Shown: positions 1 to 64,000 of the stretch, one piece after another
Numbering within the stretch: the stretch's first letter is position 1
Layout of the letters: every line of letters starts with the position of its first letter
Source of the DNA: Escherichia coli
Lineage (GTDB): Bacteria > Pseudomonadota > Gammaproteobacteria > Enterobacterales > Enterobacteriaceae
Assembly: GCF_003790525.1 (NCBI RefSeq)
Contig: NZ_CP033635.1
DNA: 64,000 bases
Reading direction: 5' to 3' (one strand)
Notes under the pieces: generated by a model
Told to the model about the DNA's origin: nothing
Database searches by the model: none
The model's input: only the letters and a program-made list of their open reading frames with translations
Program-made: the position numbers and the translations under genes

Positions 1-686
1 AGGCCCCTCAGGCTATATCCCATGCCGCGATGAGTATTAATCGGTGAAAGATCGGGGTTGATGGCGCGCAGCTTGGCACGCAGCGTTTTAATGTGGGTAT
101 CGACGGTGCGATCGTAGGTGTCCTGCGCATCTTCCCACACGCTATCCATCAGTTGCTGGCGGGACCAGACGCGGCCTGGCGACTTGAGTAACGTCTTCAG
201 CAATAAAAACTCATACCGCGTCAGCGTTAATGGCGTGTCAAACCAGCTGATCTGCGCCGCGGGTTCATTCAATTCAAAATGACCAATACGGATGACGGGA
301 GACGGCGTCGAGAACTTCTTCACCCGACGCAGTAAGGTGCGCACCCTGGCGCACACTTCGCGGGGTGAAAACGGTTTAGCCACATAGTCGTCAGCGCCAA
401 TTTCCAGCCCAAGCAGGCGATCGACCTCTTCACTTCGGGCCGTCAGGAACAGTACAGGTAACGCCGGATGGAGCGCCAGTAACTGGCGGCACAATTCAAA
501 GCCGCTGATATCCGGCAGACCAACATCGAGAATCATGACGTCGGGTACCTGCTGGCGAGCTTTATCCAGCACCGGCAAGCCTCGCTCAAAGACCTCGACA
601 GCAAAACCTTCCTGCTGCAACATGTAGACCAGCGTGTCGGCTATCCCTTGCTCATCTTCCACTAACCAGACCGTTTCCCGTCGCAT
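1..686 (-). CDS. creB: Two-component response regulator CreB; 3' end (last codons and stop) lies just beyond the window start
   Basis: Reverse-strand translation starts MRRETVWLVEDEQ at complement 684-686 and runs to window edge ending ...HRGMGYSLRG; matches CreB from memory. Confidence 0.88.
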   Translation of the reverse strand, partial: MRRETVWLVEDEQGIADTLVYMLQQEGFAVEVFERGLPVLDKARQQVPDVMILDVGLPDISGFELCRQLLALHPALPVLFLTARSEEVDRLLGLEIGADDYVAKPFSPREVCARVRTLLRRVKKFSTPSPVIRIGHFELNEPAAQISWFDTPLTLTRYEFLLLKTLLKSPGRVWSRQQLMDSVWEDAQDTYDRTVDTHIKTLRAKLRAINPDLSPINTHRGMGYSLRG

Positions 687-698
687 AAATCGCCTCTG

Positions 699-1172
699 TT
701 ATTGCCGCCACGGCATGACAGGAACCGCGCTAATCGCGTTTTTCGGCGAACCTTCTACAACTTTGTCGGAGTAAGCCAGATAAGCGAGCGCGTTGCGTTT
801 AGCGTCATAAAAGCGCACGACCTGTAACGACTTAAAGACCAGGGACGTACGTTTTTTGAATACTACCTCGCCCTGAGCTTTGCCGTTTTTAATACGATCC
901 GACAGTTCAATCGGCCCGACTTGCTGACAAGAAATGGCCGCATCGGAGGTATCTTCCGCCAGACCCAATCCCCCTTTAATACCACCGGTTTTCGCCCGGC
1001 TCACATAACAGGTGACATTTTTCACATCGGGATCATCAAAGGCTTCCACAACAATTTTGTGATCCGGGCCGATCATTTTAAATACGGTGTCGACCGAACC
1101 AATCTCTTCTGCATGAGCCAATGGCCCCAGCATTATCAGGCTTAAAGACAGGATCAAATGCTTGTATTTCAT
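699..1172 (-). CDS. creA: Periplasmic protein CreA
   Basis: 157-aa ORF with signal-peptide-like N-terminus [21 protein letters not shown]; matches CreA length and sequence. Confidence 0.9.
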
Positions 1173-1382
1173 ATTGTTACCATTTTTATCTATTACACGA
1201 GCAATTAGTTCGTCACGGTAAATAACATATTGATTAAGAACAAAATCTCAATACTTTTATTTCCGTCAAGTCCTAAAACATACTCTACTAAGAAAAAAAC
1301 ACTGAATGCTAAAACAGCAAAAAATGCTATTATCCAATTACCTGATGTCAGGTGCTCGTTGTTGAAAGGATGAGGATATTTT

Positions 1383-2252
1383 ATGGATCAGGCCGGCATT
1401 ATTCGCGACCTTTTAATCTGGCTGGAAGGTCATCTGGATCAGCCCCTGTCGCTCGACAATGTAGCGGCGAAAGCAGGTTATTCCAAGTGGCACTTACAGA
1501 GAATGTTTAAAGATGTCACTGGCCATGCTATTGGCGCGTATATTCGTGCTCGTCGTTTGTCGAAATCGGCGGTCGCACTACGCCTGACTGCGCGTCCGAT
1601 TCTGGACATCGCGCTGCAATACCGCTTCGACTCTCAACAGACATTTACCCGCGCATTCAAGAAGCAGTTTGCCCAGACTCCTGCACTTTACCGCCGTTCT
1701 CCTGAATGGAGCGCCTTTGGTATTCGCCCGCCGCTACGTCTGGGTGAATTCACTATGCCAGAGCACAAATTTGTCACCCTGGAAGATACGCCGCTGATTG
1801 GTGTAACCCAAAGCTACTCCTGTTCGCTGGAGCAAATCTCTGATTTCCGCCATGAAATGCGTTATCAGTTCTGGCACGATTTTCTCGGCAACGCGCCGAC
1901 CATTCCACCTGTGCTCTACGGCCTGAATGAAACGCGTCCGAGCCAGGATAAAGACGACGAGCAAGAAGTGTTCTATACCACCGCATTAGCCCAGGATCAG
2001 GCAGATGGCTATGTATTGACCGGGCATCCTGTGATGCTGCAAGGCGGTGAATATGTGATGTTTACCTATGAAGGTCTGGGAACCGGCGTGCAGGAGTTTA
2101 TCCTGACGGTATACGGAACGTGCATGCCAATGCTCAACCTGACGCGCCGTAAAGGTCAGGATATTGAGCGATACTACCCGGCAGAAGATGCCAAAGCGGG
2201 AGATCGCCCAATTAATCTGCGCTGTGAACTGCTGATTCCGATCCGTCGTTAA
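1383..2252 (+). CDS. rob: AraC/XylS-family transcriptional activator Rob (right origin-binding protein)
   Basis: 289-aa ORF MDQAGIIRDLLIWLEGHLDQPLSLDNVAAKAGYSKWHLQRMF; N-terminal AraC HTH, matches Rob. Confidence 0.95.
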   Translation: MDQAGIIRDLLIWLEGHLDQPLSLDNVAAKAGYSKWHLQRMFKDVTGHAIGAYIRARRLSKSAVALRLTARPILDIALQYRFDSQQTFTRAFKKQFAQTPALYRRSPEWSAFGIRPPLRLGEFTMPEHKFVTLEDTPLIGVTQSYSCSLEQISDFRHEMRYQFWHDFLGNAPTIPPVLYGLNETRPSQDKDDEQEVFYTTALAQDQADGYVLTGHPVMLQGGEYVMFTYEGLGTGVQEFILTVYGTCMPMLNLTRRKGQDIERYYPAEDAKAGDRPINLRCELLIPIRR

Positions 2253-2896
2253 CGCTGCAGCTCATCTAATGCAGGGGCGTCCAGATGCGAGATGTCCCCT
2301 GCGGTTTCAACGACCCAGCCAGACGCCAGCCACAGGCTTTCCTGATAATCCACGCGCGAAATAGAACAGTTACGCAGACGTAAGCGACGCTCTGCCCATG
2401 CTGGTAATCCGAGAATCGTACTCACCAGGCATCCCAGTGCAATACCGTGGCTCACCAGCAGCGGTCGGCTTCCCTGCGGTAAGTCCCGGCAAGATTCCAG
2501 TGCCGCATTGACGCGATCGCTGAGCTCCTGCATTGACTCTCCTTCAGGAATACGCCCGTCAACGGTGCCATTGACCAGCTGCCGACGCCAGTTCTCTTCT
2601 TCTTCGGTCAGAGAATCGATATGTCTTTTTTCCAGCACCCCCATGTTTAATTCACGCAGGCGAGAATCAAAGATGATGTCACAGCCGCAGGCCTGGGCGA
2701 TGATTTCCGCCGTACGCCGGGTGCGTCCTAAATCGCTACTGATGATATGCGTAATGCCAAGCTCTTTGGCACGGGTTGCCACCTGCATCGCCTGTTGCTC
2801 ACCTTTGGCGGTCAGCGGGCTGTCAGACTGGCCCTGAATACGTCGCTCGGCGTTCCACTGCGTTTCACCGTGGCGGACTAGGTATACCTGTAACAT
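2249..2896 (-). CDS. gpmB: Phosphoglycerate mutase family protein GpmB (YtjC)
   Basis: 215-aa ORF with histidine phosphatase motif LVRHGETQWN; matches GpmB. Confidence 0.93.
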   Translation of the reverse strand: MLQVYLVRHGETQWNAERRIQGQSDSPLTAKGEQQAMQVATRAKELGITHIISSDLGRTRRTAEIIAQACGCDIIFDSRLRELNMGVLEKRHIDSLTEEEENWRRQLVNGTVDGRIPEGESMQELSDRVNAALESCRDLPQGSRPLLVSHGIALGCLVSTILGLPAWAERRLRLRNCSISRVDYQESLWLASGWVVETAGDISHLDAPALDELQR

Positions 2897-2935
2897 GCTT
2901 TTTTTCCGTATACTGCTGTAACGTTAATTTTCTGA

Positions 2936-3798
<863 letters not shown>

Positions 3799-3830
3799 TT
3801 AGCGGGAGAAGCAAAATGCCTCCCCCGGTT

Positions 3831-3848
3831 GTACTCGCTAAAGAGTAC
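3831..3848. promoter_or_regulatory. TrpR operator (autoregulatory) in trpR promoter
   Basis: Palindrome GTACTCGCTAAAGAGTAC immediately upstream of trpR; fits trp operator half-sites GTACT/AGTAC. Confidence 0.6.
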
Positions 3849-3872
3849 GATAGCATATCATAAACGTGTGGA

Positions 3873-5810
3873 TCAGTAACGACGTCCCCATTCCGTGGCG
3901 CTCATCAACGTCGGTTTATCCCCCATGAAATAGCGGTAGTAAGCGTCATAAGCCAGCACGTTTTTCACATAACCGCGCGTCTCGGAGAATGGAATACTCT
4001 CGACAAATGCCACTGCGTCGATACGCCCTGCGCTGTTGCCAAGCCAGGTTCGCACCCGCCCTGGTCCGGCGTTATAAGCTGCTGAGGAGAAAATACGGTT
4101 ATTGCCAAACTGCTGATAAACATATTGCAGGTAACTGGTGCCAATGTTGATGTTTGTTTCCGGATCCAGCAATTGCCCAGGGCTGCTATAACCGGGAATA
4201 GAGAACATCTTCACCGTATGGGTCGCTGTACCCGGCATAATCTGCATCAGGCCGCTGGCTCCTACCGGCGATTTCACTTTCGGATTCCAGGCACTCTCCT
4301 GACGGGCAATCGCCATCGCATAGCTTTGCGGGATCTCCTTCCCACTGGTGTAACGTTTGAAAAGATCGTTGTAAGCCAGCGGGAATCTCTCTTCCAGATG
4401 ATCCCACAGCTTCCCGGCGATCGTTGCCTGAACGCTGAGATCCCACCATTGGTTATTGAAAGCATACCGCGCCAGTTGCGCCTGCTCTGTTTTTGACTTG
4501 CTCTTCACCAGATTGGCCCACTCGCTACGCGCGGTGTTATCGAGATTCCAGTACATCAACTCGCGCACGCGCGCCATCTCCGGCCCCTGAGTCAGGGCGC
4601 TGTCAACATTCTGCGGCGCTTTATCAATCTTCAGCTCATACTCTTCGCCGATGCGTTGTGCAGCAACCATCGGGTAGAAACCACGCTGTTGCATGAGTTG
4701 ATGCAAAATCTCTTTTGCTTCAGCTTCACGTCCGCGTTCAAGCAGTAAATCCGCCTGCCAGTAACGCCATTCATCTTTCTCTTTCGCCTCCATCGGCAGA
4801 CGCGCCAGCCAGGTATTCAGGCCGCGACGATCGCCGGTGCCAAGCGCCATTCGCACACGGCGTTCAATAAGCGAAGTAGATTGCGAACGCATAATGGCGT
4901 CATCACGCCATTTCGCCTGTTCGTCGGTGACATCGTTGCCCATCAAACGCCAGGCGACGATATCGCGCAGTTCCTGAATCTGATCTTCATTAAGCTGCTG
5001 TGCCTGAGCAAGCGATGGAATCATCAGCCGTGCATTTTCAGCATCCTGCCGCGCCACGCTGGCAAACGCCACCGCCGCCATTTGACGGGTAAAATCGGTC
5101 GCGCCGGTTGTACGCGCGAAGGTCAGTACCGTATTAGGGTTGTTCGCCAGTGAAATGATTGCCGAAGCGATAGTCTGGTAATCGGCAGGCATCTGCCCTG
5201 CCAGCACTGTTACCAGGCCGGTGTTACCCGCTTTCATCGCCAGACGGATACGCTCTAAATACGCCAGCGGATCTTGTTTACCTGACGCACGCCAGACGCT
5301 AAATAACTTGTCACAGGCGTTAGGCTGGCTCTTGCCGGTTAGCCACAGCTCTTTCGCCCCTTGCCAGGCTTCTTCACTCTGCCCGGTGTTCCATTTCGCA
5401 TAGTAGTAATTACATTGCGCTTCGGTAGTTCCGGGTTTTTCCGGGCTAAAGGCTAACAAGCCACGCCAGTCTTCACGCCGCGCCAGTTCATTGACGAAAC
5501 GAGATTGCAGCGTGCGAGCGGGAGGAAGCGTGGGGTTAGCGCGAACAAAGTTAGTGACCGTCACCGCCGGTTGATTCATCAGGTCATCGGTGATCTGGCG
5601 GTATTCCAGATAGGGATAAAGTGGATAATCCTTCAATCCAGGCATCATTTGTTCGACCACATCCATTTGTCGATTATCCCAGGCCTGCTTAATTTGCGCG
5701 TAACGGCTACGCTGCTCATCCAGTGAGTCGGCTCGCGCCACGCTGCTGACCGTCAGCAGACAGACACCGACAGCCAACAGCCGCCAGGTAACGTGTTTGG
5801 CTTTTTCCAC
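3873..5810 (-). CDS. slt: Soluble lytic murein transglycosylase Slt70
   Basis: 645-aa ORF with signal peptide and C-terminal lysozyme-like motif GLMQIMPGTA; matches Slt. Confidence 0.95.
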   Translation of the reverse strand: MEKAKHVTWRLLAVGVCLLTVSSVARADSLDEQRSRYAQIKQAWDNRQMDVVEQMMPGLKDYPLYPYLEYRQITDDLMNQPAVTVTNFVRANPTLPPARTLQSRFVNELARREDWRGLLAFSPEKPGTTEAQCNYYYAKWNTGQSEEAWQGAKELWLTGKSQPNACDKLFSVWRASGKQDPLAYLERIRLAMKAGNTGLVTVLAGQMPADYQTIASAIISLANNPNTVLTFARTTGATDFTRQMAAVAFASVARQDAENARLMIPSLAQAQQLNEDQIQELRDIVAWRLMGNDVTDEQAKWRDDAIMRSQSTSLIERRVRMALGTGDRRGLNTWLARLPMEAKEKDEWRYWQADLLLERGREAEAKEILHQLMQQRGFYPMVAAQRIGEEYELKIDKAPQNVDSALTQGPEMARVRELMYWNLDNTARSEWANLVKSKSKTEQAQLARYAFNNQWWDLSVQATIAGKLWDHLEERFPLAYNDLFKRYTSGKEIPQSYAMAIARQESAWNPKVKSPVGASGLMQIMPGTATHTVKMFSIPGYSSPGQLLDPETNINIGTSYLQYVYQQFGNNRIFSSAAYNAGPGRVRTWLGNSAGRIDAVAFVESIPFSETRGYVKNVLAYDAYYRYFMGDKPTLMSATEWGRRY

Positions 5811-6020
5811 AAGCGCATCCTCTAAGTGTCAATACATCAATGCAGCGTCATGCCGCGTAATAGATTTATGCTAACCAGTCATTGCCGTTTACGCCACGTT
5901 ACGGACACTTTTTTACTTTTACTGCGAGGGTGATCGACCGGCTGGGATTAGATAAGGAAAAAGGCTACACTTCGCCTTTGAAAACTCATCATCACGATAA
6001 ACATAGAGGCGAAGTCCAAC

Positions 6021-7688
6021 GTGGCTCAATTCGTTTATACCATGCATCGTGTCGGCAAAGTTGTTCCGCCGAAACGTCATATTTTGAAAAACATCTCTCT
6101 GAGTTTCTTCCCTGGGGCAAAAATTGGTGTCCTGGGTCTGAACGGCGCGGGTAAGTCTACCCTGCTGCGCATTATGGCGGGCATTGATAAAGATATCGAA
6201 GGTGAAGCGCGTCCGCAGCCAGACATCAAGATTGGTTACCTGCCGCAGGAACCTCAGCTGAACCCGGAACACACCGTGCGTGAGTCCATTGAAGAAGCGG
6301 TTTCTGAAGTGGTTAACGCTCTGAAACGTCTGGATGAAGTGTATGCGCTGTACGCCGATCCGGATGCCGATTTTGACAAGCTGGCCGCTGAACAAGGCCG
6401 TCTGGAAGAGATCATTCAGGCTCATGACGGTCATAACCTGAACGTTCAGCTGGAGCGTGCGGCTGATGCGCTGCGTCTGCCGGACTGGGACGCGAAAATC
6501 GCTAACCTTTCCGGTGGTGAGCGTCGTCGCGTGGCGTTGTGCCGCCTGCTGTTGGAAAAACCAGACATGCTGCTGCTCGACGAACCGACCAACCACCTGG
6601 ATGCCGAATCCGTGGCCTGGCTGGAACGCTTCCTGCACGACTTCGAGGGTACCGTGGTGGCGATTACCCACGACCGTTACTTCCTCGATAACGTTGCAGG
6701 CTGGATCCTCGAACTTGACCGCGGTGAAGGTATTCCGTGGGAAGGCAACTACTCCTCCTGGCTGGAGCAGAAAGATCAGCGCCTGGCGCAGGAAGCTTCA
6801 CAAGAAGCGGCGCGTCGTAAGTCGATTGAGAAAGAGCTGGAGTGGGTACGTCAGGGAACTAAAGGCCGCCAGTCGAAAGGTAAAGCCCGTCTGGCGCGCT
6901 TTGAAGAGCTGAACAGCACCGAATATCAGAAACGTAACGAAACCAACGAACTGTTTATTCCACCTGGACCACGTCTGGGCGACAAAGTGCTGGAAGTCAG
7001 CAATCTGCGTAAATCCTATGGCGATCGTCTGCTGATTGACTCCCTGAGTTTCTCGATCCCGAAAGGGGCGATCGTCGGGATCATCGGTCCGAACGGTGCG
7101 GGTAAATCGACCCTGTTCCGTATGATCTCCGGTCAGGAACAGCCGGACAGCGGCACCATCACTTTGGGTGAAACGGTGAAACTGGCATCGGTTGATCAGT
7201 TCCGTGACTCAATGGATAACAGCAAAACCGTTTGGGAAGAAGTTTCCGGCGGGCTGGATATCATGAAGATCGGCAACACCGAGATGCCAAGCCGCGCCTA
7301 CGTTGGCCGCTTTAACTTTAAAGGGGTTGATCAGGGTAAACGCGTTGGCGAACTTTCCGGTGGTGAGCGTGGTCGTCTGCATCTGGCGAAGCTGCTGCAG
7401 GTTGGCGGCAACATGCTGCTGCTCGACGAACCGACCAACGACCTGGATATCGAAACCCTGCGCGCGCTGGAAAACGCCCTGCTGGAGTTCCCGGGCTGCG
7501 CGATGGTTATCTCGCACGACCGTTGGTTCCTCGACCGTATCGCCACACACATTCTGGATTACCAGGATGAAGGTAAAGTTGAGTTCTTTGAAGGTAACTT
7601 TACCGAGTACGAAGAGTACAAGAAACGCACGCTGGGCGCAGACGCGCTGGAGCCGAAGCGTATCAAGTACAAGCGTATTGCGAAGTAA
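6021..7688 (+). CDS. ettA: Energy-dependent translational throttle ABC-F ATPase EttA (YjjK)
   Basis: 555-aa ORF with two ABC cassettes (GLNGAGKST, GPNGAGKST; LSGGERRRV, LSGGERGRL). Confidence 0.95.
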   Translation: MAQFVYTMHRVGKVVPPKRHILKNISLSFFPGAKIGVLGLNGAGKSTLLRIMAGIDKDIEGEARPQPDIKIGYLPQEPQLNPEHTVRESIEEAVSEVVNALKRLDEVYALYADPDADFDKLAAEQGRLEEIIQAHDGHNLNVQLERAADALRLPDWDAKIANLSGGERRRVALCRLLLEKPDMLLLDEPTNHLDAESVAWLERFLHDFEGTVVAITHDRYFLDNVAGWILELDRGEGIPWEGNYSSWLEQKDQRLAQEASQEAARRKSIEKELEWVRQGTKGRQSKGKARLARFEELNSTEYQKRNETNELFIPPGPRLGDKVLEVSNLRKSYGDRLLIDSLSFSIPKGAIVGIIGPNGAGKSTLFRMISGQEQPDSGTITLGETVKLASVDQFRDSMDNSKTVWEEVSGGLDIMKIGNTEMPSRAYVGRFNFKGVDQGKRVGELSGGERGRLHLAKLLQVGGNMLLLDEPTNDLDIETLRALENALLEFPGCAMVISHDRWFLDRIATHILDYQDEGKVEFFEGNFTEYEEYKKRTLGADALEPKRIKYKRIAK

Positions 7689-7697
7689 TGCGTAAAA

Positions 7698-7850
7698 TGC
7701 CGGGTGCGGCGTGAACGCCTTATCCGGCCTACAAACCAAGAAATTTCAATACGTTGTGAATCTCCAGGCCTGATAAGACGCGGTAAGCGTCGCATCAGGC
7801 ATTGAGCACCGAATGCGGGATGCGGCGTGAACACCTTTTCCGGTCTACAA
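7698..7850. repeat. REP/BIME cluster (three REP units in alternating orientation)
   Basis: Repeated GCCGGATGCGGCGTGAACGCCTTATCCGGCCTAC-type palindromic units between ettA and nadR. Confidence 0.8.
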
Positions 7851-7995
7851 CAGCCTTAGCATCCTCAATTTCGTGGCGGGTCACCCGTGCAGGTTTTTTC
7901 AAACCTTGTTTAATCTCGACAGCCTCTTCCAGAGAGGTTTTCAACTCATCAAAAAAACTCATTTTATACCTCGCCTTTGAGCAGTTTCGTCACGG

Positions 7996-9228
7996 TTATC
8001 CTTGCTCCCCCATCATCTCCCGCACCAGCTCCACGCAGCGCAGGAAACGGCTGTCGTAATCGTCCTCTTCAACCCGCACGAATTCGATATTGTTCTCTTC
8101 CAGCATCTCCACCAGCAAGTTCTGGAACTCTTTGCGATCCACCGAACTGCCGAGGCTGCGTAAACCATCCGCCACCCACGGCGTGTTGTTCTCCAGCAGG
8201 ATCACCAGATCGAAACGGTATTCATCAATCAGCGCCTGCACGAACGGATGCTCACGCCCTTCGTACTTTTTGCAGAACGCCTGGGTAGTGACAAAATCGG
8301 TGTCAATAAACGCCACTTTATTGGCGTATTTCACTGCAAAATCAATGTATTGTGCGTGGCCCAACGCGATTTTATCGTAGTCGGAATACTGCAATGCGAT
8401 CTCATCACCGCCGAGGTGTGAAAAGACATAATCGCGGCCATATTCCCACGCACTGGTGGTGTTGAAGATATTGGCAAGTTTGTTTACCAGGGTGGATTTA
8501 CCGCTCGACTCGCCGCCAAGGATCGCCACGGTACGCACAAAGAATGGCTTCACTTCCGTAGGAATATATTCCCAGTAGCGGAACGGGTTTTCGCGGATCT
8601 GCGCACCGCTGATACTCATAAAGGTGCGTTTCGGATCGACCAGCACCGTTTCGATCCCCAGATGTTCCATATACTGTGGCGCATCGGCTTCTTCCGAGGT
8701 GTAGATCAGGTCCGGCTGGATCCCCTTTTCAGCCATAAACTTTTTGATGCCGTTGCTCCACACATCCCAGCCGTGTGGATACGGCTCCATGCCCTCTTCG
8801 TTGAAGGCATGAATGCGAATATTTTTCTGATATTTAAAGGTTTGTAATAACCAGCGCAAACGATCCGGCACCGTGGGCTGCTGCGACATGGCACTGTCTT
8901 CAAACAACGCACGGTCACGGGTATCGTCAAAGCCCATAATGATATGCAGTTCGTCAACCTGGCTACAGGCGCGCTGGATAAGGTAGATATGTCCGGTATG
9001 CAACGGGTAGAACTTACCGAATACCACGCCAATGGTTTTCTTTTGGCGGGGAAACTCAAGCCCCAAAAAACGGTGCAACGCCTCCAGTTTTTGCGCGCTG
9101 GGGCTTTTAATTTTGGCATTCAGTAACTGGCTTAAATACCCTTTGGTCATACCGCTGGCATCAGCCACCTGCTGTAGCGTACAGCCCTGTTGCTTAATGG
9201 CAGTTTTCAGGTAATCAAATGACGACAT
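7996..9228 (-). CDS. nadR: Bifunctional NMN adenylyltransferase / ribosylnicotinamide kinase / repressor NadR
   Basis: ORF track 7996..9249; conserved start at internal Met MSSFDYLKTAIKQQGCTLQQVA; Walker A GGESSGKST. Confidence 0.9.
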   Translation of the reverse strand: MSSFDYLKTAIKQQGCTLQQVADASGMTKGYLSQLLNAKIKSPSAQKLEALHRFLGLEFPRQKKTIGVVFGKFYPLHTGHIYLIQRACSQVDELHIIMGFDDTRDRALFEDSAMSQQPTVPDRLRWLLQTFKYQKNIRIHAFNEEGMEPYPHGWDVWSNGIKKFMAEKGIQPDLIYTSEEADAPQYMEHLGIETVLVDPKRTFMSISGAQIRENPFRYWEYIPTEVKPFFVRTVAILGGESSGKSTLVNKLANIFNTTSAWEYGRDYVFSHLGGDEIALQYSDYDKIALGHAQYIDFAVKYANKVAFIDTDFVTTQAFCKKYEGREHPFVQALIDEYRFDLVILLENNTPWVADGLRSLGSSVDRKEFQNLLVEMLEENNIEFVRVEEDDYDSRFLRCVELVREMMGEQG

Positions 9229-9248
9229 ATCTCCCTCCGTATCTCTCA

Positions 9249-10631
9249 TTATAAGTCGTCGAACACGCTAAGCGCGTCGGAGAGTTTTTTAACGCCAAAA
9301 ATCTGCATCCCTTCCGGCGCTTTTTTCGGCACGTTAGCCGCCGGAACAATCGCCCGCCGAAAACCATGTTTCGCCGCTTCTGAGATACGTTCCTGACCGC
9401 TGGGCACCGGGCGGATCTCCCCTGCCAGCCCGACTTCACCAAACACCACCAGATCCTGCGGCAGCGGTCTGTCGCGCAGGCTGGAAACCATCGCCAGCAG
9501 TAACGCTAAGTCGGCGCTGGTTTCCGTCACCTTCACGCCACCGACCACGTTAACAAACACATCCTGATCGGCCATTTGTAGACCACCGTGACGGTGAAGC
9601 ACCGCCAGCAGGATTGCCAGACGGTTTTGCTCCAGCCCGACTGCCACGCGGCGTGGATTCGCCATCATCGAGTGATCGACGAGCGCCTGAATCTCCACCA
9701 GCAGCGGACGCGTTCCTTCCCACACTACCATCACTGAGCTACCCGAGGTCACTTCATCACCGCGGCTTAAAAAGATTGCCGAAGGGTTGCTGACTTCACG
9801 CAGACCCTGTTCGGTCATTGCGAAGACGCCCAGCTCATTCACCGCGCCGAAGCGGTTTTTATGGCTGCGTAAGGTGCGAAAACGGGAGTCGGCATCGCCA
9901 TCCAGAAGCACCGAACAGTCGATACAGTGTTCCAGCACTTTAGGGCCAGCCAGCGAGCCATCTTTGGTTACGTGCCCAACCATGACAATCGCCACACCGC
10001 GCGTTTTGGCGAAGCGCGTCAGATAAGCCGCCGTTTCACGCACCTGCGCCACGCTGCCAGGCGATGATTGTACATCCGCCATATGCATCACCTGGATGGA
10101 GTCAATTACCATCAGCTTCGGTTGCTCTTCTTCGGCAATCAGGCAGATCTGCTCGATGCTGGTTTCCGACAACATATTGAGATTGTCAGTCGGCAGGCCA
10201 AGGCGATGAGCGCGCATTGCCACCTGTTGCAGCGACTCTTCGCCGGTGACATACAGCGTTTTCATCTGCTGGGCCAGTTTGCACAGCGTTTGCAACAGCA
10301 GCGTGGATTTCCCCGCACCTGGGTTACCGCCAATCAGAATGGCGCTTCCCGGCACCACCCCGCCGCCTAATACGCGGTCGAACTCTTTAAATCCGGTAGA
10401 AAAACGCGGCAGCTCCTCAAGGCTGATGTCGGAGAGTTTCTGGACTTTTGCCACTCCGGCGCTACCGGCATAGCCACTGAGACGCTCGTTACGCGCCACC
10501 GTTGGCGACGCAGCAAGACGCACCTCGGTGATGGTGTTCCAGGCATGACAGGCACTGCACTGCCCCTGCCAGCGCGGATAATCGGCCCCGCATTCATTAC
10601 AAACAAAGGCGCGTTTTGGAGCTTTTGCCAC
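9249..10631 (-). CDS. radA: DNA repair protein RadA (Sms)
   Basis: ORF track 9249..10679; likely GTG start giving (M)AKAPKRAFVCNECG with RBS GAGG upstream; Zn finger CNECG...CSAC, Walker A GGNPGAGKST. Confidence 0.9.
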   Translation of the reverse strand: MAKAPKRAFVCNECGADYPRWQGQCSACHAWNTITEVRLAASPTVARNERLSGYAGSAGVAKVQKLSDISLEELPRFSTGFKEFDRVLGGGVVPGSAILIGGNPGAGKSTLLLQTLCKLAQQMKTLYVTGEESLQQVAMRAHRLGLPTDNLNMLSETSIEQICLIAEEEQPKLMVIDSIQVMHMADVQSSPGSVAQVRETAAYLTRFAKTRGVAIVMVGHVTKDGSLAGPKVLEHCIDCSVLLDGDADSRFRTLRSHKNRFGAVNELGVFAMTEQGLREVSNPSAIFLSRGDEVTSGSSVMVVWEGTRPLLVEIQALVDHSMMANPRRVAVGLEQNRLAILLAVLHRHGGLQMADQDVFVNVVGGVKVTETSADLALLLAMVSSLRDRPLPQDLVVFGEVGLAGEIRPVPSGQERISEAAKHGFRRAIVPAANVPKKAPEGMQIFGVKKLSDALSVFDDL

Positions 10632-10679
10632 GGTGTACCTCGTTAATGCTGTGCCGCCCGCAGGATGACGGGCAGGCAA

Positions 10680-11648
10680 TTACTTCTGATTCAGGCTGCC
10701 AGAGAGGATGCAGAATACCCCCATCAGGTCAGCGTGACGGATGGTGACTTCCGTTTTTTCATTCACTTTTGGCTTGGCATGGTAGGCAATCCCCAGCCCT
10801 GCCGCTTTGATCATCGGCAGGTCATTGGCTCCATCGCCAATCGCCACGGTCTGCGCCAGCGGGATTTCATACTCCTGCGCGAGGCGAGTCAGAGTTTTCG
10901 CTTTGTACTGCGCGTCTACGATGTCGCCGATCACATTGCCGGTAAATTTACCGTCCATGATCTCCAGTTCATTGGCTACCACGGCTGTCAGGCGCAGCTT
11001 GTCGCGCAGGTATTCAGCAAAGAAAGTAAAGCCGCCGGAAGCAATCGCCACTTTCCAGCCCAGCGTTTCCAGCTTGAGCACCAGTTGCGTTAAGCCTGGC
11101 ATCAGCGGCAGATTTTCACGCACCTGTTGCAGGATATTGGCGTCAGCGCCTTTCAGCGTCGCCACACGGCTGCGCAGGCTGGCGGTAAAATCGAGTTCGC
11201 CGCGCATCGCCCGTTCGGTTACCTCCGCCACCATCTCGCCGGTTCCGGCCAGTTTGGCAATTTCGTCAATACATTCAATCTGAATGGCGGTGGAATCCAT
11301 GTCCATCACCAGCAAACCCGGAGAGCGCAGGTGCGGGATTTTCCCCAACGGCGCGACATCCAGTTGCGCTTCGTGGGCCAGGCGCGTAGCCCGCGCGGTG
11401 AGTGAACCTGCCAGACGAATCACCTGATAATCTTCCACGCACCAGGCGGCAACAATCACCATAGCCGCGCCCAGTTTGCTCTGGTATTGGGTCAGACGTT
11501 GTTTATCCAGCCCACGACCATACAGCAGCCAGCCGCTACGACCTGCGTGGTAATCCAGTGGCATCACTTCATCACCACTTAATGAAAGAGGCAGACCAGG
11601 CCATAAAGAGACATCTTCAGGCAGGTCGCACCAGGTAATGTTAGGCAT
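10680..11648 (-). CDS. serB: Phosphoserine phosphatase SerB
   Basis: ORF track 10680..11786; conserved start at internal Met MPNITWCDLPEDVSLWPG; HAD motif DMDSTAI. Confidence 0.9.
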   Translation of the reverse strand: MPNITWCDLPEDVSLWPGLPLSLSGDEVMPLDYHAGRSGWLLYGRGLDKQRLTQYQSKLGAAMVIVAAWCVEDYQVIRLAGSLTARATRLAHEAQLDVAPLGKIPHLRSPGLLVMDMDSTAIQIECIDEIAKLAGTGEMVAEVTERAMRGELDFTASLRSRVATLKGADANILQQVRENLPLMPGLTQLVLKLETLGWKVAIASGGFTFFAEYLRDKLRLTAVVANELEIMDGKFTGNVIGDIVDAQYKAKTLTRLAQEYEIPLAQTVAIGDGANDLPMIKAAGLGIAYHAKPKVNEKTEVTIRHADLMGVFCILSGSLNQK

Positions 11649-11753
11649 TAAGGCTCCTGTAAAATCGTTCGAAGCAGGGAAAATAACGCATGAGGCTACC
11701 TTGTATCCATTGCTTCTGGCAACATTAAGTCTCAAATTTTCAAAGGGTGGAAG

Positions 11754-12398
11754 ATGGCTCGCACAAAACTGAAATTCCGGCTGCATCGGGCAGTGATTGT
11801 CCTGTTCTGTCTCGCCTTGTTAGTGGCGCTGATGCAGGGGGCGTCATGGTTTAGTCAAAACCACCAGCGACAGCGTAATCCACAGCTGGAAGAACTGGCC
11901 CGCACCCTGGCGCGTCAGGTAACGCTGAATGTTGCACCGCTGATGCGTACCGACTCACCGGATGAAAAACGTATTCAGGCGATCCTTGATCAGTTAACGG
12001 ATGAAAGCCGCATCCTCGACGCGGGCGTGTATGACGAACAAGGCGATCTTATCGCCCGTTCTGGCGAAAGCGTCGAAGTGCGCGACCGGTTGGCGCTCGA
12101 CGGTAAAAAAGCGGGCGGCTATTTTAACCAGCAGATTGTCGAACCCATTGCGGGTAAAAACGGACCGCTCGGCTATCTGCGCCTGACGCTCGACACCCAT
12201 ACGCTCGCCACCGAAGCCCAACAGGTGGATAACACCACTAACATTTTACGCCTGATGTTGCTGCTCTCGCTGGCAATCGGCGTAGTGCTGACCCGTACGC
12301 TGCTACAGGGTAAACGCACCCGCTGGCAGCAATCGCCCTTCCTGTTAACCGCCAGCAAACCGGTGCCGGAAGAGGAAGAAAGCGAGAAAAAAGAGTGA
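11754..12398 (+). CDS. ytjB: Inner-membrane protein YtjB (Smp)
   Basis: 214-aa ORF MARTKLKFRLHRAVIVLFCLALL; matches YtjB. Confidence 0.85.
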   Translation: MARTKLKFRLHRAVIVLFCLALLVALMQGASWFSQNHQRQRNPQLEELARTLARQVTLNVAPLMRTDSPDEKRIQAILDQLTDESRILDAGVYDEQGDLIARSGESVEVRDRLALDGKKAGGYFNQQIVEPIAGKNGPLGYLRLTLDTHTLATEAQQVDNTTNILRLMLLLSLAIGVVLTRTLLQGKRTRWQQSPFLLTASKPVPEEEESEKKE

Positions 12399-12425
12399 CC
12401 CATTACTACAAGAAAGGAAATCGTT

Positions 12426-13442
12426 ATGTCCACATTACGCCTGCTCATCTCTGACTCTTACGACCCGTGGTTTAACCTGGCGGTGGAAGAGTGTATTTTT
12501 CGCCAGATGCCCGCCACGCAGCGCGTTCTGTTTCTCTGGCGCAATGCCGACACCGTGGTGATTGGTCGCGCACAGAACCCGTGGAAAGAGTGTAATACCC
12601 GGCGGATGGAAGAAGATAACGTCCGCCTGGCGCGGCGCAGCAGCGGTGGCGGCGCGGTGTTCCACGATCTCGGTAATACCTGCTTTACCTTTATGGCTGG
12701 CAAGCCGGAGTACGATAAAACTATCTCCACGTCGATTGTGCTCAATGCTCTGAACGCGCTCGGCGTCAGCGCCGAAGCGTCCGGCCGTAACGATCTGGTG
12801 GTGAAAACCGCCGAAGGCGACCGCAAAGTCTCAGGCTCAGCCTATCGCGAAACTAAAGATCGCGGCTTCCATCATGGCACCTTGCTACTCAATGCTGACC
12901 TTAGCCGTCTGGCAAACTATCTCAACCCGGATAAAAAGAAACTGGCGGCGAAAGGCATTACGTCGGTACGTTCCCGCGTGACCAACCTCACCGAGCTGCT
13001 GCCGGGGATCACCCATGAGCAGGTTTGCGAGGCCATAACCGAGGCCTTTTTCGCCCATTATGGCGAGCGCGTGGAAGCGGAAATCATCTCCCCGGACAAA
13101 ACGCCAGACTTGCCGAACTTCGCCGAAACCTTTGCCCGTCAGAGTAGCTGGGAGTGGAACTTCGGTCAGGCTCCGGCGTTCTCGCATCTGCTGGATGAAC
13201 GCTTCACCTGGGGCGGCGTGGAACTGCATTTCGACGTTGAAAAAGGCCATATCACCCGCGCCCAGGTGTTTACCGACAGCCTCAACCCCGCACCTCTGGA
13301 AGCTCTCGCCGGGCGACTGCAAGGCTGCCTGTACCGCGCGGATATGCTGCAACAGGAGTGCGAAGCGCTGTTGGTTGACTTCCCGGAACAGGAAAAAGAG
13401 CTACGGGAGTTGTCGACGTGGATAGCGGGGGCGGTAAGGTAA
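12426..13442 (+). CDS. lplA: Lipoate-protein ligase A
   Basis: 338-aa [32 protein letters not shown]; matches LplA. Confidence 0.95.
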
Positions 13443-13473
13443 CTCACTGATTTAAATATCCAGGGAAGGAAAT

Positions 13474-13737
13474 ATGATCGATCTGGAAAACCAGGAACGG
13501 GAGATTATCAATTTAATGTTCAGCCAGGGTATATCCTGGCTAACCGCCGTGCGTATCAGGCATAAACTATCACTTGCTGAAGTAAGTAAAATGTTAGGTA
13601 TCTCCATTAATTCTCTAAAACAGATCGAAAAGACGGAACGGCTTAGTTCAAACATCAAAAGCAAAATGGCAGGAATTTATGGTTGTCCACCAGAGTTGCT
13701 GATATGCCCTTCCTGGATGACGGCTGAACATAAATGA
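13474..13737 (+). CDS. Small XRE-family helix-turn-helix protein (87 aa), not recognised as a K-12 gene
   Basis: ORF with RBS AGGGAAGGA 7 nt upstream of ATG; HTH-like segment LSLAEVSKMLGISINSLKQIEKTE. Confidence 0.5.
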   Translation: MIDLENQEREIINLMFSQGISWLTAVRIRHKLSLAEVSKMLGISINSLKQIEKTERLSSNIKSKMAGIYGCPPELLICPSWMTAEHK

Positions 13738-13835
13738 ATAGATTCGTGAATAGATACTTGAATGGATTTTATTTTCTATCCATATGAAAAATAATAGTAA
13801 ATCTATAAATCAGTTGCTATTGATGAATAGATACT

Positions 13836-13866
13836 AAAAAGCCGGAGCAGTCTCCCGCTCCGGCTT
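13836..13866 (-). terminator. Rho-independent terminator downstream of deoD (end of deo operon)
   Basis: Inverted repeat GCCGGAGC...GCTCCGGC followed on the minus strand by a T-run (plus strand AAAAA at 13836-13840). Confidence 0.65.
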
Positions 13867-13897
13867 CACAAGGCAATCGCCTTTCAGCGAAACACAA

Positions 13898-14617
13898 TTA
13901 CTCTTTATCGCCCAACAGAACGGATTCCAGTGCGATTTTGATCATGTCGTTGAAGGTGGTCTGACGCTCAGCGGCAGTGGTCTGCTCGTGAGTGCGGATG
14001 TGGTCAGACACGGTGCAGATGGTCAGGGCTTTCGCGCCAAATTCTGCAGCGACGCCGTAGATACCAGCTGCTTCCATTTCCACGCCGAGGATGCCGTATT
14101 TTTCCATCACGTCGAACATTTCGCCGTCCGGAGAGTAAAACAGGTCAGCGGAGAACAGGTTACCAACGCGAGCATCAATGCCCAGTGCTTTAGCTGCATC
14201 TACCGCGTTACGCACCATGTCAAAGTCAGCGATAGCGGCAAAGTCATGGTCTTTAAAACGGATACGGTTAACTTTGGAATCGGTGCAGGCACCCATACCG
14301 ATAACGACGTCGCGCAGTTTTACGTGCGGCAGAACAGCGCCACAGGAGCCTACGCGGATAATTTTCTTCACGCCGAAATCGGTGATCAGTTCTTTGGTGT
14401 AGATGGAGCAGGACGGGATACCCATACCGTGCCCCATTACGGAAATTTTGCGGCCTTTGTAAGTACCGGTGAAGCCCAGCATACCGCGAACGTTGTTCAC
14501 TTCACGGGCATCTTCAAGGAAAGTTTCAGCAATATACTTCGCACGCAGCGGGTCGCCTGGCATCAAAACTACGTCAGCGAAATCGCCCATTTCTGCATTA
14601 ATGTGTGGGGTAGCCAT
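13898..14617 (-). CDS. deoD: Purine nucleoside phosphorylase DeoD
   Basis: ORF track 13898..14674; conserved start [33 protein letters not shown]. Confidence 0.95.
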
Positions 14618-14673
14618 TGTTTTATCCTTTTTGTGACATAACAAAGGCGGAGTCAACGCTCCGCCCAAATCCA

Positions 14674-15918
<1,245 letters not shown>

Positions 15919-15948
15919 TCAAATTTAAATGATCAGATCAGTATACCG

Positions 15949-17271
15949 TTATTCACTGATACGACGATAGACAGTTGGTGTGCTTTCCGGTGCTTTATCG
16001 GCAAGTTTAATTGCCGCTTTCACCGCTTTCGCCGCTTCCTGCCAGCTGTTTTCGTCTTTCGCGTGGATAACTGCCAGCGGACGCTGACCGTCTACCTGGT
16101 CGCCCAGACGCGCCATATCAGTAAAGCCGACGCTGTAATCGATGGTGTCAGATGCCTGACGGCGTCCGCCGCCCATTGCAACCACTGCCATCCCCAGCGC
16201 GCGGGTATCCATTTCACTGACAAACCCTTCGGTATCAGCATAGACTGCTTTCGTCAGCATCGCTGTCGGCAGATACTTCGCGTAGTTCTCAACGAAGTCA
16301 GTCGGGCCTTTTTGTGCCGCTACCATACGACCAAAGACTTCTGCCGCTTTACCGTTGTCCAGCACCGCCTGCAATTTCGCGCGCGCTTCGGCGTCATCTT
16401 TCGCCAGTTTGCCGGAGATAAGCATCTCTACGCACAGCGCCATTGTGACATCAAACAGACGCGGGTTACGATACTCACCCGTCAGGAACTGCACCGCTTC
16501 ACGAACTTCAACCGCGTTACCTGCACTGGAGGCCAGTACCTGATTCATATCGGTGAGCAGCGCGGTGGTACGCACGCCAGCGCCGTTAGCTACGCCAACA
16601 ATCGCTTCGGCAAGGGCTTCAGAAAGTTCGTAGGTCGGCATAAACGCGCCGCTACCCACTTTCACGTCCATCACCAGCGCATCCAGACCTTCCGCCAGTT
16701 TCTTCGCCAGGATCGAGGCAGTGATCAGCGGGATGGAGTCCACGGTTGCGGTAATATCACGGGTCGCGTAGAAACGTTTATCCGCCGGAGCCAGTGAGCT
16801 GGTCTGACCGATAATCGCCACGCCGACGTCTTTAATAATTTCGCGGAAACGGTTGTCATCCGGGAAAATGTCGAAGCCAGGGATGGATTCCAGTTTGTCG
16901 AGCGTACCGCCAGTATGACCGAGGCCGCGACCGGAGATCATCGGAATATAGCCGCCACAGGCAGCGACCATCGGCCCCAACATCAGCGAAGTCACATCGC
17001 CGACACCGCCGGTCGAGTGTTTATCAACAATCGGGCCATTCAGATGCAGGCTTTTCCAGTCGAGAACGGTTCCTGAATCTCGCATCGCCATGGTCAGCGA
17101 GACACGCTCAGGCATTGTCATATCGTGGAAGAAAATGGTCATCGCGAGGGCGGCAATCTGCCCTTCGGAGATAGTGTTGTCGCGAATGCCGTTGATAAAG
17201 AAACGAATTTCTTCATCACTCAGCGCATGACCATCACGTTTTTTACGAATAATTTCTTGTGCGAGAAACAA
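15949..17271 (-). CDS. deoA: Thymidine phosphorylase DeoA
   Basis: ORF track 15949..17340; probable TTG start (GGGAGGTTACC TTG TTT CTC GCA) giving (M)[20 protein letters not shown]. Confidence 0.9.
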
Positions 17272-17348
17272 GGTAACCTCCCGTGGAAAAGAGACGAGGT
17301 AATCGGGGAACCGGATGAGCATCGCTGCATCATCCGGCAAATCAAGCC

Positions 17349-18128
17349 TTAGTAGCTGCTGGCGCTCTTACCGTCGCCGTGGCCCAGAGCTTTCAGCAGG
17401 CTTGCCAGCAAGCTGGAAGCACCAAAGCGGTAGTGACGCGCATCAGCCCAGTCAGCACCGAACAGTTCATCGGCGATGGAGAGATATTTCTGCGCATCTT
17501 CCGCAGTACGCACGCCGCCCGCCGGTTTGAAACCAACGGTTTTTTCTACGCCCATATCGCGGATCACTTCCATCATGATGCGCGCGCTTTCCGGCGTCGC
17601 ATTCACAGCCACTTTACCGGTAGAGGTTTTGATGAAGTCAGCACCCGCTTTGATGGAGATTTCAGACGCTTTACGGATCAGCGCTTCGTCTTTCAGTTCT
17701 CCGGTTTCAATAATCACTTTCAGCAGGACGTTCGCCGCAGCGCAAGCCTCTTTACAGGCTTTCACCAGGTCAAAACCAACCTGCTCGTTACCCGCCATCA
17801 GCGCGCGGTACGGGAACACCACGTCAACTTCATCGGCACCGTAGGCGATTGCCGCACGGGTTTCTGCCAGCGCGATTTCGATGTCGTCGTTACCGTGTGG
17901 GAAGTTAGTTACCGTAGCGATACGGATTTCCGGGGTGCCCTGCTCTTTCAGAGTTTTGCGAGCAATCGGGATAAAGCGAGGATAGATACAGATAGCGGCG
18001 GTATTGCCGACCGGAGTTTTGGCCTGATGACACAGGGCGATCACTTTCTCATCGGTGTCGTCGTCATTCAGGGTGGTCAGGTCCATCAATTTCAGTGCAC
18101 GCAGGCTGCTTGCTTTCAGATCAGTCAT
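17349..18128 (-). CDS. deoC: Deoxyribose-phosphate aldolase DeoC
   Basis: ORF track 17349..18152; conserved start [33 protein letters not shown]. Confidence 0.95.
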
Positions 18129-18172
18129 TTCATTCTCCTGGCTTGTCGCCAATAAAATTCACCTTGCGAGTT

Positions 18173-18188
18173 TGTTAGTATTCTAACA
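18173..18188. promoter_or_regulatory. DeoR operator O2 at deo promoter P2
   Basis: 16-bp near-palindrome TGTTAGTATTCTAACA about 45 bp upstream of deoC start. Confidence 0.7.
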
Positions 18189-18192
18189 TCTA

Positions 18193-18280
18193 CTCCGCAA
18201 CACACTTCGATGTACATCACAATTAAGGAAATCTACTTACAAGTTTGCATCACTGTAATGCGATCTGGTTCAAATAATTC
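18193..18280. promoter_or_regulatory. deoP2 CRP/CytR control region (approximate)
   Basis: Minus-strand reads TTGTGATGTACATCGAAGTGTGTT and TTTGAACCAGATCGCATTACAGTGATGCA, resembling the tandem CRP sites of deoP2; boundaries approximate. Confidence 0.45.
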
Positions 18281-18385
18281 ACTTTCAAATGAATGCGTCA
18301 GTGGTGGCAAACGCATCAGGATCAAAGTGAACATCACGAAACTTCTTACAATGGCGCATCACCTTCGGCATAAAAGGAAAAGAAG

Positions 18386-19936
18386 ATGCCCACTTCTCAT
18401 GAAAATGCACTGCAACAACGTTGCCAGCAAATTGTCACCAGCCCGGTACTTAGCCCGGAGCAGAAGCGCCATTTTCTGGCACTGGAAGCAGAAAACAATC
18501 TGCCTTACCCCGCGTTGCCTGCCGAAGCCCGCCGCGCACTGGATGAGGGTGTAATCTGCGATATGTTTGAAGGTCATGCGCCGTACAAACCGCGCTATGT
18601 CTTACCCGATTACGCCCGTTTTCTGGCGAACGGTTCCGAATGGCTGGAGCTGGAAGGCGCGAAAGATCTTGATGACGCACTCTCTCTGCTGACCATTCTT
18701 TACCACCACGTACCGTCGGTCACATCGATGCCGGTCTACCTGGGGCAACTGGATGCGTTGTTGCAACCGTATGTTAGAATTCTAACACAAGACGAGATCG
18801 ATATTCGAATAAAACGTTTCTGGCGTTACCTCGACAGAACCCTGCCAGACGCCTTTATGCACGCCAATATCGGCCCGTCTGATTCGCCCATCACCCGTGC
18901 AATCTTACGTGCAGATGCAGAGCTGAAGCAGGTTTCACCAAACCTGACCTTTATCTACGATCCTGAAATCACCCCTGATGACCTGCTGCTGGAAGTGGCG
19001 AAGAACATCTGTGAATGTAGCAAACCGCACATCGCCAACGGTCCGGTGCATGATAAAATTTTCACAAAAGGGGGCTACGGGATTGTGAGCTGTTACAACT
19101 CACTGCCGCTGGCGGGTGGTGGCAGCACGCTGGTACGCCTAAACCTGAAAGCCATTGCCGAGCGCAGTGAATCGCTGGAGGACTTCTTTACGCGCACTCT
19201 ACCGCACTACTGCCAACAGCAGATCGCCATCATCGATGCGCGGTGTGAATTCCTCTATCAACAATCACACTTCTTTGAGAATAGCTTCCTGGTGAAAGAA
19301 GGGCTGATTAACCCTGAACGTTTTGTGCCAATGTTTGGCATGTACGGACTGGCGGAAGCAGTTAACTTACTGTGTGAGAAAGAAGGAATTGTCGCACGTT
19401 ACGGTAAAGAAGCCACCGCAAATGAAGTGGGTTATCGCATCAGCGCGCAACTGGCGGAGTTTGTCGCCAATACCCCTGTGAAATATGGCTGGCAAAAACG
19501 CGCCATGTTACACGCACAGTCGGGGATCAGTTCCGATATCGGCACCACGCCGGGCGCGCGTTTACCATATGGCGATGAGCCAGATCCGATTACCCATCTG
19601 CAAACTGTCGCGCCGCATCATGCTTATTATTATTCCGGCATCAGCGACATTCTGACGCTCGACGAAACCATCAAACGTAATCCGCAGGCGCTGGTACAGC
19701 TTTGCCTCGGTGCCTTTAAAGCCGGAATGCGTGAATTTACCGCCAATGTCAGCGGTAACGATCTGGTTCGCGTTACCGGTTATATGGTGCGTTTGTCGGA
19801 TTTAGAAAAATATCGCGCCGAAGGTTCACGCACCAACACCACCTGGCTGGGAGAAGAAGCCGCACGCAACACTCGTATTCTGGAACGTCAGCCGCGCGTG
19901 ATAAGCCATGAACAGCAGATGCGCTTTAGTCAGTAA
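18386..19936 (+). CDS. yjjI: Glycine-radical-enzyme-like protein YjjI
   Basis: 516-aa [45 protein letters not shown]; matches YjjI. Confidence 0.9.
18772..18787. promoter_or_regulatory. DeoR operator O1 (deo promoter P1), located inside the yjjI reading frame
   Basis: Perfect 16-bp palindrome TGTTAGAATTCTAACA, centre about 599 bp from the O2 palindrome. Confidence 0.7.
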
Positions 19937-20771
19937 GATTATCCCCTTCTCCTGCGTTGACGGGCCAGGCAGTCGTCTGGCTCTGTTTTTGCAGGGCTGC
20001 AATCTGCGCTGCAAAAACTGTCACAATCCGTGGACGATGGGGCGCTGTAATGATTGCGGAGAGTGCGTGCCGCAGTGTCCGCATCAGGCGTTGCAGATTA
20101 TCGAAGGCAAAGTGGCGTGGAGCGCGGCTGTTTGCGAGCAATGTGATACCTGCCTGAAGATGTGCCCGCAACATGCCACGCCAATGGCGCAATCCATGAG
20201 CGTGGACGAGGTGCTTAACCATGTCCGCAAAGCGGTGCTGTTTATTGAAGGGATAACGGTAAGCGGCGGCGAAGCCACGACCCAGTTGCCGTTTGTGGTG
20301 GCGCTGTTTACTGCCATCAAAAACGATCCGCAACTGTGCCATCTCACCTGCCTCGTGGACAGTAACGGCATGTTGAGCGAAACCGGCTGGGAAAAATTGC
20401 TCCCGGTGTGTGACGGCGCAATGCTCGATCTCAAAGCGTGGGGGAGCGAATGTCATCAGCAATTAACCGGACGCGATAATCAGCAGATCAAGCGCAGCAT
20501 CTGTTTGCTGGCAGAGCGCGGTAAGCTGGCGGAACTGCGTTTGCTGGTAATCCCTGGCCAGGTGGATTATTTGCAACACATCGAAGAACTGGCGGCGTTA
20601 ATCAAGGGACTTGGCGATGTTCCGGTACGCCTGAACGCGTTTCATGCCCACGGCGTGTATGGCGAGGCGCAAAGCTGGCCGAGCGCCACGCCGGAGGATG
20701 TGGAACAACTGGCTGATGCGTTACGGGAGCGCGGGGTGAGTCGGTTAATATTTCCGGCGCTATATTTGTGA
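19908..20771 (+). CDS. yjjW: Radical-SAM glycyl-radical-enzyme activase YjjW
   Basis: 287-aa ORF with cysteine-rich motifs CKNCHNPW and [12 protein letters not shown]; overlaps yjjI end by 29 nt. Confidence 0.85.
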
Positions 20772-20800
20772 CATGCCGGATGTGGCCTACGAAGGGCAAA

Positions 20801-21583
20801 CTACCCACGCATGTTAAACACCTCATTCGTATTATTAAGCAACACTTCGGCAATCTCATCCGCGGGTTCCGGTCGTAACTCGCATAGCACAGCAAACACA
20901 CGGGCTGCCTGTTCAGGGCGATTAGGCTGCCCCTGAAAACCATTGAGCGGCATATCTGGTGCGTCGGTTTCCAGCAACAACGATGCCAGCGGCAGTTTTG
21001 CGATGACATCGCGGGTTTTACTGGCGCGTGGATAGGTGATAGTACCGCCTACGCCGATTTTGTAGCCCAGCTGTACAAACCGTTCAGCCTGTTGCTGGCT
21101 GCCAGAAAATCCGTGGACAACACCAGCACGCGATAAATCGTGGCGTTTAAGATGCATCGCCAGTTTGTCGTGCGTGCGCCGTGAATGCAGGATCACCGGC
21201 AGATCGTAGCGTTTCGCCAGTTTCAGTTGTTCATCAAGCAACCACTGCTGCCTCTCAAATTGCGGATCGTCACCAAAGAGATCCAGGCCGATCTCCCCCA
21301 CCGCCACCACCTTCGCCGGATGCCTTTCCAGCGCCTGCTGTAGCTGATCAAGAGACACATCGCTATGTTTTTCCAACATACCAGGATGCAAGCCCAATGC
21401 GGCATACAGCGGTTGATATTTTTCCGCTAACGCCTGCACGCGGGCAAAATTTTCCGCCTCTGTCGCCGGAACAATGATCTTGCCTACGCCAGCTTGTGCC
21501 GCACGTTGCAGGCTGGCCTCTTCATCGCCACTAAACGGCGGGAAATCAAAATGGCAGTGGGTGTCGATAAAACGGCAAATCAA
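20801..21583 (-). CDS. yjjV: TatD-family metal-dependent hydrolase YjjV
   Basis: 260-aa ORF MICRFIDTHCHFDFPPF (TatD HxH motif). Confidence 0.9.
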   Translation of the reverse strand: MICRFIDTHCHFDFPPFSGDEEASLQRAAQAGVGKIIVPATEAENFARVQALAEKYQPLYAALGLHPGMLEKHSDVSLDQLQQALERHPAKVVAVGEIGLDLFGDDPQFERQQWLLDEQLKLAKRYDLPVILHSRRTHDKLAMHLKRHDLSRAGVVHGFSGSQQQAERFVQLGYKIGVGGTITYPRASKTRDVIAKLPLASLLLETDAPDMPLNGFQGQPNRPEQAARVFAVLCELRPEPADEIAEVLLNNTNEVFNMRG

Positions 21584-22653
21584 GCCAGATCCTCATTGTT
21601 AAATGTCGGGTCGTTCGCCTGCGGAGCGTCGCTCACTTCGGCAACCAACGTATCGTTGGCGACTGGCGCAGGCGGAATAACGATCGACTCCGGCGTCACC
21701 ACCGGCACCAGATGGCGGCTCAGCGGCGCTTTTTCAGTCAATAATTTACCGACCGTTGCCAGAAAATAACGCCCACATAAACGCCCAAGTTTATAGTCTT
21801 CACGCAGCGCCGGAATCCGACTGCCGAGCGCAATACTATGCAATGGCTTCGGCGGATAAATTTCGAATATCCGCAGCTGGCCCGGTGGTTTCTCAATAAA
21901 TTGCTGAATCTCACGATAGCTGGTTTCATGATGCTGCACCAGATTGACCAGCGGCTGCAGGCTACTGTCACCCAGCCAGCGTTCCATGCGTTTGAACCAC
22001 TGCGGCGTGTAGTACATTTGTGACGGCACAGTGCGGATGACGACCAACGTTTTTGCTCCCTGCCTTGCCGCCTCTTTAACCGGGATCGCATCACTGATCC
22101 CGCCATCCAGGTAGTTAATGCCTTCCAGCGACACTCCGCTACGATAAAAGCCAGGTATCGCACTGGAGGCGCGAATCACATCCAGCCAGTTTTGTTTGGT
22201 TGGTAAAAAGTAATTCGGCGCGTAGTCATCCTGACGACAGGCGCACATATAAAACGATTTGCCGCTGTCAAACAACCGCGCGGCGGTATCCATTTGCAAC
22301 GGCATCTGGCTTGCGGTGGCCTCCACCAGCCAGTCGAGATCGATAAGATTTCCTCCACGGACAAAGCGCAATGGATCGAAAAATTCGCGTTTTGTGGTAT
22401 AGCGCATGATGACTTTGCGCGCGTAACCGGGCTGATTACAGATATACGCCGAGAGGTTCTGCGCCCCGGCAGATGTGCCGAGATAAAGATCGAAAGGATT
22501 AAACTGCGCGCGCATAAACTCATCCAGCACGCCAGCCGTGAAAATTCCACGCTGTCCGCCGCCTTCGCACACCAGAGCAATCCGTCCAGGCTGGAACGGC
22601 CTTAGCGACAACGGCGCAATATTACCAAGCGTTACAGGTATTCGCTGCCCCAC
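21580..22653 (-). CDS. yjjU: Patatin-like phospholipase YjjU
   Basis: ORF track 21580..22689; probable GTG start at (M)GQRIPVTLGNIAPL; patatin motifs GGGQRG and GTSAG. Confidence 0.85.
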   Translation of the reverse strand: MGQRIPVTLGNIAPLSLRPFQPGRIALVCEGGGQRGIFTAGVLDEFMRAQFNPFDLYLGTSAGAQNLSAYICNQPGYARKVIMRYTTKREFFDPLRFVRGGNLIDLDWLVEATASQMPLQMDTAARLFDSGKSFYMCACRQDDYAPNYFLPTKQNWLDVIRASSAIPGFYRSGVSLEGINYLDGGISDAIPVKEAARQGAKTLVVIRTVPSQMYYTPQWFKRMERWLGDSSLQPLVNLVQHHETSYREIQQFIEKPPGQLRIFEIYPPKPLHSIALGSRIPALREDYKLGRLCGRYFLATVGKLLTEKAPLSRHLVPVVTPESIVIPPAPVANDTLVAEVSDAPQANDPTFNNEDLA

Positions 22654-22774
22654 CTCTGCCTTCCTGTTTTTGTTGTGAAAGAATGACAAAGTAACGCAAT
22701 TTATTATTCGCTAAAACCGCAAAAGCCAGTCCGCTGGACTGGCTTTGGATAAAATTTTCTTAATGGTCTGAAAT

Positions 22775-22936
22775 CTAGGGTCGTTTTCGGCCCATGAACA
22801 AACTCACCAGGAACAGAATAATCCCGACGACAAAGACAATTTTAGCTGCGCCTGCAGCAGTACCGGCCAGACCACCAAACCCAAGTGCGGCGGCGATTAA
22901 CGCGATAACCAGAAATATGATGCCCCAACGAAACAT
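22775..22936 (-). CDS. ytjA: Small membrane protein YtjA (DUF1328)
   Basis: ORF track 22775..22966; conserved start [25 protein letters not shown]. Confidence 0.8.
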
Positions 22937-23062
22937 AAGCGTCTCCTTTACCATAGTTAATGTCACCGCTTGATATGAGCGTGAAAATCACTCAATGCGA
23001 TATTTTTAGTGTGGCGCACATCGCGCCTCCCGACAAAGTTCGGGAGATCGAATTACGACGAA

Positions 23063-23668
23063 TTACTTAGTTTTCAGATCATTTTTAACGCTTTTCACAC
23101 CATCTACCGCTTTGGCGATACTTTCAGCACGGTCGCTCTGTGCCTGAGAATCTACGGTACCGGAGAGCTGGACCACGCCATCGGTGGTTTCAACTTTCAC
23201 ATGACGGGAAGGGACGATATCGTCCGCCAGCAGTTTGGCTTTGATTTCACTGGTGGTGGCGGTGTCACCCGCGTAGCCTTTCACAGAACTTTCTTTAGCG
23301 TCGCGAACGTGCAGTTTGTCGCTGACAGAGGTCACGCCTTCAACGCCTTTCGCCACTTTCACTGCCTCTTCGGCCTGGGCCTGGCTTTCAACGAAACCGC
23401 TCAGGGTCACGACTTTTTGATCGGTTTTGACAGAGATATCGGTGCTCTTGATGTTGTCATGATCCACCAGGGCCGCCTTCACTTTCGCGGTGATGGCGCT
23501 GTCATCCATGAAATTACCGACTTTATTCATAGAGCTATCGACTTTTTGCCCTGCGCTTTCATTGGTAGTCTGCGCGTTGTTTTCCGCGTAGGCAGAGCCG
23601 GTCGCGACGGCAGAGGTCAACATTACAGCCAGCAAAGTTTTCGAAATCTTCAGTCTTGTCATAGTCAT
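23063..23668 (-). CDS. osmY: Osmotically inducible periplasmic protein OsmY (two BON domains)
   Basis: ORF track 23063..23746; conserved start [28 protein letters not shown]. Confidence 0.95.
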
Positions 23669-24060
23669 CGATTTATTCCTGTATGTTTGCTCGTAATTTG
23701 AGCCTGGCAACACGAGGTTGCATTGCTGAATAGGGAGAGACTTCACCCTCTACAAAAGTCAATGGCCGCCATCACAAAAGCGATGGGTGATGAATAACGA
23801 CCATTACAGCCTCTGAATCAGTTATTAATATCGGTAGAATGACAATCGACGGCTTTAGATACTGATATCTACGCATTGAACGGTATTTAACGCCGTCAGA
23901 AATGTCATTACTTTGTTAAATATAGATCACAATTTTGAAACCGCTCGGGATATCAGCGAAAACATAAGCAAAAGTGAATGTTTTAAGAACATTCCGTAAG
24001 CGGCTAATAAGGAAGGAAAATTGACAGGGCGCAGCGGCTACCGCGCCCTGGAGGCAAGAA

Positions 24061-25650
24061 TTAATGCTCGCGGGTCTGGTGGAACTGAACGTCCGGATAA
24101 CGTTCCTGCGCCAGGCGCAGGTTGACCATGCTGGTAGCGATGTAAGCGAGGTTATCGCCGCCATCAAGCGCCAGTTGGCTTTCGTTCTTACGCTTGAACT
24201 CTTCGAATTTCTTCGCGTCCGCACATTCTACCCAGCGGGCAGTGGCAACGTTGACTGACTCATACACTGCTTCAACGTTGTATTCGCTCTTCAGGCGCGC
24301 TACCACCACATCAAACTGCAGCACACCAACTGCACCAACGATCAGGTCGTTGTTGGAGATCGGACGGAACACCTGCACCGCGCCCTCTTCGGAAAGCTGT
24401 ACCAGCCCTTTGAGCAGCTGTTTTTGCTTCAGCGGATCTTTCAGGCGGATACGACGGAACAGTTCTGGCGCGAAGTTCGGAATACCGGTGAACTTCATCA
24501 TCTCACCCTGGGTAAAGGTGTCGCCGATCTGAATGGTGCCGTGGTTGTGCAGACCAAGGATATCGCCAGGATACGCTTCTTCAACGTGCGAACGGTCACC
24601 CGCCATAAAGGTCAGCGCGTCGGAGATCACCACATCTTTCGCAGTACGCACCTGGCGCAGCTTCATGCCTTTTTCATATTTACCGGACACCACACGCATA
24701 AACGCCACGCGGTCGCGGTGTTTCGGGTCCATGTTGGCCTGAATTTTAAATACGAAGCCGGTAAATTTATCTTCGCTCGCCTCTACGGTACGGGTATCAG
24801 TCTGACGCGGCATCGGCGCTGGGGCCCACTCCACCAGGCCATCCAGCATATGATCAACGCCGAAGTTACCCAGCGCAGTACCAAAGAACACTGGAGTAAT
24901 TTCGCCCGCAAGGAACAATTCTTTGTCGAACTCGTTAGACGCGCCTTTCACCAGTTCCAGTTCGTCACGCAGTTGCTGTGCCAGATCTTCACCAACCGCA
25001 GCGTCGAGATCCGGGTTATTCAGCCCTTTAACAATGCGGACTTCCTGAATGGTGTGGCCTTTACCGCTCTGATAGAGATAGGTTTCATCTTTATAAAGGT
25101 GGTAAACGCCTTTAAACAGCTTGCCGCAGCCAATCGGCCAGGTGATCGGTGCGCAGCCGATTTTCAGCTCGTTCTCAACTTCATCGAGCAGTTCCATCGG
25201 GTCGCGGATATCACGGTCAAGTTTGTTCATAAAGGTGAGGATCGGCGTATCGCGCAGACGGGTAACTTCCATCAGCTTACGGGTACGATCTTCAACACCT
25301 TTTGCAGCGTCGATAACCATCAGGCAGCAGTCCACCGCCGTCAGGGTACGATAGGTATCTTCCGAGAAGTCTTCGTGCCCCGGGGTGTCGAGCAGGTTAA
25401 CCAGGCAATCGTGATACGGAAACTGCATCACAGAAGTAGTAATGGAGATCCCACGCTGCTTTTCCATCTCCATCCAGTCCGACTTAGCGTGCTGGTTGGA
25501 ACCACGGCCTTTTACTGTACCGGCGGTCTGAATGGCCTGTCCGAACAGCAGCACCTTCTCGGTGATGGTAGTTTTACCGGCGTCCGGGTGAGAAATAATG
25601 GCAAAAGTGCGGCGCTTCGCCACCTCTTGCAAATAAGGAGACAACGTCAT
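24061..25650 (-). CDS. prfC: Peptide chain release factor 3 (RF3)
   Basis: ORF track 24061..25677; conserved start [28 protein letters not shown] (GTPase G1 motif). Confidence 0.95.
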
Positions 25651-25740
25651 AATTCTTTCTTCTTGAGTAAGCGGCATCGCGCCGCGCTTGTTGAAAACGA
25701 AAAATTGCGGCTATTTTACCCATCAACGGGGGGGAGGCAA

Positions 25741-26418
25741 TCAGTGTTTACACAGGAGCTGCTCCAGTTCGTGCAACGAAGAAACGGTCCAGGTGGGCGC
25801 GATGCCTTCTGGTTGCTCGCGATTGTGCGCATTCAGCCAGCAGGTCGCAAGCCCGGCGTTGATGCCACCGAGAATATCGGACTCGGCAGTGTCGCCAACC
25901 ATCAGCACGCGTGAACGGTCAGGATTGCCCGCCTGTTCCAGCGCATAATCGAAAATTTTCTTATTCGGTTTGGCAACGCCAACTTCTTCGGAAATCACCA
26001 GCAAATCGAAATAATCACGCAGGCCCGTGCGTTCCAGACGCACCTGTTGCAAGGCGCTAAAACCGTTGGTGATGATGCCGATTTTGGCATTGCCACGAAT
26101 GGCGTTAAGCAGAGAAACCGCGCCCGGCAACGGCGTACAGATTTCCGCCATCGCATTAATAAAGGCCTCGTTGAGTTTACCTGGCTCGACGTTCAGCCGT
26201 TCGGCCCAGCTCTCAAAACGCCCGTGCTGAAGCTGTAATGAAGTGATCGCGCCGTTTTGATAATCTACCCACAGGGGCTTGTTAACGGCCTGATAGTCCT
26301 GAAAATCTTCAGCGGTAAAAGTGACGCTGTAATCAAGAAACATCCGCTGCAGTCCGGTGAACGAGTCAAAGGTAAACAGCGTTTCATCGGCATCAAAGAA
26401 AATCCAGTCCCACTTCAT
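25741..26418 (-). CDS. yjjG: HAD-family pyrimidine 5'-nucleotidase YjjG
   Basis: 225-aa [20 protein letters not shown] (HAD DxDxT motif). Confidence 0.9.
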
Positions 26419-26432
26419 TATTCCACCTTGTC

Positions 26433-26879
26433 TTACATACTGATTGGCAACGCCATGATGATGGCGTCTTCGCGACCGTCCGTGGTGGGGTAGTAATTGC
26501 GGCGAATTGTCGCCTCGTTAAAGCCTAAACTTTCGTACAGGGCAATGGCGGCAGCGTTTGAAGCACGGACTTCCAGCCATAGCGTCGCCACGCCGCGTTT
26601 TTCCAGTTCGTCGATCAGATGTTCCAGCAGCGCCCTTCCCAATCCCTGACGCTGATAGTCAGGATCGACCGCAATATTGAACAATGTAGCTTCATCCAGC
26701 ACCACTTGCGTAATCGCAAACGCCGCCATTTTGCCGTTTTGCGTTAACTGAAAGTTGAGATAACGCTCGCCCTGATTACTGGCAAAGGTTTTTTCACTCC
26801 ACGGAAAGGCGTGGGCGCGTTGTTCAATGTGGTAAGCCGCTGGTAAATCAGTCGTTTCGAGGGAAGAAATCGTGTTCAT
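26433..26879 (-). CDS. rimI: Ribosomal protein S18 alanine N-acetyltransferase RimI
   Basis: 148-aa GNAT ORF with motif [14 protein letters not shown]. Confidence 0.9.
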
Positions 26880-27261
26880 ATGCGCAAATTTGTTGCCATA
26901 ACGCGGCGCGTGCCGTTGGGTTTGCCCGTAATTCGGTGAGCGCCGGTGATGCCACCTGAGCGCCTTCCAGTGATAGCGGTTCGTCAGTACCCAACCGCCA
27001 GCTGTTGCAGCGACTGCCTTGCGGCAGCATCGCGATTTTTTCTGGCGTCAGTTGCAGCACTTGATCGGGGCTGACGGTTAATGCGCGCAGAACATCGCTC
27101 ACTAAAGGATCAGTCAGGGCGGGAAGATCGTTTGCCACCATCACCAGACGGACGTGTGCCGGGATCGCAATGGCAATCTCCCCCTGCAACGCGCCAGGGC
27201 GACGCAGCGACCACTGGGTAATGCCCAGTTGCTGTAACTGCCAGTCTCGTCGGGATGTCAT
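26848..27261 (-). CDS. holD: DNA polymerase III psi subunit HolD
   Basis: 137-aa ORF MTSRRDWQLQQLGITQWSLRRPGALQGEIAI; overlaps rimI start. Confidence 0.9.
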   Translation of the reverse strand: MTSRRDWQLQQLGITQWSLRRPGALQGEIAIAIPAHVRLVMVANDLPALTDPLVSDVLRALTVSPDQVLQLTPEKIAMLPQGSRCNSWRLGTDEPLSLEGAQVASPALTELRANPTARAALWQQICAYEHDFFPRND

Positions 27262-27363
27262 AGCGAATCGCTCCTGTTGTCAGGGGCGCAAATATAGCAA
27301 ATTCGTCGATACCGCGCCAACATATGGCTATAATCGCCGCCAGTATCAATTGAGGAGCATTCC

Positions 27364-28395
27364 ATGTCTGCATTTACCCCGGCAAGTGAAGTCTTGCTGC
27401 GTCACAGTGATGATTTCGAACAAAGCCGTATTCTGTTTGCCGGAGACTTACAGGATGACCTGCCCGCGCGTTTAGATACCGCGGCCAGCCATGCTCATAC
27501 CCAGCAATTCCACCACTGGCAGGTGTTAAGCCGCCAGATGGGGGATAACGCCCGTTTTAGTCTGGTCGCCACGGCGAATGATGTCGCAGATTGCGATACG
27601 CTGATTTACTACTGGCCGAAGAACAAACCGGAAGCCCAGTTCCAGTTGATGAATTTACTTTCTCTGCTGCCAGTGGGCACGGATATTTTTGTCGTTGGCG
27701 AGAACCGCAGCGGCGTGCGCAGCGCCGAGCAGATGCTTGCAGATTATGCACCGTTGAATAAGGTGGACAGCGCCCGTCGCTGTGGCCTCTATTTTGGTCG
27801 TCTGGAAAAACAGCCGGTATTTGATGCCAATAAATTCTGGGGCGAATATAACGTCGATGGCCTGACGGTCAAAACGCTGCCTGGCGTGTTTAGCCGCGAC
27901 GGTCTGGATGTCGGTAGCCAGTTGCTGCTCTCGACGTTAACCCCGCACACGAAAGGTAAAGTGCTGGATGTCGGCTGTGGCGCGGGCGTACTTTCGGTTG
28001 CCTTTGCGCGCCACTCACCGAAGATTCGTCTCACGTTGTGCGATGTTTCTGCGCCAGCAGTTGAAGCCAGCCGTGCAACACTTGCGGCCAACGGTATTGA
28101 AGGTGAAGTCTTTGCCAGCAACGTCTTTTCTGAGGTGAAAGGTCGTTTTGATATGATCATCTCCAACCCGCCGTTCCACGATGGGATGCAAACCAGCCTC
28201 GATGCGGCGCAAACGCTGATTCGCGGCGCGGTGCGTCATCTTAATAGCGGCGGCGAGCTGCGAATTGTAGCGAACGCCTTCCTGCCTTACCCGGACGTGC
28301 TGGATGAGACATTTGGCTTCCACGAAGTGATCGCGCAAACCGGGCGCTTCAAGGTGTATCGCGCCATTATGACCCGCCAGGCGAAGAAAGGTTGA
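27364..28395 (+). CDS. rsmC: 16S rRNA m2G1207 methyltransferase RsmC
   Basis: 343-aa ORF with SAM motif [11 protein letters not shown] and NPPFH. Confidence 0.9.
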
Positions 28396-28413
28396 GTATC
28401 CCGCCGCAAGCCT

Positions 28414-28565
<152 letters not shown>

Positions 28566-28695
28566 TGCACGTTAGTTTCCTGATGGACATTTTTCCAGCA
28601 ATTACACCTCCGGCGATAATTAACTATTGACGAAAAGCTGAAAACCACTAGAATGCGCCTCCGTGGTAGCAATTCTTTTTAAGAATTGATGGTAT

Positions 28696-28781
28696 GCGAA
28701 GGTGGCGGAATTGGTAGACGCGCTAGCTTCAGGTGTTAGTGTCCTTACGGACGTGGGGGTTCAAGTCCCCCCCTCGCACCA
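28696..28781 (+). tRNA. leuQ: tRNA-Leu (anticodon CAG), copy 1; 86 nt, one C shorter in the 3' C-run than the other copies
   Basis: GCGAAGGTGGCGGAATTGGTAGACGCGCTAGCTTCAGGTGTTAGTGTCCTTACGGACGTGGGGGTTCAAGTCCCCCCC-TCGCACCA. Confidence 0.9.
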
Positions 28782-28809
28782 AAAACCACGTTGATATTGC
28801 TCGCACTGG

Positions 28810-28896
28810 GCGAAGGTGGCGGAATTGGTAGACGCGCTAGCTTCAGGTGTTAGTGTTCTTACGGACGTGGGGGTTCAAGTCCCCCCCCTCGCACCA
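28810..28896 (+). tRNA. leuP: tRNA-Leu (anticodon CAG), copy 2; variable-arm variant GTTCTT instead of GTCCTT
   Basis: 87-nt tRNA-Leu sequence ending in CCA; one-base difference to copy 3 in the variable arm. Confidence 0.9.
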
Positions 28897-28930
28897 AACG
28901 AGGCGATATCAAAAAAAGTAAGATGACTGT

Positions 28931-29017
28931 GCGAAGGTGGCGGAATTGGTAGACGCGCTAGCTTCAGGTGTTAGTGTCCTTACGGACGTGGGGGTTCAAG
29001 TCCCCCCCCTCGCACCA
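28931..29017 (+). tRNA. leuV: tRNA-Leu (anticodon CAG), copy 3
   Basis: 87-nt canonical tRNA-Leu(CAG) sequence with encoded CCA end. Confidence 0.92.
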
Positions 29018-29055
29018 ATTATCTTTACTTCCTTTCTTGTTGCTTCCCTGTTTTA

Positions 29056-29292
29056 TCATCCCTGCTTCAAATTCATTATCATCAGCATGATGCCAGCAAT
29101 AAGCGCCAGGCACGATGGCAGCAAAACGTAATGCCGCAACTGTTTGTGATACAGCATCACCGGCGTCAATACTAATCCCATCAGAATGATAATCCGCCAT
29201 TGATCCGGCGATAAATCCGCATACATCAGCCCTGCAATCAGCAATCCCGGCAGCAACACTCCCCAGCCACTGCCCAGCGTACGTTGCAACAT
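29056..29292 (-). CDS. yjjZ: Small membrane protein YjjZ (Fur-regulated)
   Basis: ORF track 29056..29403; conserved 78-aa product starts MLQRTLGSGWGVLLPGLLIAGLMYADL. Confidence 0.75.
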   Translation of the reverse strand: MLQRTLGSGWGVLLPGLLIAGLMYADLSPDQWRIIILMGLVLTPVMLYHKQLRHYVLLPSCLALIAGIMLMIMNLKQG

Positions 29293-29310
29293 GGTTTCAT
29301 CTCTTTCATT

Positions 29311-29349
29311 GATAATGATAACTAATATCATATGATAATTTTTATCATT
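29311..29349. promoter_or_regulatory. Fur boxes in the divergent yjjZ/fhuF promoter region
   Basis: GATAATGATAACTAATATC followed by TGATAATTTTTATCATT; close match to Fur consensus GATAATGATAATCATTATC. Confidence 0.65.
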
Positions 29350-29432
29350 TGCAAGCCAGAGAAATCCCTTGCTATCGGGTAAACCTATCGCTAGGATTAG
29401 CAATCATTATCATTTAGATTACTATCGCGATT

Positions 29433-30221
29433 ATGGCCTATCGTTCCGCACCGCTCTATGAAGATGTTATCTGGCGAACGCATCTCCAGCCGCAGGATGC
29501 TGGGCTTGCACAAGCCGTACGGGCGACGATCGCCGAACATCGTGAACATTTGCTGGAGTTTATCCGCCTGGATGAACCCGCTCCGCTTAACGCCATGACG
29601 CTGGCGCAATGGTCATCACCGAATGCGCTAAGTTCTCTACTCGCGGTCTATTCCGATCATATCTATCGCAACCAACCTTTGATGATCCGCGAGAACAAAC
29701 CGCTGATCTCACTATGGGCACAATGGTATATCGGCCTGATGGTGCCACCATTAATGTTGGCGCTGCTGACGCAGGAAAAAGCATTAGATGTGTCGCCGGA
29801 ACATTTCCACGTTGAGTTTCACGAAACCGGACGCGCCGCCTGTTTCTGGGTCGATGTGTGTGAAGATAAAAACGCAACACCACATTCGCCGCAGCAGCGA
29901 ATGGAAACGTTAATCAGCCAGGCGCTGGTTCCGGTTGTGCAGGCATTAGAAGCGACGGGAGAGATCAACGGCAAACTTATCTGGAGTAATACCGGTTATT
30001 TGATCAACTGGTATCTCACTGAGATGAAGCAGCTGCTTGGCGAGGCGACGGTTGAATCGCTGCGCCATGCCCTCTTTTTTGAGAAAATGCTCACGAACGG
30101 TGAAGATAATCCACTCTGGCGTACCGTGGTACTGCGCGACGGCCTGCTGGTGCGCCGGACCTGCTGCCAGCGTTATCGCTTACCGGATGTGCAGCAATGT
30201 GGTGACTGTACGCTGAAATAG
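29433..30221 (+). CDS. fhuF: Ferric siderophore reductase FhuF (2Fe-2S)
   Basis: 262-aa ORF with C-terminal C-C-x10-C-x2-C cluster (RRTCCQRYRLPDVQQCGDCTLK). Confidence 0.95.
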   Translation: MAYRSAPLYEDVIWRTHLQPQDAGLAQAVRATIAEHREHLLEFIRLDEPAPLNAMTLAQWSSPNALSSLLAVYSDHIYRNQPLMIRENKPLISLWAQWYIGLMVPPLMLALLTQEKALDVSPEHFHVEFHETGRAACFWVDVCEDKNATPHSPQQRMETLISQALVPVVQALEATGEINGKLIWSNTGYLINWYLTEMKQLLGEATVESLRHALFFEKMLTNGEDNPLWRTVVLRDGLLVRRTCCQRYRLPDVQQCGDCTLK

Positions 30222-30259
30222 AAAAATTTGCCGGGGAAGTAAACCCGGCATTAAGCGTA

Positions 30260-30937
30260 TTAATAGGGGTGCAACACGTTACTTGCTTCGCAATGACGCA
30301 TACATAACAGAATGTCTGCGGCCTCCAACAACCCTGCATCAGAACTGACGCCCAGTTTCGACATCACATTAAATTTATGTGCACGGATCGTTTTGATATT
30401 GCGTTTAAGCTGCTCGGCAATTTGTGTCATTGAGTAGCCACGCGACATAAAGCGCAATATTTCTCTCTCCGTCGGGCTTAACGTCCGGCTTTGGTTAATG
30501 TACCACTGATTGTTCAGTCGATCGGTCGCCTGACGTACACCATTTAATGACAAAAAGAGTTCCTGATGAAAAATCTCCAGCGTTGACGCTTTACTTAATA
30601 CACCGTCCAGCGGTGATGGCGACAATGAACCAATCAGCCGAGCTTCAATATCATCATCCGCAATAACTAAACGCCGGGTACGCGGAAACTTAATCGCCAG
30701 TTCAGTCAGGCAGGATAATCCCTCTCTGCGCGCACTTCTCATGGCAGAAAAAGAAAAAATGACCGCCGCAAACGAGATCCGCGACATGGCATCCTGAAAT
30801 GACTCCTGACTGGTATAGGTATGGAGCTTATAAGGGTTACCCGCAAACTTTCTGAATAAACTCTCAATACCGATACTGCTCATGACGCATTTTTCTATGA
30901 GTGCGACATTTCTCTTCTTAATTCGGCTGTGTTCCAT
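30260..30937 (-). CDS. bglJ: LuxR-family transcriptional regulator BglJ
   Basis: 225-aa ORF with C-terminal LuxR HTH ([24 protein letters not shown]). Confidence 0.9.
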
Positions 30938-31620
30938 TCTGCGGCATCTCCATAAACAGAAGGCAAGTTAAGTTCTCTTGCACCCTGCGCGCTATTTATC
31001 CATGCATACATTTCAGCGTTGCTGTGAATTGCCAGTCGACGCATCGCACTGTTTTTTTGGGCGCTGATAGTTTTATTACTTTTCTTAAGCAATGAAGCTA
31101 TCTGGTTGATGCCCCATCCTTTACCTAATAGCCGCAGCACTTTGCGCTCTGAAAGAGTGAGAATGACGGAGCGATAGCTAAAATCATGAGTTTCAGTCAT
31201 TGCCGGAGAGGTCAGCATGGCGCTGATACGCTCTGCGTGCGTATTGCCGGAACGTACGGTCTTGACCAGATTCTCAATGGGTTCAACATCAGACAATAAC
31301 GTCGCCGTAGGGCACATAAGCAGTTCTACTGCCTGGGAATACCAGGAGCGTGACACCATGAAAACCCAGTGAATTTCCCGATATTGCGAGATTAAAGAAT
31401 AATAATGTTCACAAACAGAACGTGGATCTTCACTTTCACCGGCTAAATCAGCAATGACTAATCCGGAACGACGTAATTGTAATAAGGTAAGGTCCTCCGC
31501 AGAGGCGCTGGATATTATTTCATATTCAGGGAAGTGAGTCCTCATGACCTCTTTTAACCCTGCTTGCATAACAGGTATTTTACTGATAACAATTCCATTT
31601 TTGCAGCATCCTGGCAACAT
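30895..31620 (-). CDS. yjjQ: LuxR-family transcriptional regulator YjjQ
   Basis: 241-aa ORF with LuxR HTH ([22 protein letters not shown]); overlaps bglJ start. Confidence 0.9.
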
Positions 31621-32237
31621 ATTTCCTCCACATCCACTGTCTAAAAATCATGATGGTTTATTCAGGATATTCATTCCTTAAATGTTTCCAGCAAATTAAT
31701 AGATTAAGCGAATAAATTATCCTTAGCATTCACTTTCATATCAGCATACTCCTGCTGCACAACAACTCCACTGCATGTGTCAGAAGGTTAGCATCAAATG
31801 ATAACCTGGTGAAATAGCCTGGAGACATTTAAAATATCTACATTAAGTTGTTAGAAATACTTAATGAAAAACAGAATTCTCATTCACTTAATTTATAATT
31901 AACTGATATCCCTTCCCGCAGGATGCAAAATCACACAATCAATATTTATTCAATAAAATCTGATAGTTTTAACTTGTTAAAATTAAAAAACGCGCCCAGT
32001 TATCTTTTATCCTGATTCGTAAGGGCTAAACAATAAATTCATTATAGTGATAATATTCATGCGATAATTTGTTTGCGGCGAGAGATAATTCGCTTTTAAC
32101 ACCGAGCTTCTCCCGATAACCAGGATTAATCAGCGCAATTTTGATCTTAACCTGCCGCAAAACAACCGCGCTTCATGATACAAATGGATTCTCATTATCT
32201 GAACAATACGCAGCACGTCTATGACAAAGGGCGAGTT
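31621..32237. promoter_or_regulatory. AT-rich divergent yjjQ/yjjP intergenic control region
   Basis: About 600 bp of strongly AT-rich non-coding DNA between divergent genes; nucleoid-protein-silenced character is inferred. Confidence 0.4.
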
Positions 32238-33008
32238 ATGCAAACTGAGCAACAGCGAGCCGTAACACGGCTTTGTATCCAGTGTGGATTATTTCTTTTG
32301 CAACATGGTGCGGAAAGCGCGTTGGTTGATGAGCTTTCCTCACGACTGGGTCGGGCGTTGGGAATGGACAGCGTCGAAAGTTCTATCTCTTCGAACGCCA
32401 TAGTGCTGACAACTATTAAAGATGGGCAATGCCTGACATCTACACGTAAAAATCACGATCGCGGCATTAATATGCATGTGGTGACTGAAGTCCAGCACAT
32501 TGTGATTCTGGCGGAGCACCATCTGCTGGATTACAAAGGCGTAGAGAAACGATTTAGCCAAATTCAGCCATTACGTTACCCAAGATGGCTGGTAGCCTTA
32601 ATGGTTGGCCTTTCCTGCGCCTGTTTCTGTAAACTCAATAAAGGTGGCTGGGATGGTGCCGTCATCACCTTCTTTGCCAGTACGGCCGCGATGTATAACC
32701 GCCAGCTACTGGCACAACGTCATCTTCATCCACAGATCAACTTTTGCCTCACCGCTTTCGCCGCCACCACCATTTCCGGATTGCTTTTGCAACTTCCCAC
32801 TTTCAGCAATACCCCCACCATTGCGATGGCCGCCAGCGTTCTGCTGCTGGTGCCGGGCTTTCCGTTGATAAATGCCGTCGCCGATATGTTTAAAGGCCAC
32901 ATCAATACCGGACTGGCACGCTGGGCGATCGCCAGTCTGCTGACACTGGCTACCTGTGTCGGCGTAGTAATGGCACTGACGATTTGGGGGCTACGCGGAT
33001 GGGTGTGA
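32238..33008 (+). CDS. yjjP: Inner-membrane protein YjjP (ThrE family, DUF1212)
   Basis: ORF track 32175..33008; conserved start [30 protein letters not shown]. Confidence 0.85.
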
Positions 33009-33472
33009 TCGAATTTCTGTTAGCGTTGGCGCAGGATATGATCCTCGCCGCCATTCCAGCGGTCGGCTTTGCAATGGTGTTCAACGTTCCCGTGCGGGCG
33101 TTACGCTGGTGTGCGCTGCTTGGCTCGATAGGTCATGGTTCCCGAATGATCTTAATGACCAGCGGGTTGAATATTGAGTGGTCAACTTTTATGGCTTCTA
33201 TGCTGGTCGGCACCATTGGTATTCAATGGTCGCGCTGGTATCTGGCACATCCGAAAGTGTTTACCGTGGCGGCTGTTATCCCTATGTTCCCTGGCATATC
33301 AGCTTATACCGCAATGATTTCGGCGGTAAAAATCAGCCAGCTAGGTTACAGCGAACCGTTGATGATTACCCTGTTAACCAACTTTCTTACAGCTTCATCG
33401 ATTGTTGGTGCGTTATCCATCGGTCTTTCCATTCCTGGATTATGGTTGTACCGCAAGCGCCCTCGCGTATAA
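32999..33472 (+). CDS. yjjB: Inner-membrane protein YjjB (DUF3815)
   Basis: ORF track 32984..33472; conserved start [20 protein letters not shown]; overlaps yjjP end. Confidence 0.85.
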
Positions 33473-33578
33473 AATTGCCTCGCTTAAGCACACGGATGAG
33501 AGACAGCCTCCTCTCCTCCGTGTGTTACTATAAAAGTTATCTCCCTTCTCGTTCATCGTTCCATATTTGAGAAACAGT

Positions 33579-34118
33579 ATGTCTTCCAGAGTTTTGACCC
33601 CGGACGTCGTTGGTATTGACGCCCTGGTACACGATCACCAAACCGTTCTGGCAAAAGCTGAAGGCGGTGTGGTTGCCGTATTTGCTAACAATGCCCCGGC
33701 GTTTTATGCTGTCACGCCTGCACGCCTGGCTGAACTGCTGGCGCTGGAAGAAAAGCTGGCGCGTCCGGGAAGCGATGTCGCTCTGGACGATCAACTCTAT
33801 CAGGAACCGCAAGCCGCTCCCGTTGCTGTACCCATGGGGAAATTCGCCATGTATCCGGACTGGCAACCCGATGCCGACTTTATCCGCCTGGCGGCGCTAT
33901 GGGGCGTGGCGCTAAGAGAGCCGGTGACCACCGAAGAACTGGCCTCATTCATTGCCTACTGGCAGGCGGAAGGTAAAGTCTTTCACCATGTGCAGTGGCA
34001 ACAAAAACTGGCGCGCAGCCTGCAAATCGGCCGTGCCAGCAACGGCGGACTGCCGAAACGAGATGTGAATACGGTCAGTGAACCTGACAGCCAAATTCCA
34101 CCAGGATTCAGAGGGTAA
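33579..34118 (+). CDS. dnaT: Primosomal protein DnaT
   Basis: ORF track 33567..34118; conserved start [24 protein letters not shown]. Confidence 0.95.
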
Positions 34119-34120
34119 CG

Positions 34121-34858
34121 ATGAAAAACGTTGGCGACCTGATGCAACGCCTGCAAAAAATGATGCCTGCCCATATCAAACCTGCGTTCAAAACGGGTGA
34201 AGAACTACTGGCCTGGCAGAAAGAACAAGGAGCGATCCGCTCCGCCGCTCTCGAACGTGAAAATCGGGCGATGAAAATGCAGCGCACCTTTAACCGCTCC
34301 GGTATTCGTCCACTGCATCAGAACTGCTCCTTTGAGAACTATCGCGTTGAGTGTGAAGGGCAGATGAATGCGTTAAGCAAAGCGCGCCAGTATGTCGAAG
34401 AATTTGACGGCAACATCGCCAGCTTCATCTTTTCTGGCAAGCCCGGAACCGGCAAAAACCATCTGGCGGCGGCAATCTGCAACGAACTGCTGCTACGCGG
34501 TAAATCCGTATTGATCATCACCGTGGCTGATATTATGTCGGCGATGAAAGATACCTTCAGGAATAGCGGTACCAGCGAAGAACAACTGCTTAGCGATCTG
34601 AGCAACGTTGATCTGCTGGTGATCGATGAGATCGGCGTGCAGACCGAATCGAAATACGAAAAAGTGATCATCAACCAGATCGTCGATCGCCGCTCTTCTT
34701 CCAAACGCCCAACTGGGATGCTGACCAACAGTAATATGGAAGAGATGACCAAGTTGCTGGGCGAACGCGTGATGGACCGTATGCGCCTGGGTAACAGTTT
34801 GTGGGTGATCTTCAACTGGGATAGCTACCGTAGCCGGGTAACGGGTAAAGAGTATTAA
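34121..34858 (+). CDS. dnaC: Helicase loader DnaC
   Basis: 245-aa ORF with Walker A GKPGTGKNHLAAAI and Walker B LLVIDEIG. Confidence 0.95.
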   Translation: MKNVGDLMQRLQKMMPAHIKPAFKTGEELLAWQKEQGAIRSAALERENRAMKMQRTFNRSGIRPLHQNCSFENYRVECEGQMNALSKARQYVEEFDGNIASFIFSGKPGTGKNHLAAAICNELLLRGKSVLIITVADIMSAMKDTFRNSGTSEEQLLSDLSNVDLLVIDEIGVQTESKYEKVIINQIVDRRSSSKRPTGMLTNSNMEEMTKLLGERVMDRMRLGNSLWVIFNWDSYRSRVTGKEY

Positions 34859-34903
34859 TCCCCGTTTCTGGCGGTATACTGCGACACAATTCCACCTTGA
34901 GTA

Positions 34904-35401
34904 ATGATGATGAAAACTGTTAAACATCTTCTGTGCTGTGCCATTGCCGCCAGCGCATTAATTTCCACCGGGGTGCATGCTGCGTCCTGGAAAGATGCGC
35001 TCTCCAGCGCAGCCAGCGAACTTGGCAACCAAAACAGCACGACACAGGAAGGCGGTTGGTCGCTCGCTTCATTAACTAGCTTGCTTAGCAGCGGGAACCA
35101 GGCCTTAAGCGCAGATAACATGAACAATGCCGCAGGCATACTGCAATACTGCGCGAAGCAGAAGTTGGCTTCGGTAACCGATGCCGAAAACATCAAGAAT
35201 CAGGTACTGGAAAAACTGGGCCTGAACAGTGAAGAGCAAAAAGAAGACACCAACTATCTGGATGGCATTCAGGGTTTGCTGAAAACCAAAGATGGTCAGC
35301 AACTCAATCTGGATAATATTGGAACGACTCCGCTGGCAGAAAAGGTGAAAACCAAAGCCTGCGATCTGGTGTTAAAGCAGGGGCTGAACTTCATTTCCTG
35401 A
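34904..35401 (+). CDS. yjjA: Secreted protein YjjA (DUF2501)
   Basis: 165-aa ORF with signal peptide MMMKTVKHLLCCAIAASALISTGVHA; exact start Met uncertain. Confidence 0.8.
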   Translation: MMMKTVKHLLCCAIAASALISTGVHAASWKDALSSAASELGNQNSTTQEGGWSLASLTSLLSSGNQALSADNMNNAAGILQYCAKQKLASVTDAENIKNQVLEKLGLNSEEQKEDTNYLDGIQGLLKTKDGQQLNLDNIGTTPLAEKVKTKACDLVLKQGLNFIS

Positions 35402-35654
35402 ACCGCGAAACGCCGCGTTTTAGCTGTTACCCGGCTGACGCGGCTCTCTCCTGCCCTTTTCCCTGCTCCTGGACGGTTTTACCCCTGTTACACGGGAAGC
35501 GACCGTAATCAAAAAAGTCTGTTTATAAACTAATTCCTAACAACATCGCATTTTTTTGACACTAGAATTGCAGCAATATGGCGACGCCATTACATTGTGC
35601 TTTTCAAAAAGCTTAAACGTTGGCTAAACGGCCCGGTTTAGTGAGGATCGCCCG

Positions 35655-37946
35655 TTGTCAGAACTACTCTCTTTCGCCCTTTTTCTCGCCTCTGTGCTGA
35701 TTTACGCATGGAAAGCGGGACGTAACACCTGGTGGTTTGCAGCCACGTTAACGGTGCTGGGGCTATTTGTCGTTTTAAATATCACCCTGTTTGCCAGCGA
35801 CTATTTTACTGGCGATGGTATTAACGACGCGGTTCTCTATACCTTAACCAACAGCCTGACCGGTGCTGGCGTCAGCAAATACATTCTGCCGGGTATCGGC
35901 ATTGTGCTGGGGCTGACAGCGGTGTTCGGTGCGCTGGGCTGGATCCTGCGCCGTCGTCGTCATCATCCGCACCATTTTGGTTACAGCCTGCTGGCACTCT
36001 TACTGGCGCTGGGTTCAGTGGATGCCAGCCCGGCATTTCGTCAGATAACGGAACTGGTGAAATCCCAGTCACGCGACGGCGACCCGGACTTTGCGGCTTA
36101 TTATAAAGAGCCGTCGAAAACTATCCCTGACCCGAAACTCAACCTGGTTTATATCTACGGCGAAAGTCTCGAGCGAACCTATTTTGATAACGAAGCTTTC
36201 CCGGATCTCACGCCTGAACTGGGCGCGTTGAAAAATGAAGGCCTGGATTTCAGCCACACGCAGCAGCTGCCAGGAACGGATTACACGATTGCGGGCATGG
36301 TGGCTTCTCAGTGCGGCATACCGCTGTTTGCCCCCTTTGAAGGCAACGCCTCCGCCTCTGTCTCCAGCTTCTTCCCGCAGAACATCTGTCTGGGCGATAT
36401 CCTGAAAAACTCGGGTTATCAGAACTATTTCGTGCAGGGCGCGAATCTGCGTTTTGCCGGTAAAGATGTGTTCCTGAAATCGCACGGCTTCGACCACTTA
36501 TTCGGCTCAGAAGAGCTGAAAAGCGTGGTGGCCGACCCGCACTATCGCAACGACTGGGGATTCTACGACGATACCGTTCTCGATGAAGCGTGGAAAAAGT
36601 TTGAAGAGCTTTCCCGCTCAGGTCAGCGATTCTCACTGTTTACCCTGACAGTCGATACCCATCACCCGGATGGTTTTATCTCGCGTACCTGTAACCGCAA
36701 AAAATATGATTTTGACGGTAAGCCGAATCAGTCATTCAGCGCGGTAAGTTGCAGTCAGGAGAATATCGCGACGTTTATCAACAAAATCAAAGCGTCACCG
36801 TGGTTTAAAGATACTGTTATCGTCGTCTCTTCTGACCATTTAGCGATGAACAACACGGCGTGGAAATACCTTAATAAACAGGATCGCAATAACCTGTTTT
36901 TTGTCATCCGTGGCGACAAGCCGCAGCAAGAGACGCTGGCGGTAAAGCGTAACACGATGGATAACGGCGCGACGGTGCTGGACATTCTCGGTGGCGATAA
37001 CTATCTCGGACTTGGTCGTAGCAGTTTATCCGGGCAGTCGATGTCGGAAATCTTCCTCAATATCAAAGAGAAAACATTGGCGTGGAAGCCGGATATCATC
37101 CGCCTGTGGAAATTCCCTAAAGAGATGAAAGAGTTCACCATCGACCAGCAGAAAAACATGATTGCCTTCTCGGGTAGCCATTTCCGTTTGCCGCTGCTGT
37201 TGCGGGTTTCAGACAAACGCGTGGAACCGCTGCCGGAAAGTGAATACTCAGCACCGCTGCGTTTCCAGCTGGCCGATTTCGCTCCACGCGACAATTTCGT
37301 CTGGGTTGACCGTTGCTACAAGATGGCACAACTTTGGGCTCCGGAACTGGCACTCTCCACCAACTGGTGTGTCTCGCAAGGGCAGCTTGGCGGTCAGCAA
37401 ATTGTCCAGCATGTTGACAAAACAACATGGAAGGGCAAAACGGCATTTAAAGATACGGTCATCGACATGGCGCGTTACAAAGGCAATGTCGATACGCTGA
37501 AGATTGTTGATAACGATATTCGCTACAAAGCCGACAGTTTCATCTTTAACGTCGCCGGTGCGCCGGAAGAGGTGAAACAGTTTAGCGGGATTTCTCGTCC
37601 GGAGTCGTGGGGCCGCTGGTCCAACGCTCAGCTGGGCGATGAAGTAAAAATCGAGTATAAGCATCCGCTGCCGAAGAAATTTGACCTGGTGATTACCGCC
37701 AAAGCATACGGCAATAACGCCAGCCGTCCTATTCCGGTACGCGTAGGCAATGAAGAACAAACCCTTGTACTGGGCAATGAAGTGACCACCACCACGCTGC
37801 ATTTCGATAACCCAACCGATGCCGACACGCTGGTAATTGTGCCGCCGGAACCTGTCTCAACCAACGAAGGGAATATCCTCGGACACTCGCCGCGTAAGCT
37901 CGGGATCGGCATGGTGGAGATTAAAGTGGTAGAACGTGAAGGGTAA
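35655..37946 (+). CDS. opgB: Phosphoglycerol transferase I OpgB (MdoB)
   Basis: 763-aa ORF, TTG start, [22 protein letters not shown]; sulfatase-like domain. Confidence 0.95.
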
Positions 37947-37959
37947 TTCCTGACTGATT

Positions 37960-38005
37960 TGTAGGTCGCATAAGGTGCGGCCTACACGCCTTCTCCGGCT
38001 TACAA
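37960..38005. repeat. REP-like palindrome downstream of opgB
   Basis: TGTAGGTCGCATAAGGTGCGGCCTACA palindromic unit. Confidence 0.4.
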
Positions 38006-38083
38006 CACACTATTAAGAAACAAAAAAAACAGCGCCCAACACTTCCCCGGACGCTGCATGGCAACTTTAATAATCTCGCCTTA

Positions 38084-39106
38084 TCAGAAAGTAATTACAC
38101 CCTTAATCAACTCACGATTGTTAATCACATCACGTTCGTAGGTTTCTGCCAGCGTGGCGAACGGGTAGCGATGGGTTAACATCATGTCGGCAGTGATTTT
38201 CCCTTCCGCCATCAATCGACCGACTTTAGCGAAATCTTCCGGCGTGGCGTTGCGGCTGCCCATCATCGTCGTTTCTTTTTTATGGAATTCCGGATCGGAG
38301 AACTGCAACTCACCTTTAAACAGACCGACAAATACCACCGTGCCGCCGTGACGAATCAGATTTACGGTGTTATTCATCGCATGTTGATTACCTGTCGCGT
38401 CGATCACTTTCTGCGCCAGCGAACCACCAAACTGCGCCCGCAGCTGCGCGTCAAAATCTTCGGCTGACGGGTCCAGTACAGGTAATTCCAGACGCGTTGC
38501 CACATGTTCACGGCGCGCCGGACTGGTATCCGCCACTACCACCTGTGCGCCATCGGCTTTAGCGATTGCCGCCGCGCCCAGACCGATTGGCCCCGCCCCG
38601 ACCACCAGCACCTGCTCGCCGGGAGCAATGGCTGCACGACGCACCGCATGTGCGCTAATAGCGAAAGGTTCAATCAATGCTGCCGCCTGCGGGTCAATAC
38701 CGTCTGCGGGCAAAATGTTCGCCACCGGCACGCTCAAATACTCACTAAAACCACCATCCTGATGCACACCAATAACTGAAATTTTTTCACAGCAATTGGT
38801 ACGACCGCTTTTACATGCAGGGCATTGCTGACAGGCAACATAAGGGATCACAGCAACTTGCTGACCATTTTTAAGATCAGCAATATTTTTACCCAGCCCA
38901 ACAATCTCCCCACATATTTCATGGCCTAAAACACGTGGATAACTAAAAAATGGTTGATTTCCACCCCAGGCATGAATATCGGTACCGCAAATCCCGACAG
39001 ACTTAATTTTTATTAATGCTTCATTGTCACCCGGAATAGGTATCTCGCGTTGTTTCCAGACTAATTCTTTCGGCTGCTGGCAAATTAAATCATTCATCGT
39101 AGACAT
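38084..39106 (-). CDS. lgoD: L-galactonate oxidoreductase LgoD (YjjN), Zn-dependent alcohol dehydrogenase family
   Basis: ORF track 38084..39121; conserved start MSTMNDLICQQPKELVWKQREIP; motifs GICGTDIH and GAGPIGLG. Confidence 0.9.
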   Translation of the reverse strand: MSTMNDLICQQPKELVWKQREIPIPGDNEALIKIKSVGICGTDIHAWGGNQPFFSYPRVLGHEICGEIVGLGKNIADLKNGQQVAVIPYVACQQCPACKSGRTNCCEKISVIGVHQDGGFSEYLSVPVANILPADGIDPQAAALIEPFAISAHAVRRAAIAPGEQVLVVGAGPIGLGAAAIAKADGAQVVVADTSPARREHVATRLELPVLDPSAEDFDAQLRAQFGGSLAQKVIDATGNQHAMNNTVNLIRHGGTVVFVGLFKGELQFSDPEFHKKETTMMGSRNATPEDFAKVGRLMAEGKITADMMLTHRYPFATLAETYERDVINNRELIKGVITF

Positions 39107-39244
39107 GATTCGGCTCTCCATTTTTTGTTGCCTTAGATATCAATGAAAATGAAAAATGGCAGCGGAACGGAAAATCTGTTTTGTGAAAACACACGCATAA
39201 AAATGTTTTAAATCGGGTTTTAATGGACTCACAAGGAGGAAAAT

Positions 39245-40159
39245 ATGAGTCGCTCACAAAATTTACGCCACAATGTGATTAACCAGGTCATTGATGATAT
39301 GGCGCGGGGTCATATCCCTTCCCCACTTCCATCGCAAAGTGCGCTGGCGGAAATGTACAACATCAGCCGCACCACAGTGCGTCATATTCTCAGCCACTTA
39401 CGCGAATGCGGCGTCTTGACGCAGGTTGGAAACGATTATGTTATTGCGCGTAAACCTGACCACGATGACGGTTTCGCCTGTACTACCGCTTCAATGAGTG
39501 AACAAAACAAAGTGTTTGAGCAGGCTTTTTTCACGATGATAAACCAGCGTCAGTTACGCCCTGGGGAAACTTTTTCTGAACTGCAACTGGCGCGGGCCGC
39601 GGGTGTCAGCCCGGTGGTTGTAAGAGAATATCTTTTAAAATTCGGCCGTTATAATCTTATTCAAAGCGAAAAGCGCGGCCAGTGGAGCATGAAGCAATTC
39701 GATCAATCCTACGCCGAGCAGCTGTTTGAGCTACGCGAAATGCTCGAAACACATTCACTTCAGCACTTTCTCAACCTGCCTGATCACGATCCCCGCTGGC
39801 TGCAGGCGAAAACCGTGCTCGAACGTCATCGGCTACTGCGTGACAACATCGGCAATAGCTTTCGCATGTTCTCGCAACTTGACAGAGATTTTCACTCCTT
39901 ACTGCTTTCAGCTGCCGACAATATCTTTTTTGATCAATCGCTTGAGATCATCTCAGTCATCTTTCATTTTCACTATCAATGGGACGAAAGCGATCTTAAA
40001 CAGCGCAATATCATTGCCGTCGATGAGCATATGACCATTCTCAGTGCTCTGATTTGCCGCAGTGACCTGGATGCCACCCTTGCGCTCCGTAACCATTTGA
40101 ATTCAGCTAAACAATCAATGATTCGATCCATTAATGAGAACACGCGTTATGCTCATTAA
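39245..40159 (+). CDS. lgoR: GntR-family regulator LgoR (YjjM)
   Basis: 304-aa ORF with N-terminal GntR HTH (LPSQSALAEMYNISRTTVRHIL). Confidence 0.9.
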   Translation: MSRSQNLRHNVINQVIDDMARGHIPSPLPSQSALAEMYNISRTTVRHILSHLRECGVLTQVGNDYVIARKPDHDDGFACTTASMSEQNKVFEQAFFTMINQRQLRPGETFSELQLARAAGVSPVVVREYLLKFGRYNLIQSEKRGQWSMKQFDQSYAEQLFELREMLETHSLQHFLNLPDHDPRWLQAKTVLERHRLLRDNIGNSFRMFSQLDRDFHSLLLSAADNIFFDQSLEIISVIFHFHYQWDESDLKQRNIIAVDEHMTILSALICRSDLDATLALRNHLNSAKQSMIRSINENTRYAH

Positions 40160-40373
40160 GTACGGATTAAAAACAGCAAACTATTAGCGGGTGCACGGTT
40201 TTATCAAAAGATAAATACCGGGAAAATCCCGCTTACCTATGCTCACAATCAGTCGACTAAAAATGTTTTTGTGAGCGGTAGTAAAGTCCTAAAACTTTAA
40301 CCTGCCGTTAATGTCAACCTTGCGTAATGCACAATTACGTAAACAATTAAAATTATAAATACAGGAGTCCGGC

Positions 40374-41735
40374 GTGGAAAAAGAAAATATCACCCTCGAT
40401 CCGCGTTCTTCATTTACTCCATCTTCGTCGGCAGATATTCCCGTGCCACCAGATGGATTAGTTCAACGCAGTACCCGAATTAAACGCATTCAAACCACCG
40501 CCATGTTGTTATTATTTTTTGCGGCGGTAATCAATTATCTCGACCGCAGTTCGCTGTCGGTAGCAAATTTAACGATTCGTGAAGAATTGGGATTAAGTGC
40601 CACCGAAATCGGCGCTTTGCTCTCCGTGTTTTCACTCGCTTACGGGATTGCGCAACTTCCTTGCGGCCCACTATTGGATCGTAAAGGCCCGCGCCTGATG
40701 CTGGGACTGGGGATGTTCTTCTGGTCACTGTTCCAGGCCATGTCTGGCATGGTGCACAGCTTTACGCAGTTCGTGTTGGTGCGTATCGGTATGGGGATTG
40801 GTGAAGCGCCGATGAACCCATGCGGTGTAAAAGTCATTAACGACTGGTTCAACATCAAAGAGCGCGGACGCCCGATGGGCTTCTTCAACGCAGCTTCTAC
40901 CATTGGCGTTGCCGTAAGCCCACCGATTCTGGCGGCGATGATGCTGGTGATGGGCTGGCGCGGGATGTTTATTACTATTGGTGTACTGGGGATTTTTCTC
41001 GCCATCGGCTGGTATATGCTCTATCGCAACCGCGAGCACGTAGAACTGACTGCCGTTGAACAAGCTTATCTCAATGCAGGTAGCGTCAATGCCCGCCGAG
41101 ATCCGCTCAGTTTTGCCGAATGGCGCAGCCTGTTCCGTAACCGCACAATGTGGGGAATGATGCTCGGATTCAGTGGCATCAACTACACTGCGTGGCTGTA
41201 TCTGGCCTGGCTTCCTGGTTACCTGCAAACAGCCTATAACCTGGATTTAAAAAGCACAGGGTTGATGGCGGCTATCCCTTTCCTGTTTGGGGCTGCCGGG
41301 ATGCTGGTCAACGGTTACGTTACTGACTGGCTGGTCAAAGGGGGAATGGCTCCGATTAAAAGCCGTAAGATCTGCATTATTGCCGGGATGTTCTGTTCTG
41401 CCGCCTTTACGCTGGTCGTACCGCAAGCGACAACATCCATGACGGCGGTTCTGCTGATTGGTATGGCACTGTTTTGTATTCACTTTGCCGGAACATCCTG
41501 CTGGGGATTGATCCACGTCGCAGTAGCTTCTCGCATGACTGCGTCGGTGGGCAGTATCCAGAACTTTGCCAGCTTCATCTGCGCCTCTTTCGCGCCGATC
41601 ATTACTGGTTTTATTGTTGATACCACCCATTCATTCCGTCTGGCACTAATCATCTGCGGTTGCGTCACTGCGGCGGGTGCACTGGCGTACATCTTCCTGG
41701 TTCGTCAGCCGATCAACGACCCACGGAAAGATTAA
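40374..41735 (+). CDS. lgoT: L-galactonate MFS transporter LgoT (YjjL)
   Basis: 453-aa ORF (GTG start) with MFS architecture. Confidence 0.9.
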   Translation: MEKENITLDPRSSFTPSSSADIPVPPDGLVQRSTRIKRIQTTAMLLLFFAAVINYLDRSSLSVANLTIREELGLSATEIGALLSVFSLAYGIAQLPCGPLLDRKGPRLMLGLGMFFWSLFQAMSGMVHSFTQFVLVRIGMGIGEAPMNPCGVKVINDWFNIKERGRPMGFFNAASTIGVAVSPPILAAMMLVMGWRGMFITIGVLGIFLAIGWYMLYRNREHVELTAVEQAYLNAGSVNARRDPLSFAEWRSLFRNRTMWGMMLGFSGINYTAWLYLAWLPGYLQTAYNLDLKSTGLMAAIPFLFGAAGMLVNGYVTDWLVKGGMAPIKSRKICIIAGMFCSAAFTLVVPQATTSMTAVLLIGMALFCIHFAGTSCWGLIHVAVASRMTASVGSIQNFASFICASFAPIITGFIVDTTHSFRLALIICGCVTAAGALAYIFLVRQPINDPRKD

Positions 41736-41783
41736 TCTCCCTATGCCCGATAACATTTTGCTTATCGGGCATTTTTATGGCGA

Positions 41784-43448
41784 TTAAAACGTTTCCCAGT
41801 TCTCCCCGCTATCTGCCACGGCCATTTTACGCGGCGCAGCTGGCGTCACGGTTTTTACCACAGCCGATGTTTCACGCTGATGTTGCTGCTGTTGCTGAAT
41901 CCGGAACACTGCCACAGCTTCGGTCAGGCGACTGGCCTGCTCTTCCAGCGCGGCGGCGGCAGCGGCAGATTCTTCCACCAGCGCAGCGTTCTGTTGAGTT
42001 ACCCGGTCCATCTCAGCAACCGCTAATCCAACCTGATCGATACCACGGCTCTGCTCATCAGAAGCAGAAGCTATTTCGCCCATAATGTCCGTCACGCGGG
42101 TCACAGCGCTGACAATCTCTGCCATGGTTTCCCCGGCGCTTTCGACCAGCGTAGAGCCAACATCCACTTTGCCCACCGAGTCTTCAATCAGGCTTTTAAT
42201 TTCGCGAGCCGCCTGAGCGCTACGCTGGGCCAGATTACGCACTTCTCCCGCAACCACCGCAAAACCGCGCCCTTGCTCACCCGCGCGCGCTGCTTCAACC
42301 GCCGCGTTCAAAGCGAGAATATTGGTCTGGAAGGCAATGCCGTCAATTACGCTGATAATATCGGCGATTTTCTGCGAACTGGTGGAGATATCGCGCATGG
42401 TCTGCACCACGTTATCCACCACTTTGCCGCCGCGTTGCGCCGTTTCAGAAGCACTTAACGCCAGGTGGCTGGCCTGGCGCGCATTTTCGGCGTTCTGCTT
42501 CACCGTTGCGGTCAGTTGCTCCATGCTGGCTGCCGTCTCTTCCAGCGAAGCGGCCTGTTGCTCGGTGCGCGAAGAGAGATCGTTATTGCCGGTAGCGATT
42601 TCGCTGGCACCGCTATAGATGGCATTGGCCCCGTTGCGCACATCACCGACGGTACGCATCAGCTCTCCCTGCATATGGCGCAAACTCTCAGCCAGTTGCC
42701 CCATCTCATTAGAGCCATCCACCTCAATCGGTTTCACCAGATCGCCGCCTGCAATATGACGAATGCTGTCAATCAGGCGATTCATTGGCGCTACCAACGA
42801 GGCTTTAATACCGAACCAGACGGCGAAGATGACCGCCAGTACGACGATCATCACGCCCACCAGAATCCACATCGCCTGGCTGTAGGAGGCATTATTATCG
42901 CTGACGGCGATATCATAGAGCCGATCGTTTTGCTCCATGTAAGCCACATACTGCTTCTCGAAACCGTCCTGATATCCCTGGGTTGGCTGATCAAAGAACT
43001 CGTTGATTTTGCCTGCACCTAACAGTTGGATCAGCTCCGCCAGCGCATTGTGATAAATATCGTAATTACGTTTGATCTCTGCCGCTGCGGCGGTGCTCTG
43101 ACGCGGGTCACGCGGCAACGCTTCGTAATCCGCCCAGTTTTTTTCCGCCTGTTTCAGCGAAATACTGGCACTCTGCATCAGCTCAGCAACGGTTGAACCG
43201 CTACCAATATTATTCTGATCCATCATGTAGCGGATACCCGCGCGGTTGAGGGTGTTACGCGTCTGCAACAACGCGACCCAGCTGCCATTCAGCGTGGATT
43301 GCTGCTGGCGAATGGTTTGTAAAACAGTGAAATTTTCTTTGTCATTCTTTAAGGCATTAAAGAACAGACCGCCTGATGTCAGTTGTAAAAGGCCAAAAAC
43401 GGCCAAAACCAGCAGTAAGCTGGTCACGATCTTGATACGTTTTAACAT
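41784..43448 (-). CDS. tsr: Methyl-accepting chemotaxis protein I (serine chemoreceptor) Tsr
   Basis: ORF track 41784..43463; conserved start [23 protein letters not shown]; C-terminal NWETF pentapeptide. Confidence 0.92.
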
Positions 43449-43587
43449 GGTTTCTCTTTCCACTAGACAGATACACTGGTTGTCGGCCTGGTGGTGGAAA
43501 ACTTTATGCTGTGGAAAAGCGTCGGCACTGCTTTTGTTGCAGCAAACTTGCGTTTTTTGTGAGGGTCACACTCTATAGCGGCAGTTT

Positions 43588-44493
43588 ATGGTACAAAGTA
43601 TCAATCTTCTTCGAACCAGTGATACTCCTATGGCTTATAGCATCGATATCATCTCCTGCATTACCGAACGGTTTATGGCGTTAACAGCCACTGAAAAGCG
43701 TATCGCACAATTTATTCTTGATGACGTCTCTGCCGCAGTAGAGTTGCCAATTGCTGAGCTGGCACGGTTAACGCAAACCAGTCAGGCGTCGGTGACGCGT
43801 TTTGCCCGTGCACTGGGGTGCAAAGATGTCCGCGAGTTGAAAGTCAAACTGGCGCAGTCACTGGCTGTCGGGCAGCGGTTTATTCTCGATGTACCGGATC
43901 TTGACGGTGTTCAGGGGATCTACGAAGCGATTATTAGCGTGCTGGAGACGCATCGTCGTTCGCTGGATATGAATGCCATCAGCCAGGCTGTAAGCTGGTT
44001 AAGTCAGGCGCGGCAAATTCTTGCGTTAGGAACTGGCGGCGGTTCCACTATCTGTTCACAGGAGATTCAGTACCGTTTATTCCGTCTGGGGCTACCGGTG
44101 GTCAGTCAGAATGATGCCCTGATGATGAGAATGATGTGCTCGGCAGTCATGCCGCAGGATGTGGTGATTGTGCTTTCGCTGGGCGGTTATACACCGGAAA
44201 TCATCGAAAGTGCGGCAATCGCCCGTCAGTATGGCGCGCGTGTTATTGCCATTACGCCAGCACAAACACCGCTGGCGGAACAGGTGGATCTGGTATTGCC
44301 GTTACTGGTTCAGGAAAGTGATTACATCTTTAAGCCCACCCCTTCCCGCTACGCGATGTTAGCCATGGTCGATGTACTGGCAACAGAACTGGCAATGGCA
44401 AATAAAGCGCAGGCGAAAGATCGCCTGCGGCGGATAAAACTCGTGTTAGACAGCCACCGTGGGGGCGCTAACCGCCAGCCACTTGGCGATTAG
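43588..44493 (+). CDS. RpiR/MurR-family transcriptional regulator (N-terminal HTH, C-terminal SIS domain); start may be the internal Met at 43630
   Basis: HTH segment ELPIAELARLTQTSQASVTRFARALG and SIS-like ILALGTGGGS; divergent from tsr. Confidence 0.8.
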   Translation: MVQSINLLRTSDTPMAYSIDIISCITERFMALTATEKRIAQFILDDVSAAVELPIAELARLTQTSQASVTRFARALGCKDVRELKVKLAQSLAVGQRFILDVPDLDGVQGIYEAIISVLETHRRSLDMNAISQAVSWLSQARQILALGTGGGSTICSQEIQYRLFRLGLPVVSQNDALMMRMMCSAVMPQDVVIVLSLGGYTPEIIESAAIARQYGARVIAITPAQTPLAEQVDLVLPLLVQESDYIFKPTPSRYAMLAMVDVLATELAMANKAQAKDRLRRIKLVLDSHRGGANRQPLGD

Positions 44494-44502
44494 CATTGTC
44501 GG

Positions 44503-45972
44503 TTATGCTTCTTCAGGTTTGGTGATCACGACACTCTGGTTTTCACGCTCATTGGTGATAATAGCCAAAGCTTCTTCCCGGCTGACCTGACTTGCTGGCG
44601 TTACCAACGTCACCAGTACGCCAGCGACCAGGCTGCCCAGCACTGACGGAATACACGGGTTACCCCAGTAAGCCAGCCAGTCGGCATTCATCAGCACCAC
44701 AATTGACATCACCATACCACTCACTAACGCCGCCAGCGCGCCCTGCCAGTTAAAGCGTAGCCAGAAGCGACCGAGAATCGAGCAGATAAACAACCCGGAC
44801 ATCAGCATCGAAATCATTTTGGTAATGTAGCTGATGATGTCGTTAGAGGTCAGAGCAAAGACCAGCGCCAGGCCAATAACAAAGGTCAACATCCAGCGTG
44901 AGTAAGTGATTGCCTTATCCTCCGGCGGCATTCTGCCGGTAATCATGGTGTAGACGTCGCGCATCATAATCGCCACCGCCGCGATGGCATCGGAGCTGGC
45001 AGAAGACATGGTGGCTGAAAGCCCGGCAATCAGCACCACCAGCCCAAGAATGGCAGGTAAGAAACTGGTCGCGAACAAGAAGGCGTAGTTGCTGTTTTCC
45101 AGATTTGGGTTCATGGTGAACGCCGCCATGCCGATAATGGCAGGCAAAATCGAGAAGAACAGATATAACACCCCAGTAATAACAAACGAACGGCGTACAG
45201 AGGGAACATCTTTACCCGAGTAAATACGCTGGCGATAAGACGGTGTTGCCAGCACACCTACGCCAATAACCAGTGCCAGCGAAAGCGCAGGCAGCACGCC
45301 CATTTTATCAATCGCAAACAGGCTCATCGCTTTTGGGTCCATCGCCTGCTCAATCGCACTCCAGCCGCCAACGTGAACAACGGCAAGAATAGCCATTAAT
45401 ATAAAGCCAAAGAACAGAATTAGGGCCTGAATAGTATCTGTCCACACTACCGCCGAATAACCGCCGATAATAACGTAAATCGCAAAAGCTAAGGCAATAA
45501 TTAATTTTGCCACCGTAAGATCAATACCTGTTGCCCAGGCAAGATACATACTTCCACCTAATATATGCGCCCCCAGCCAGCCAATAGAGGCAATAAATAT
45601 CATCAGGCCGACAATATTTTTAATTAAATGGCTGCCGCCAGTATAATAAGATATTTCTTCACTCATGGTCATAAATCGTAATTTACGTACCGGTGCAAAC
45701 AGCCACGCCACCAGTAATATACCTACGGCCCCACCGACGCCATAAAGCATTCCGGCCCAGCCATTGCTGTAGCCAAAGCCCACTGCGCCCATACTGGAAC
45801 CCGTGCCAACCATCGTGGCAACGGTTGACCCCAGCGTCAGAAACAGCGGCAGCGAACGCCCGCCCAGCAGAAAATCTTCTCCGCTTTTCTGATTACGAGA
45901 AACAAACCAACCAAGCCAAATCATGGCGATGGCATAAATAATAAAGCCGACTAAAAAGATATGACTGTTCAT
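44503..45972 (-). CDS. Sodium:solute symporter family (SSF) transporter
   Basis: 489-aa polytopic membrane protein with SSF N-terminal signature FLLGGRSLPLFLTLGSTVATMVGTGSSMGAVGFGY. Confidence 0.8.
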   Translation of the reverse strand: MNSHIFLVGFIIYAIAMIWLGWFVSRNQKSGEDFLLGGRSLPLFLTLGSTVATMVGTGSSMGAVGFGYSNGWAGMLYGVGGAVGILLVAWLFAPVRKLRFMTMSEEISYYTGGSHLIKNIVGLMIFIASIGWLGAHILGGSMYLAWATGIDLTVAKLIIALAFAIYVIIGGYSAVVWTDTIQALILFFGFILMAILAVVHVGGWSAIEQAMDPKAMSLFAIDKMGVLPALSLALVIGVGVLATPSYRQRIYSGKDVPSVRRSFVITGVLYLFFSILPAIIGMAAFTMNPNLENSNYAFLFATSFLPAILGLVVLIAGLSATMSSASSDAIAAVAIMMRDVYTMITGRMPPEDKAITYSRWMLTFVIGLALVFALTSNDIISYITKMISMLMSGLFICSILGRFWLRFNWQGALAALVSGMVMSIVVLMNADWLAYWGNPCIPSVLGSLVAGVLVTLVTPASQVSREEALAIITNERENQSVVITKPEEA

Positions 45973-46074
45973 AATTCACATCCTGCCAGTAGAGAGAAAT
46001 TAATGTAAGAGTTCCCGGAGTGCTGAATGTATTCAGCACTCAATTGCGGTCTGTTTTTTTAATTCTTAAATTTA

Positions 46075-46470
46075 TTAGCGGGTCGCGTTATAACAGGTCA
46101 CATCGACTTCGACTTTACAATCGACAACCAGATCAGCCACACAACAAATACGTGCAGGTGGATTCTCGCCAAAAAATTCTCTGAATACTTTATTAAATGA
46201 CTGGAAATAGCGGGCGTCGGTCAGGATCACTTTCACGTGAACCACATCCACCAGGCTATAACCGGCTTCAGTCATGATGTCGACACAGTTTTGAATCGCC
46301 AGTCGTGACTGTTCAACGATTCCGCCTTCTACCACTTCACCGTTTTTCATGGGTGTTTGCCCGGAGACGTACAGCCAGCCGCCCGCCTCAACCGCCCTGG
46401 CAAAAGGCAAATGCTGCCCGCCAGTGCCTGTTCCACCTTCCGTACCGTAACGTTTAATGCTCATATTCAC
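46075..46470 (-). CDS. RidA/YjgF-family reactive-intermediate (enamine/imine) deaminase
   Basis: 131-aa ORF with family motifs LYVSGQTP, ARY..FN.V...FF and conserved Arg in ENPPARICCV. Confidence 0.8.
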   Translation of the reverse strand: MNMSIKRYGTEGGTGTGGQHLPFARAVEAGGWLYVSGQTPMKNGEVVEGGIVEQSRLAIQNCVDIMTEAGYSLVDVVHVKVILTDARYFQSFNKVFREFFGENPPARICCVADLVVDCKVEVDVTCYNATR

Positions 46471-46473
46471 TCC

Positions 46474-47925
46474 TTAATGTGAGGTCTGCCGGCGCAGGAA
46501 GCGTCCCGCACGGCCTGTAATATGTTTATCGGGACCATAGCTCATAACGCCGTTCACCATCACCGCCTCAATGCCATCTGCCGGGCGTTTGGGATCAGAA
46601 AAGCTGGCAACATCACGAATGGTTTGTGGATCGAACAACACCAGGTCCGCAAAATAGCCAACTTTCACCAGCCCACGCTGGGGCAGGCGAAAACGGCTGG
46701 CAGAAAGCCCGGTCATTTTGTGGATAGCCGTGGTCAGTGGGAATAAGCCTTCATCACGGCAATAGTGGCCCAGCACGCGAGGGAAGGCGCCCCATAAACG
46801 TGGATGCGGCATGGGATCATTGGGCAGGCCGTCAGAGCCAATCATACTGACCGGATAACTCAACACTCGGCGGACGTCGCGCTCGTCCATGTTGTAATAG
46901 ATAGCCCCGGCAGGCATTAGCAGCTTCGCGGCCTCCAGCATACTCATCTGCCAGTCGATGGCGATTTGCGCCAGTGTTTTCCCGGCCTGCTGCGGATGTG
47001 TTTGTGACCAGGTGATCACAATATCGAATTCGTCGGTGACTTGTTTGAGATCCAGCGTTGAAGAGCTGGCTGAGTAAGGGTAGACATCGCAGCCAATTTC
47101 CTGGTGTTGACGCATTTGGTCAAAAAAGGCCAACGTTTCTTTTGTCCGCCCCCAGTTTTTCGCCCCGGCGCATTTATGGTGGGAAACCACGACAGGCACT
47201 TTGCCATGACGCCCAATACGAAACGCCTCATCCAGGGCATCGAGAATCGGTTCAAATTCAGAACGCAGATGGGTGGTATAAACGCCCTTCTCACCGGCTA
47301 ATTCTTCCGCCAGCGCCATGACTTCTTCGGTAGTCGCCTGAAATGCCGTTGCATAGGCCAGCCCGGAACTTAACCCCAGCGCCCCCTGACTCAACGCCAG
47401 ACGTAAGTCGGCACGCATAGCGGCAATTTCATCCACCGTCGCCGGGCGAAACAGGTCGTCCATATGGTTATTACGCAGCGCCGTATGACCAATCAGCGTG
47501 CCAACGTTCAGTGACGGCCTGGCTGCTTCCACTGCCTGGGCATAGCTTTCAACGGTAGGATAAATAAAGTGCTCTGCTTCCCCCAACAGATTCATCGGGT
47601 CAGGAACTTCACCTTTCATTTTCGCCGACGCCGCACTAATCCCGCAGTTACCGACAATCACCGTAGTGATCCCCTGGCTGATCTTTGGCAGATATTCCGG
47701 GATGCGAATAACGTTGATATCGTCATGGGTATGAACGTCGATAAACCCTGGTGCCAGCACCCGCCCTTCCCCGTCAATGACCTGCTGCGCCGTAACGTTA
47801 AGCGCAGGGGCAATATCGACAATCCGATCACCTGTTATTGCCACGTCACCGCGAAATTCAGGGCCGCCGCTACCGTCGATAACGGTCACATTTTTGATTA
47901 ACCAGTCAACCTGCATGTTCGTCAC
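46474..47925 (-). CDS. N-acyl-D-amino-acid deacylase (D-aminoacylase), amidohydrolase superfamily
   Basis: 483-aa ORF with N-terminal IKNVTVIDGSG...GFIDVHTHDD metal-binding motif typical of D-aminoacylases. Confidence 0.8.
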   Translation of the reverse strand: MTNMQVDWLIKNVTVIDGSGGPEFRGDVAITGDRIVDIAPALNVTAQQVIDGEGRVLAPGFIDVHTHDDINVIRIPEYLPKISQGITTVIVGNCGISAASAKMKGEVPDPMNLLGEAEHFIYPTVESYAQAVEAARPSLNVGTLIGHTALRNNHMDDLFRPATVDEIAAMRADLRLALSQGALGLSSGLAYATAFQATTEEVMALAEELAGEKGVYTTHLRSEFEPILDALDEAFRIGRHGKVPVVVSHHKCAGAKNWGRTKETLAFFDQMRQHQEIGCDVYPYSASSSTLDLKQVTDEFDIVITWSQTHPQQAGKTLAQIAIDWQMSMLEAAKLLMPAGAIYYNMDERDVRRVLSYPVSMIGSDGLPNDPMPHPRLWGAFPRVLGHYCRDEGLFPLTTAIHKMTGLSASRFRLPQRGLVKVGYFADLVLFDPQTIRDVASFSDPKRPADGIEAVMVNGVMSYGPDKHITGRAGRFLRRQTSH

Positions 47926-48116
47926 TCCATTTCTGCAATGGTGACAAGTTAACCATTTACAAGGACGAAAAACAGTGGAAAACTACGCAAAACCCAGATG
48001 ATTTTATGATACTTTTATTCATAAATAATAAGATAAATAAACTAAATATTTATATTTCATTTAGTTACAAATGATACTCACATCCGATACGGTGAAAAAC
48101 TTAAAAGGTAAATGTT

Positions 48117-49337
48117 ATGAAATACCACTCAGAACCTCTGGTTCCCCATAAATCTGCCCTGATGCAAATGCCCGCAAATCTCCTTGCCGAAGATGTCTGT
48201 TTACCTGCCGCGATCATTAAAAAGCAGGCCCTGGAGAACAACATTACGTGGATGCAACGCTACGCTGACGCGCGCGGCGTTTCACTGGCACCGCACGGTA
48301 AAACCACCATGACGCCGTGGATTTTTCAGGCGCAGCAGGCGGCTGGTGCCTGGGCAATAGGTGTCGGTAGCGCATGGCAGGCTGGTGCGGCAATGGCGAG
48401 CGGTATTCAGCGAGTGCTGATGGTTAACCAGCTGGTCGGCAAGGCGAATATGCAGTTGATTGCCCAGTTGCAACGACATTACCCGACGGTCGATTTTATC
48501 AGCTGTATCGACAGCATTGAGAACGCCCGCGCTTTGTCTGCCTTTTTTGCCAGTCAGCAACAGACACTGAACGTGATGATTGAGTTGGGTGTCCCCGGCG
48601 GGCGCTGTGGTTGCCGCTCAAGGGATGCCGCACTGACACTGGCTAAACAGGCAGCCCAATTACCGGGGTTACGCCTGCGGGGGCTTGAGTTATATGAAGG
48701 CGTTTTACACGGTGACGATCCACAACCGCAGGTAGAAGCTCTGCTGCGGGATGCCGCACAACTGGCCTGTGATATGGCAAGTCTGGTTGATGGCGAGTTT
48801 ATTCTCACCGGAGCAGGCACGGTCTGGTATGACGTGGTGTGCAATATCTGGCTGGCGGCAGAAAAGCCTGATAACTGCCGCATTGTTATTCGCCCTGGCT
48901 GCTACATCACTCACGACACCGGGATCTACGACGCGGCACAACAACAGTTGCTTGCCCGTGATCCTGTGGCTTGCGATCTGGCAGGCGATCTCACATCTGC
49001 ACTGGAACTGGTCGCCATGGTGCAATCGGTGCCGGAAGCTGATCGTGCGGTGGTTAATTTTGGTAAGCGTGATTGCGCCTTCGACGCCGGACTGCCGCAA
49101 CCAGTCGCCCACTATCGCAACGGCAAATCACTGGCATTTGATCCACAGGCGATTCGCAGTACAGGCATTATGGATCAGCACTGCATGTTGCAGTTGGGTG
49201 CCGACAGCGACGTGCAAGTGGGGGATATTCTGGTGTTTGGCACATCGCATCCGTGCCTGACCTTCGACAAATGGAAAACGTTGTTATTGACTGATGACGA
49301 CTACAACGTACTGGCAGAATTAGACACTCTCTTCTAA
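48117..49337 (+). CDS. DSD1-family PLP enzyme (alanine racemase N-terminal fold; D-serine dehydratase / D-threonine aldolase-like)
   Basis: 406-aa ORF with probable PLP-lysine motif LAPHGKTT; RBS AAGG upstream of ATG; divergent from the aminoacylase gene. Confidence 0.72.
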   Translation: MKYHSEPLVPHKSALMQMPANLLAEDVCLPAAIIKKQALENNITWMQRYADARGVSLAPHGKTTMTPWIFQAQQAAGAWAIGVGSAWQAGAAMASGIQRVLMVNQLVGKANMQLIAQLQRHYPTVDFISCIDSIENARALSAFFASQQQTLNVMIELGVPGGRCGCRSRDAALTLAKQAAQLPGLRLRGLELYEGVLHGDDPQPQVEALLRDAAQLACDMASLVDGEFILTGAGTVWYDVVCNIWLAAEKPDNCRIVIRPGCYITHDTGIYDAAQQQLLARDPVACDLAGDLTSALELVAMVQSVPEADRAVVNFGKRDCAFDAGLPQPVAHYRNGKSLAFDPQAIRSTGIMDQHCMLQLGADSDVQVGDILVFGTSHPCLTFDKWKTLLLTDDDYNVLAELDTLF

Positions 49338-49341
49338 GAAC

Positions 49342-49377
49342 GCCCCTTCGGTTAATTATCGAAGGGGCATTTTTATT
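49342..49377 (+). terminator. Rho-independent terminator after the DSD1-family gene
   Basis: GCCCCTTCG-loop-CGAAGGGGC hairpin followed by ATTTTTATT. Confidence 0.6.
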
Positions 49378-49395
49378 GTGATCTCAATCACATAT
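49374..49395. promoter_or_regulatory. CRP binding site in btsT promoter
   Basis: TATTGTGATCTCAATCACATAT with perfect TGTGA-N6-TCACA core. Confidence 0.6.
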
Positions 49396-49420
49396 CCACC
49401 CGACGAATAATTCTTGCCCA

Positions 49421-49448
49421 ACCGCTCACCGCCATTCCTGACCGCTTA
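49421..49448. promoter_or_regulatory. BtsR (YehT, LytTR-family) direct-repeat binding motif in btsT promoter
   Basis: Direct repeat ACCGCTCA ... ACCGCTTA with 12-bp spacer upstream of btsT. Confidence 0.55.
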
Positions 49449-49604
49449 CATCCCTAAAATAACCACTCAGTTATTTACCTTACTTTACGCGCGCGTAACT
49501 CTGGCAACATCACTGCAGGATAGCGGTCAATTTACCTCCTCAAACGCAACGCAAACCTAGAACGGCTTCGGCCAACTATTAATCAATACATGCCAGGTTT
49601 TACT

Positions 49605-51755
49605 ATGGATACTAAAAAGATATTCAAGCACATACCCTGGGTGATTCTCGGAATCATCGGTGCATTCTGCCTCGCGGTAGTTGCATTACGTCGGGGGGAG
49701 CACGTCAGTGCCCTGTGGATCGTGGTCGCCTCTGTGTCGGTGTATCTGGTGGCTTATCGCTACTACAGTCTGTACATCGCCCAGAAGGTGATGAAACTCG
49801 ACCCCACGCGCGCGACGCCTGCGGTTATTAACAACGACGGTCTGAACTATGTTCCGACCAACCGTTACGTGTTGTTTGGTCACCACTTCGCCGCTATCGC
49901 CGGTGCTGGTCCGCTGGTTGGTCCGGTTCTCGCCGCGCAGATGGGCTACCTGCCTGGCACGCTGTGGCTGCTGGCGGGGGTAGTGCTGGCCGGTGCGGTA
50001 CAGGACTTTATGGTGCTGTTTATCTCCTCTCGCCGTAACGGCGCATCTCTCGGTGAGATGATCAAAGAAGAGATGGGACCAGTACCGGGGACTATCGCGC
50101 TGTTTGGCTGTTTCTTAATCATGATCATCATCCTTGCCGTCCTGGCGCTGATTGTGGTTAAAGCCCTGGCCGAAAGTCCGTGGGGTGTCTTCACCGTTTG
50201 CTCAACCGTACCGATTGCGCTGTTTATGGGTATCTACATGCGCTTTATTCGTCCGGGGCGTGTGGGTGAAGTCTCTGTCATTGGTATCGTGCTGCTGGTT
50301 GCCTCTATCTACTTCGGTGGCGTGATTGCTCACGATCCGTACTGGGGTCCGGCACTGACCTTTAAAGACACCACCATTACCTTCGCGCTGATTGGCTATG
50401 CGTTTGTTTCCGCACTGCTGCCAGTGTGGCTGATCCTCGCACCGCGCGACTATCTGGCAACCTTCCTGAAAATCGGCGTTATCGTCGGCCTGGCGCTGGG
50501 TATCGTGGTGCTGAACCCGGAACTGAAAATGCCTGCGATGACCCAGTACATTGACGGTACTGGCCCGCTGTGGAAAGGCGCTCTGTTCCCGTTCCTGTTC
50601 ATCACCATCGCCTGTGGTGCGGTATCTGGCTTCCACGCGCTGATCTCTTCCGGTACGACGCCGAAACTGCTGGCTAACGAAACCGACGCGCGTTTCATTG
50701 GCTACGGCGCAATGCTGATGGAGTCCTTCGTGGCGATTATGGCGCTGGTTGCTGCGTCCATCATCGAACCGGGTCTTTACTTCGCGATGAACACCCCGCC
50801 TGCTGGCCTTGGCATCACCATGCCTAACCTGCATGAAATGGGTGGCGAGAACGCGCCGATCATCATGGCGCAGCTGAAAGACGTTACCGCACACGCGGCA
50901 GCGACCGTCAGCTCCTGGGGCTTCGTGATTTCGCCAGAGCAGATCCTGCAAACAGCGAAAGATATTGGTGAGCCTTCTGTCCTGAACCGTGCAGGTGGTG
51001 CGCCGACGCTGGCGGTAGGTATCGCTCACGTGTTCCACAAAGTGCTGCCGATGGCTGACATGGGCTTCTGGTATCACTTCGGTATTCTGTTCGAAGCCCT
51101 GTTCATCCTGACCGCGCTGGATGCGGGTACCCGTTCTGGCCGCTTTATGCTGCAAGACCTGCTGGGTAACTTCATCCCGTTCCTGAAAAAAACCGACTCT
51201 CTGGTTGCCGGTATCATCGGTACTGCGGGCTGTGTGGGTCTGTGGGGGTACCTGCTGTATCAGGGCGTGGTCGATCCGCTGGGCGGCGTTAAGAGCCTGT
51301 GGCCGCTGTTCGGTATCTCCAACCAGATGCTGGCAGCCGTAGCGCTGGTACTGGGCACCGTTGTGCTGATTAAGATGAAGCGCACCCAATACATCTGGGT
51401 AACTGTTGTTCCGGCTGTATGGCTGCTTATCTGCACCACCTGGGCGCTGGGCCTGAAACTGTTCAGCACCAACCCGCAGATGGAAGGCTTCTTCTACATG
51501 GCAAGCCAGTACAAAGAGAAGATTGCTAACGGTACTGACCTGACGGCACAGCAGATTGCCAACATGAACCACATCGTTGTGAACAACTACACCAACGCGG
51601 GCCTGAGTATTCTGTTCCTGATTGTGGTGTACAGCATCATCTTCTACGGTTTCAAAACCTGGCTGAAGGTGCGTAACAGCGACAAACGTACTGACAAAGA
51701 AACTCCGTACGTTCCAATCCCGGAAGGCGGCGTGAAGATCTCTTCGCACCACTAA
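49605..51755 (+). CDS. btsT: Pyruvate/H+ symporter BtsT (YjiY), CstA family
   Basis: ORF track 49590..51755; conserved start MDTKKIFKHIPWVILGIIGAFCLAVVAL. Confidence 0.95.
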   Translation: MDTKKIFKHIPWVILGIIGAFCLAVVALRRGEHVSALWIVVASVSVYLVAYRYYSLYIAQKVMKLDPTRATPAVINNDGLNYVPTNRYVLFGHHFAAIAGAGPLVGPVLAAQMGYLPGTLWLLAGVVLAGAVQDFMVLFISSRRNGASLGEMIKEEMGPVPGTIALFGCFLIMIIILAVLALIVVKALAESPWGVFTVCSTVPIALFMGIYMRFIRPGRVGEVSVIGIVLLVASIYFGGVIAHDPYWGPALTFKDTTITFALIGYAFVSALLPVWLILAPRDYLATFLKIGVIVGLALGIVVLNPELKMPAMTQYIDGTGPLWKGALFPFLFITIACGAVSGFHALISSGTTPKLLANETDARFIGYGAMLMESFVAIMALVAASIIEPGLYFAMNTPPAGLGITMPNLHEMGGENAPIIMAQLKDVTAHAAATVSSWGFVISPEQILQTAKDIGEPSVLNRAGGAPTLAVGIAHVFHKVLPMADMGFWYHFGILFEALFILTALDAGTRSGRFMLQDLLGNFIPFLKKTDSLVAGIIGTAGCVGLWGYLLYQGVVDPLGGVKSLWPLFGISNQMLAAVALVLGTVVLIKMKRTQYIWVTVVPAVWLLICTTWALGLKLFSTNPQMEGFFYMASQYKEKIANGTDLTAQQIANMNHIVVNNYTNAGLSILFLIVVYSIIFYGFKTWLKVRNSDKRTDKETPYVPIPEGGVKISSHH

Positions 51756-51763
51756 CCGTGTTT

Positions 51764-51792
51764 AGCCCCGCTTCGGCGGGGCTTTGTTCTTA
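51764..51792 (+). terminator. Hairpin terminator after btsT
   Basis: GCCCCGC-TTCG-GCGGGGC followed by TTTGTTCTT. Confidence 0.5.
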
Positions 51793-51804
51793 TCAGAGTG
51801 AACT

Positions 51805-52008
51805 ATGTTTGGTAACTTAGGACAGGCAAAAAAATATCTCGGCCAGGCGGCGAAGATGTTGATTGGCATTCCAGACTACGACAACTACGTCGAGCATATG
51901 AAGACCAACCATCCCGACAAGCCGTACATGAGCTATGAAGAATTCTTCCGCGAACGCCAGAACGCGCGCTACGGCGGCGATGGTAAAGGCGGTATGCGCT
52001 GTTGTTAA
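51805..52008 (+). CDS. yjiX: Small protein YjiX (YbdD/YjiX family, DUF466)
   Basis: 67-aa [61 protein letters not shown]. Confidence 0.85.
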
Positions 52009-52018
52009 TGGAGAGAGC

Positions 52019-52975
52019 ATGAACCCGATTGCAGTTACCCTACTCACCGGTTTTTTAGGCGCGGGCAAAACCACCCTGCTGCGCCATATTCTTAATGAAC
52101 AGCACGGCTACAAAATTGCCGTGATTGAAAACGAATTCGGCGAAGTCTCCGTTGATGATCAACTGATTGGCGATCGCGCCACGCAGATCAAAACGCTGAC
52201 CAACGGCTGCATCTGTTGTTCGCGCTCCAACGAGCTGGAGGACGCGCTACTCGACCTGCTGGATAATCTCGACAAGGGCAATATTCAGTTCGACCGTCTG
52301 GTCATTGAATGCACAGGCATGGCCGATCCCGGCCCGATTATTCAGACCTTTTTCTCCCATGAGATTTTATGCCAGCGTTACCTGCTGGACGGCGTGATTG
52401 CGCTGGTGGATGCGGTACATGCCGATGAGCAGATGAACCAGTTCACCATCGCCCAGTCACAGGTTGGCTACGCCGACCGTATTCTGCTGACTAAAACCGA
52501 CGTCGCAGGTGAAGCAGAAAAACTGCGCGAACGCCTGGCACGCATCAACGCCCGCGCACCGGTCTACACCGTCACCCACGGCGACATCGACCTGGGCCTG
52601 TTGTTCAACACCAACGGTTTTATGCTGGAAGAAAACGTCGTCAGCACCAAACCGCGTTTCCACTTTATCGCGGATAAACAAAACGATATTTCGTCGATTG
52701 TGGTGGAACTGGATTACCCGGTAGATATCAGCGAAGTTTCCCGCGTGATGGAAAACCTGCTGCTGGAATCGGCGGATAAACTGCTGCGTTACAAAGGGAT
52801 GCTGTGGATTGACGGCGAACCTAACCGCCTGCTGTTCCAGGGTGTCCAGCGCCTCTACAGCGCCGACTGGGACAGGCCATGGGGCGATGAAAAACCGCAT
52901 AGCACGATGGTGTTTATCGGGATTCAGCTGCCGGAGGAAGAGATTCGGGCGGCGTTTGCGGGGTTAAGGAAGTAA
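52019..52975 (+). CDS. yjiA: CobW/HypB-family GTPase YjiA
   Basis: ORF track 51935..52975; conserved start MNPIAVTLLTGFLGAGKTTLLRHIL (P-loop) and CxCC motif GCICCS. Confidence 0.9.
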   Translation: MNPIAVTLLTGFLGAGKTTLLRHILNEQHGYKIAVIENEFGEVSVDDQLIGDRATQIKTLTNGCICCSRSNELEDALLDLLDNLDKGNIQFDRLVIECTGMADPGPIIQTFFSHEILCQRYLLDGVIALVDAVHADEQMNQFTIAQSQVGYADRILLTKTDVAGEAEKLRERLARINARAPVYTVTHGDIDLGLLFNTNGFMLEENVVSTKPRFHFIADKQNDISSIVVELDYPVDISEVSRVMENLLLESADKLLRYKGMLWIDGEPNRLLFQGVQRLYSADWDRPWGDEKPHSTMVFIGIQLPEEEIRAAFAGLRK

Positions 52976-53305
52976 TACCCTTAACCTACTAATACGAAGC
53001 GGACGAGGATAAAACCCTATCATTTTCCGTTCGCTTCACTATTTTATTTCGTTCCAACACCCATTAAAATTAAAAATATAATTCTGCCATAATTTCCTGA
53101 ACACAGATGTAATTACATTGCCACCACTCATACTTTTAAAAATAATTTATATGATAGACGTCCTATTGAGGCGTAATAGATGTATTAATTTCCAAATACG
53201 CAAACATTCTGGTACAGTCCAAAAAAGAAAAATCATCAACCAAAACAATCAGCAAATAAATTAACAACGATTGAATCATAATCAACACGAATACAAGAGA
53301 TTAAC

Positions 53306-55156
53306 ATGGCAACAATAATCCCAACAATCAGTAGCTGCAACGATAAAATTACTGCCGGAGAGAAAAGGCTGGCAAGAATTCTGGAAAGAGGACTAGGCGA
53401 AGAGTGCTGCTGTTGGTATGACATTCCCACGGGTGATAAGCATCTTCACCCAGATTTTATGATACTTTCGCCAGAAAAAGGCATTATTTTTCTCGAGGTA
53501 AAAGATTGGTTTATTACAAAAATAAAAAAAGCCAACAAGTCTAATGTGTTGTATGAGACACAAAATGGTATTCAATCTTTAAAGAATCCGATAGAACAAG
53601 TTAGGCGATATGCTTTCGAAGCTGTAAACCAGTTAAAAAAAGACCCCCTATTGTGCCAACAGGATGATCGTTACAATGGCAATCTTCTTTTCCCCTATGG
53701 ATATGGCGTCTACTTTAGTAATATTACACGAGAAGCATTAAATAATAAATTTACTCAAGAAGAGCTGCTCGGGATCTTCCCATCAGATCTCATCATCTGC
53801 AAAGACGAAATAAATGAATTCATGTCAAAAGAGGATGTTTCATCCAAAATACATTCGTTGATTAAATATGACTTCAAATGTCATGCTACACAAGAACAGT
53901 TGAACAGGATTAGATGGCACTTATACCCCGATGTCAGAATAGAAAGGGAAAAGAGAAGTAAAAACCGTGATGAATTTAGTGTCGATGCACCAACCATCAT
54001 TTCTATCCTGGATACTCAACAGGAACAACTTGCCAGAAGTATGAGAGATGGCCACCGGATCATTCATGGTGTTGCAGGTTCAGGGAAGACATTGATCCTC
54101 TATCATCGCTGTCAGGAATTAGCGAAAAAAAATGACAGCGAAAAGCCAATTCTTGTCATTTGCTACAATATTACTTTAGCCAAAAAACTTCGGTCGATGT
54201 TCATCAATCATCCCTTTGCAGAGAAAATAAAGGTTAAAAATTTTCATGCTTGGTGTTTCCAACAAATTAAAGAAAACAAGATCACTATTCCAGAAGGGGA
54301 TAATATTTTTGAAAATATGGAGCTAGCGTTGACTGATGGTTTCAAGACAGGAAAAATAAAACCAGAACAATACAGCGCTGTATTAATTGATGAAGGACAT
54401 GATTTTAAGCCAGAATGGTTAAAAATCCTGGCAAAAATGACTGACTCTCAGGACGAGAATTTGCTATTCCTTTATGATGATGCTCAGTCAATTTACCAAA
54501 AAAAGAAAGCATTAGACTTTACACTGTCCAGCGTAGATATTAAAGCGACAGGACGCACAACCATTCTTAATATAAATTATAGAAACACACAGCAAATCCT
54601 ACACTTTGCCAGTTGCATTGCATTTAATTATCTTAATAGCCATATCGATAGTTCTTTAACCTATCATAAACCTGCTGCGGGAGGAATGAATGGCGATTAT
54701 CCCAACCTTGAACATTTCGACACACAGGACGAAGAAATAGCACGAGCAGTCGAATGGATTACAGAGCAAAATGAACAAGGGATTCCGTGGTCTGAAATTG
54801 CTATACTAAGTCCATCAACTCACACCCTTTCTAACTCTCTAAGCTCTGTACTTGAATCGAAAAACATCCCCTTTAATCTTATTGTAAGCTCTGCAGATAA
54901 AAAGTCCTGGACGCCAGAACAAGAGCGTATTTCTGTTATGCCATTACCCAGCAGTAAAGGACTTGAGTTTCACTCAGTTGTCATTATTGATGCAGCGAGA
55001 ACACGGGATAATAGCGATGATTTGAGTGAGGATATAAAGAGACTCTATGTAGGTTTTACCCGAGCACGTTGCAATCTCTTGGTAACCTTGCACGGTGAAG
55101 GTGCGTTAAATGAGCATCTACTAAAAACCTATGAGCAAAGCCCACAATATATGTAA
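53306..55156 (+). CDS. NERD (PD-(D/E)xK-like nuclease) domain fused to SF1 UvrD-like helicase/ATPase, 616 aa; candidate single-gene defence protein
   Basis: N-terminal HPDFMILSPEKGIIFLEVKDW (D..E.K nuclease-like core); Walker A GVAGSGKT (aa 255-262), Walker B LIDEGHDF, motif VI-like VGFTRAR; gene is low-GC and sits where K-12 has mrr-hsdRMS. Confidence 0.8.
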   Translation: MATIIPTISSCNDKITAGEKRLARILERGLGEECCCWYDIPTGDKHLHPDFMILSPEKGIIFLEVKDWFITKIKKANKSNVLYETQNGIQSLKNPIEQVRRYAFEAVNQLKKDPLLCQQDDRYNGNLLFPYGYGVYFSNITREALNNKFTQEELLGIFPSDLIICKDEINEFMSKEDVSSKIHSLIKYDFKCHATQEQLNRIRWHLYPDVRIEREKRSKNRDEFSVDAPTIISILDTQQEQLARSMRDGHRIIHGVAGSGKTLILYHRCQELAKKNDSEKPILVICYNITLAKKLRSMFINHPFAEKIKVKNFHAWCFQQIKENKITIPEGDNIFENMELALTDGFKTGKIKPEQYSAVLIDEGHDFKPEWLKILAKMTDSQDENLLFLYDDAQSIYQKKKALDFTLSSVDIKATGRTTILNINYRNTQQILHFASCIAFNYLNSHIDSSLTYHKPAAGGMNGDYPNLEHFDTQDEEIARAVEWITEQNEQGIPWSEIAILSPSTHTLSNSLSSVLESKNIPFNLIVSSADKKSWTPEQERISVMPLPSSKGLEFHSVVIIDAARTRDNSDDLSEDIKRLYVGFTRARCNLLVTLHGEGALNEHLLKTYEQSPQYM

Positions 55157-55174
55157 AAATGATAAATTATCTCC

Positions 55175-55206
55175 ATAACGCCCGGTAACGCTGTACCGGG
55201 CGTTAT
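55175..55206 (+). terminator. Stem-loop downstream of the NERD-helicase gene (possible terminator; no clear T-run)
   Basis: 13-bp perfect inverted repeat ATAACGCCCGGTA ... TACCGGGCGTTAT with 6-nt loop. Confidence 0.4.
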
Positions 55207-55288
55207 GAATGTATATCTAAGATATTAGTCACGCCTGATAGCCGCTACCAAAAACGCCATCATCTCCCTCTCATCTTTGCTGTGATAA

Positions 55289-55594
55289 AAGCGTACCATT
55301 TTGCTGTTAAATTCCAGCGCTTTAGCCACTGGAATTAACAAGTTCAAACTTCCGACAACGAAGTTCCAGTTATTACAAAAATTACTGGCAAAAGAGATGA
55401 AAAGCGTAGTTGACAACACATCGAAATATACTGACTGGAGTAAACGCGATGATATTAAAGCGAAACTGAAAGTTGAACTTATTCTGCTTCTACACAAGCA
55501 TAAGTTCCCGCCAGTAGCGAATGATGATGTTTATATGGGTGTGCTGGCACAGGCAGAGAATTTTAAAGAACATCATATGAGTGCTTTAAATTAA
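55289..55594 (+). pseudogene. Possible 3' remnant of a type I restriction enzyme R-subunit (HsdR C-terminal region)
   Basis: Frame opens only at 55289 after a stop, no upstream coding partner; product ...TDWSKRDDIKAKLKVELILLLHKHKFPPVANDDVYMGVLAQAENFKEH resembles the conserved HsdR C-terminal YPP-containing motif as recalled. Confidence 0.4.
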
Positions 55595-55713
55595 TTATGA
55601 AGGCCGGATACACTTTGTTATCCGGCCATTGTGAATTAACGTTAATTTCTCTTCCAGATATTTCCAGTAACGCTTTTATTATTTTCTATTTTTAGCTGGA
55701 CTTTCCCTGTATT

Positions 55714-55733
55714 TACTGATGATATGTCCAGGT
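55714..55733. promoter_or_regulatory. LexA (SOS) box upstream of symE
   Basis: TACTGATGATATGTCCAGGT contains CTG-N10-CAG with AT-rich spacer about 80 bp upstream of symE start. Confidence 0.5.
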
Positions 55734-55749
55734 ATTTAGCGCGGTGCGA

Positions 55750-55830
55750 ATGTGCGCCAACACACCCGCACCGCTCATCACAATCACTATTTATGGAGAA
55801 TAGTAATCATGACTGACACGCATTCTATTG
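55750..55830 (-). ncRNA. symR: Expected position of SymR antisense sRNA overlapping the symE 5' end (approximate)
   Basis: Placed by established knowledge that SymR is transcribed antisense across the symE RBS and start codon; ends not determined from sequence. Confidence 0.35.
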
Positions 55831-56150
55831 CACAACCGTTCGAAGCAGAAGTCTCCCCGGCAAATAACCGTCAATTAACCGTGAGTTATGCGAGTCGCTA
55901 CCCGGATTACAGCCGTATTCCCGCCATCACCCTGAAAGGTCAGTGGCTGGAAACCGCCGGTTTTGCTACCGGCACGGCGGTAGATGTCAAAGTGATGGAA
56001 GGCTGTATTGTCCTCACCGCCCAACCACCCACCGCCGAAGAGAGCGAACTGATGCAGTCACTGCGCCAGGTGTGCAAGCTGTCAGCGCGTAAACAAAAGC
56101 AGGTGCGGGAATTTATTGGGGTGATTGCCGGTAAACAGAAAGTCGCCTGA
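55809..56150 (+). CDS. symE: SOS-induced type I toxin SymE (YjiW), AbrB/MazE-fold endoribonuclease-like
   Basis: ORF track 55752..56150; conserved start [48 protein letters not shown]. Confidence 0.9.
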
Positions 56151-56196
56151 TACATTGACCCGGTAGCGCCAGTGCTACCGGGTATTATTCGCCGTG

Positions 56197-58290
56197 TTAG
56201 ACCAACGCGCTCTCCATCTGTTTTTCAAATGCCTGACGAATTAATCCCATAACGTAAGGAAGTTGTGCGAGGTCGCTGAAACCAATTTCCACATCACCAT
56301 TGCCCCAGCGCCCAACATTTGTCACATCTTTGGCAATACCTTTCGGATCGACCAGTTCATGAAACTGCATATTAAGCGACAATCGCAGTCGGCTTTTTTG
56401 CGGCACAACATCAACAAAATTCGTTTCCGCTTTAAACGCAATATAGAGCTTCAATACTTCCTGCGTGATCCCTGCGTCCAGGCGCATAACTTCATCGCGA
56501 AGATGATCAAATAACACCCGGCTATGCGAACCATCAGCAAGAAAAGGATAATCACTCAGGCTATAACTGGTTTTGTTTTCAGGCTGCGCCCGATAAACAG
56601 CTAAAACCTCTTCAGGAAGAGCAGGCGCTTGCCAGACCTGAACCGCGAGATCGGCCAGACGATCGGCACGGGCGCGAATGGCGGCTTCATCCCATTTTTC
56701 GCACTGTCCAAGACCGATATTCAAATAAAGCGGGCTATGCTTAAAGCCGTCTTCAATATCGCGTTTTTCCGCGAAAGGTCTGTCACTGTAGCGGGAGTTA
56801 TAGCGCGTTAATGTGAGATTCCCCAACGTATGTAACAGTTCTTTATGCACACGCTGCCAGTCGCTTCCCAGCTCTTCACGCCATTTAGCCGACAAATTTT
56901 CGTTCTGCGGCATAATATGCTCAATCGTAAACTCTTCCACGCGCTCTCTGCGTTTATCGTTTTCCAGTCGTCGTAACCAGTAGCTGCGACTGCGGAAGTT
57001 ATAGAGATCGCGAACTTTTAATTCCCGTTTAAATTCATCATCGTTGGGGAAACGACGATATGAAGGCAGATTCAGAAAATGTACCTGAATACTTTCCAGA
57101 TATTTTTCTTTAATAATGACCTTATAAAAGGTAGCAAACGTCTTGTTAAGAGAATTTGTCGGAATCGCACATACTGCACGGCGGAAAACATAAGATTCAA
57201 TTAAACGAATTATGCTCAGGAAATCTTCGTGAGGCAAATCGCCATTTTTATAGTCATGATAAAGCGCCAGTAAGAAAGGATACGCCACATCGACCTTTAA
57301 CTCGCGCAAATCCTGAAAAGCCGTAGCAAGCGATTTGTCACTTTCTTTACCCAATGCCATTGCACAGTAATACTCCGCGTAGATGTGAATATCTTCAACC
57401 AGGTGATCCACGCCTTTTTCAGCAACACTCTGGCTGCGGGCATGGAGTTTAAATGCCTCATAGACTTCATCTGTACGAGGGATCTCCCCCGTTTTTACCG
57501 TCAGATAATGACGCATAAAGCTGTCAAAATATTCGCTGTAACCTTGCTGACCAAAAGCGACTTCCATTGGACGCCAGTGATCTTCATACAACCGGGTTTG
57601 ATGCTCTGGTTCGAGACCCATCAGAATAAAATTGCGCACCAGATCGGCCTGACTTAACGCCTTACCGGTAGAGTTCATACTTTCAAAAATCAGTTGCGGA
57701 TTATCCTGACCACGATTAAGCGCCACATCGACAATTAATAATTTTGCTAACCCACGACATAAGGGGATCAAGTCATCACCGAGTTTGGCAATTTGCTCAT
57801 CAAAGAAAGTAAAGTTTTCCATTATTCGATGGGAATAGTTTTCTGGCATTGGTCTTTGTTTTATTAACGCCAGCAAACTGTCTTTATCAGTCTCGGTCAG
57901 CAGTAATTTAAATCCTTTCTCGCCGGACTCATAAGGATTGAGTAAATAATAATTACGCAATTTCATTGCTGAAAAGCCATCAAAAACTTCGTCTTCGCCA
58001 AGATGACGCGATAAAGCCTCAATCAGCAACATTGCGGTCGTCAGCCTTTGTTGACCATCAATGACCAGTAACGGAGAAATACCAGAAACCTGATACAACC
58101 CCTGCTCAATATAAACAACCGAACCGATAAAATGCGCTGATATATCGTCACGCTTTCCGGCACGAATGATGTCGTCCCAAAGTTGCCGACATTGTTGTTC
58201 TGTCCATGAATAAGTCCGTTGATAAATGGGAATCACAAACTGCTGCGAACGTTTTAAAAAATCGAGTAGGCGGGCTTCTGTAGCTTTCAT
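56197..58290 (-). CDS. DUF262 (ParB-like NTPase) + DUF1524 (His-Me finger nuclease) fusion, GmrSD-family putative type IV modification-dependent restriction endonuclease
   Basis: 697-aa ORF with N-terminal VIDGQQRLTT (DGQQR motif) and C-terminal EFTIEHIMPQN...H..LGNLTL nuclease motif; convergent with symE, in the slot where K-12 has mcrBC. Confidence 0.78.
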   Translation of the reverse strand: MKATEARLLDFLKRSQQFVIPIYQRTYSWTEQQCRQLWDDIIRAGKRDDISAHFIGSVVYIEQGLYQVSGISPLLVIDGQQRLTTAMLLIEALSRHLGEDEVFDGFSAMKLRNYYLLNPYESGEKGFKLLLTETDKDSLLALIKQRPMPENYSHRIMENFTFFDEQIAKLGDDLIPLCRGLAKLLIVDVALNRGQDNPQLIFESMNSTGKALSQADLVRNFILMGLEPEHQTRLYEDHWRPMEVAFGQQGYSEYFDSFMRHYLTVKTGEIPRTDEVYEAFKLHARSQSVAEKGVDHLVEDIHIYAEYYCAMALGKESDKSLATAFQDLRELKVDVAYPFLLALYHDYKNGDLPHEDFLSIIRLIESYVFRRAVCAIPTNSLNKTFATFYKVIIKEKYLESIQVHFLNLPSYRRFPNDDEFKRELKVRDLYNFRSRSYWLRRLENDKRRERVEEFTIEHIMPQNENLSAKWREELGSDWQRVHKELLHTLGNLTLTRYNSRYSDRPFAEKRDIEDGFKHSPLYLNIGLGQCEKWDEAAIRARADRLADLAVQVWQAPALPEEVLAVYRAQPENKTSYSLSDYPFLADGSHSRVLFDHLRDEVMRLDAGITQEVLKLYIAFKAETNFVDVVPQKSRLRLSLNMQFHELVDPKGIAKDVTNVGRWGNGDVEIGFSDLAQLPYVMGLIRQAFEKQMESALV

Positions 58291-58386
58291 TCTGACGTCT
58301 TTCCGTGAAGCGATGATTTCGCAATAATAACCACTTCCTTGTGGAGGTTATAGAGAAATCCTGTTTATCCGCGACGAACTGCCCCA

Positions 58387-58551
58387 TCACTCCACATCCT
58401 CCCTGCGTAACCCAATATCCCTCAACCGCTCATCACTCATCTGCTGTAACACCCGCCGGGCCTGCATTTGCCGCCGCCAACGCCTCACTGCCTGCCAGAG
58501 TTGCACAAGTCCAATAAACGGTGCTTTAGCTTTGTTTTCGTGAAATTCCAT
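58387..58551 (-). CDS. yjiS: Small DUF1127 protein YjiS (54 aa; below the ORF-track length cutoff)
   Basis: Manual minus-strand translation MEFHENKAKAPFIGLVQLWQAVRRWRRQMQARRVLQQMSDERLRDIGLRREDVE. Confidence 0.8.
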   Translation of the reverse strand: MEFHENKAKAPFIGLVQLWQAVRRWRRQMQARRVLQQMSDERLRDIGLRREDVE

Positions 58552-58727
58552 CTGCTGCCTCCTCATCTTTCAGAGGCTTCATCATCCGCCTTCTGGCAGT
58601 TCACAATACAGATGCAAATATTAGTTTTATTTAACATACAGACAGGTTAAAACAGCATCTGCATCCGGTTTTTTAGCCTCATCTGTACCGGTTTTTCTCT
58701 CTGTATGGTCCAAATAAGGAATACAGC

Positions 58728-60140
58728 ATGACGCGTTATCAACATCTGGCGACTTTGCTTGCCGAGCGGATTGAGCAAGGGCTGTATCGTCACGGGGAGA
58801 AATTGCCGTCGGTGCGCAGCTTAAGTCAGGAGCACGGCGTCAGCATCAGTACCGTGCAGCAGGCGTACCAGACGCTGGAAACGATGAAGCTCATCACTCC
58901 GCAGCCGCGTTCGGGTTATTTTGTCGCACAACGTAAAGCCCAGCCGCCAGTACCGCCGATGACGCGTCCGGTGCAGCGCCCGGTGGAAATTACCCAGTGG
59001 GATCAGGTGCTGGATATGCTGGAGGCGCATAGCGACAGTTCCATTGTTCCGTTAAGTAAAAGCACGCCGGATGTCGAAACGCCCAGCCTGAAACCGCTGT
59101 GGCGGGAGCTAAGCCGGGTGGTGCAGCATAATCTGCAAACCGTTCTCGGTTATGACTTGTTAGCCGGCCAGCGGGTATTGCGCGAGCAGATTGCCCGCCT
59201 GATGCTCGACAGCGGCTCGGTGGTCACCGCCGATGACATCATCATCACCAGCGGCTGCCATAACTCGATGTCGCTGGCGTTGATGGCAGTGTGTAAACCG
59301 GGCGATATTGTCGCGGTCGAATCCCCCTGTTATTACGGTTCGATGCAGATGCTGCGCGGCATGGGCGTGAAAGTGATTGAAATCCCCACCGATCCAGAAA
59401 CAGGCATCAGCGTTGAAGCGCTGGAACTGGCGCTGGAGCAGTGGCCGATTAAAGGCATCATTCTGGTGCCAAACTGTAATAATCCGCTGGGATTTATTAT
59501 GCCGGACGCGCGCAAACGGGCCGTTCTCTCTCTCGCTCAGCGTCATGATATTGTGATTTTTGAAGATGATGTCTACGGCGAACTGGCGACGGAGTATCCG
59601 CGCCCGCGGACCATTCATTCCTGGGATATCGACGGGCGAGTGCTGTTGTGCAGCTCGTTCAGTAAAAGTATTGCTCCAGGCCTGCGCGTGGGTTGGGTCG
59701 CACCGGGGCGCTATCACGATAAACTGCTGCATATGAAATATGCCATCAGCAGCTTTAATGTGCCGTCCACGCAAATGGCGGCGGCAACGTTTGTGCTGGA
59801 AGGTCACTATCATCGCCATATCCGGCGGATGCGGCAGATCTATCAGCGCAATTTGGCGCTTTATACCTGCTGGATACGGGAATATTTTCCCTGCGAAATC
59901 TGTATTACGCGCCCGAAAGGCGGATTTTTACTGTGGATCGAATTGCCTGAACAGGTCGATATGGTTTGCGTTGCGCGGCAGCTATACCGCATGAAAATCC
60001 AGGTGGCGGCAGGCTCGATTTTCTCAGCTTCCGGCAAATACCGTAATTGTCTGCGCATCAACTGCGCTTTGCCGCTCAGCGAAACCTATCGCGAAGCACT
60101 GAAGCAAATTGGCGAAGCCGTGTATCGGGCAATGGAATGA
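58728..60140 (+). CDS. yjiR: MocR/GabR-type regulator YjiR (GntR HTH fused to PLP aminotransferase-like domain)
   Basis: 470-aa ORF with N-terminal HTH (LPSVRSLSQEHGVSISTVQQAYQTLE) and aminotransferase-like C-terminal domain. Confidence 0.9.
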   Translation: MTRYQHLATLLAERIEQGLYRHGEKLPSVRSLSQEHGVSISTVQQAYQTLETMKLITPQPRSGYFVAQRKAQPPVPPMTRPVQRPVEITQWDQVLDMLEAHSDSSIVPLSKSTPDVETPSLKPLWRELSRVVQHNLQTVLGYDLLAGQRVLREQIARLMLDSGSVVTADDIIITSGCHNSMSLALMAVCKPGDIVAVESPCYYGSMQMLRGMGVKVIEIPTDPETGISVEALELALEQWPIKGIILVPNCNNPLGFIMPDARKRAVLSLAQRHDIVIFEDDVYGELATEYPRPRTIHSWDIDGRVLLCSSFSKSIAPGLRVGWVAPGRYHDKLLHMKYAISSFNVPSTQMAAATFVLEGHYHRHIRRMRQIYQRNLALYTCWIREYFPCEICITRPKGGFLLWIELPEQVDMVCVARQLYRMKIQVAAGSIFSASGKYRNCLRINCALPLSETYREALKQIGEAVYRAME

Positions 60141-60254
60141 ATTCGAAATAGTGGCGAGCCCCCTGATTTCCTCTCACGAATAGCGTGTGACTCGTTTTAT
60201 CTTTGCAGGGTCATCTCCACGTTCCAGCATGGCTTAGGCAAAATGCGCTTCGTT

Positions 60255-60360
60255 CATGCCGGATGCCATGTGAACACCTTACCAGGTCTACAAAATCTTT
60301 AAAATTCAATATATTTAATGGGTTATGTAGACCTGATAAGCGTAGCGCATCAGGCTGCTT
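60255..60360. repeat. REP-like elements between yjiR and rpnD
   Basis: GCCGGATGCC...CCTTACCAGGTCTACA and TGTAGACCTGATAAGCGTAGCGCATCAGGC palindromic units. Confidence 0.6.
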
Positions 60361-60382
60361 TGCGTTTGTCATCAGTCTCTGA

Positions 60383-61339
60383 TTAGTACTCGATCCATGG
60401 ATCGCGCTTGCTTTCAGGCAAGGGCTGCTCTAATGCCTGCATTTGCTCTGCCGAAAGTCCGGTATATCGTTGTATCCATTCAGGATCCGCCCCATTCTGC
60501 AACAACAATCGGAGGAGGCTCTTTTCCCCTTCTTCTTTCCCTTCTTTCCTCCCCCTCTCCCTTCCCAACAGCCATCCATCATTATGAATTCGCTCTGCAA
60601 TCGTCATTATTCGCTCCCTGTGTTGTGGCATTCGACGGATAAGTTCGCTGATAAACTCATTAAAACGCGCTTCATCGCCAGTCAGTAAAATGTAATTTAA
60701 CAGCGCGGTTATCTGGCTGTCATTAGCGCACCCTGTAACCAGTAATACTGCCAGTTGATCAATAAGCCCCATTAGATCGCGCTGGCGAATATGCTTTTGG
60801 ATCAACTCCAGCAGGGCGACTCTGCGATGCTGCACAATCTCGTCGTCTGGCACGACAGTGACATCCACCAGCGGGAACGCTGCGGTATAAAGCTTCCGCG
60901 CGGTAGCCGGGTCGGCAAATTCATCCAGCCAGCACAAAGACCAGGGGTAAGGACTACGGCTACTGTGATAAAACAGCATCGGGATGACCAGCGGTAGCGG
61001 CCGGCGTTTATCATGCTCGATATGGCGCTGCATCACCGCCATGGAATATCGCATCAGGCGAAAGGCCATATGGATATCCTCGCGGCTCTGATGTTCAATC
61101 ACCACATAAATATAGCCATCTCCTTCGCGGGTCTTTACCGACCACAGAATATCGGAATGTAGCGCCCGCAATTTTTCATCGACAAAGCTGGCGTATTCCA
61201 GTTTTAAGCTGTCGAGATCGCACAGTTCACGTAAATCTTTGGGTAAGTGGATCTCCATAAAATCCCGCGCGGTGTCAGGGTGGGTGAGAAAAGATTTAAA
61301 TAATGCGTCATGCGGCGTGCTGGTCGTGAAGTTTGTCAT
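60383..61339 (-). CDS. rpnD: Rpn-family recombination-promoting nuclease (YhgA-like, PD-(D/E)xK), intact 318-aa copy at the yjiP/yjiQ (rpnD) position
   Basis: [45 protein letters not shown]...[10 protein letters not shown] matches the Rpn/transposase_31 family N-terminus. Confidence 0.85.
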
Positions 61340-61805
61340 GGCGATCCGTCACCTGTAGATAAGATGGCCCGACTGTAGCGACTAACAAAACCATTCTCAC
61401 CCGGCAATTTCTCGTTCCCCGAGGTGCTTTCCAGGCTATTTTTGTTCCTCTGCAAACGATACATTTTTCCGGAAACAGGCTCGCGTTTTACATTTCCTGT
61501 ACCCGGCAGATATTCCCCTTTCCACCGCACTCTTTTGATTAACCGCAAATTTTAATTACACTTAAGGTGTATATTTTCTATGCAACCCATCAATTCAAGA
61601 GGTGTAATGTGCTGATGACTATTTGTAATCGTTATACATTCTGACCTGGAGTCAGAAGGTATTTCTCTGTCTGTGTGTTCACAGGCAGTGTGGTTGATTA
61701 CATGAAATTCAGTACATTTGCCCTTCTCGCCTGCCTTTCGTCATTACCGACGGTATTGAATTTCGTTTTCCCCATTGGGGTTCTCCGGACAAGGAGTTGT
61801 TTGTT

Positions 61806-63038
61806 ATGCCACGTTTTTTTGCCCGCCATGCCGCCACGCTGTTTTTCCCGATGGCGTTGATTTTGTATGACTTTGCTGCGTATCTGTCGACGGACCTGAT
61901 CCAGCCAGGGATCATTAATGTGGTCCGTGATTTTAATGCCGATGTCAGTCTGGCCCCGGCTGCCGTCAGTCTCTATCTCGCTGGAGGCATGGCATTGCAG
62001 TGGCTGCTGGGGCCGCTTTCCGACAGGATTGGCCGCAGGCCGGTGCTGATTAACGGGGCGTTAATTTTTACCCTTGCCTGCGCCGCGACAATGTTCACCA
62101 CGTCAATGACACAATTTCTTATCGCGCGTGCAATTCAGGGCACCAGTATCTGTTTTATTGCCACCGTTGGTTATGTCACGGTGCAGGAGGCGTTCGGACA
62201 GACAAAAGGGATCAAGTTGATGGCGATTATCACCTCCATCGTACTGATTGCGCCGATTATCGGCCCGCTTTCCGGCGCAGCTCTGATGCACTTTATGCAC
62301 TGGAAAGTCCTTTTTGCCATCATTGCGGTTATGGGTTTTATCTCATTTGTTGGCTTACTGTTGGCGATGCCAGAGACGGTGAAGCGCGGCGCGGTTCCGT
62401 TTAGCGCCAAAAGCGTCTTGCGCGATTTTCGTAATGTCTTTTGCAATCGGCTGTTCCTCTTTGGCGCAGCAACCATCTCTTTAAGCTATATCCCGATGAT
62501 GAGTTGGGTGGCTGTCTCGCCGGTGATCCTGATTGACGCAGGCGGCTTAACGACCTCGCAGTTCGCCTGGACACAGGTTCCGGTGTTCGGCGCGGTGATT
62601 GTTGCGAATGCCATCGTGGCGCGTTTCGTTAAAGATCCGACCGAACCGCGGTTTATCTGGCGTGCCGTGCCCATTCAACTGGCCGGCCTCGCACTGTTGA
62701 TTGTCGGCAATTTGCTGTCGCCACACGTCTGGCTGTGGTCGGTGCTGGGCACCAGTCTGTATGCTTTCGGGATTGGTTTGATTTTCCCGACCTTATTCCG
62801 CTTTACGCTGTTTTCCAATAACTTACCGAAAGGGACCGTCTCCGCATCGCTAAATATGGTGATCCTGATGGTGATGTCGGTCTCGGTCGAAATCGGCCGC
62901 TGGCTGTGGTTTAACGGCGGTCGCTTGCCGTTTCATCTGTTAGCCGTTTTAGCGGGCGTTATCGTCGTTTTCACCCTGGCGGGATTGCTCAATCGCGTGC
63001 GCCAGCATCAGGCTGCCGAGCTGGCGGAGGAGCGGTGA
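61806..63038 (+). CDS. mdtM: Multidrug efflux MFS transporter MdtM (YjiO)
   Basis: ORF track 61797..63038; conserved start [27 protein letters not shown]; MFS motif [13 protein letters not shown]. Confidence 0.9.
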
Positions 63039-63078
63039 TTTTTGCGCGATCCTGCCGTCAGGCTCTATTCTTAACGTT

Positions 63079-64000
63079 ATGAATAAACTCATTGAACTCA
63101 GACGCGCCAAAATGTTGGCGCTCTCTTTACTGCTTATCGCCGCTGCTACCTTTGTCGTTACGCTGTTTTTGCCGCCCAATTTTTGGGTGAGCGGCGTGAA
63201 GGCGATTGCTGAAGCGGCGATGGTCGGCGCGCTGGCGGACTGGTTTGCGGTGGTGGCGCTATTTCGCCGCGTGCCGATTCCGATCATTTCTCGTCATACG
63301 GCGATTATCCCGCGTAATAAAGACCGGATTGGCGAAAATCTCGGTCAGTTCGTGCAGGAAAAATTTCTCGATACCCAATCGCTGGTGGCATTGATTCGAC
63401 GTCACGAACCGGCGTTGTTGATTGGCAACTGGTTTAGTCAGCCAGAAAACGCCCGCCGCGTTGGTCAGCATCTGTTGCAGATCATGAGTGGTTTTCTTGA
63501 ACTGACCGATGATGCGCGTATTCAGCGCCTGCTTAAGCGCGCAGTCCATCGGGCGATTGATAAGGTCGATCTTTCCGGCACCAGTGCGTTGATGCTGGAG
63601 AGTATGACCAAAAACGATCGTCATCAGGTGCTGCTGGATACGCTGATCGCACAGTTGATCGCCCTTCTCCAGCGCGATAAATCGCGCAAGTTTATCGCCC
63701 AGCAGATTGTTCGCTGGCTGGAGAGTGAGCATCCACTGAAAGCCAAAATTTTGCCCACTGAATGGCTGGGCGAACATAGCGCGGAGTTGGTTTCTGACGC
63801 GGTGAATTCTTTGCTTGATGATATTAGTCGCGATCGTGCGCATCAGATCCGCCATGCGTTTGATCGCGCCACCTTCGCCCTGATCGACAAGCTGAAAAAC
63901 GATCCGGAAATGGCAGCGCGAGCCGATGCCGTAAAAAGCTATCTGAAAGAAGATGAAGCTTTTAATCGCTATCTCAGTGAATTGTGGGGGGATTTACGGG
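63079..64000 (+). CDS. yjiN: Inner-membrane protein YjiN (DUF445); 5' part only, continues beyond window end
   Basis: Open frame from ATG at 63079 to window end, [36 protein letters not shown]; absent from ORF track because no stop in window. Confidence 0.85.

Follow-up and report, generated by a model that had tools for sequence, protein, structure and literature searches.

Whether a short reading frame wedged between a restriction gene and a regulator gene is a real gene, and whether it belongs with the defence genes on one side of it or with the chromosome on the other, is the question raised by positions 58387-58551 (minus strand) of the stretch of Escherichia coli DNA analysed here (64,000 nucleotides of NZ_CP033635.1; hereafter the window). 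The frame has 54 codons and a TGA stop. Its translation (MEFHENKAKAPFIGLVQLWQAVRRWRRQMQARRVLQQMSDERLRDIGLRREDVE followed by the stop) agrees letter for letter with that given in the original prediction, which was made from the sequence alone and had recognised an Arg-rich, 54-aa DUF1127 protein, YjiS; Arg accounts for 10 of the 54 residues (18.5%). The ORF positions likewise agree with the predicted location on the minus strand, between a GmrSD-like ORF (56197-58290, minus, 697 aa) and yjiR (58728-60140, plus, 470 aa).

Family membership was determined by profile search, the check that had been proposed for DUF1127. The protein matched Pfam PF06568 (DUF1127, now labelled "YjiS-like") with 46.6 bits against a gathering cut-off of 23.3 (E = 2.8e-12), and the profile was covered in full (1-37 of 37) at aa 18-54. 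Besides the score above the gathering threshold, the protein carries the Arg-rich core of the family and, near the C-terminus, the conserved D-I/V-G-L motif described for YjiS (PMC11707872), here DIGL at aa 45-48. Homologues with E ≤ 0.001 numbered 151, some of them ~72% identical and with no genus assigned. Across 20 YjiS homologues, M1-E5, W25, Q37-E41, L43, D45, G47, L48 and R50 were invariant and I46 varied between I, V and L. RefSeq annotates yjiS at exactly these coordinates (WP_000394263.1, "DUF1127 domain-containing protein"). NCBIfam holds no model for YjiS, and a PDB sequence search returned chance matches only (E ≥ 0.43) and no solved structure. An AlphaFold2 model computed from a 20-sequence alignment predicted a single helix spanning residues 10-45 (pLDDT 68); it is a moderately confident model and adds nothing decisive to the mechanism.

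Selection on the frame was assessed against K-12 and between genera. YjiS of the window is identical to K-12 YjiS at 51 of 54 positions (K7R, A31T and R44K, with R7, T31 and K44 being the K-12 residues), and this high identity and the divergent arrangement with yjiR place it in the same orthologous group. The two genes differ by 8 synonymous (Sd) and 3 non-synonymous (Nd) changes, which gives a dN/dS of 0.084; between genera pN was 0.16-0.23 and pS 0.47-1.1, the latter denoting synonymous sites that are heavily diverged or saturated. A chance ORF or a stretch of non-coding spacer might be suspected from the small size of the frame, from the hypervariable region that it adjoins and from an antisense 58-aa ORF over the same DNA (58341-58517). 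The antisense ORF, however, has no family match, and against such a reading stand the Pfam E-value, the purifying selection, a conserved start codon and ribosome-binding site, and published protein detection and mutant phenotypes, so that its probability is negligible. We conclude with high confidence that 58387-58551 is the chromosomal yjiS, a real, selected coding gene for a 54-residue DUF1127 protein. The gene was already known, annotated in RefSeq and experimentally studied, and its identification is ordinary; Pfam has a family bearing its name, two functional papers published in 2025 are devoted to it, and as a discovery it has little value.

The start codon was assigned from the translation signals and their conservation. 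A strong Shine-Dalgarno sequence (GAGGAGG; 58558-58564, minus) precedes the start codon at 58551 by 6 nt, and in an alignment of E. coli, Citrobacter, Klebsiella and one further relative its GGAGG core and ATGGAATTTCA were invariant. The program-made ORF listing begins five codons further upstream, at an in-frame ATG (58564-58566, minus) that yields a mechanical ORF of 59 aa, and a few database entries are 58-59 aa long (P0003 and P0005). This ATG overlaps the Shine-Dalgarno sequence, lacks one of its own and is not conserved between genera. Of the five codons that it would add, the first three differ between genera, whereas MEFHEN, with which all YjiS homologues begin, is invariant, and 54 aa is the length given by RefSeq and by most clusters. 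On these grounds we take the 54-aa form to be the right product and consider a 59-aa product starting at 58566 very improbable. The original prediction was to be given up if there was neither similarity to DUF1127 proteins nor a ribosome-binding site or expression evidence; what we found was the Pfam match and the GAGGAGG, and what the literature holds is expression and mutant phenotypes (PMC12501420, PMC11707872) and a sigma-70 promoter (PMC3946193).

With 59 aa, the mechanical ORF falls just under the 60-aa filter of the ORF listing, as had been noticed. The only other annotated coding sequences of <60 aa in the window are ytjA (22775-22936, minus, 53 aa, DUF1328) and nadS (7795-7962, minus, 55 aa), both known genes that lie outside the two accessory regions in which a re-run of ORF calling with a 30-codon minimum had been recommended; counting yjiS, the cut-off thus conceals three real genes of the window. 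The sweep itself brought no further hidden gene to light in 52976-58800 or in 13443-13897. In 52976-58800, none of ten ORFs of 30-90 aa, lying between genes or overlapping them, gave a Pfam match at E ≤ 0.1, and 13443-13897 contained only the already annotated 87-aa helix-turn-helix gene (13474-13737, plus), which lies between deoD and lplA. An Rfam search at a permissive threshold gave nothing credible at yjiS; two sub-threshold matches to archaeal C/D-box families over the yjiS 5' UTR (E of about 0.1; 20 bits against gathering thresholds of 45-54) were rejected as chance.

The window was also compared with E. coli SMS-3-5 (NC_010498.1). The yjiS region (query 58300-58730) was 100% identical, and 50300-64000 aligned with 0 mismatches. 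Over the full 64 kb there were six SNPs (3407, 18538, 27491, 34714, 39090 and 39815) and one 1-nt indel in a C-run (C7 against C8, at about 28766-28773), as in a near-identical strain or another version of the sequence; 39816-64000 is identical. Compared with K-12, the DNA of yjiS and the adjoining part of yjiR (58387-58900) was only 95.6% identical, and the synonymous divergence of yjiS between SMS-3-5 and K-12 (pS 0.235) is very high within one species; such divergence would be in keeping with the hyper-recombination known for the flanks of the hsd region. Elsewhere in the window, a five-gene islet (about 43630-49337) between btsT and tsr encodes an amino-acid deaminase, an N-acyl-D-amino-acid deacylase, RidA, a sodium:solute symporter and an RpiR regulator, and is absent from S88, 28Eco12 and H10407, in which btsT abuts tsr.

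The immigration control region of E. coli lies between yjiS and yjiA (PMC3874165, PMC2481252), and the gene had been proposed to mark the conserved right-hand edge of a variable defence slot. The position of the edge was confirmed. Homology to E. coli genomes that carry a different cassette breaks off 0-11 nt beyond the stop codon of yjiS, at 58376-58387 (matches starting at 677-688 of query 57700-58900 and at 78-88 of query 58300-58730), so the cassette starts directly beyond yjiS, and yjiA (51935-52975) lies on the opposite side of it. yjiS is outside the defence cargo, a framework gene beside which the immigration control region is swapped between strains. Its conservation did not hold to the same degree. 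In a census of 5,426 complete E. coli genomes, yjiA was matched in 5,382 (99%), the 3' half of yjiS in 4,159 and its 5' half with the spacer to yjiR in 3,738, so that yjiS is intact in about 69% of the genomes, reduced to a 93-nt remnant in about 8% and absent from about 23%. The 421 genomes of the second class retain only the last 93 nt of the gene; in the two that we inspected (DA33137 and PAR; loci L003 at 7781 and L004 at 7104) the remnant has an identical junction, at 58479/58480, and yjiR is deleted too. Other losses were seen in 28Eco12, which has a 42-aa YjiS variant and a yjiR stump abutting an rpn gene, and in ETEC H10407, in which yjiS, yjiR and rpn are all lost and an IS1 lies beside BrnTA. 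The distribution of yjiR has been described as accessory and lineage-based (PMC6550539). yjiS is an accessory gene, not a core gene.

The cassette present in this strain consists of a NERD/UvrD helicase, an hsdR remnant, symE/SymR and the GmrSD-like enzyme. The last of these (56197-58290, minus) is an intact type IV restriction enzyme with the Pfam domains GmrSD_N, GmrSD_C and DUF5655, and matched the PADLOC Orf5 model with 738 bits (aligned 1-542 of 543). RefSeq splits this ORF into a pseudogene fragment and a 387-aa CDS, though the DNA is identical to the record, and the split is probably an annotation artefact. The NERD+UvrD helicase (53306-55156, plus; PADLOC candidate C3a187, 468 bits) is directly beside yjiA, and a helicase of similar size occupies the same place in an enterobacterial relative (locus L012, 8949-10820) that has a marR efflux operon after its yjiS. 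Between the helicase and symE lies the C-terminal remnant of a type I restriction R subunit (55301-55594, plus; Pfam T1RH-like_C; RefSeq pseudogene 55385-55594), the scar of a lost hsd system. The SymR antitoxin RNA (55738-55814, minus; Rfam, 92.8 bits) is antisense to the 5' end of symE (55752-56150, plus) and is without annotation in the RefSeq feature table.

Proximity to this cargo raises the possibility that yjiS is functionally part of it, serving the GmrSD-like gene as leader or regulator or forming an operon with it. The two genes are on the same strand and are separated by only 96 nt (58291-58386, minus) with no recognisable intrinsic terminator, and the GmrSD-like neighbour is found next to yjiS in 879 of the 5,426 genomes. 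What follows yjiS elsewhere is nevertheless unrelated: yjiT in K-12, symE in S88, a marR efflux operon in Citrobacter and Klebsiella, and BrnTA in a further locus (L013). In the enterobacterial loci outside E. coli, the downstream genes are either a marR/MFP/DUF2955 operon or BrnT/BrnA, and beyond them lie yjiA, yjiX and cstA/btsT, or in Klebsiella yjiL/yjiM-type genes instead. The partner that yjiS keeps throughout is thus yjiR, while the genes downstream, defence cargo included, differ. In the 421 remnant genomes, moreover, the yjiS promoter and 5' half have gone while the first 0.7 kb of the GmrSD-like gene, the portion that our query covered, is still present. PADLOC assigned 0 defence families to YjiS, but gave strong matches for the GmrSD-like and NERD+UvrD proteins nearby. 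Membership of yjiS in the defence cassette is accordingly improbable.

Another possible coupling is that, in SMS-3-5-type genomes, the GmrSD-like gene might be partly transcribed by read-through from the predicted YjiR-controlled promoter of yjiS. This idea stems from the same-strand 96-nt spacer without a recognisable terminator, as opposed to the hairpins that follow yjiS in other genera, where a GC-rich hairpin lies within about 15-50 nt of the stop codon (with a T-run behind it only in Citrobacter). Folding of 58291-58386 gave a structure no better than those of shuffled sequences (z = -0.95), and a scan found no terminator-like site in the spacer, the same scan having also missed the published yjiS promoter. 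We regard read-through as unlikely. If it were true, a phage-defence enzyme would be coupled to whichever amino-compound or PLP-type signal YjiR responds to and to the phosphate-signalling role of YjiS.

On its other side, yjiS would be transcribed from within the 176-bp spacer that it shares with the divergent yjiR (58728-60140, plus), the gene for a MocR-family regulator with Pfam GntR (wHTH) and Aminotran_1_2 domains, whose NCBIfam MocR-like matches were all below cut-off. A 470-aa MocR-type gene is divergent from yjiS in all four of the non-E. coli enterobacterial loci that we compared, and the spacer measures 176-177 nt in E. coli, Citrobacter, Klebsiella and two further enterobacterial relatives. 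Genomic SELEX in K-12 located a sigma-70 promoter of yjiS, TTAACC-15-TAAAAG (PMC3946193), and its probable counterpart in the window is TTAACC (58650-58645), a 15-nt spacer and TAAAAC (58629-58624) on the minus strand. A consensus promoter and terminator scan of 58100-58900 returned nothing; because the published promoter was likewise missed, this silence is uninformative.

The same spacer contains five CTGTAT/ATACAG boxes (58606-58612, 58636-58642, 58682-58687, 58701-58706 and 58721-58726), which form a candidate operator for YjiR. The hexamer TCTGTA occurs 4 times within 99 bp of the spacer and 18 times in the whole 64 kb. In the alignment, the boxes were invariant in four genera while the flanking spacer sequence varied, and the invariant blocks comprised GCTGTAT, CCATACAGA, GTACAGA, TCTGTATGTTAAA and ATCTGTATT. 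One CTGTAT box falls inside the promoter spacer, and another follows the -10 element at a distance of about 12 nt. The translation-initiation region of yjiR coincides in part with the box at 58721-58726, which may owe its conservation to that instead. In what follows, we take COG5457 to be the DUF1127/YjiS family. Comparative genomics of MocR regulators lists a "YjiR - Enterobacteriales" regulog with COG5457 as its target in E. coli (b4340), Citrobacter, Enterobacter, Pectobacterium and Serratia, and reports the same target for Pseudomonas (PMC5320631). A TGT core is typical of MocR motifs (PMC5320631), and the upstream region of yjiS has a conserved repeat motif with such a core in the shared spacer. 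The YjiR operator was discarded as a new observation, since regulation of COG5457 by YjiR had already been predicted in 2016 (PMC5320631), and our literature search found no experimental report of YjiR binding or of a YjiR effect on yjiS in the searched library. As read from the boxes, which overlap the core promoter, direct control of yjiS by the MocR-type YjiR probably operates, at odds that we would place at even or slightly better.

For the function of the product we relied on published work. In E. coli, a yjiS mutant grows slightly less well, contains more pstS mRNA and takes up phosphate faster, and binding of YjiS to PhoR was detected by bacterial two-hybrid (in one fusion orientation only) and by Far-Western with purified proteins; E. 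coli yjiS also complements the pstS phenotype of a triple DUF1127 mutant of Agrobacterium (PMC12501420). The Salmonella protein is produced only when conditions induce SPI-2 and is associated with the inner membrane, peripheral binding via an N-terminal amphipathic helix having been inferred; SsrA/B are recovered with it in pull-downs, and it causes a delay in the escape from macrophages (PMC11707872). On these data the most likely mechanism is one in which YjiS would be a small, basic, helical, cytoplasmic regulator located at the inner membrane, where it would bind sensor histidine kinases, PhoR being the one in E. coli, and damp their output, so that binding to PhoR would restrain the Pho regulon, namely pstS expression and phosphate uptake. 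That modulation of PhoR is the main function of YjiS is the reading that we favour, with fair though not strong confidence, and the SMS-3-5 allele (K7, A31, R44) is inferred to behave as K-12 YjiS does.

A different main activity is suggested by Rhodobacter sphaeroides CcaF1, with which YjiS shares the DUF1127 domain and Arg richness (PMC8034643). CcaF1 binds RNA, and complementation of the Agrobacterium phosphate phenotype has been reported for it too (PMC8034643, PMC12501420), so YjiS might likewise act mainly on RNA, in sRNA maturation or mRNA stability, with the effects on PhoR and phosphate being secondary. CcaF1 differs from YjiS, however, in being a 71-aa RNA-binding protein whose gene is transcribed together with an sRNA cluster; here, yjiS is followed by none, the only Rfam hit being SymR, 2.6 kb away. 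There is in addition no evidence of RNA interaction for Salmonella YjiS, which fractionates with the inner membrane and has membrane proteins as interactors, and in vitro binding to purified PhoR has been seen for the E. coli protein. We consider a primarily RNA-binding role doubtful, and retain PhoR modulation as the preferred reading; by analogy with Rhodobacter, kinase binding may not be the sole activity of YjiS.

The remaining known systems differ in how closely they resemble the gene of the window. K-12 YjiS (b4341) has the same length, the same divergent yjiR, the same 176-nt spacer and the same place at the end of the immigration control region, and differs downstream, where AT-rich DNA and a yjiT pseudogene take the place of a GmrSD-like gene 96 nt away. 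YjiS of Salmonella Typhimurium is likewise a 54-aa DUF1127 protein with the Arg-rich core and the DIGL motif (PMC11707872), but is tied to SPI-2 and to SsrA/B, which are absent from E. coli. SDP1-3 of Agrobacterium tumefaciens share the Pfam DUF1127 domain and bind PhoR as E. coli YjiS does, although SDP1 has only about 24% homology to YjiS (PMC12501420); Alphaproteobacteria carry several DUF1127 paralogues, whereas E. coli has a single copy. The PhoQ modulators MgrB and SafA offer an analogy in the way they work, as small proteins that tune a sensor kinase (PMC12501420), but are unrelated to YjiS in sequence and are not members of its family; MgrB is a transmembrane protein that acts on the periplasmic domain, in contrast to the peripheral membrane binding inferred for Salmonella YjiS.

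As a boundary of the immigration control region, yjiS is textbook knowledge, and yjiS and yjiA, which bracket the region, serve as anchors that delimit the defence cargo in this genome.

Follow-up and report, generated by a model that had tools for sequence, protein, structure and literature searches.

The open reading frame (ORF) at positions 60383..61339 of the window, the whole 64-kb stretch of DNA that was analysed, is, judging from its sequence, an intact chromosomal rpnD (yjiP) ortholog of Escherichia coli SMS-3-5, and it probably constitutes a one-gene toxin-antitoxin module that would specify a nuclease, RpnD_L, together with its own small antitoxin, RpnD_S. This reading starts from features observed directly in the gene, namely an uninterrupted ORF, membership of the Rpn family, the residues that are required in RpnA, an internal methionine codon preceded by a Shine-Dalgarno sequence, a repeat tract that varies among alleles and purifying selection. 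The existence of rpnD, its defect in K-12, its position at the border of the Immigration Control Region (ICR) and the hypothesis of a role in recombination are all already known from the literature. We propose that the gene be annotated as a probable RpnL/RpnS module instead of a transposase or dedicated recombinase.

The window matches the reverse strand of the SMS-3-5 chromosome (NC_010498.1) with 100% identity, and rpnD and all of its features described below lie on the minus strand. The coding sequence, including the stop codon, begins with ATG, contains no internal stop and encodes a 318-aa RpnD_L. RefSeq annotates the CDS at the same position as WP_000181181.1, 'Rpn family recombination-promoting nuclease/putative transposase', between yjiR and mdtM, which agrees with the placement given in the earlier note on this DNA. 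The product matched Pfam PF04754 (Transposase_31) over residues 8-210 with an E-value of 4.9e-85 and 284.7 bits (cutoff, 21), with positions 1-202 of the 203 in the profile aligned, and matched the NCBIfam Rpn subfamily model TIGR01784 with 168.9 bits (cutoff, 52.1). Both scores exceed the curated cutoffs, so that the assignment of a single, uninterrupted ORF to the Rpn/YhgA-like family, as the earlier note had proposed, was borne out. The Transposase_31/YhgA-like domain, which includes a PD-(D/E)xK-type nuclease core, corresponds to 60710..61318. The protein scored below the cutoff of 583 bits of two equivalog models, reaching 384.0 bits against the RpnA model NF007361 and 393.7 bits against NF007418 (PRK09956, 'ISNCY family transposase'). 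Therefore, RpnD is a distinct paralog and not RpnA. Its assignment to the rpnD orthologous group is supported by its position between yjiR and mdtM and by its high identity to the K-12 gene b4584, and the yjiR-rpnD-mdtM arrangement was also found in nine further sampled genomes. [quoted passage not shown]

The residues required for the activity of RpnA are all present in the SMS-3-5 protein. Mutation of D11, D63, E82, Q84 or R94 abolishes RpnA phenotypes (PMC5350276), and alignment with K-12 RpnA, to which RpnD is 58% identical overall, showed a position-for-position match at each of the five. They span 61058..61309, with D11 encoded at 61307-61309, D63 at 61151-61153, E82 at 61094-61096, Q84 at 61088-61090 and R94 at 61058-61060. 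Of 35 aligned family members, all carry D11, D63 and E82, and 34 carry Q84; R94 likewise occurs in 34. RpnD thus has the variant PD-(D/E)xK site of the family, in which Q84 replaces the lysine and is accompanied by D63 and E82, together with D11 and R94. A PDDE motif (residues 164-167, 60839..60850) was also recognised by alignment with RpnA; P164, D165 and D166 are invariant in the 35 sequences and E167 is found in 33 of them. The D166 residue of RpnD corresponds to D165 of RpnA, whose replacement by alanine yields a hyperactive protein (PMC5350276).

An AlphaFold2 model of full-length RpnD built from the 35-sequence alignment was of low confidence (mean pLDDT, 59), with values of 65-87 per 10-residue block over residues 10-125, apart from 60 for residues 51-60. 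The order of the elements in this low-confidence model, a strand at 40-49, strands at 62-70 and 76-84, a helix at 90-109 and a strand at 117-124, is consistent with an alpha-beta-beta-beta-alpha-beta core. A Foldseek search of the PDB with the same low-confidence model returned no match with an E-value below 0.07. The only phmmer matches of RpnD in the PDB were designed ankyrin-like repeat proteins, aligned through a 'LLLQNGADP' stretch, and they were regarded as artefacts.

Two substitutions at conserved positions distinguish the SMS-3-5 protein from its relatives. At residue 49, it carries tyrosine where 33 of the 34 other homologs carry serine, and at residue 126 it carries serine where all 34 carry glycine; G126S is confined to 19 genomes. 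The SMS-3-5 toxin may be attenuated by S49Y and G126S, and in view of these substitutions an intact ORF is no guarantee of an active nuclease.

The antitoxin of the proposed module is predicted from an internal in-frame ORF that begins at M245 (ATG at 60605-60607) and runs to the shared stop codon (60383..60607), giving a 74-aa RpnD_S. A Shine-Dalgarno sequence, AGGGAG (60614..60619), lies 6 nt upstream of the internal ATG and is kept in all sampled alleles except for a single A-for-G change in O157:H7. M245, which is invariant in the 35 family members, aligns with the internal start M244 of RpnA, which has been verified experimentally (PMC10400941). A conserved in-frame start with a ribosome-binding site, situated close to a variable tail, is the arrangement expected of RpnL/RpnS genes. 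In K-12, internal initiation peaks have been reported for all five rpn genes (bioRxiv 10.1101/520783), and Zhong et al. 2023 found an internal transcription start in all of the K-12 rpn genes and detected all five RpnS proteins, RpnD_S included (PMC10400941).

Shortly after the internal start, the sequence encodes a variable tract of four-residue repeats, with five G-x-x-x units at 60518..60577 (residues 255-274 of RpnD_L and 11-30 of RpnD_S), within which Tandem Repeats Finder (TRF) reported a 12-nt period at 60527-60553. According to Zhong et al., the 4-aa repeats of Rpn proteins begin 8-20 residues after the RpnS methionine and set cognate specificity (PMC10400941). The units of RpnD conform to this description, since they begin at residue 11 of RpnD_S and vary in number from two to six among the alleles of E. 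coli and E. albertii: there are two in K-12 and UTI89, three in O157:H7 and E. albertii, four in the 314-aa class represented by N-01, five in the SMS-3-5 class and six in one cluster. Homologs from Citrobacter, Klebsiella and Salmonella show a similar repeat ladder, with lengths stepping by 4 aa.

A sigma-70-like site (ATGACA, an 18-nt spacer and TAAATT, with TG before the -10 element) is located at 60694..60723, approximately 80 nt upstream of M245. The promoter scan of rpnD yielded three sites versus 2.6 expected in shuffled sequences, which is not above background, and the stretch at 60694..60723 is nearly invariant in 14 strains; we tentatively regard it as a candidate rpnD_S promoter. 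The same scan gave no sigma-70 match upstream of the main rpnD start.

The RpnD_S model produced by AlphaFold2 is all-helical (residues 3-17, 23-37, 42-49 and 53-59) with low-to-moderate confidence (pLDDT, 71), and its first long helix is broken in the glycine-rich tract. In the known RpnS fold, that of RpnA_S in PDB 7TH0, three helices form a bundle, the first of them long (PMC10400941). A Foldseek search of the PDB with the low-to-moderate-confidence RpnD_S model gave nothing with an E-value below 2, and 7TH0 was not retrieved. An RpnS profile did match 7TH0, but this match is circular because RpnA_S is itself included in the profile. The matches of the same profile to designer PPR and ankyrin proteins were rejected as artefacts, as they sum weak repeats with no single significant stretch. 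A Pfam scan of RpnD_S alone found nothing with an E-value below 0.07, the local Pfam copy evidently lacking PF27070, for which a precomputed listing exists for RpnD homologs.

On the basis of these features and of published work on other Rpn proteins, the module would operate as follows. RpnD_L would be an endonuclease that depends on divalent cations and cleaves DNA with little regard to sequence, acting through the variant PD-(D/E)xK site (D63, E82 and Q84), and when unchecked it would be toxic and SOS-inducing. RpnD_S would be translated from M245, probably off a transcript that starts inside rpnD, and would block the nuclease by binding to RpnD_L at its C-terminal domain, with which RpnD_S is identical. 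Inhibition would be limited to the cognate pair by how many G-x-x-x units the first helix contains, which is five in this allele. If RpnD_S were lost or came off RpnD_L, as might happen in a phage infection, the nuclease would be released. It is from experiments on RpnA, RpnB, RpnC and RpnP2 that we predict RpnD to be a nuclease, to be toxic and to be neutralised by RpnD_S, as well as any role that it may have against phages. Metal-dependent endonuclease activity has been demonstrated in vitro for RpnA (PMC5350276). RpnS, the product of internal initiation, inhibits the RpnL nuclease by binding to RpnL (Zhong et al. 2023; PMC10400941), and neutralisation of the cognate RpnL has been shown for RpnA, RpnB, RpnC and RpnP2 (PMC10400941). 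The repaired K-12 RpnD is toxic and SOS-inducing in vivo (PMC4498929, PMC5350276). The plasmid-encoded RpnP2 protects against T-even phages (PMC10400941), and the literature reports no phage phenotype for RpnD itself. The 2023 release of PADLOC contains no Rpn model and accordingly gave no hit for rpnD.

An older view assigns RpnD a physiological role in RecA-independent recombination that drives the replacement or shuffling of the adjacent ICR cassettes, and the earlier note had likewise suggested that an intact copy contributes to such shuffling. The gene has been listed as a framework gene of the ICR (PMC4498929), and the SMS-3-5 island at about 53306-58290 of the window, which contains a NERD+UvrD-type candidate defence gene, an hsdR remnant, symE and a gene for a GmrSD-like enzyme, lies approximately 2 kb from rpnD beyond yjiR and yjiS; the earlier note was right to place the gene beside a defence hotspot. 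Overexpression of the repaired K-12 RpnD raised RecA-independent recombination 4.7- to 5-fold (PMC4498929, PMC5350276), and structural breakpoints were found within or beside rpnD in the genomes sampled here. However, Kingston et al. found no evidence that RpnD targets the adjacent ICR, and the recombinant patches that they observed reached far past it, often over more than 1.5 Mb (PMC4498929). Deletion of rpnA-D leaves the basal recombination frequency unchanged (PMC5350276), and native RpnL is expected to be kept inactive by RpnS (PMC10400941). As for the breakpoints, those inside rpnD adjoin copies of IS1, and therefore IS1-mediated deletion is sufficient to explain them without any Rpn activity. 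The increase in recombination is documented for overexpression of the repaired K-12 allele and probably arises secondarily from DNA damage. The hypothesis is thus old, partly tested and not well supported (PMC4498929, PMC5350276), and we consider it unlikely that recombination is the physiological role of RpnD; later work, which the earlier note does not mention, sees in the Rpn family defence modules that combine a toxin with an intragenic antitoxin (PMC10400941).

Comparison with K-12 and with other E. coli strains bears on whether the gene is maintained. The K-12 MG1655 pseudogene rpnD (b4584) occupies the same place between mdtM and yjiR and is approximately 95% identical to the SMS-3-5 gene at the nucleotide level. 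The alignment of the two, which the earlier note had called for, located the disruption at codon 104 (61028..61030), which is CAG (Gln) in SMS-3-5 and TAG (amber) in K-12. This in-frame amber codon is the sole lesion of the K-12 reading frame, which has neither a frameshift nor a physical split; the earlier description of the K-12 gene as a split pseudogene therefore holds in that the gene is broken, but not in that it is divided. The catalytic residues, as described above, are present in the SMS-3-5 protein. A second difference is one of length, 36 nt (12 codons), in a purine-rich C-terminal tract near the 3' end. Kingston et al. 2015 had already stated that yjiP is complete in most strains and carries a premature stop in K-12, and they synthesised a repaired K-12 allele, yjiPc (PMC4498929). 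The idea that active K-12 RpnD was obtained by means of an amber-suppressor strain was rejected, because the repaired yjiPc was made by synthesis (PMC4498929).

To quantify the alleles, we searched 5,426 complete E. coli genomes with queries of 30 nt, chosen so that no 28-nt megablast seed could avoid the variable base. The TAG allele was found in 339 genomes and the CAG allele in 3,445. The 40 TAG carriers listed are K-12 derivatives and laboratory strains; this allele is essentially that of the K-12 laboratory lineages. Gln104 is the norm, as has been stated since 2015 (PMC4498929), and the intact copy is not as noteworthy as the earlier note had suggested. The 225-nt C-terminal segment of SMS-3-5 was present at ≥95% identity in 1,975 genomes. 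A gap of 12 nt would by itself lower identity to 94.7% or less, so these genomes share the SMS-3-5 length class, which is therefore the commonest form of rpnD.

We also aligned and translated 16 rpnD loci sampled across the range of identity. Half of them are intact, encoding proteins of 318 aa (SMS-3-5, M1/5 and Z503), 314 aa (N-01, 07D18CPO002 and strain 10) or 306 aa (UTI89 and TB06051), and the remaining eight carry inactivating lesions, no two of them alike. The lesions comprise stop codons replacing Q104 in K-12, E72 in LH85-a and C40 in O145:H28, a 1-nt deletion near codon 133 in EC12, a 125-nt insertion near codon 151 in O6:H16 M9682-C1, a 25-nt tandem duplication just past the internal start in O157:H7, and IS1-bounded truncations at codons 255 and 126 in CFSAN061762 and Z142-1, respectively. 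In WCHEC005215, the whole region has been lost beside an IS1 copy. Searches with junction-specific 30-mers showed that the O157:H7 duplication is carried by 279 genomes, the EC12-type deletion by 62, the C40 stop by 28 and the E72 stop by 22. Including the K-12 allele, null forms of rpnD are found in at least 730 genomes and represent at least five independent knock-outs. Although intact in most strains, rpnD is therefore clearly dispensable. Among the eight intact alleles, the mean dN/dS over codons 1-244 is 0.14, whereas values over the last 44 codons, where very few substitutions are available, are mostly 0.2-0.75 with a range of 0.04-1.6. These values indicate that the nuclease domain is still under purifying selection and that the tail evolves fast.

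These data allow an assessment of the possibility that the SMS-3-5 gene, although intact as an ORF, is attenuated or heading for loss, being a dispensable remnant whose ORF persists by chance or for the sake of RpnD_S alone. Independent knock-outs are common in the species, from stop codons and small insertions, duplications and deletions to IS1 truncations and deletions of the whole locus, and S49Y and the lineage-specific G126S affect conserved positions of the SMS-3-5 protein. Such decay nevertheless seems doubtful, as every residue required in RpnA is intact in SMS-3-5 RpnD, the nuclease domain has been held to the low dN/dS given above among intact alleles and 3,445 genomes carry the Gln104 allele.

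A related scenario concerns which part of the module is lost. The RpnD_S ORF and its internal start are spared by the Q104 stop of K-12, the C40 stop of O145:H28, the LH85a-type E72 stop, the EC12-type deletion and the O6:H16 insertion, which could be the outcome of selection for shedding a costly toxin while keeping an orphan RpnD_S that neutralises incoming cognate Rpn toxins; G126S, with S49Y, would then perhaps be an earlier, attenuating step in SMS-3-5. However, five of the six small lesions fall upstream of M245, a part that makes up 77% of the gene, and this is the chance expectation, with no bias. We give this scenario little credence. Whichever forces act on it, rpnD is polymorphic for function across E. 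coli, both in knock-outs and in the number of repeat units (two to six), and could be used for comparative tests of Rpn function.

The remaining alternative, that rpnD is the transposase of an ISNCY-type insertion sequence, is suggested by database names (the Pfam title 'Putative transposase, YhgA-like' and the title of the best NCBIfam equivalog, 'ISNCY family transposase', whose cutoff was not reached) and is extremely improbable: no terminal inverted repeats or target duplications were found in the rpnD flanks, the gene has a median of one place per genome at a fixed locus with 4,748 of 4,751 places being chromosomal, and Zhong et al. reported no evidence of autonomous transposition (PMC10400941). 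The lack of flanking inverted repeats and the occurrence of rpnD as one copy that stays at its locus exclude an insertion sequence.

The K-12 RpnD is one of the closest counterparts of the SMS-3-5 protein. Besides the stop, there are only nine amino acid differences in residues 1-244 between SMS-3-5 and the repaired allele yjiPc, S49Y and G126S being among the features that set SMS-3-5 apart, and the two agree in their catalytic residues and in the internal start. Owing to the amber codon at position 104, K-12 makes no full-length protein without repair, whereas the SMS-3-5 frame is uninterrupted. The K-12 tail has two G-x-x-x units and a 62-aa RpnD_S, in contrast to the five units and 74 aa of SMS-3-5, and the last approximately 12 residues also differ, the K-12 protein ending in ERERYSWLKS and that of SMS-3-5 ending otherwise.

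K-12 RpnA (YhgA), the biochemically characterised exemplar of the family, is another paralog, encoded at a locus of its own, but shares with RpnD the architecture of a Transposase_31 domain followed by a small helical tail. Its antitoxin, RpnA_S, which has been crystallised (PDB 7TH0), consists of 49 aa from M244, compared with the 74 aa predicted for RpnD_S, and its tail contains at most one G-x-x-x unit in the family alignment, compared with the five of SMS-3-5 RpnD. RpnP2, a plasmid-borne member from ECOR13 that was tested on T-even and BASEL phages, is the only Rpn with demonstrated anti-phage activity; it belongs to the same family as the chromosomal RpnD and, according to its published description (PMC10400941), has the same RpnL/RpnS gene-within-gene organisation.

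Comparison of the rpnD loci sampled from other E. coli genomes suggests that the border of the Immigration Control Region (ICR), at which rpnD lies as a framework gene, has been repeatedly eroded by IS1-mediated events. In strains CFSAN061762, Z142-1 and WCHEC005215, deletions that end within rpnD adjoin IS1 copies. The deletion ends found in rpnD lie at codon 126 and at codon 255, the latter being the exact start of the G-x-x-x repeat tract, and one of the IS1-adjoining deletions has removed the entire stretch between a point next to brnTA and the leader of mdtM.

In strains UTI89 and TB06051, an intact rpnD of 306 aa directly adjoins yjiN. On the other side of the UTI89 gene, GmrSD-like genes are located nearby. 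Both strains lack mdtM, and yjiR is absent from UTI89 and present only as a fragment in TB06051; therefore, rpnD outlasts both of the flanking 'framework' genes. The rpnD alleles are also highly divergent, with dS values of ~0.12–0.20 for most pairs when the allele of the window was compared with seven other intact alleles, and these values exceed those typical of E. coli core genes. Such a high dS would fit the hypervariability and frequent recombination for which the surroundings of the ICR are known.

Two putative defence genes of the ICR were matched by PADLOC. With an E-value of 1.7e-222, an unbroken 697-aa ORF (56197–58290, minus strand) was matched very strongly to 'Orf5'/HEC-06, a GmrSD-like type IV restriction family; the C-terminal part of the ORF is a PDC-S18-like segment. 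RefSeq presents this ORF as two features, one of which is marked as a partial pseudogene, in SMS-3-5 and UTI89 alike; this split is possibly an annotation artefact. The second, a 616-aa protein (53306–55156, plus strand) annotated only as '3'-5' exonuclease', matched the candidate defence model C3a187 'NERD+UvrD' (E=1.3e-140), with weaker matches to GajB, Nhi and DRT-associated helicases.

A REP-like palindromic element (60278–60360), which is retained in K-12, follows closely on the 3' side of the rpnD stop codon. Its arms are 28-nt inverted repeats (60278–60305 and 60313–60340), followed by GCCTGATGCGCTACGC (minus strand). In E. coli O6:H16 strain M9682-C1, rpnD is split near codon 151 by a 125-nt insertion (~1037–1161 of locus L005) with TATAC present on either side. 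This insertion, which contains …GTGAATCCCCAGGAGCTTACAAAAGTAAGTGACTGGGGTGA…, resembles an ERIC/IRU repeat; if it is indeed an ERIC/IRU, it would provide an example of an ERIC recently inserted into a coding sequence.

Finally, throughout the O157:H7 clade, a 25-nt segment (CGATTGCAGAGCGAATTCATAATGA) is duplicated in tandem directly after the internal start of rpnD, and this duplication was found in 279 genomes, including EDL933. It puts both the full-length product, RpnD_L, and RpnD_S, the predicted antitoxin, out of frame, whereas the amber lesion of K-12 rpnD (Q104*) leaves RpnD_S intact.
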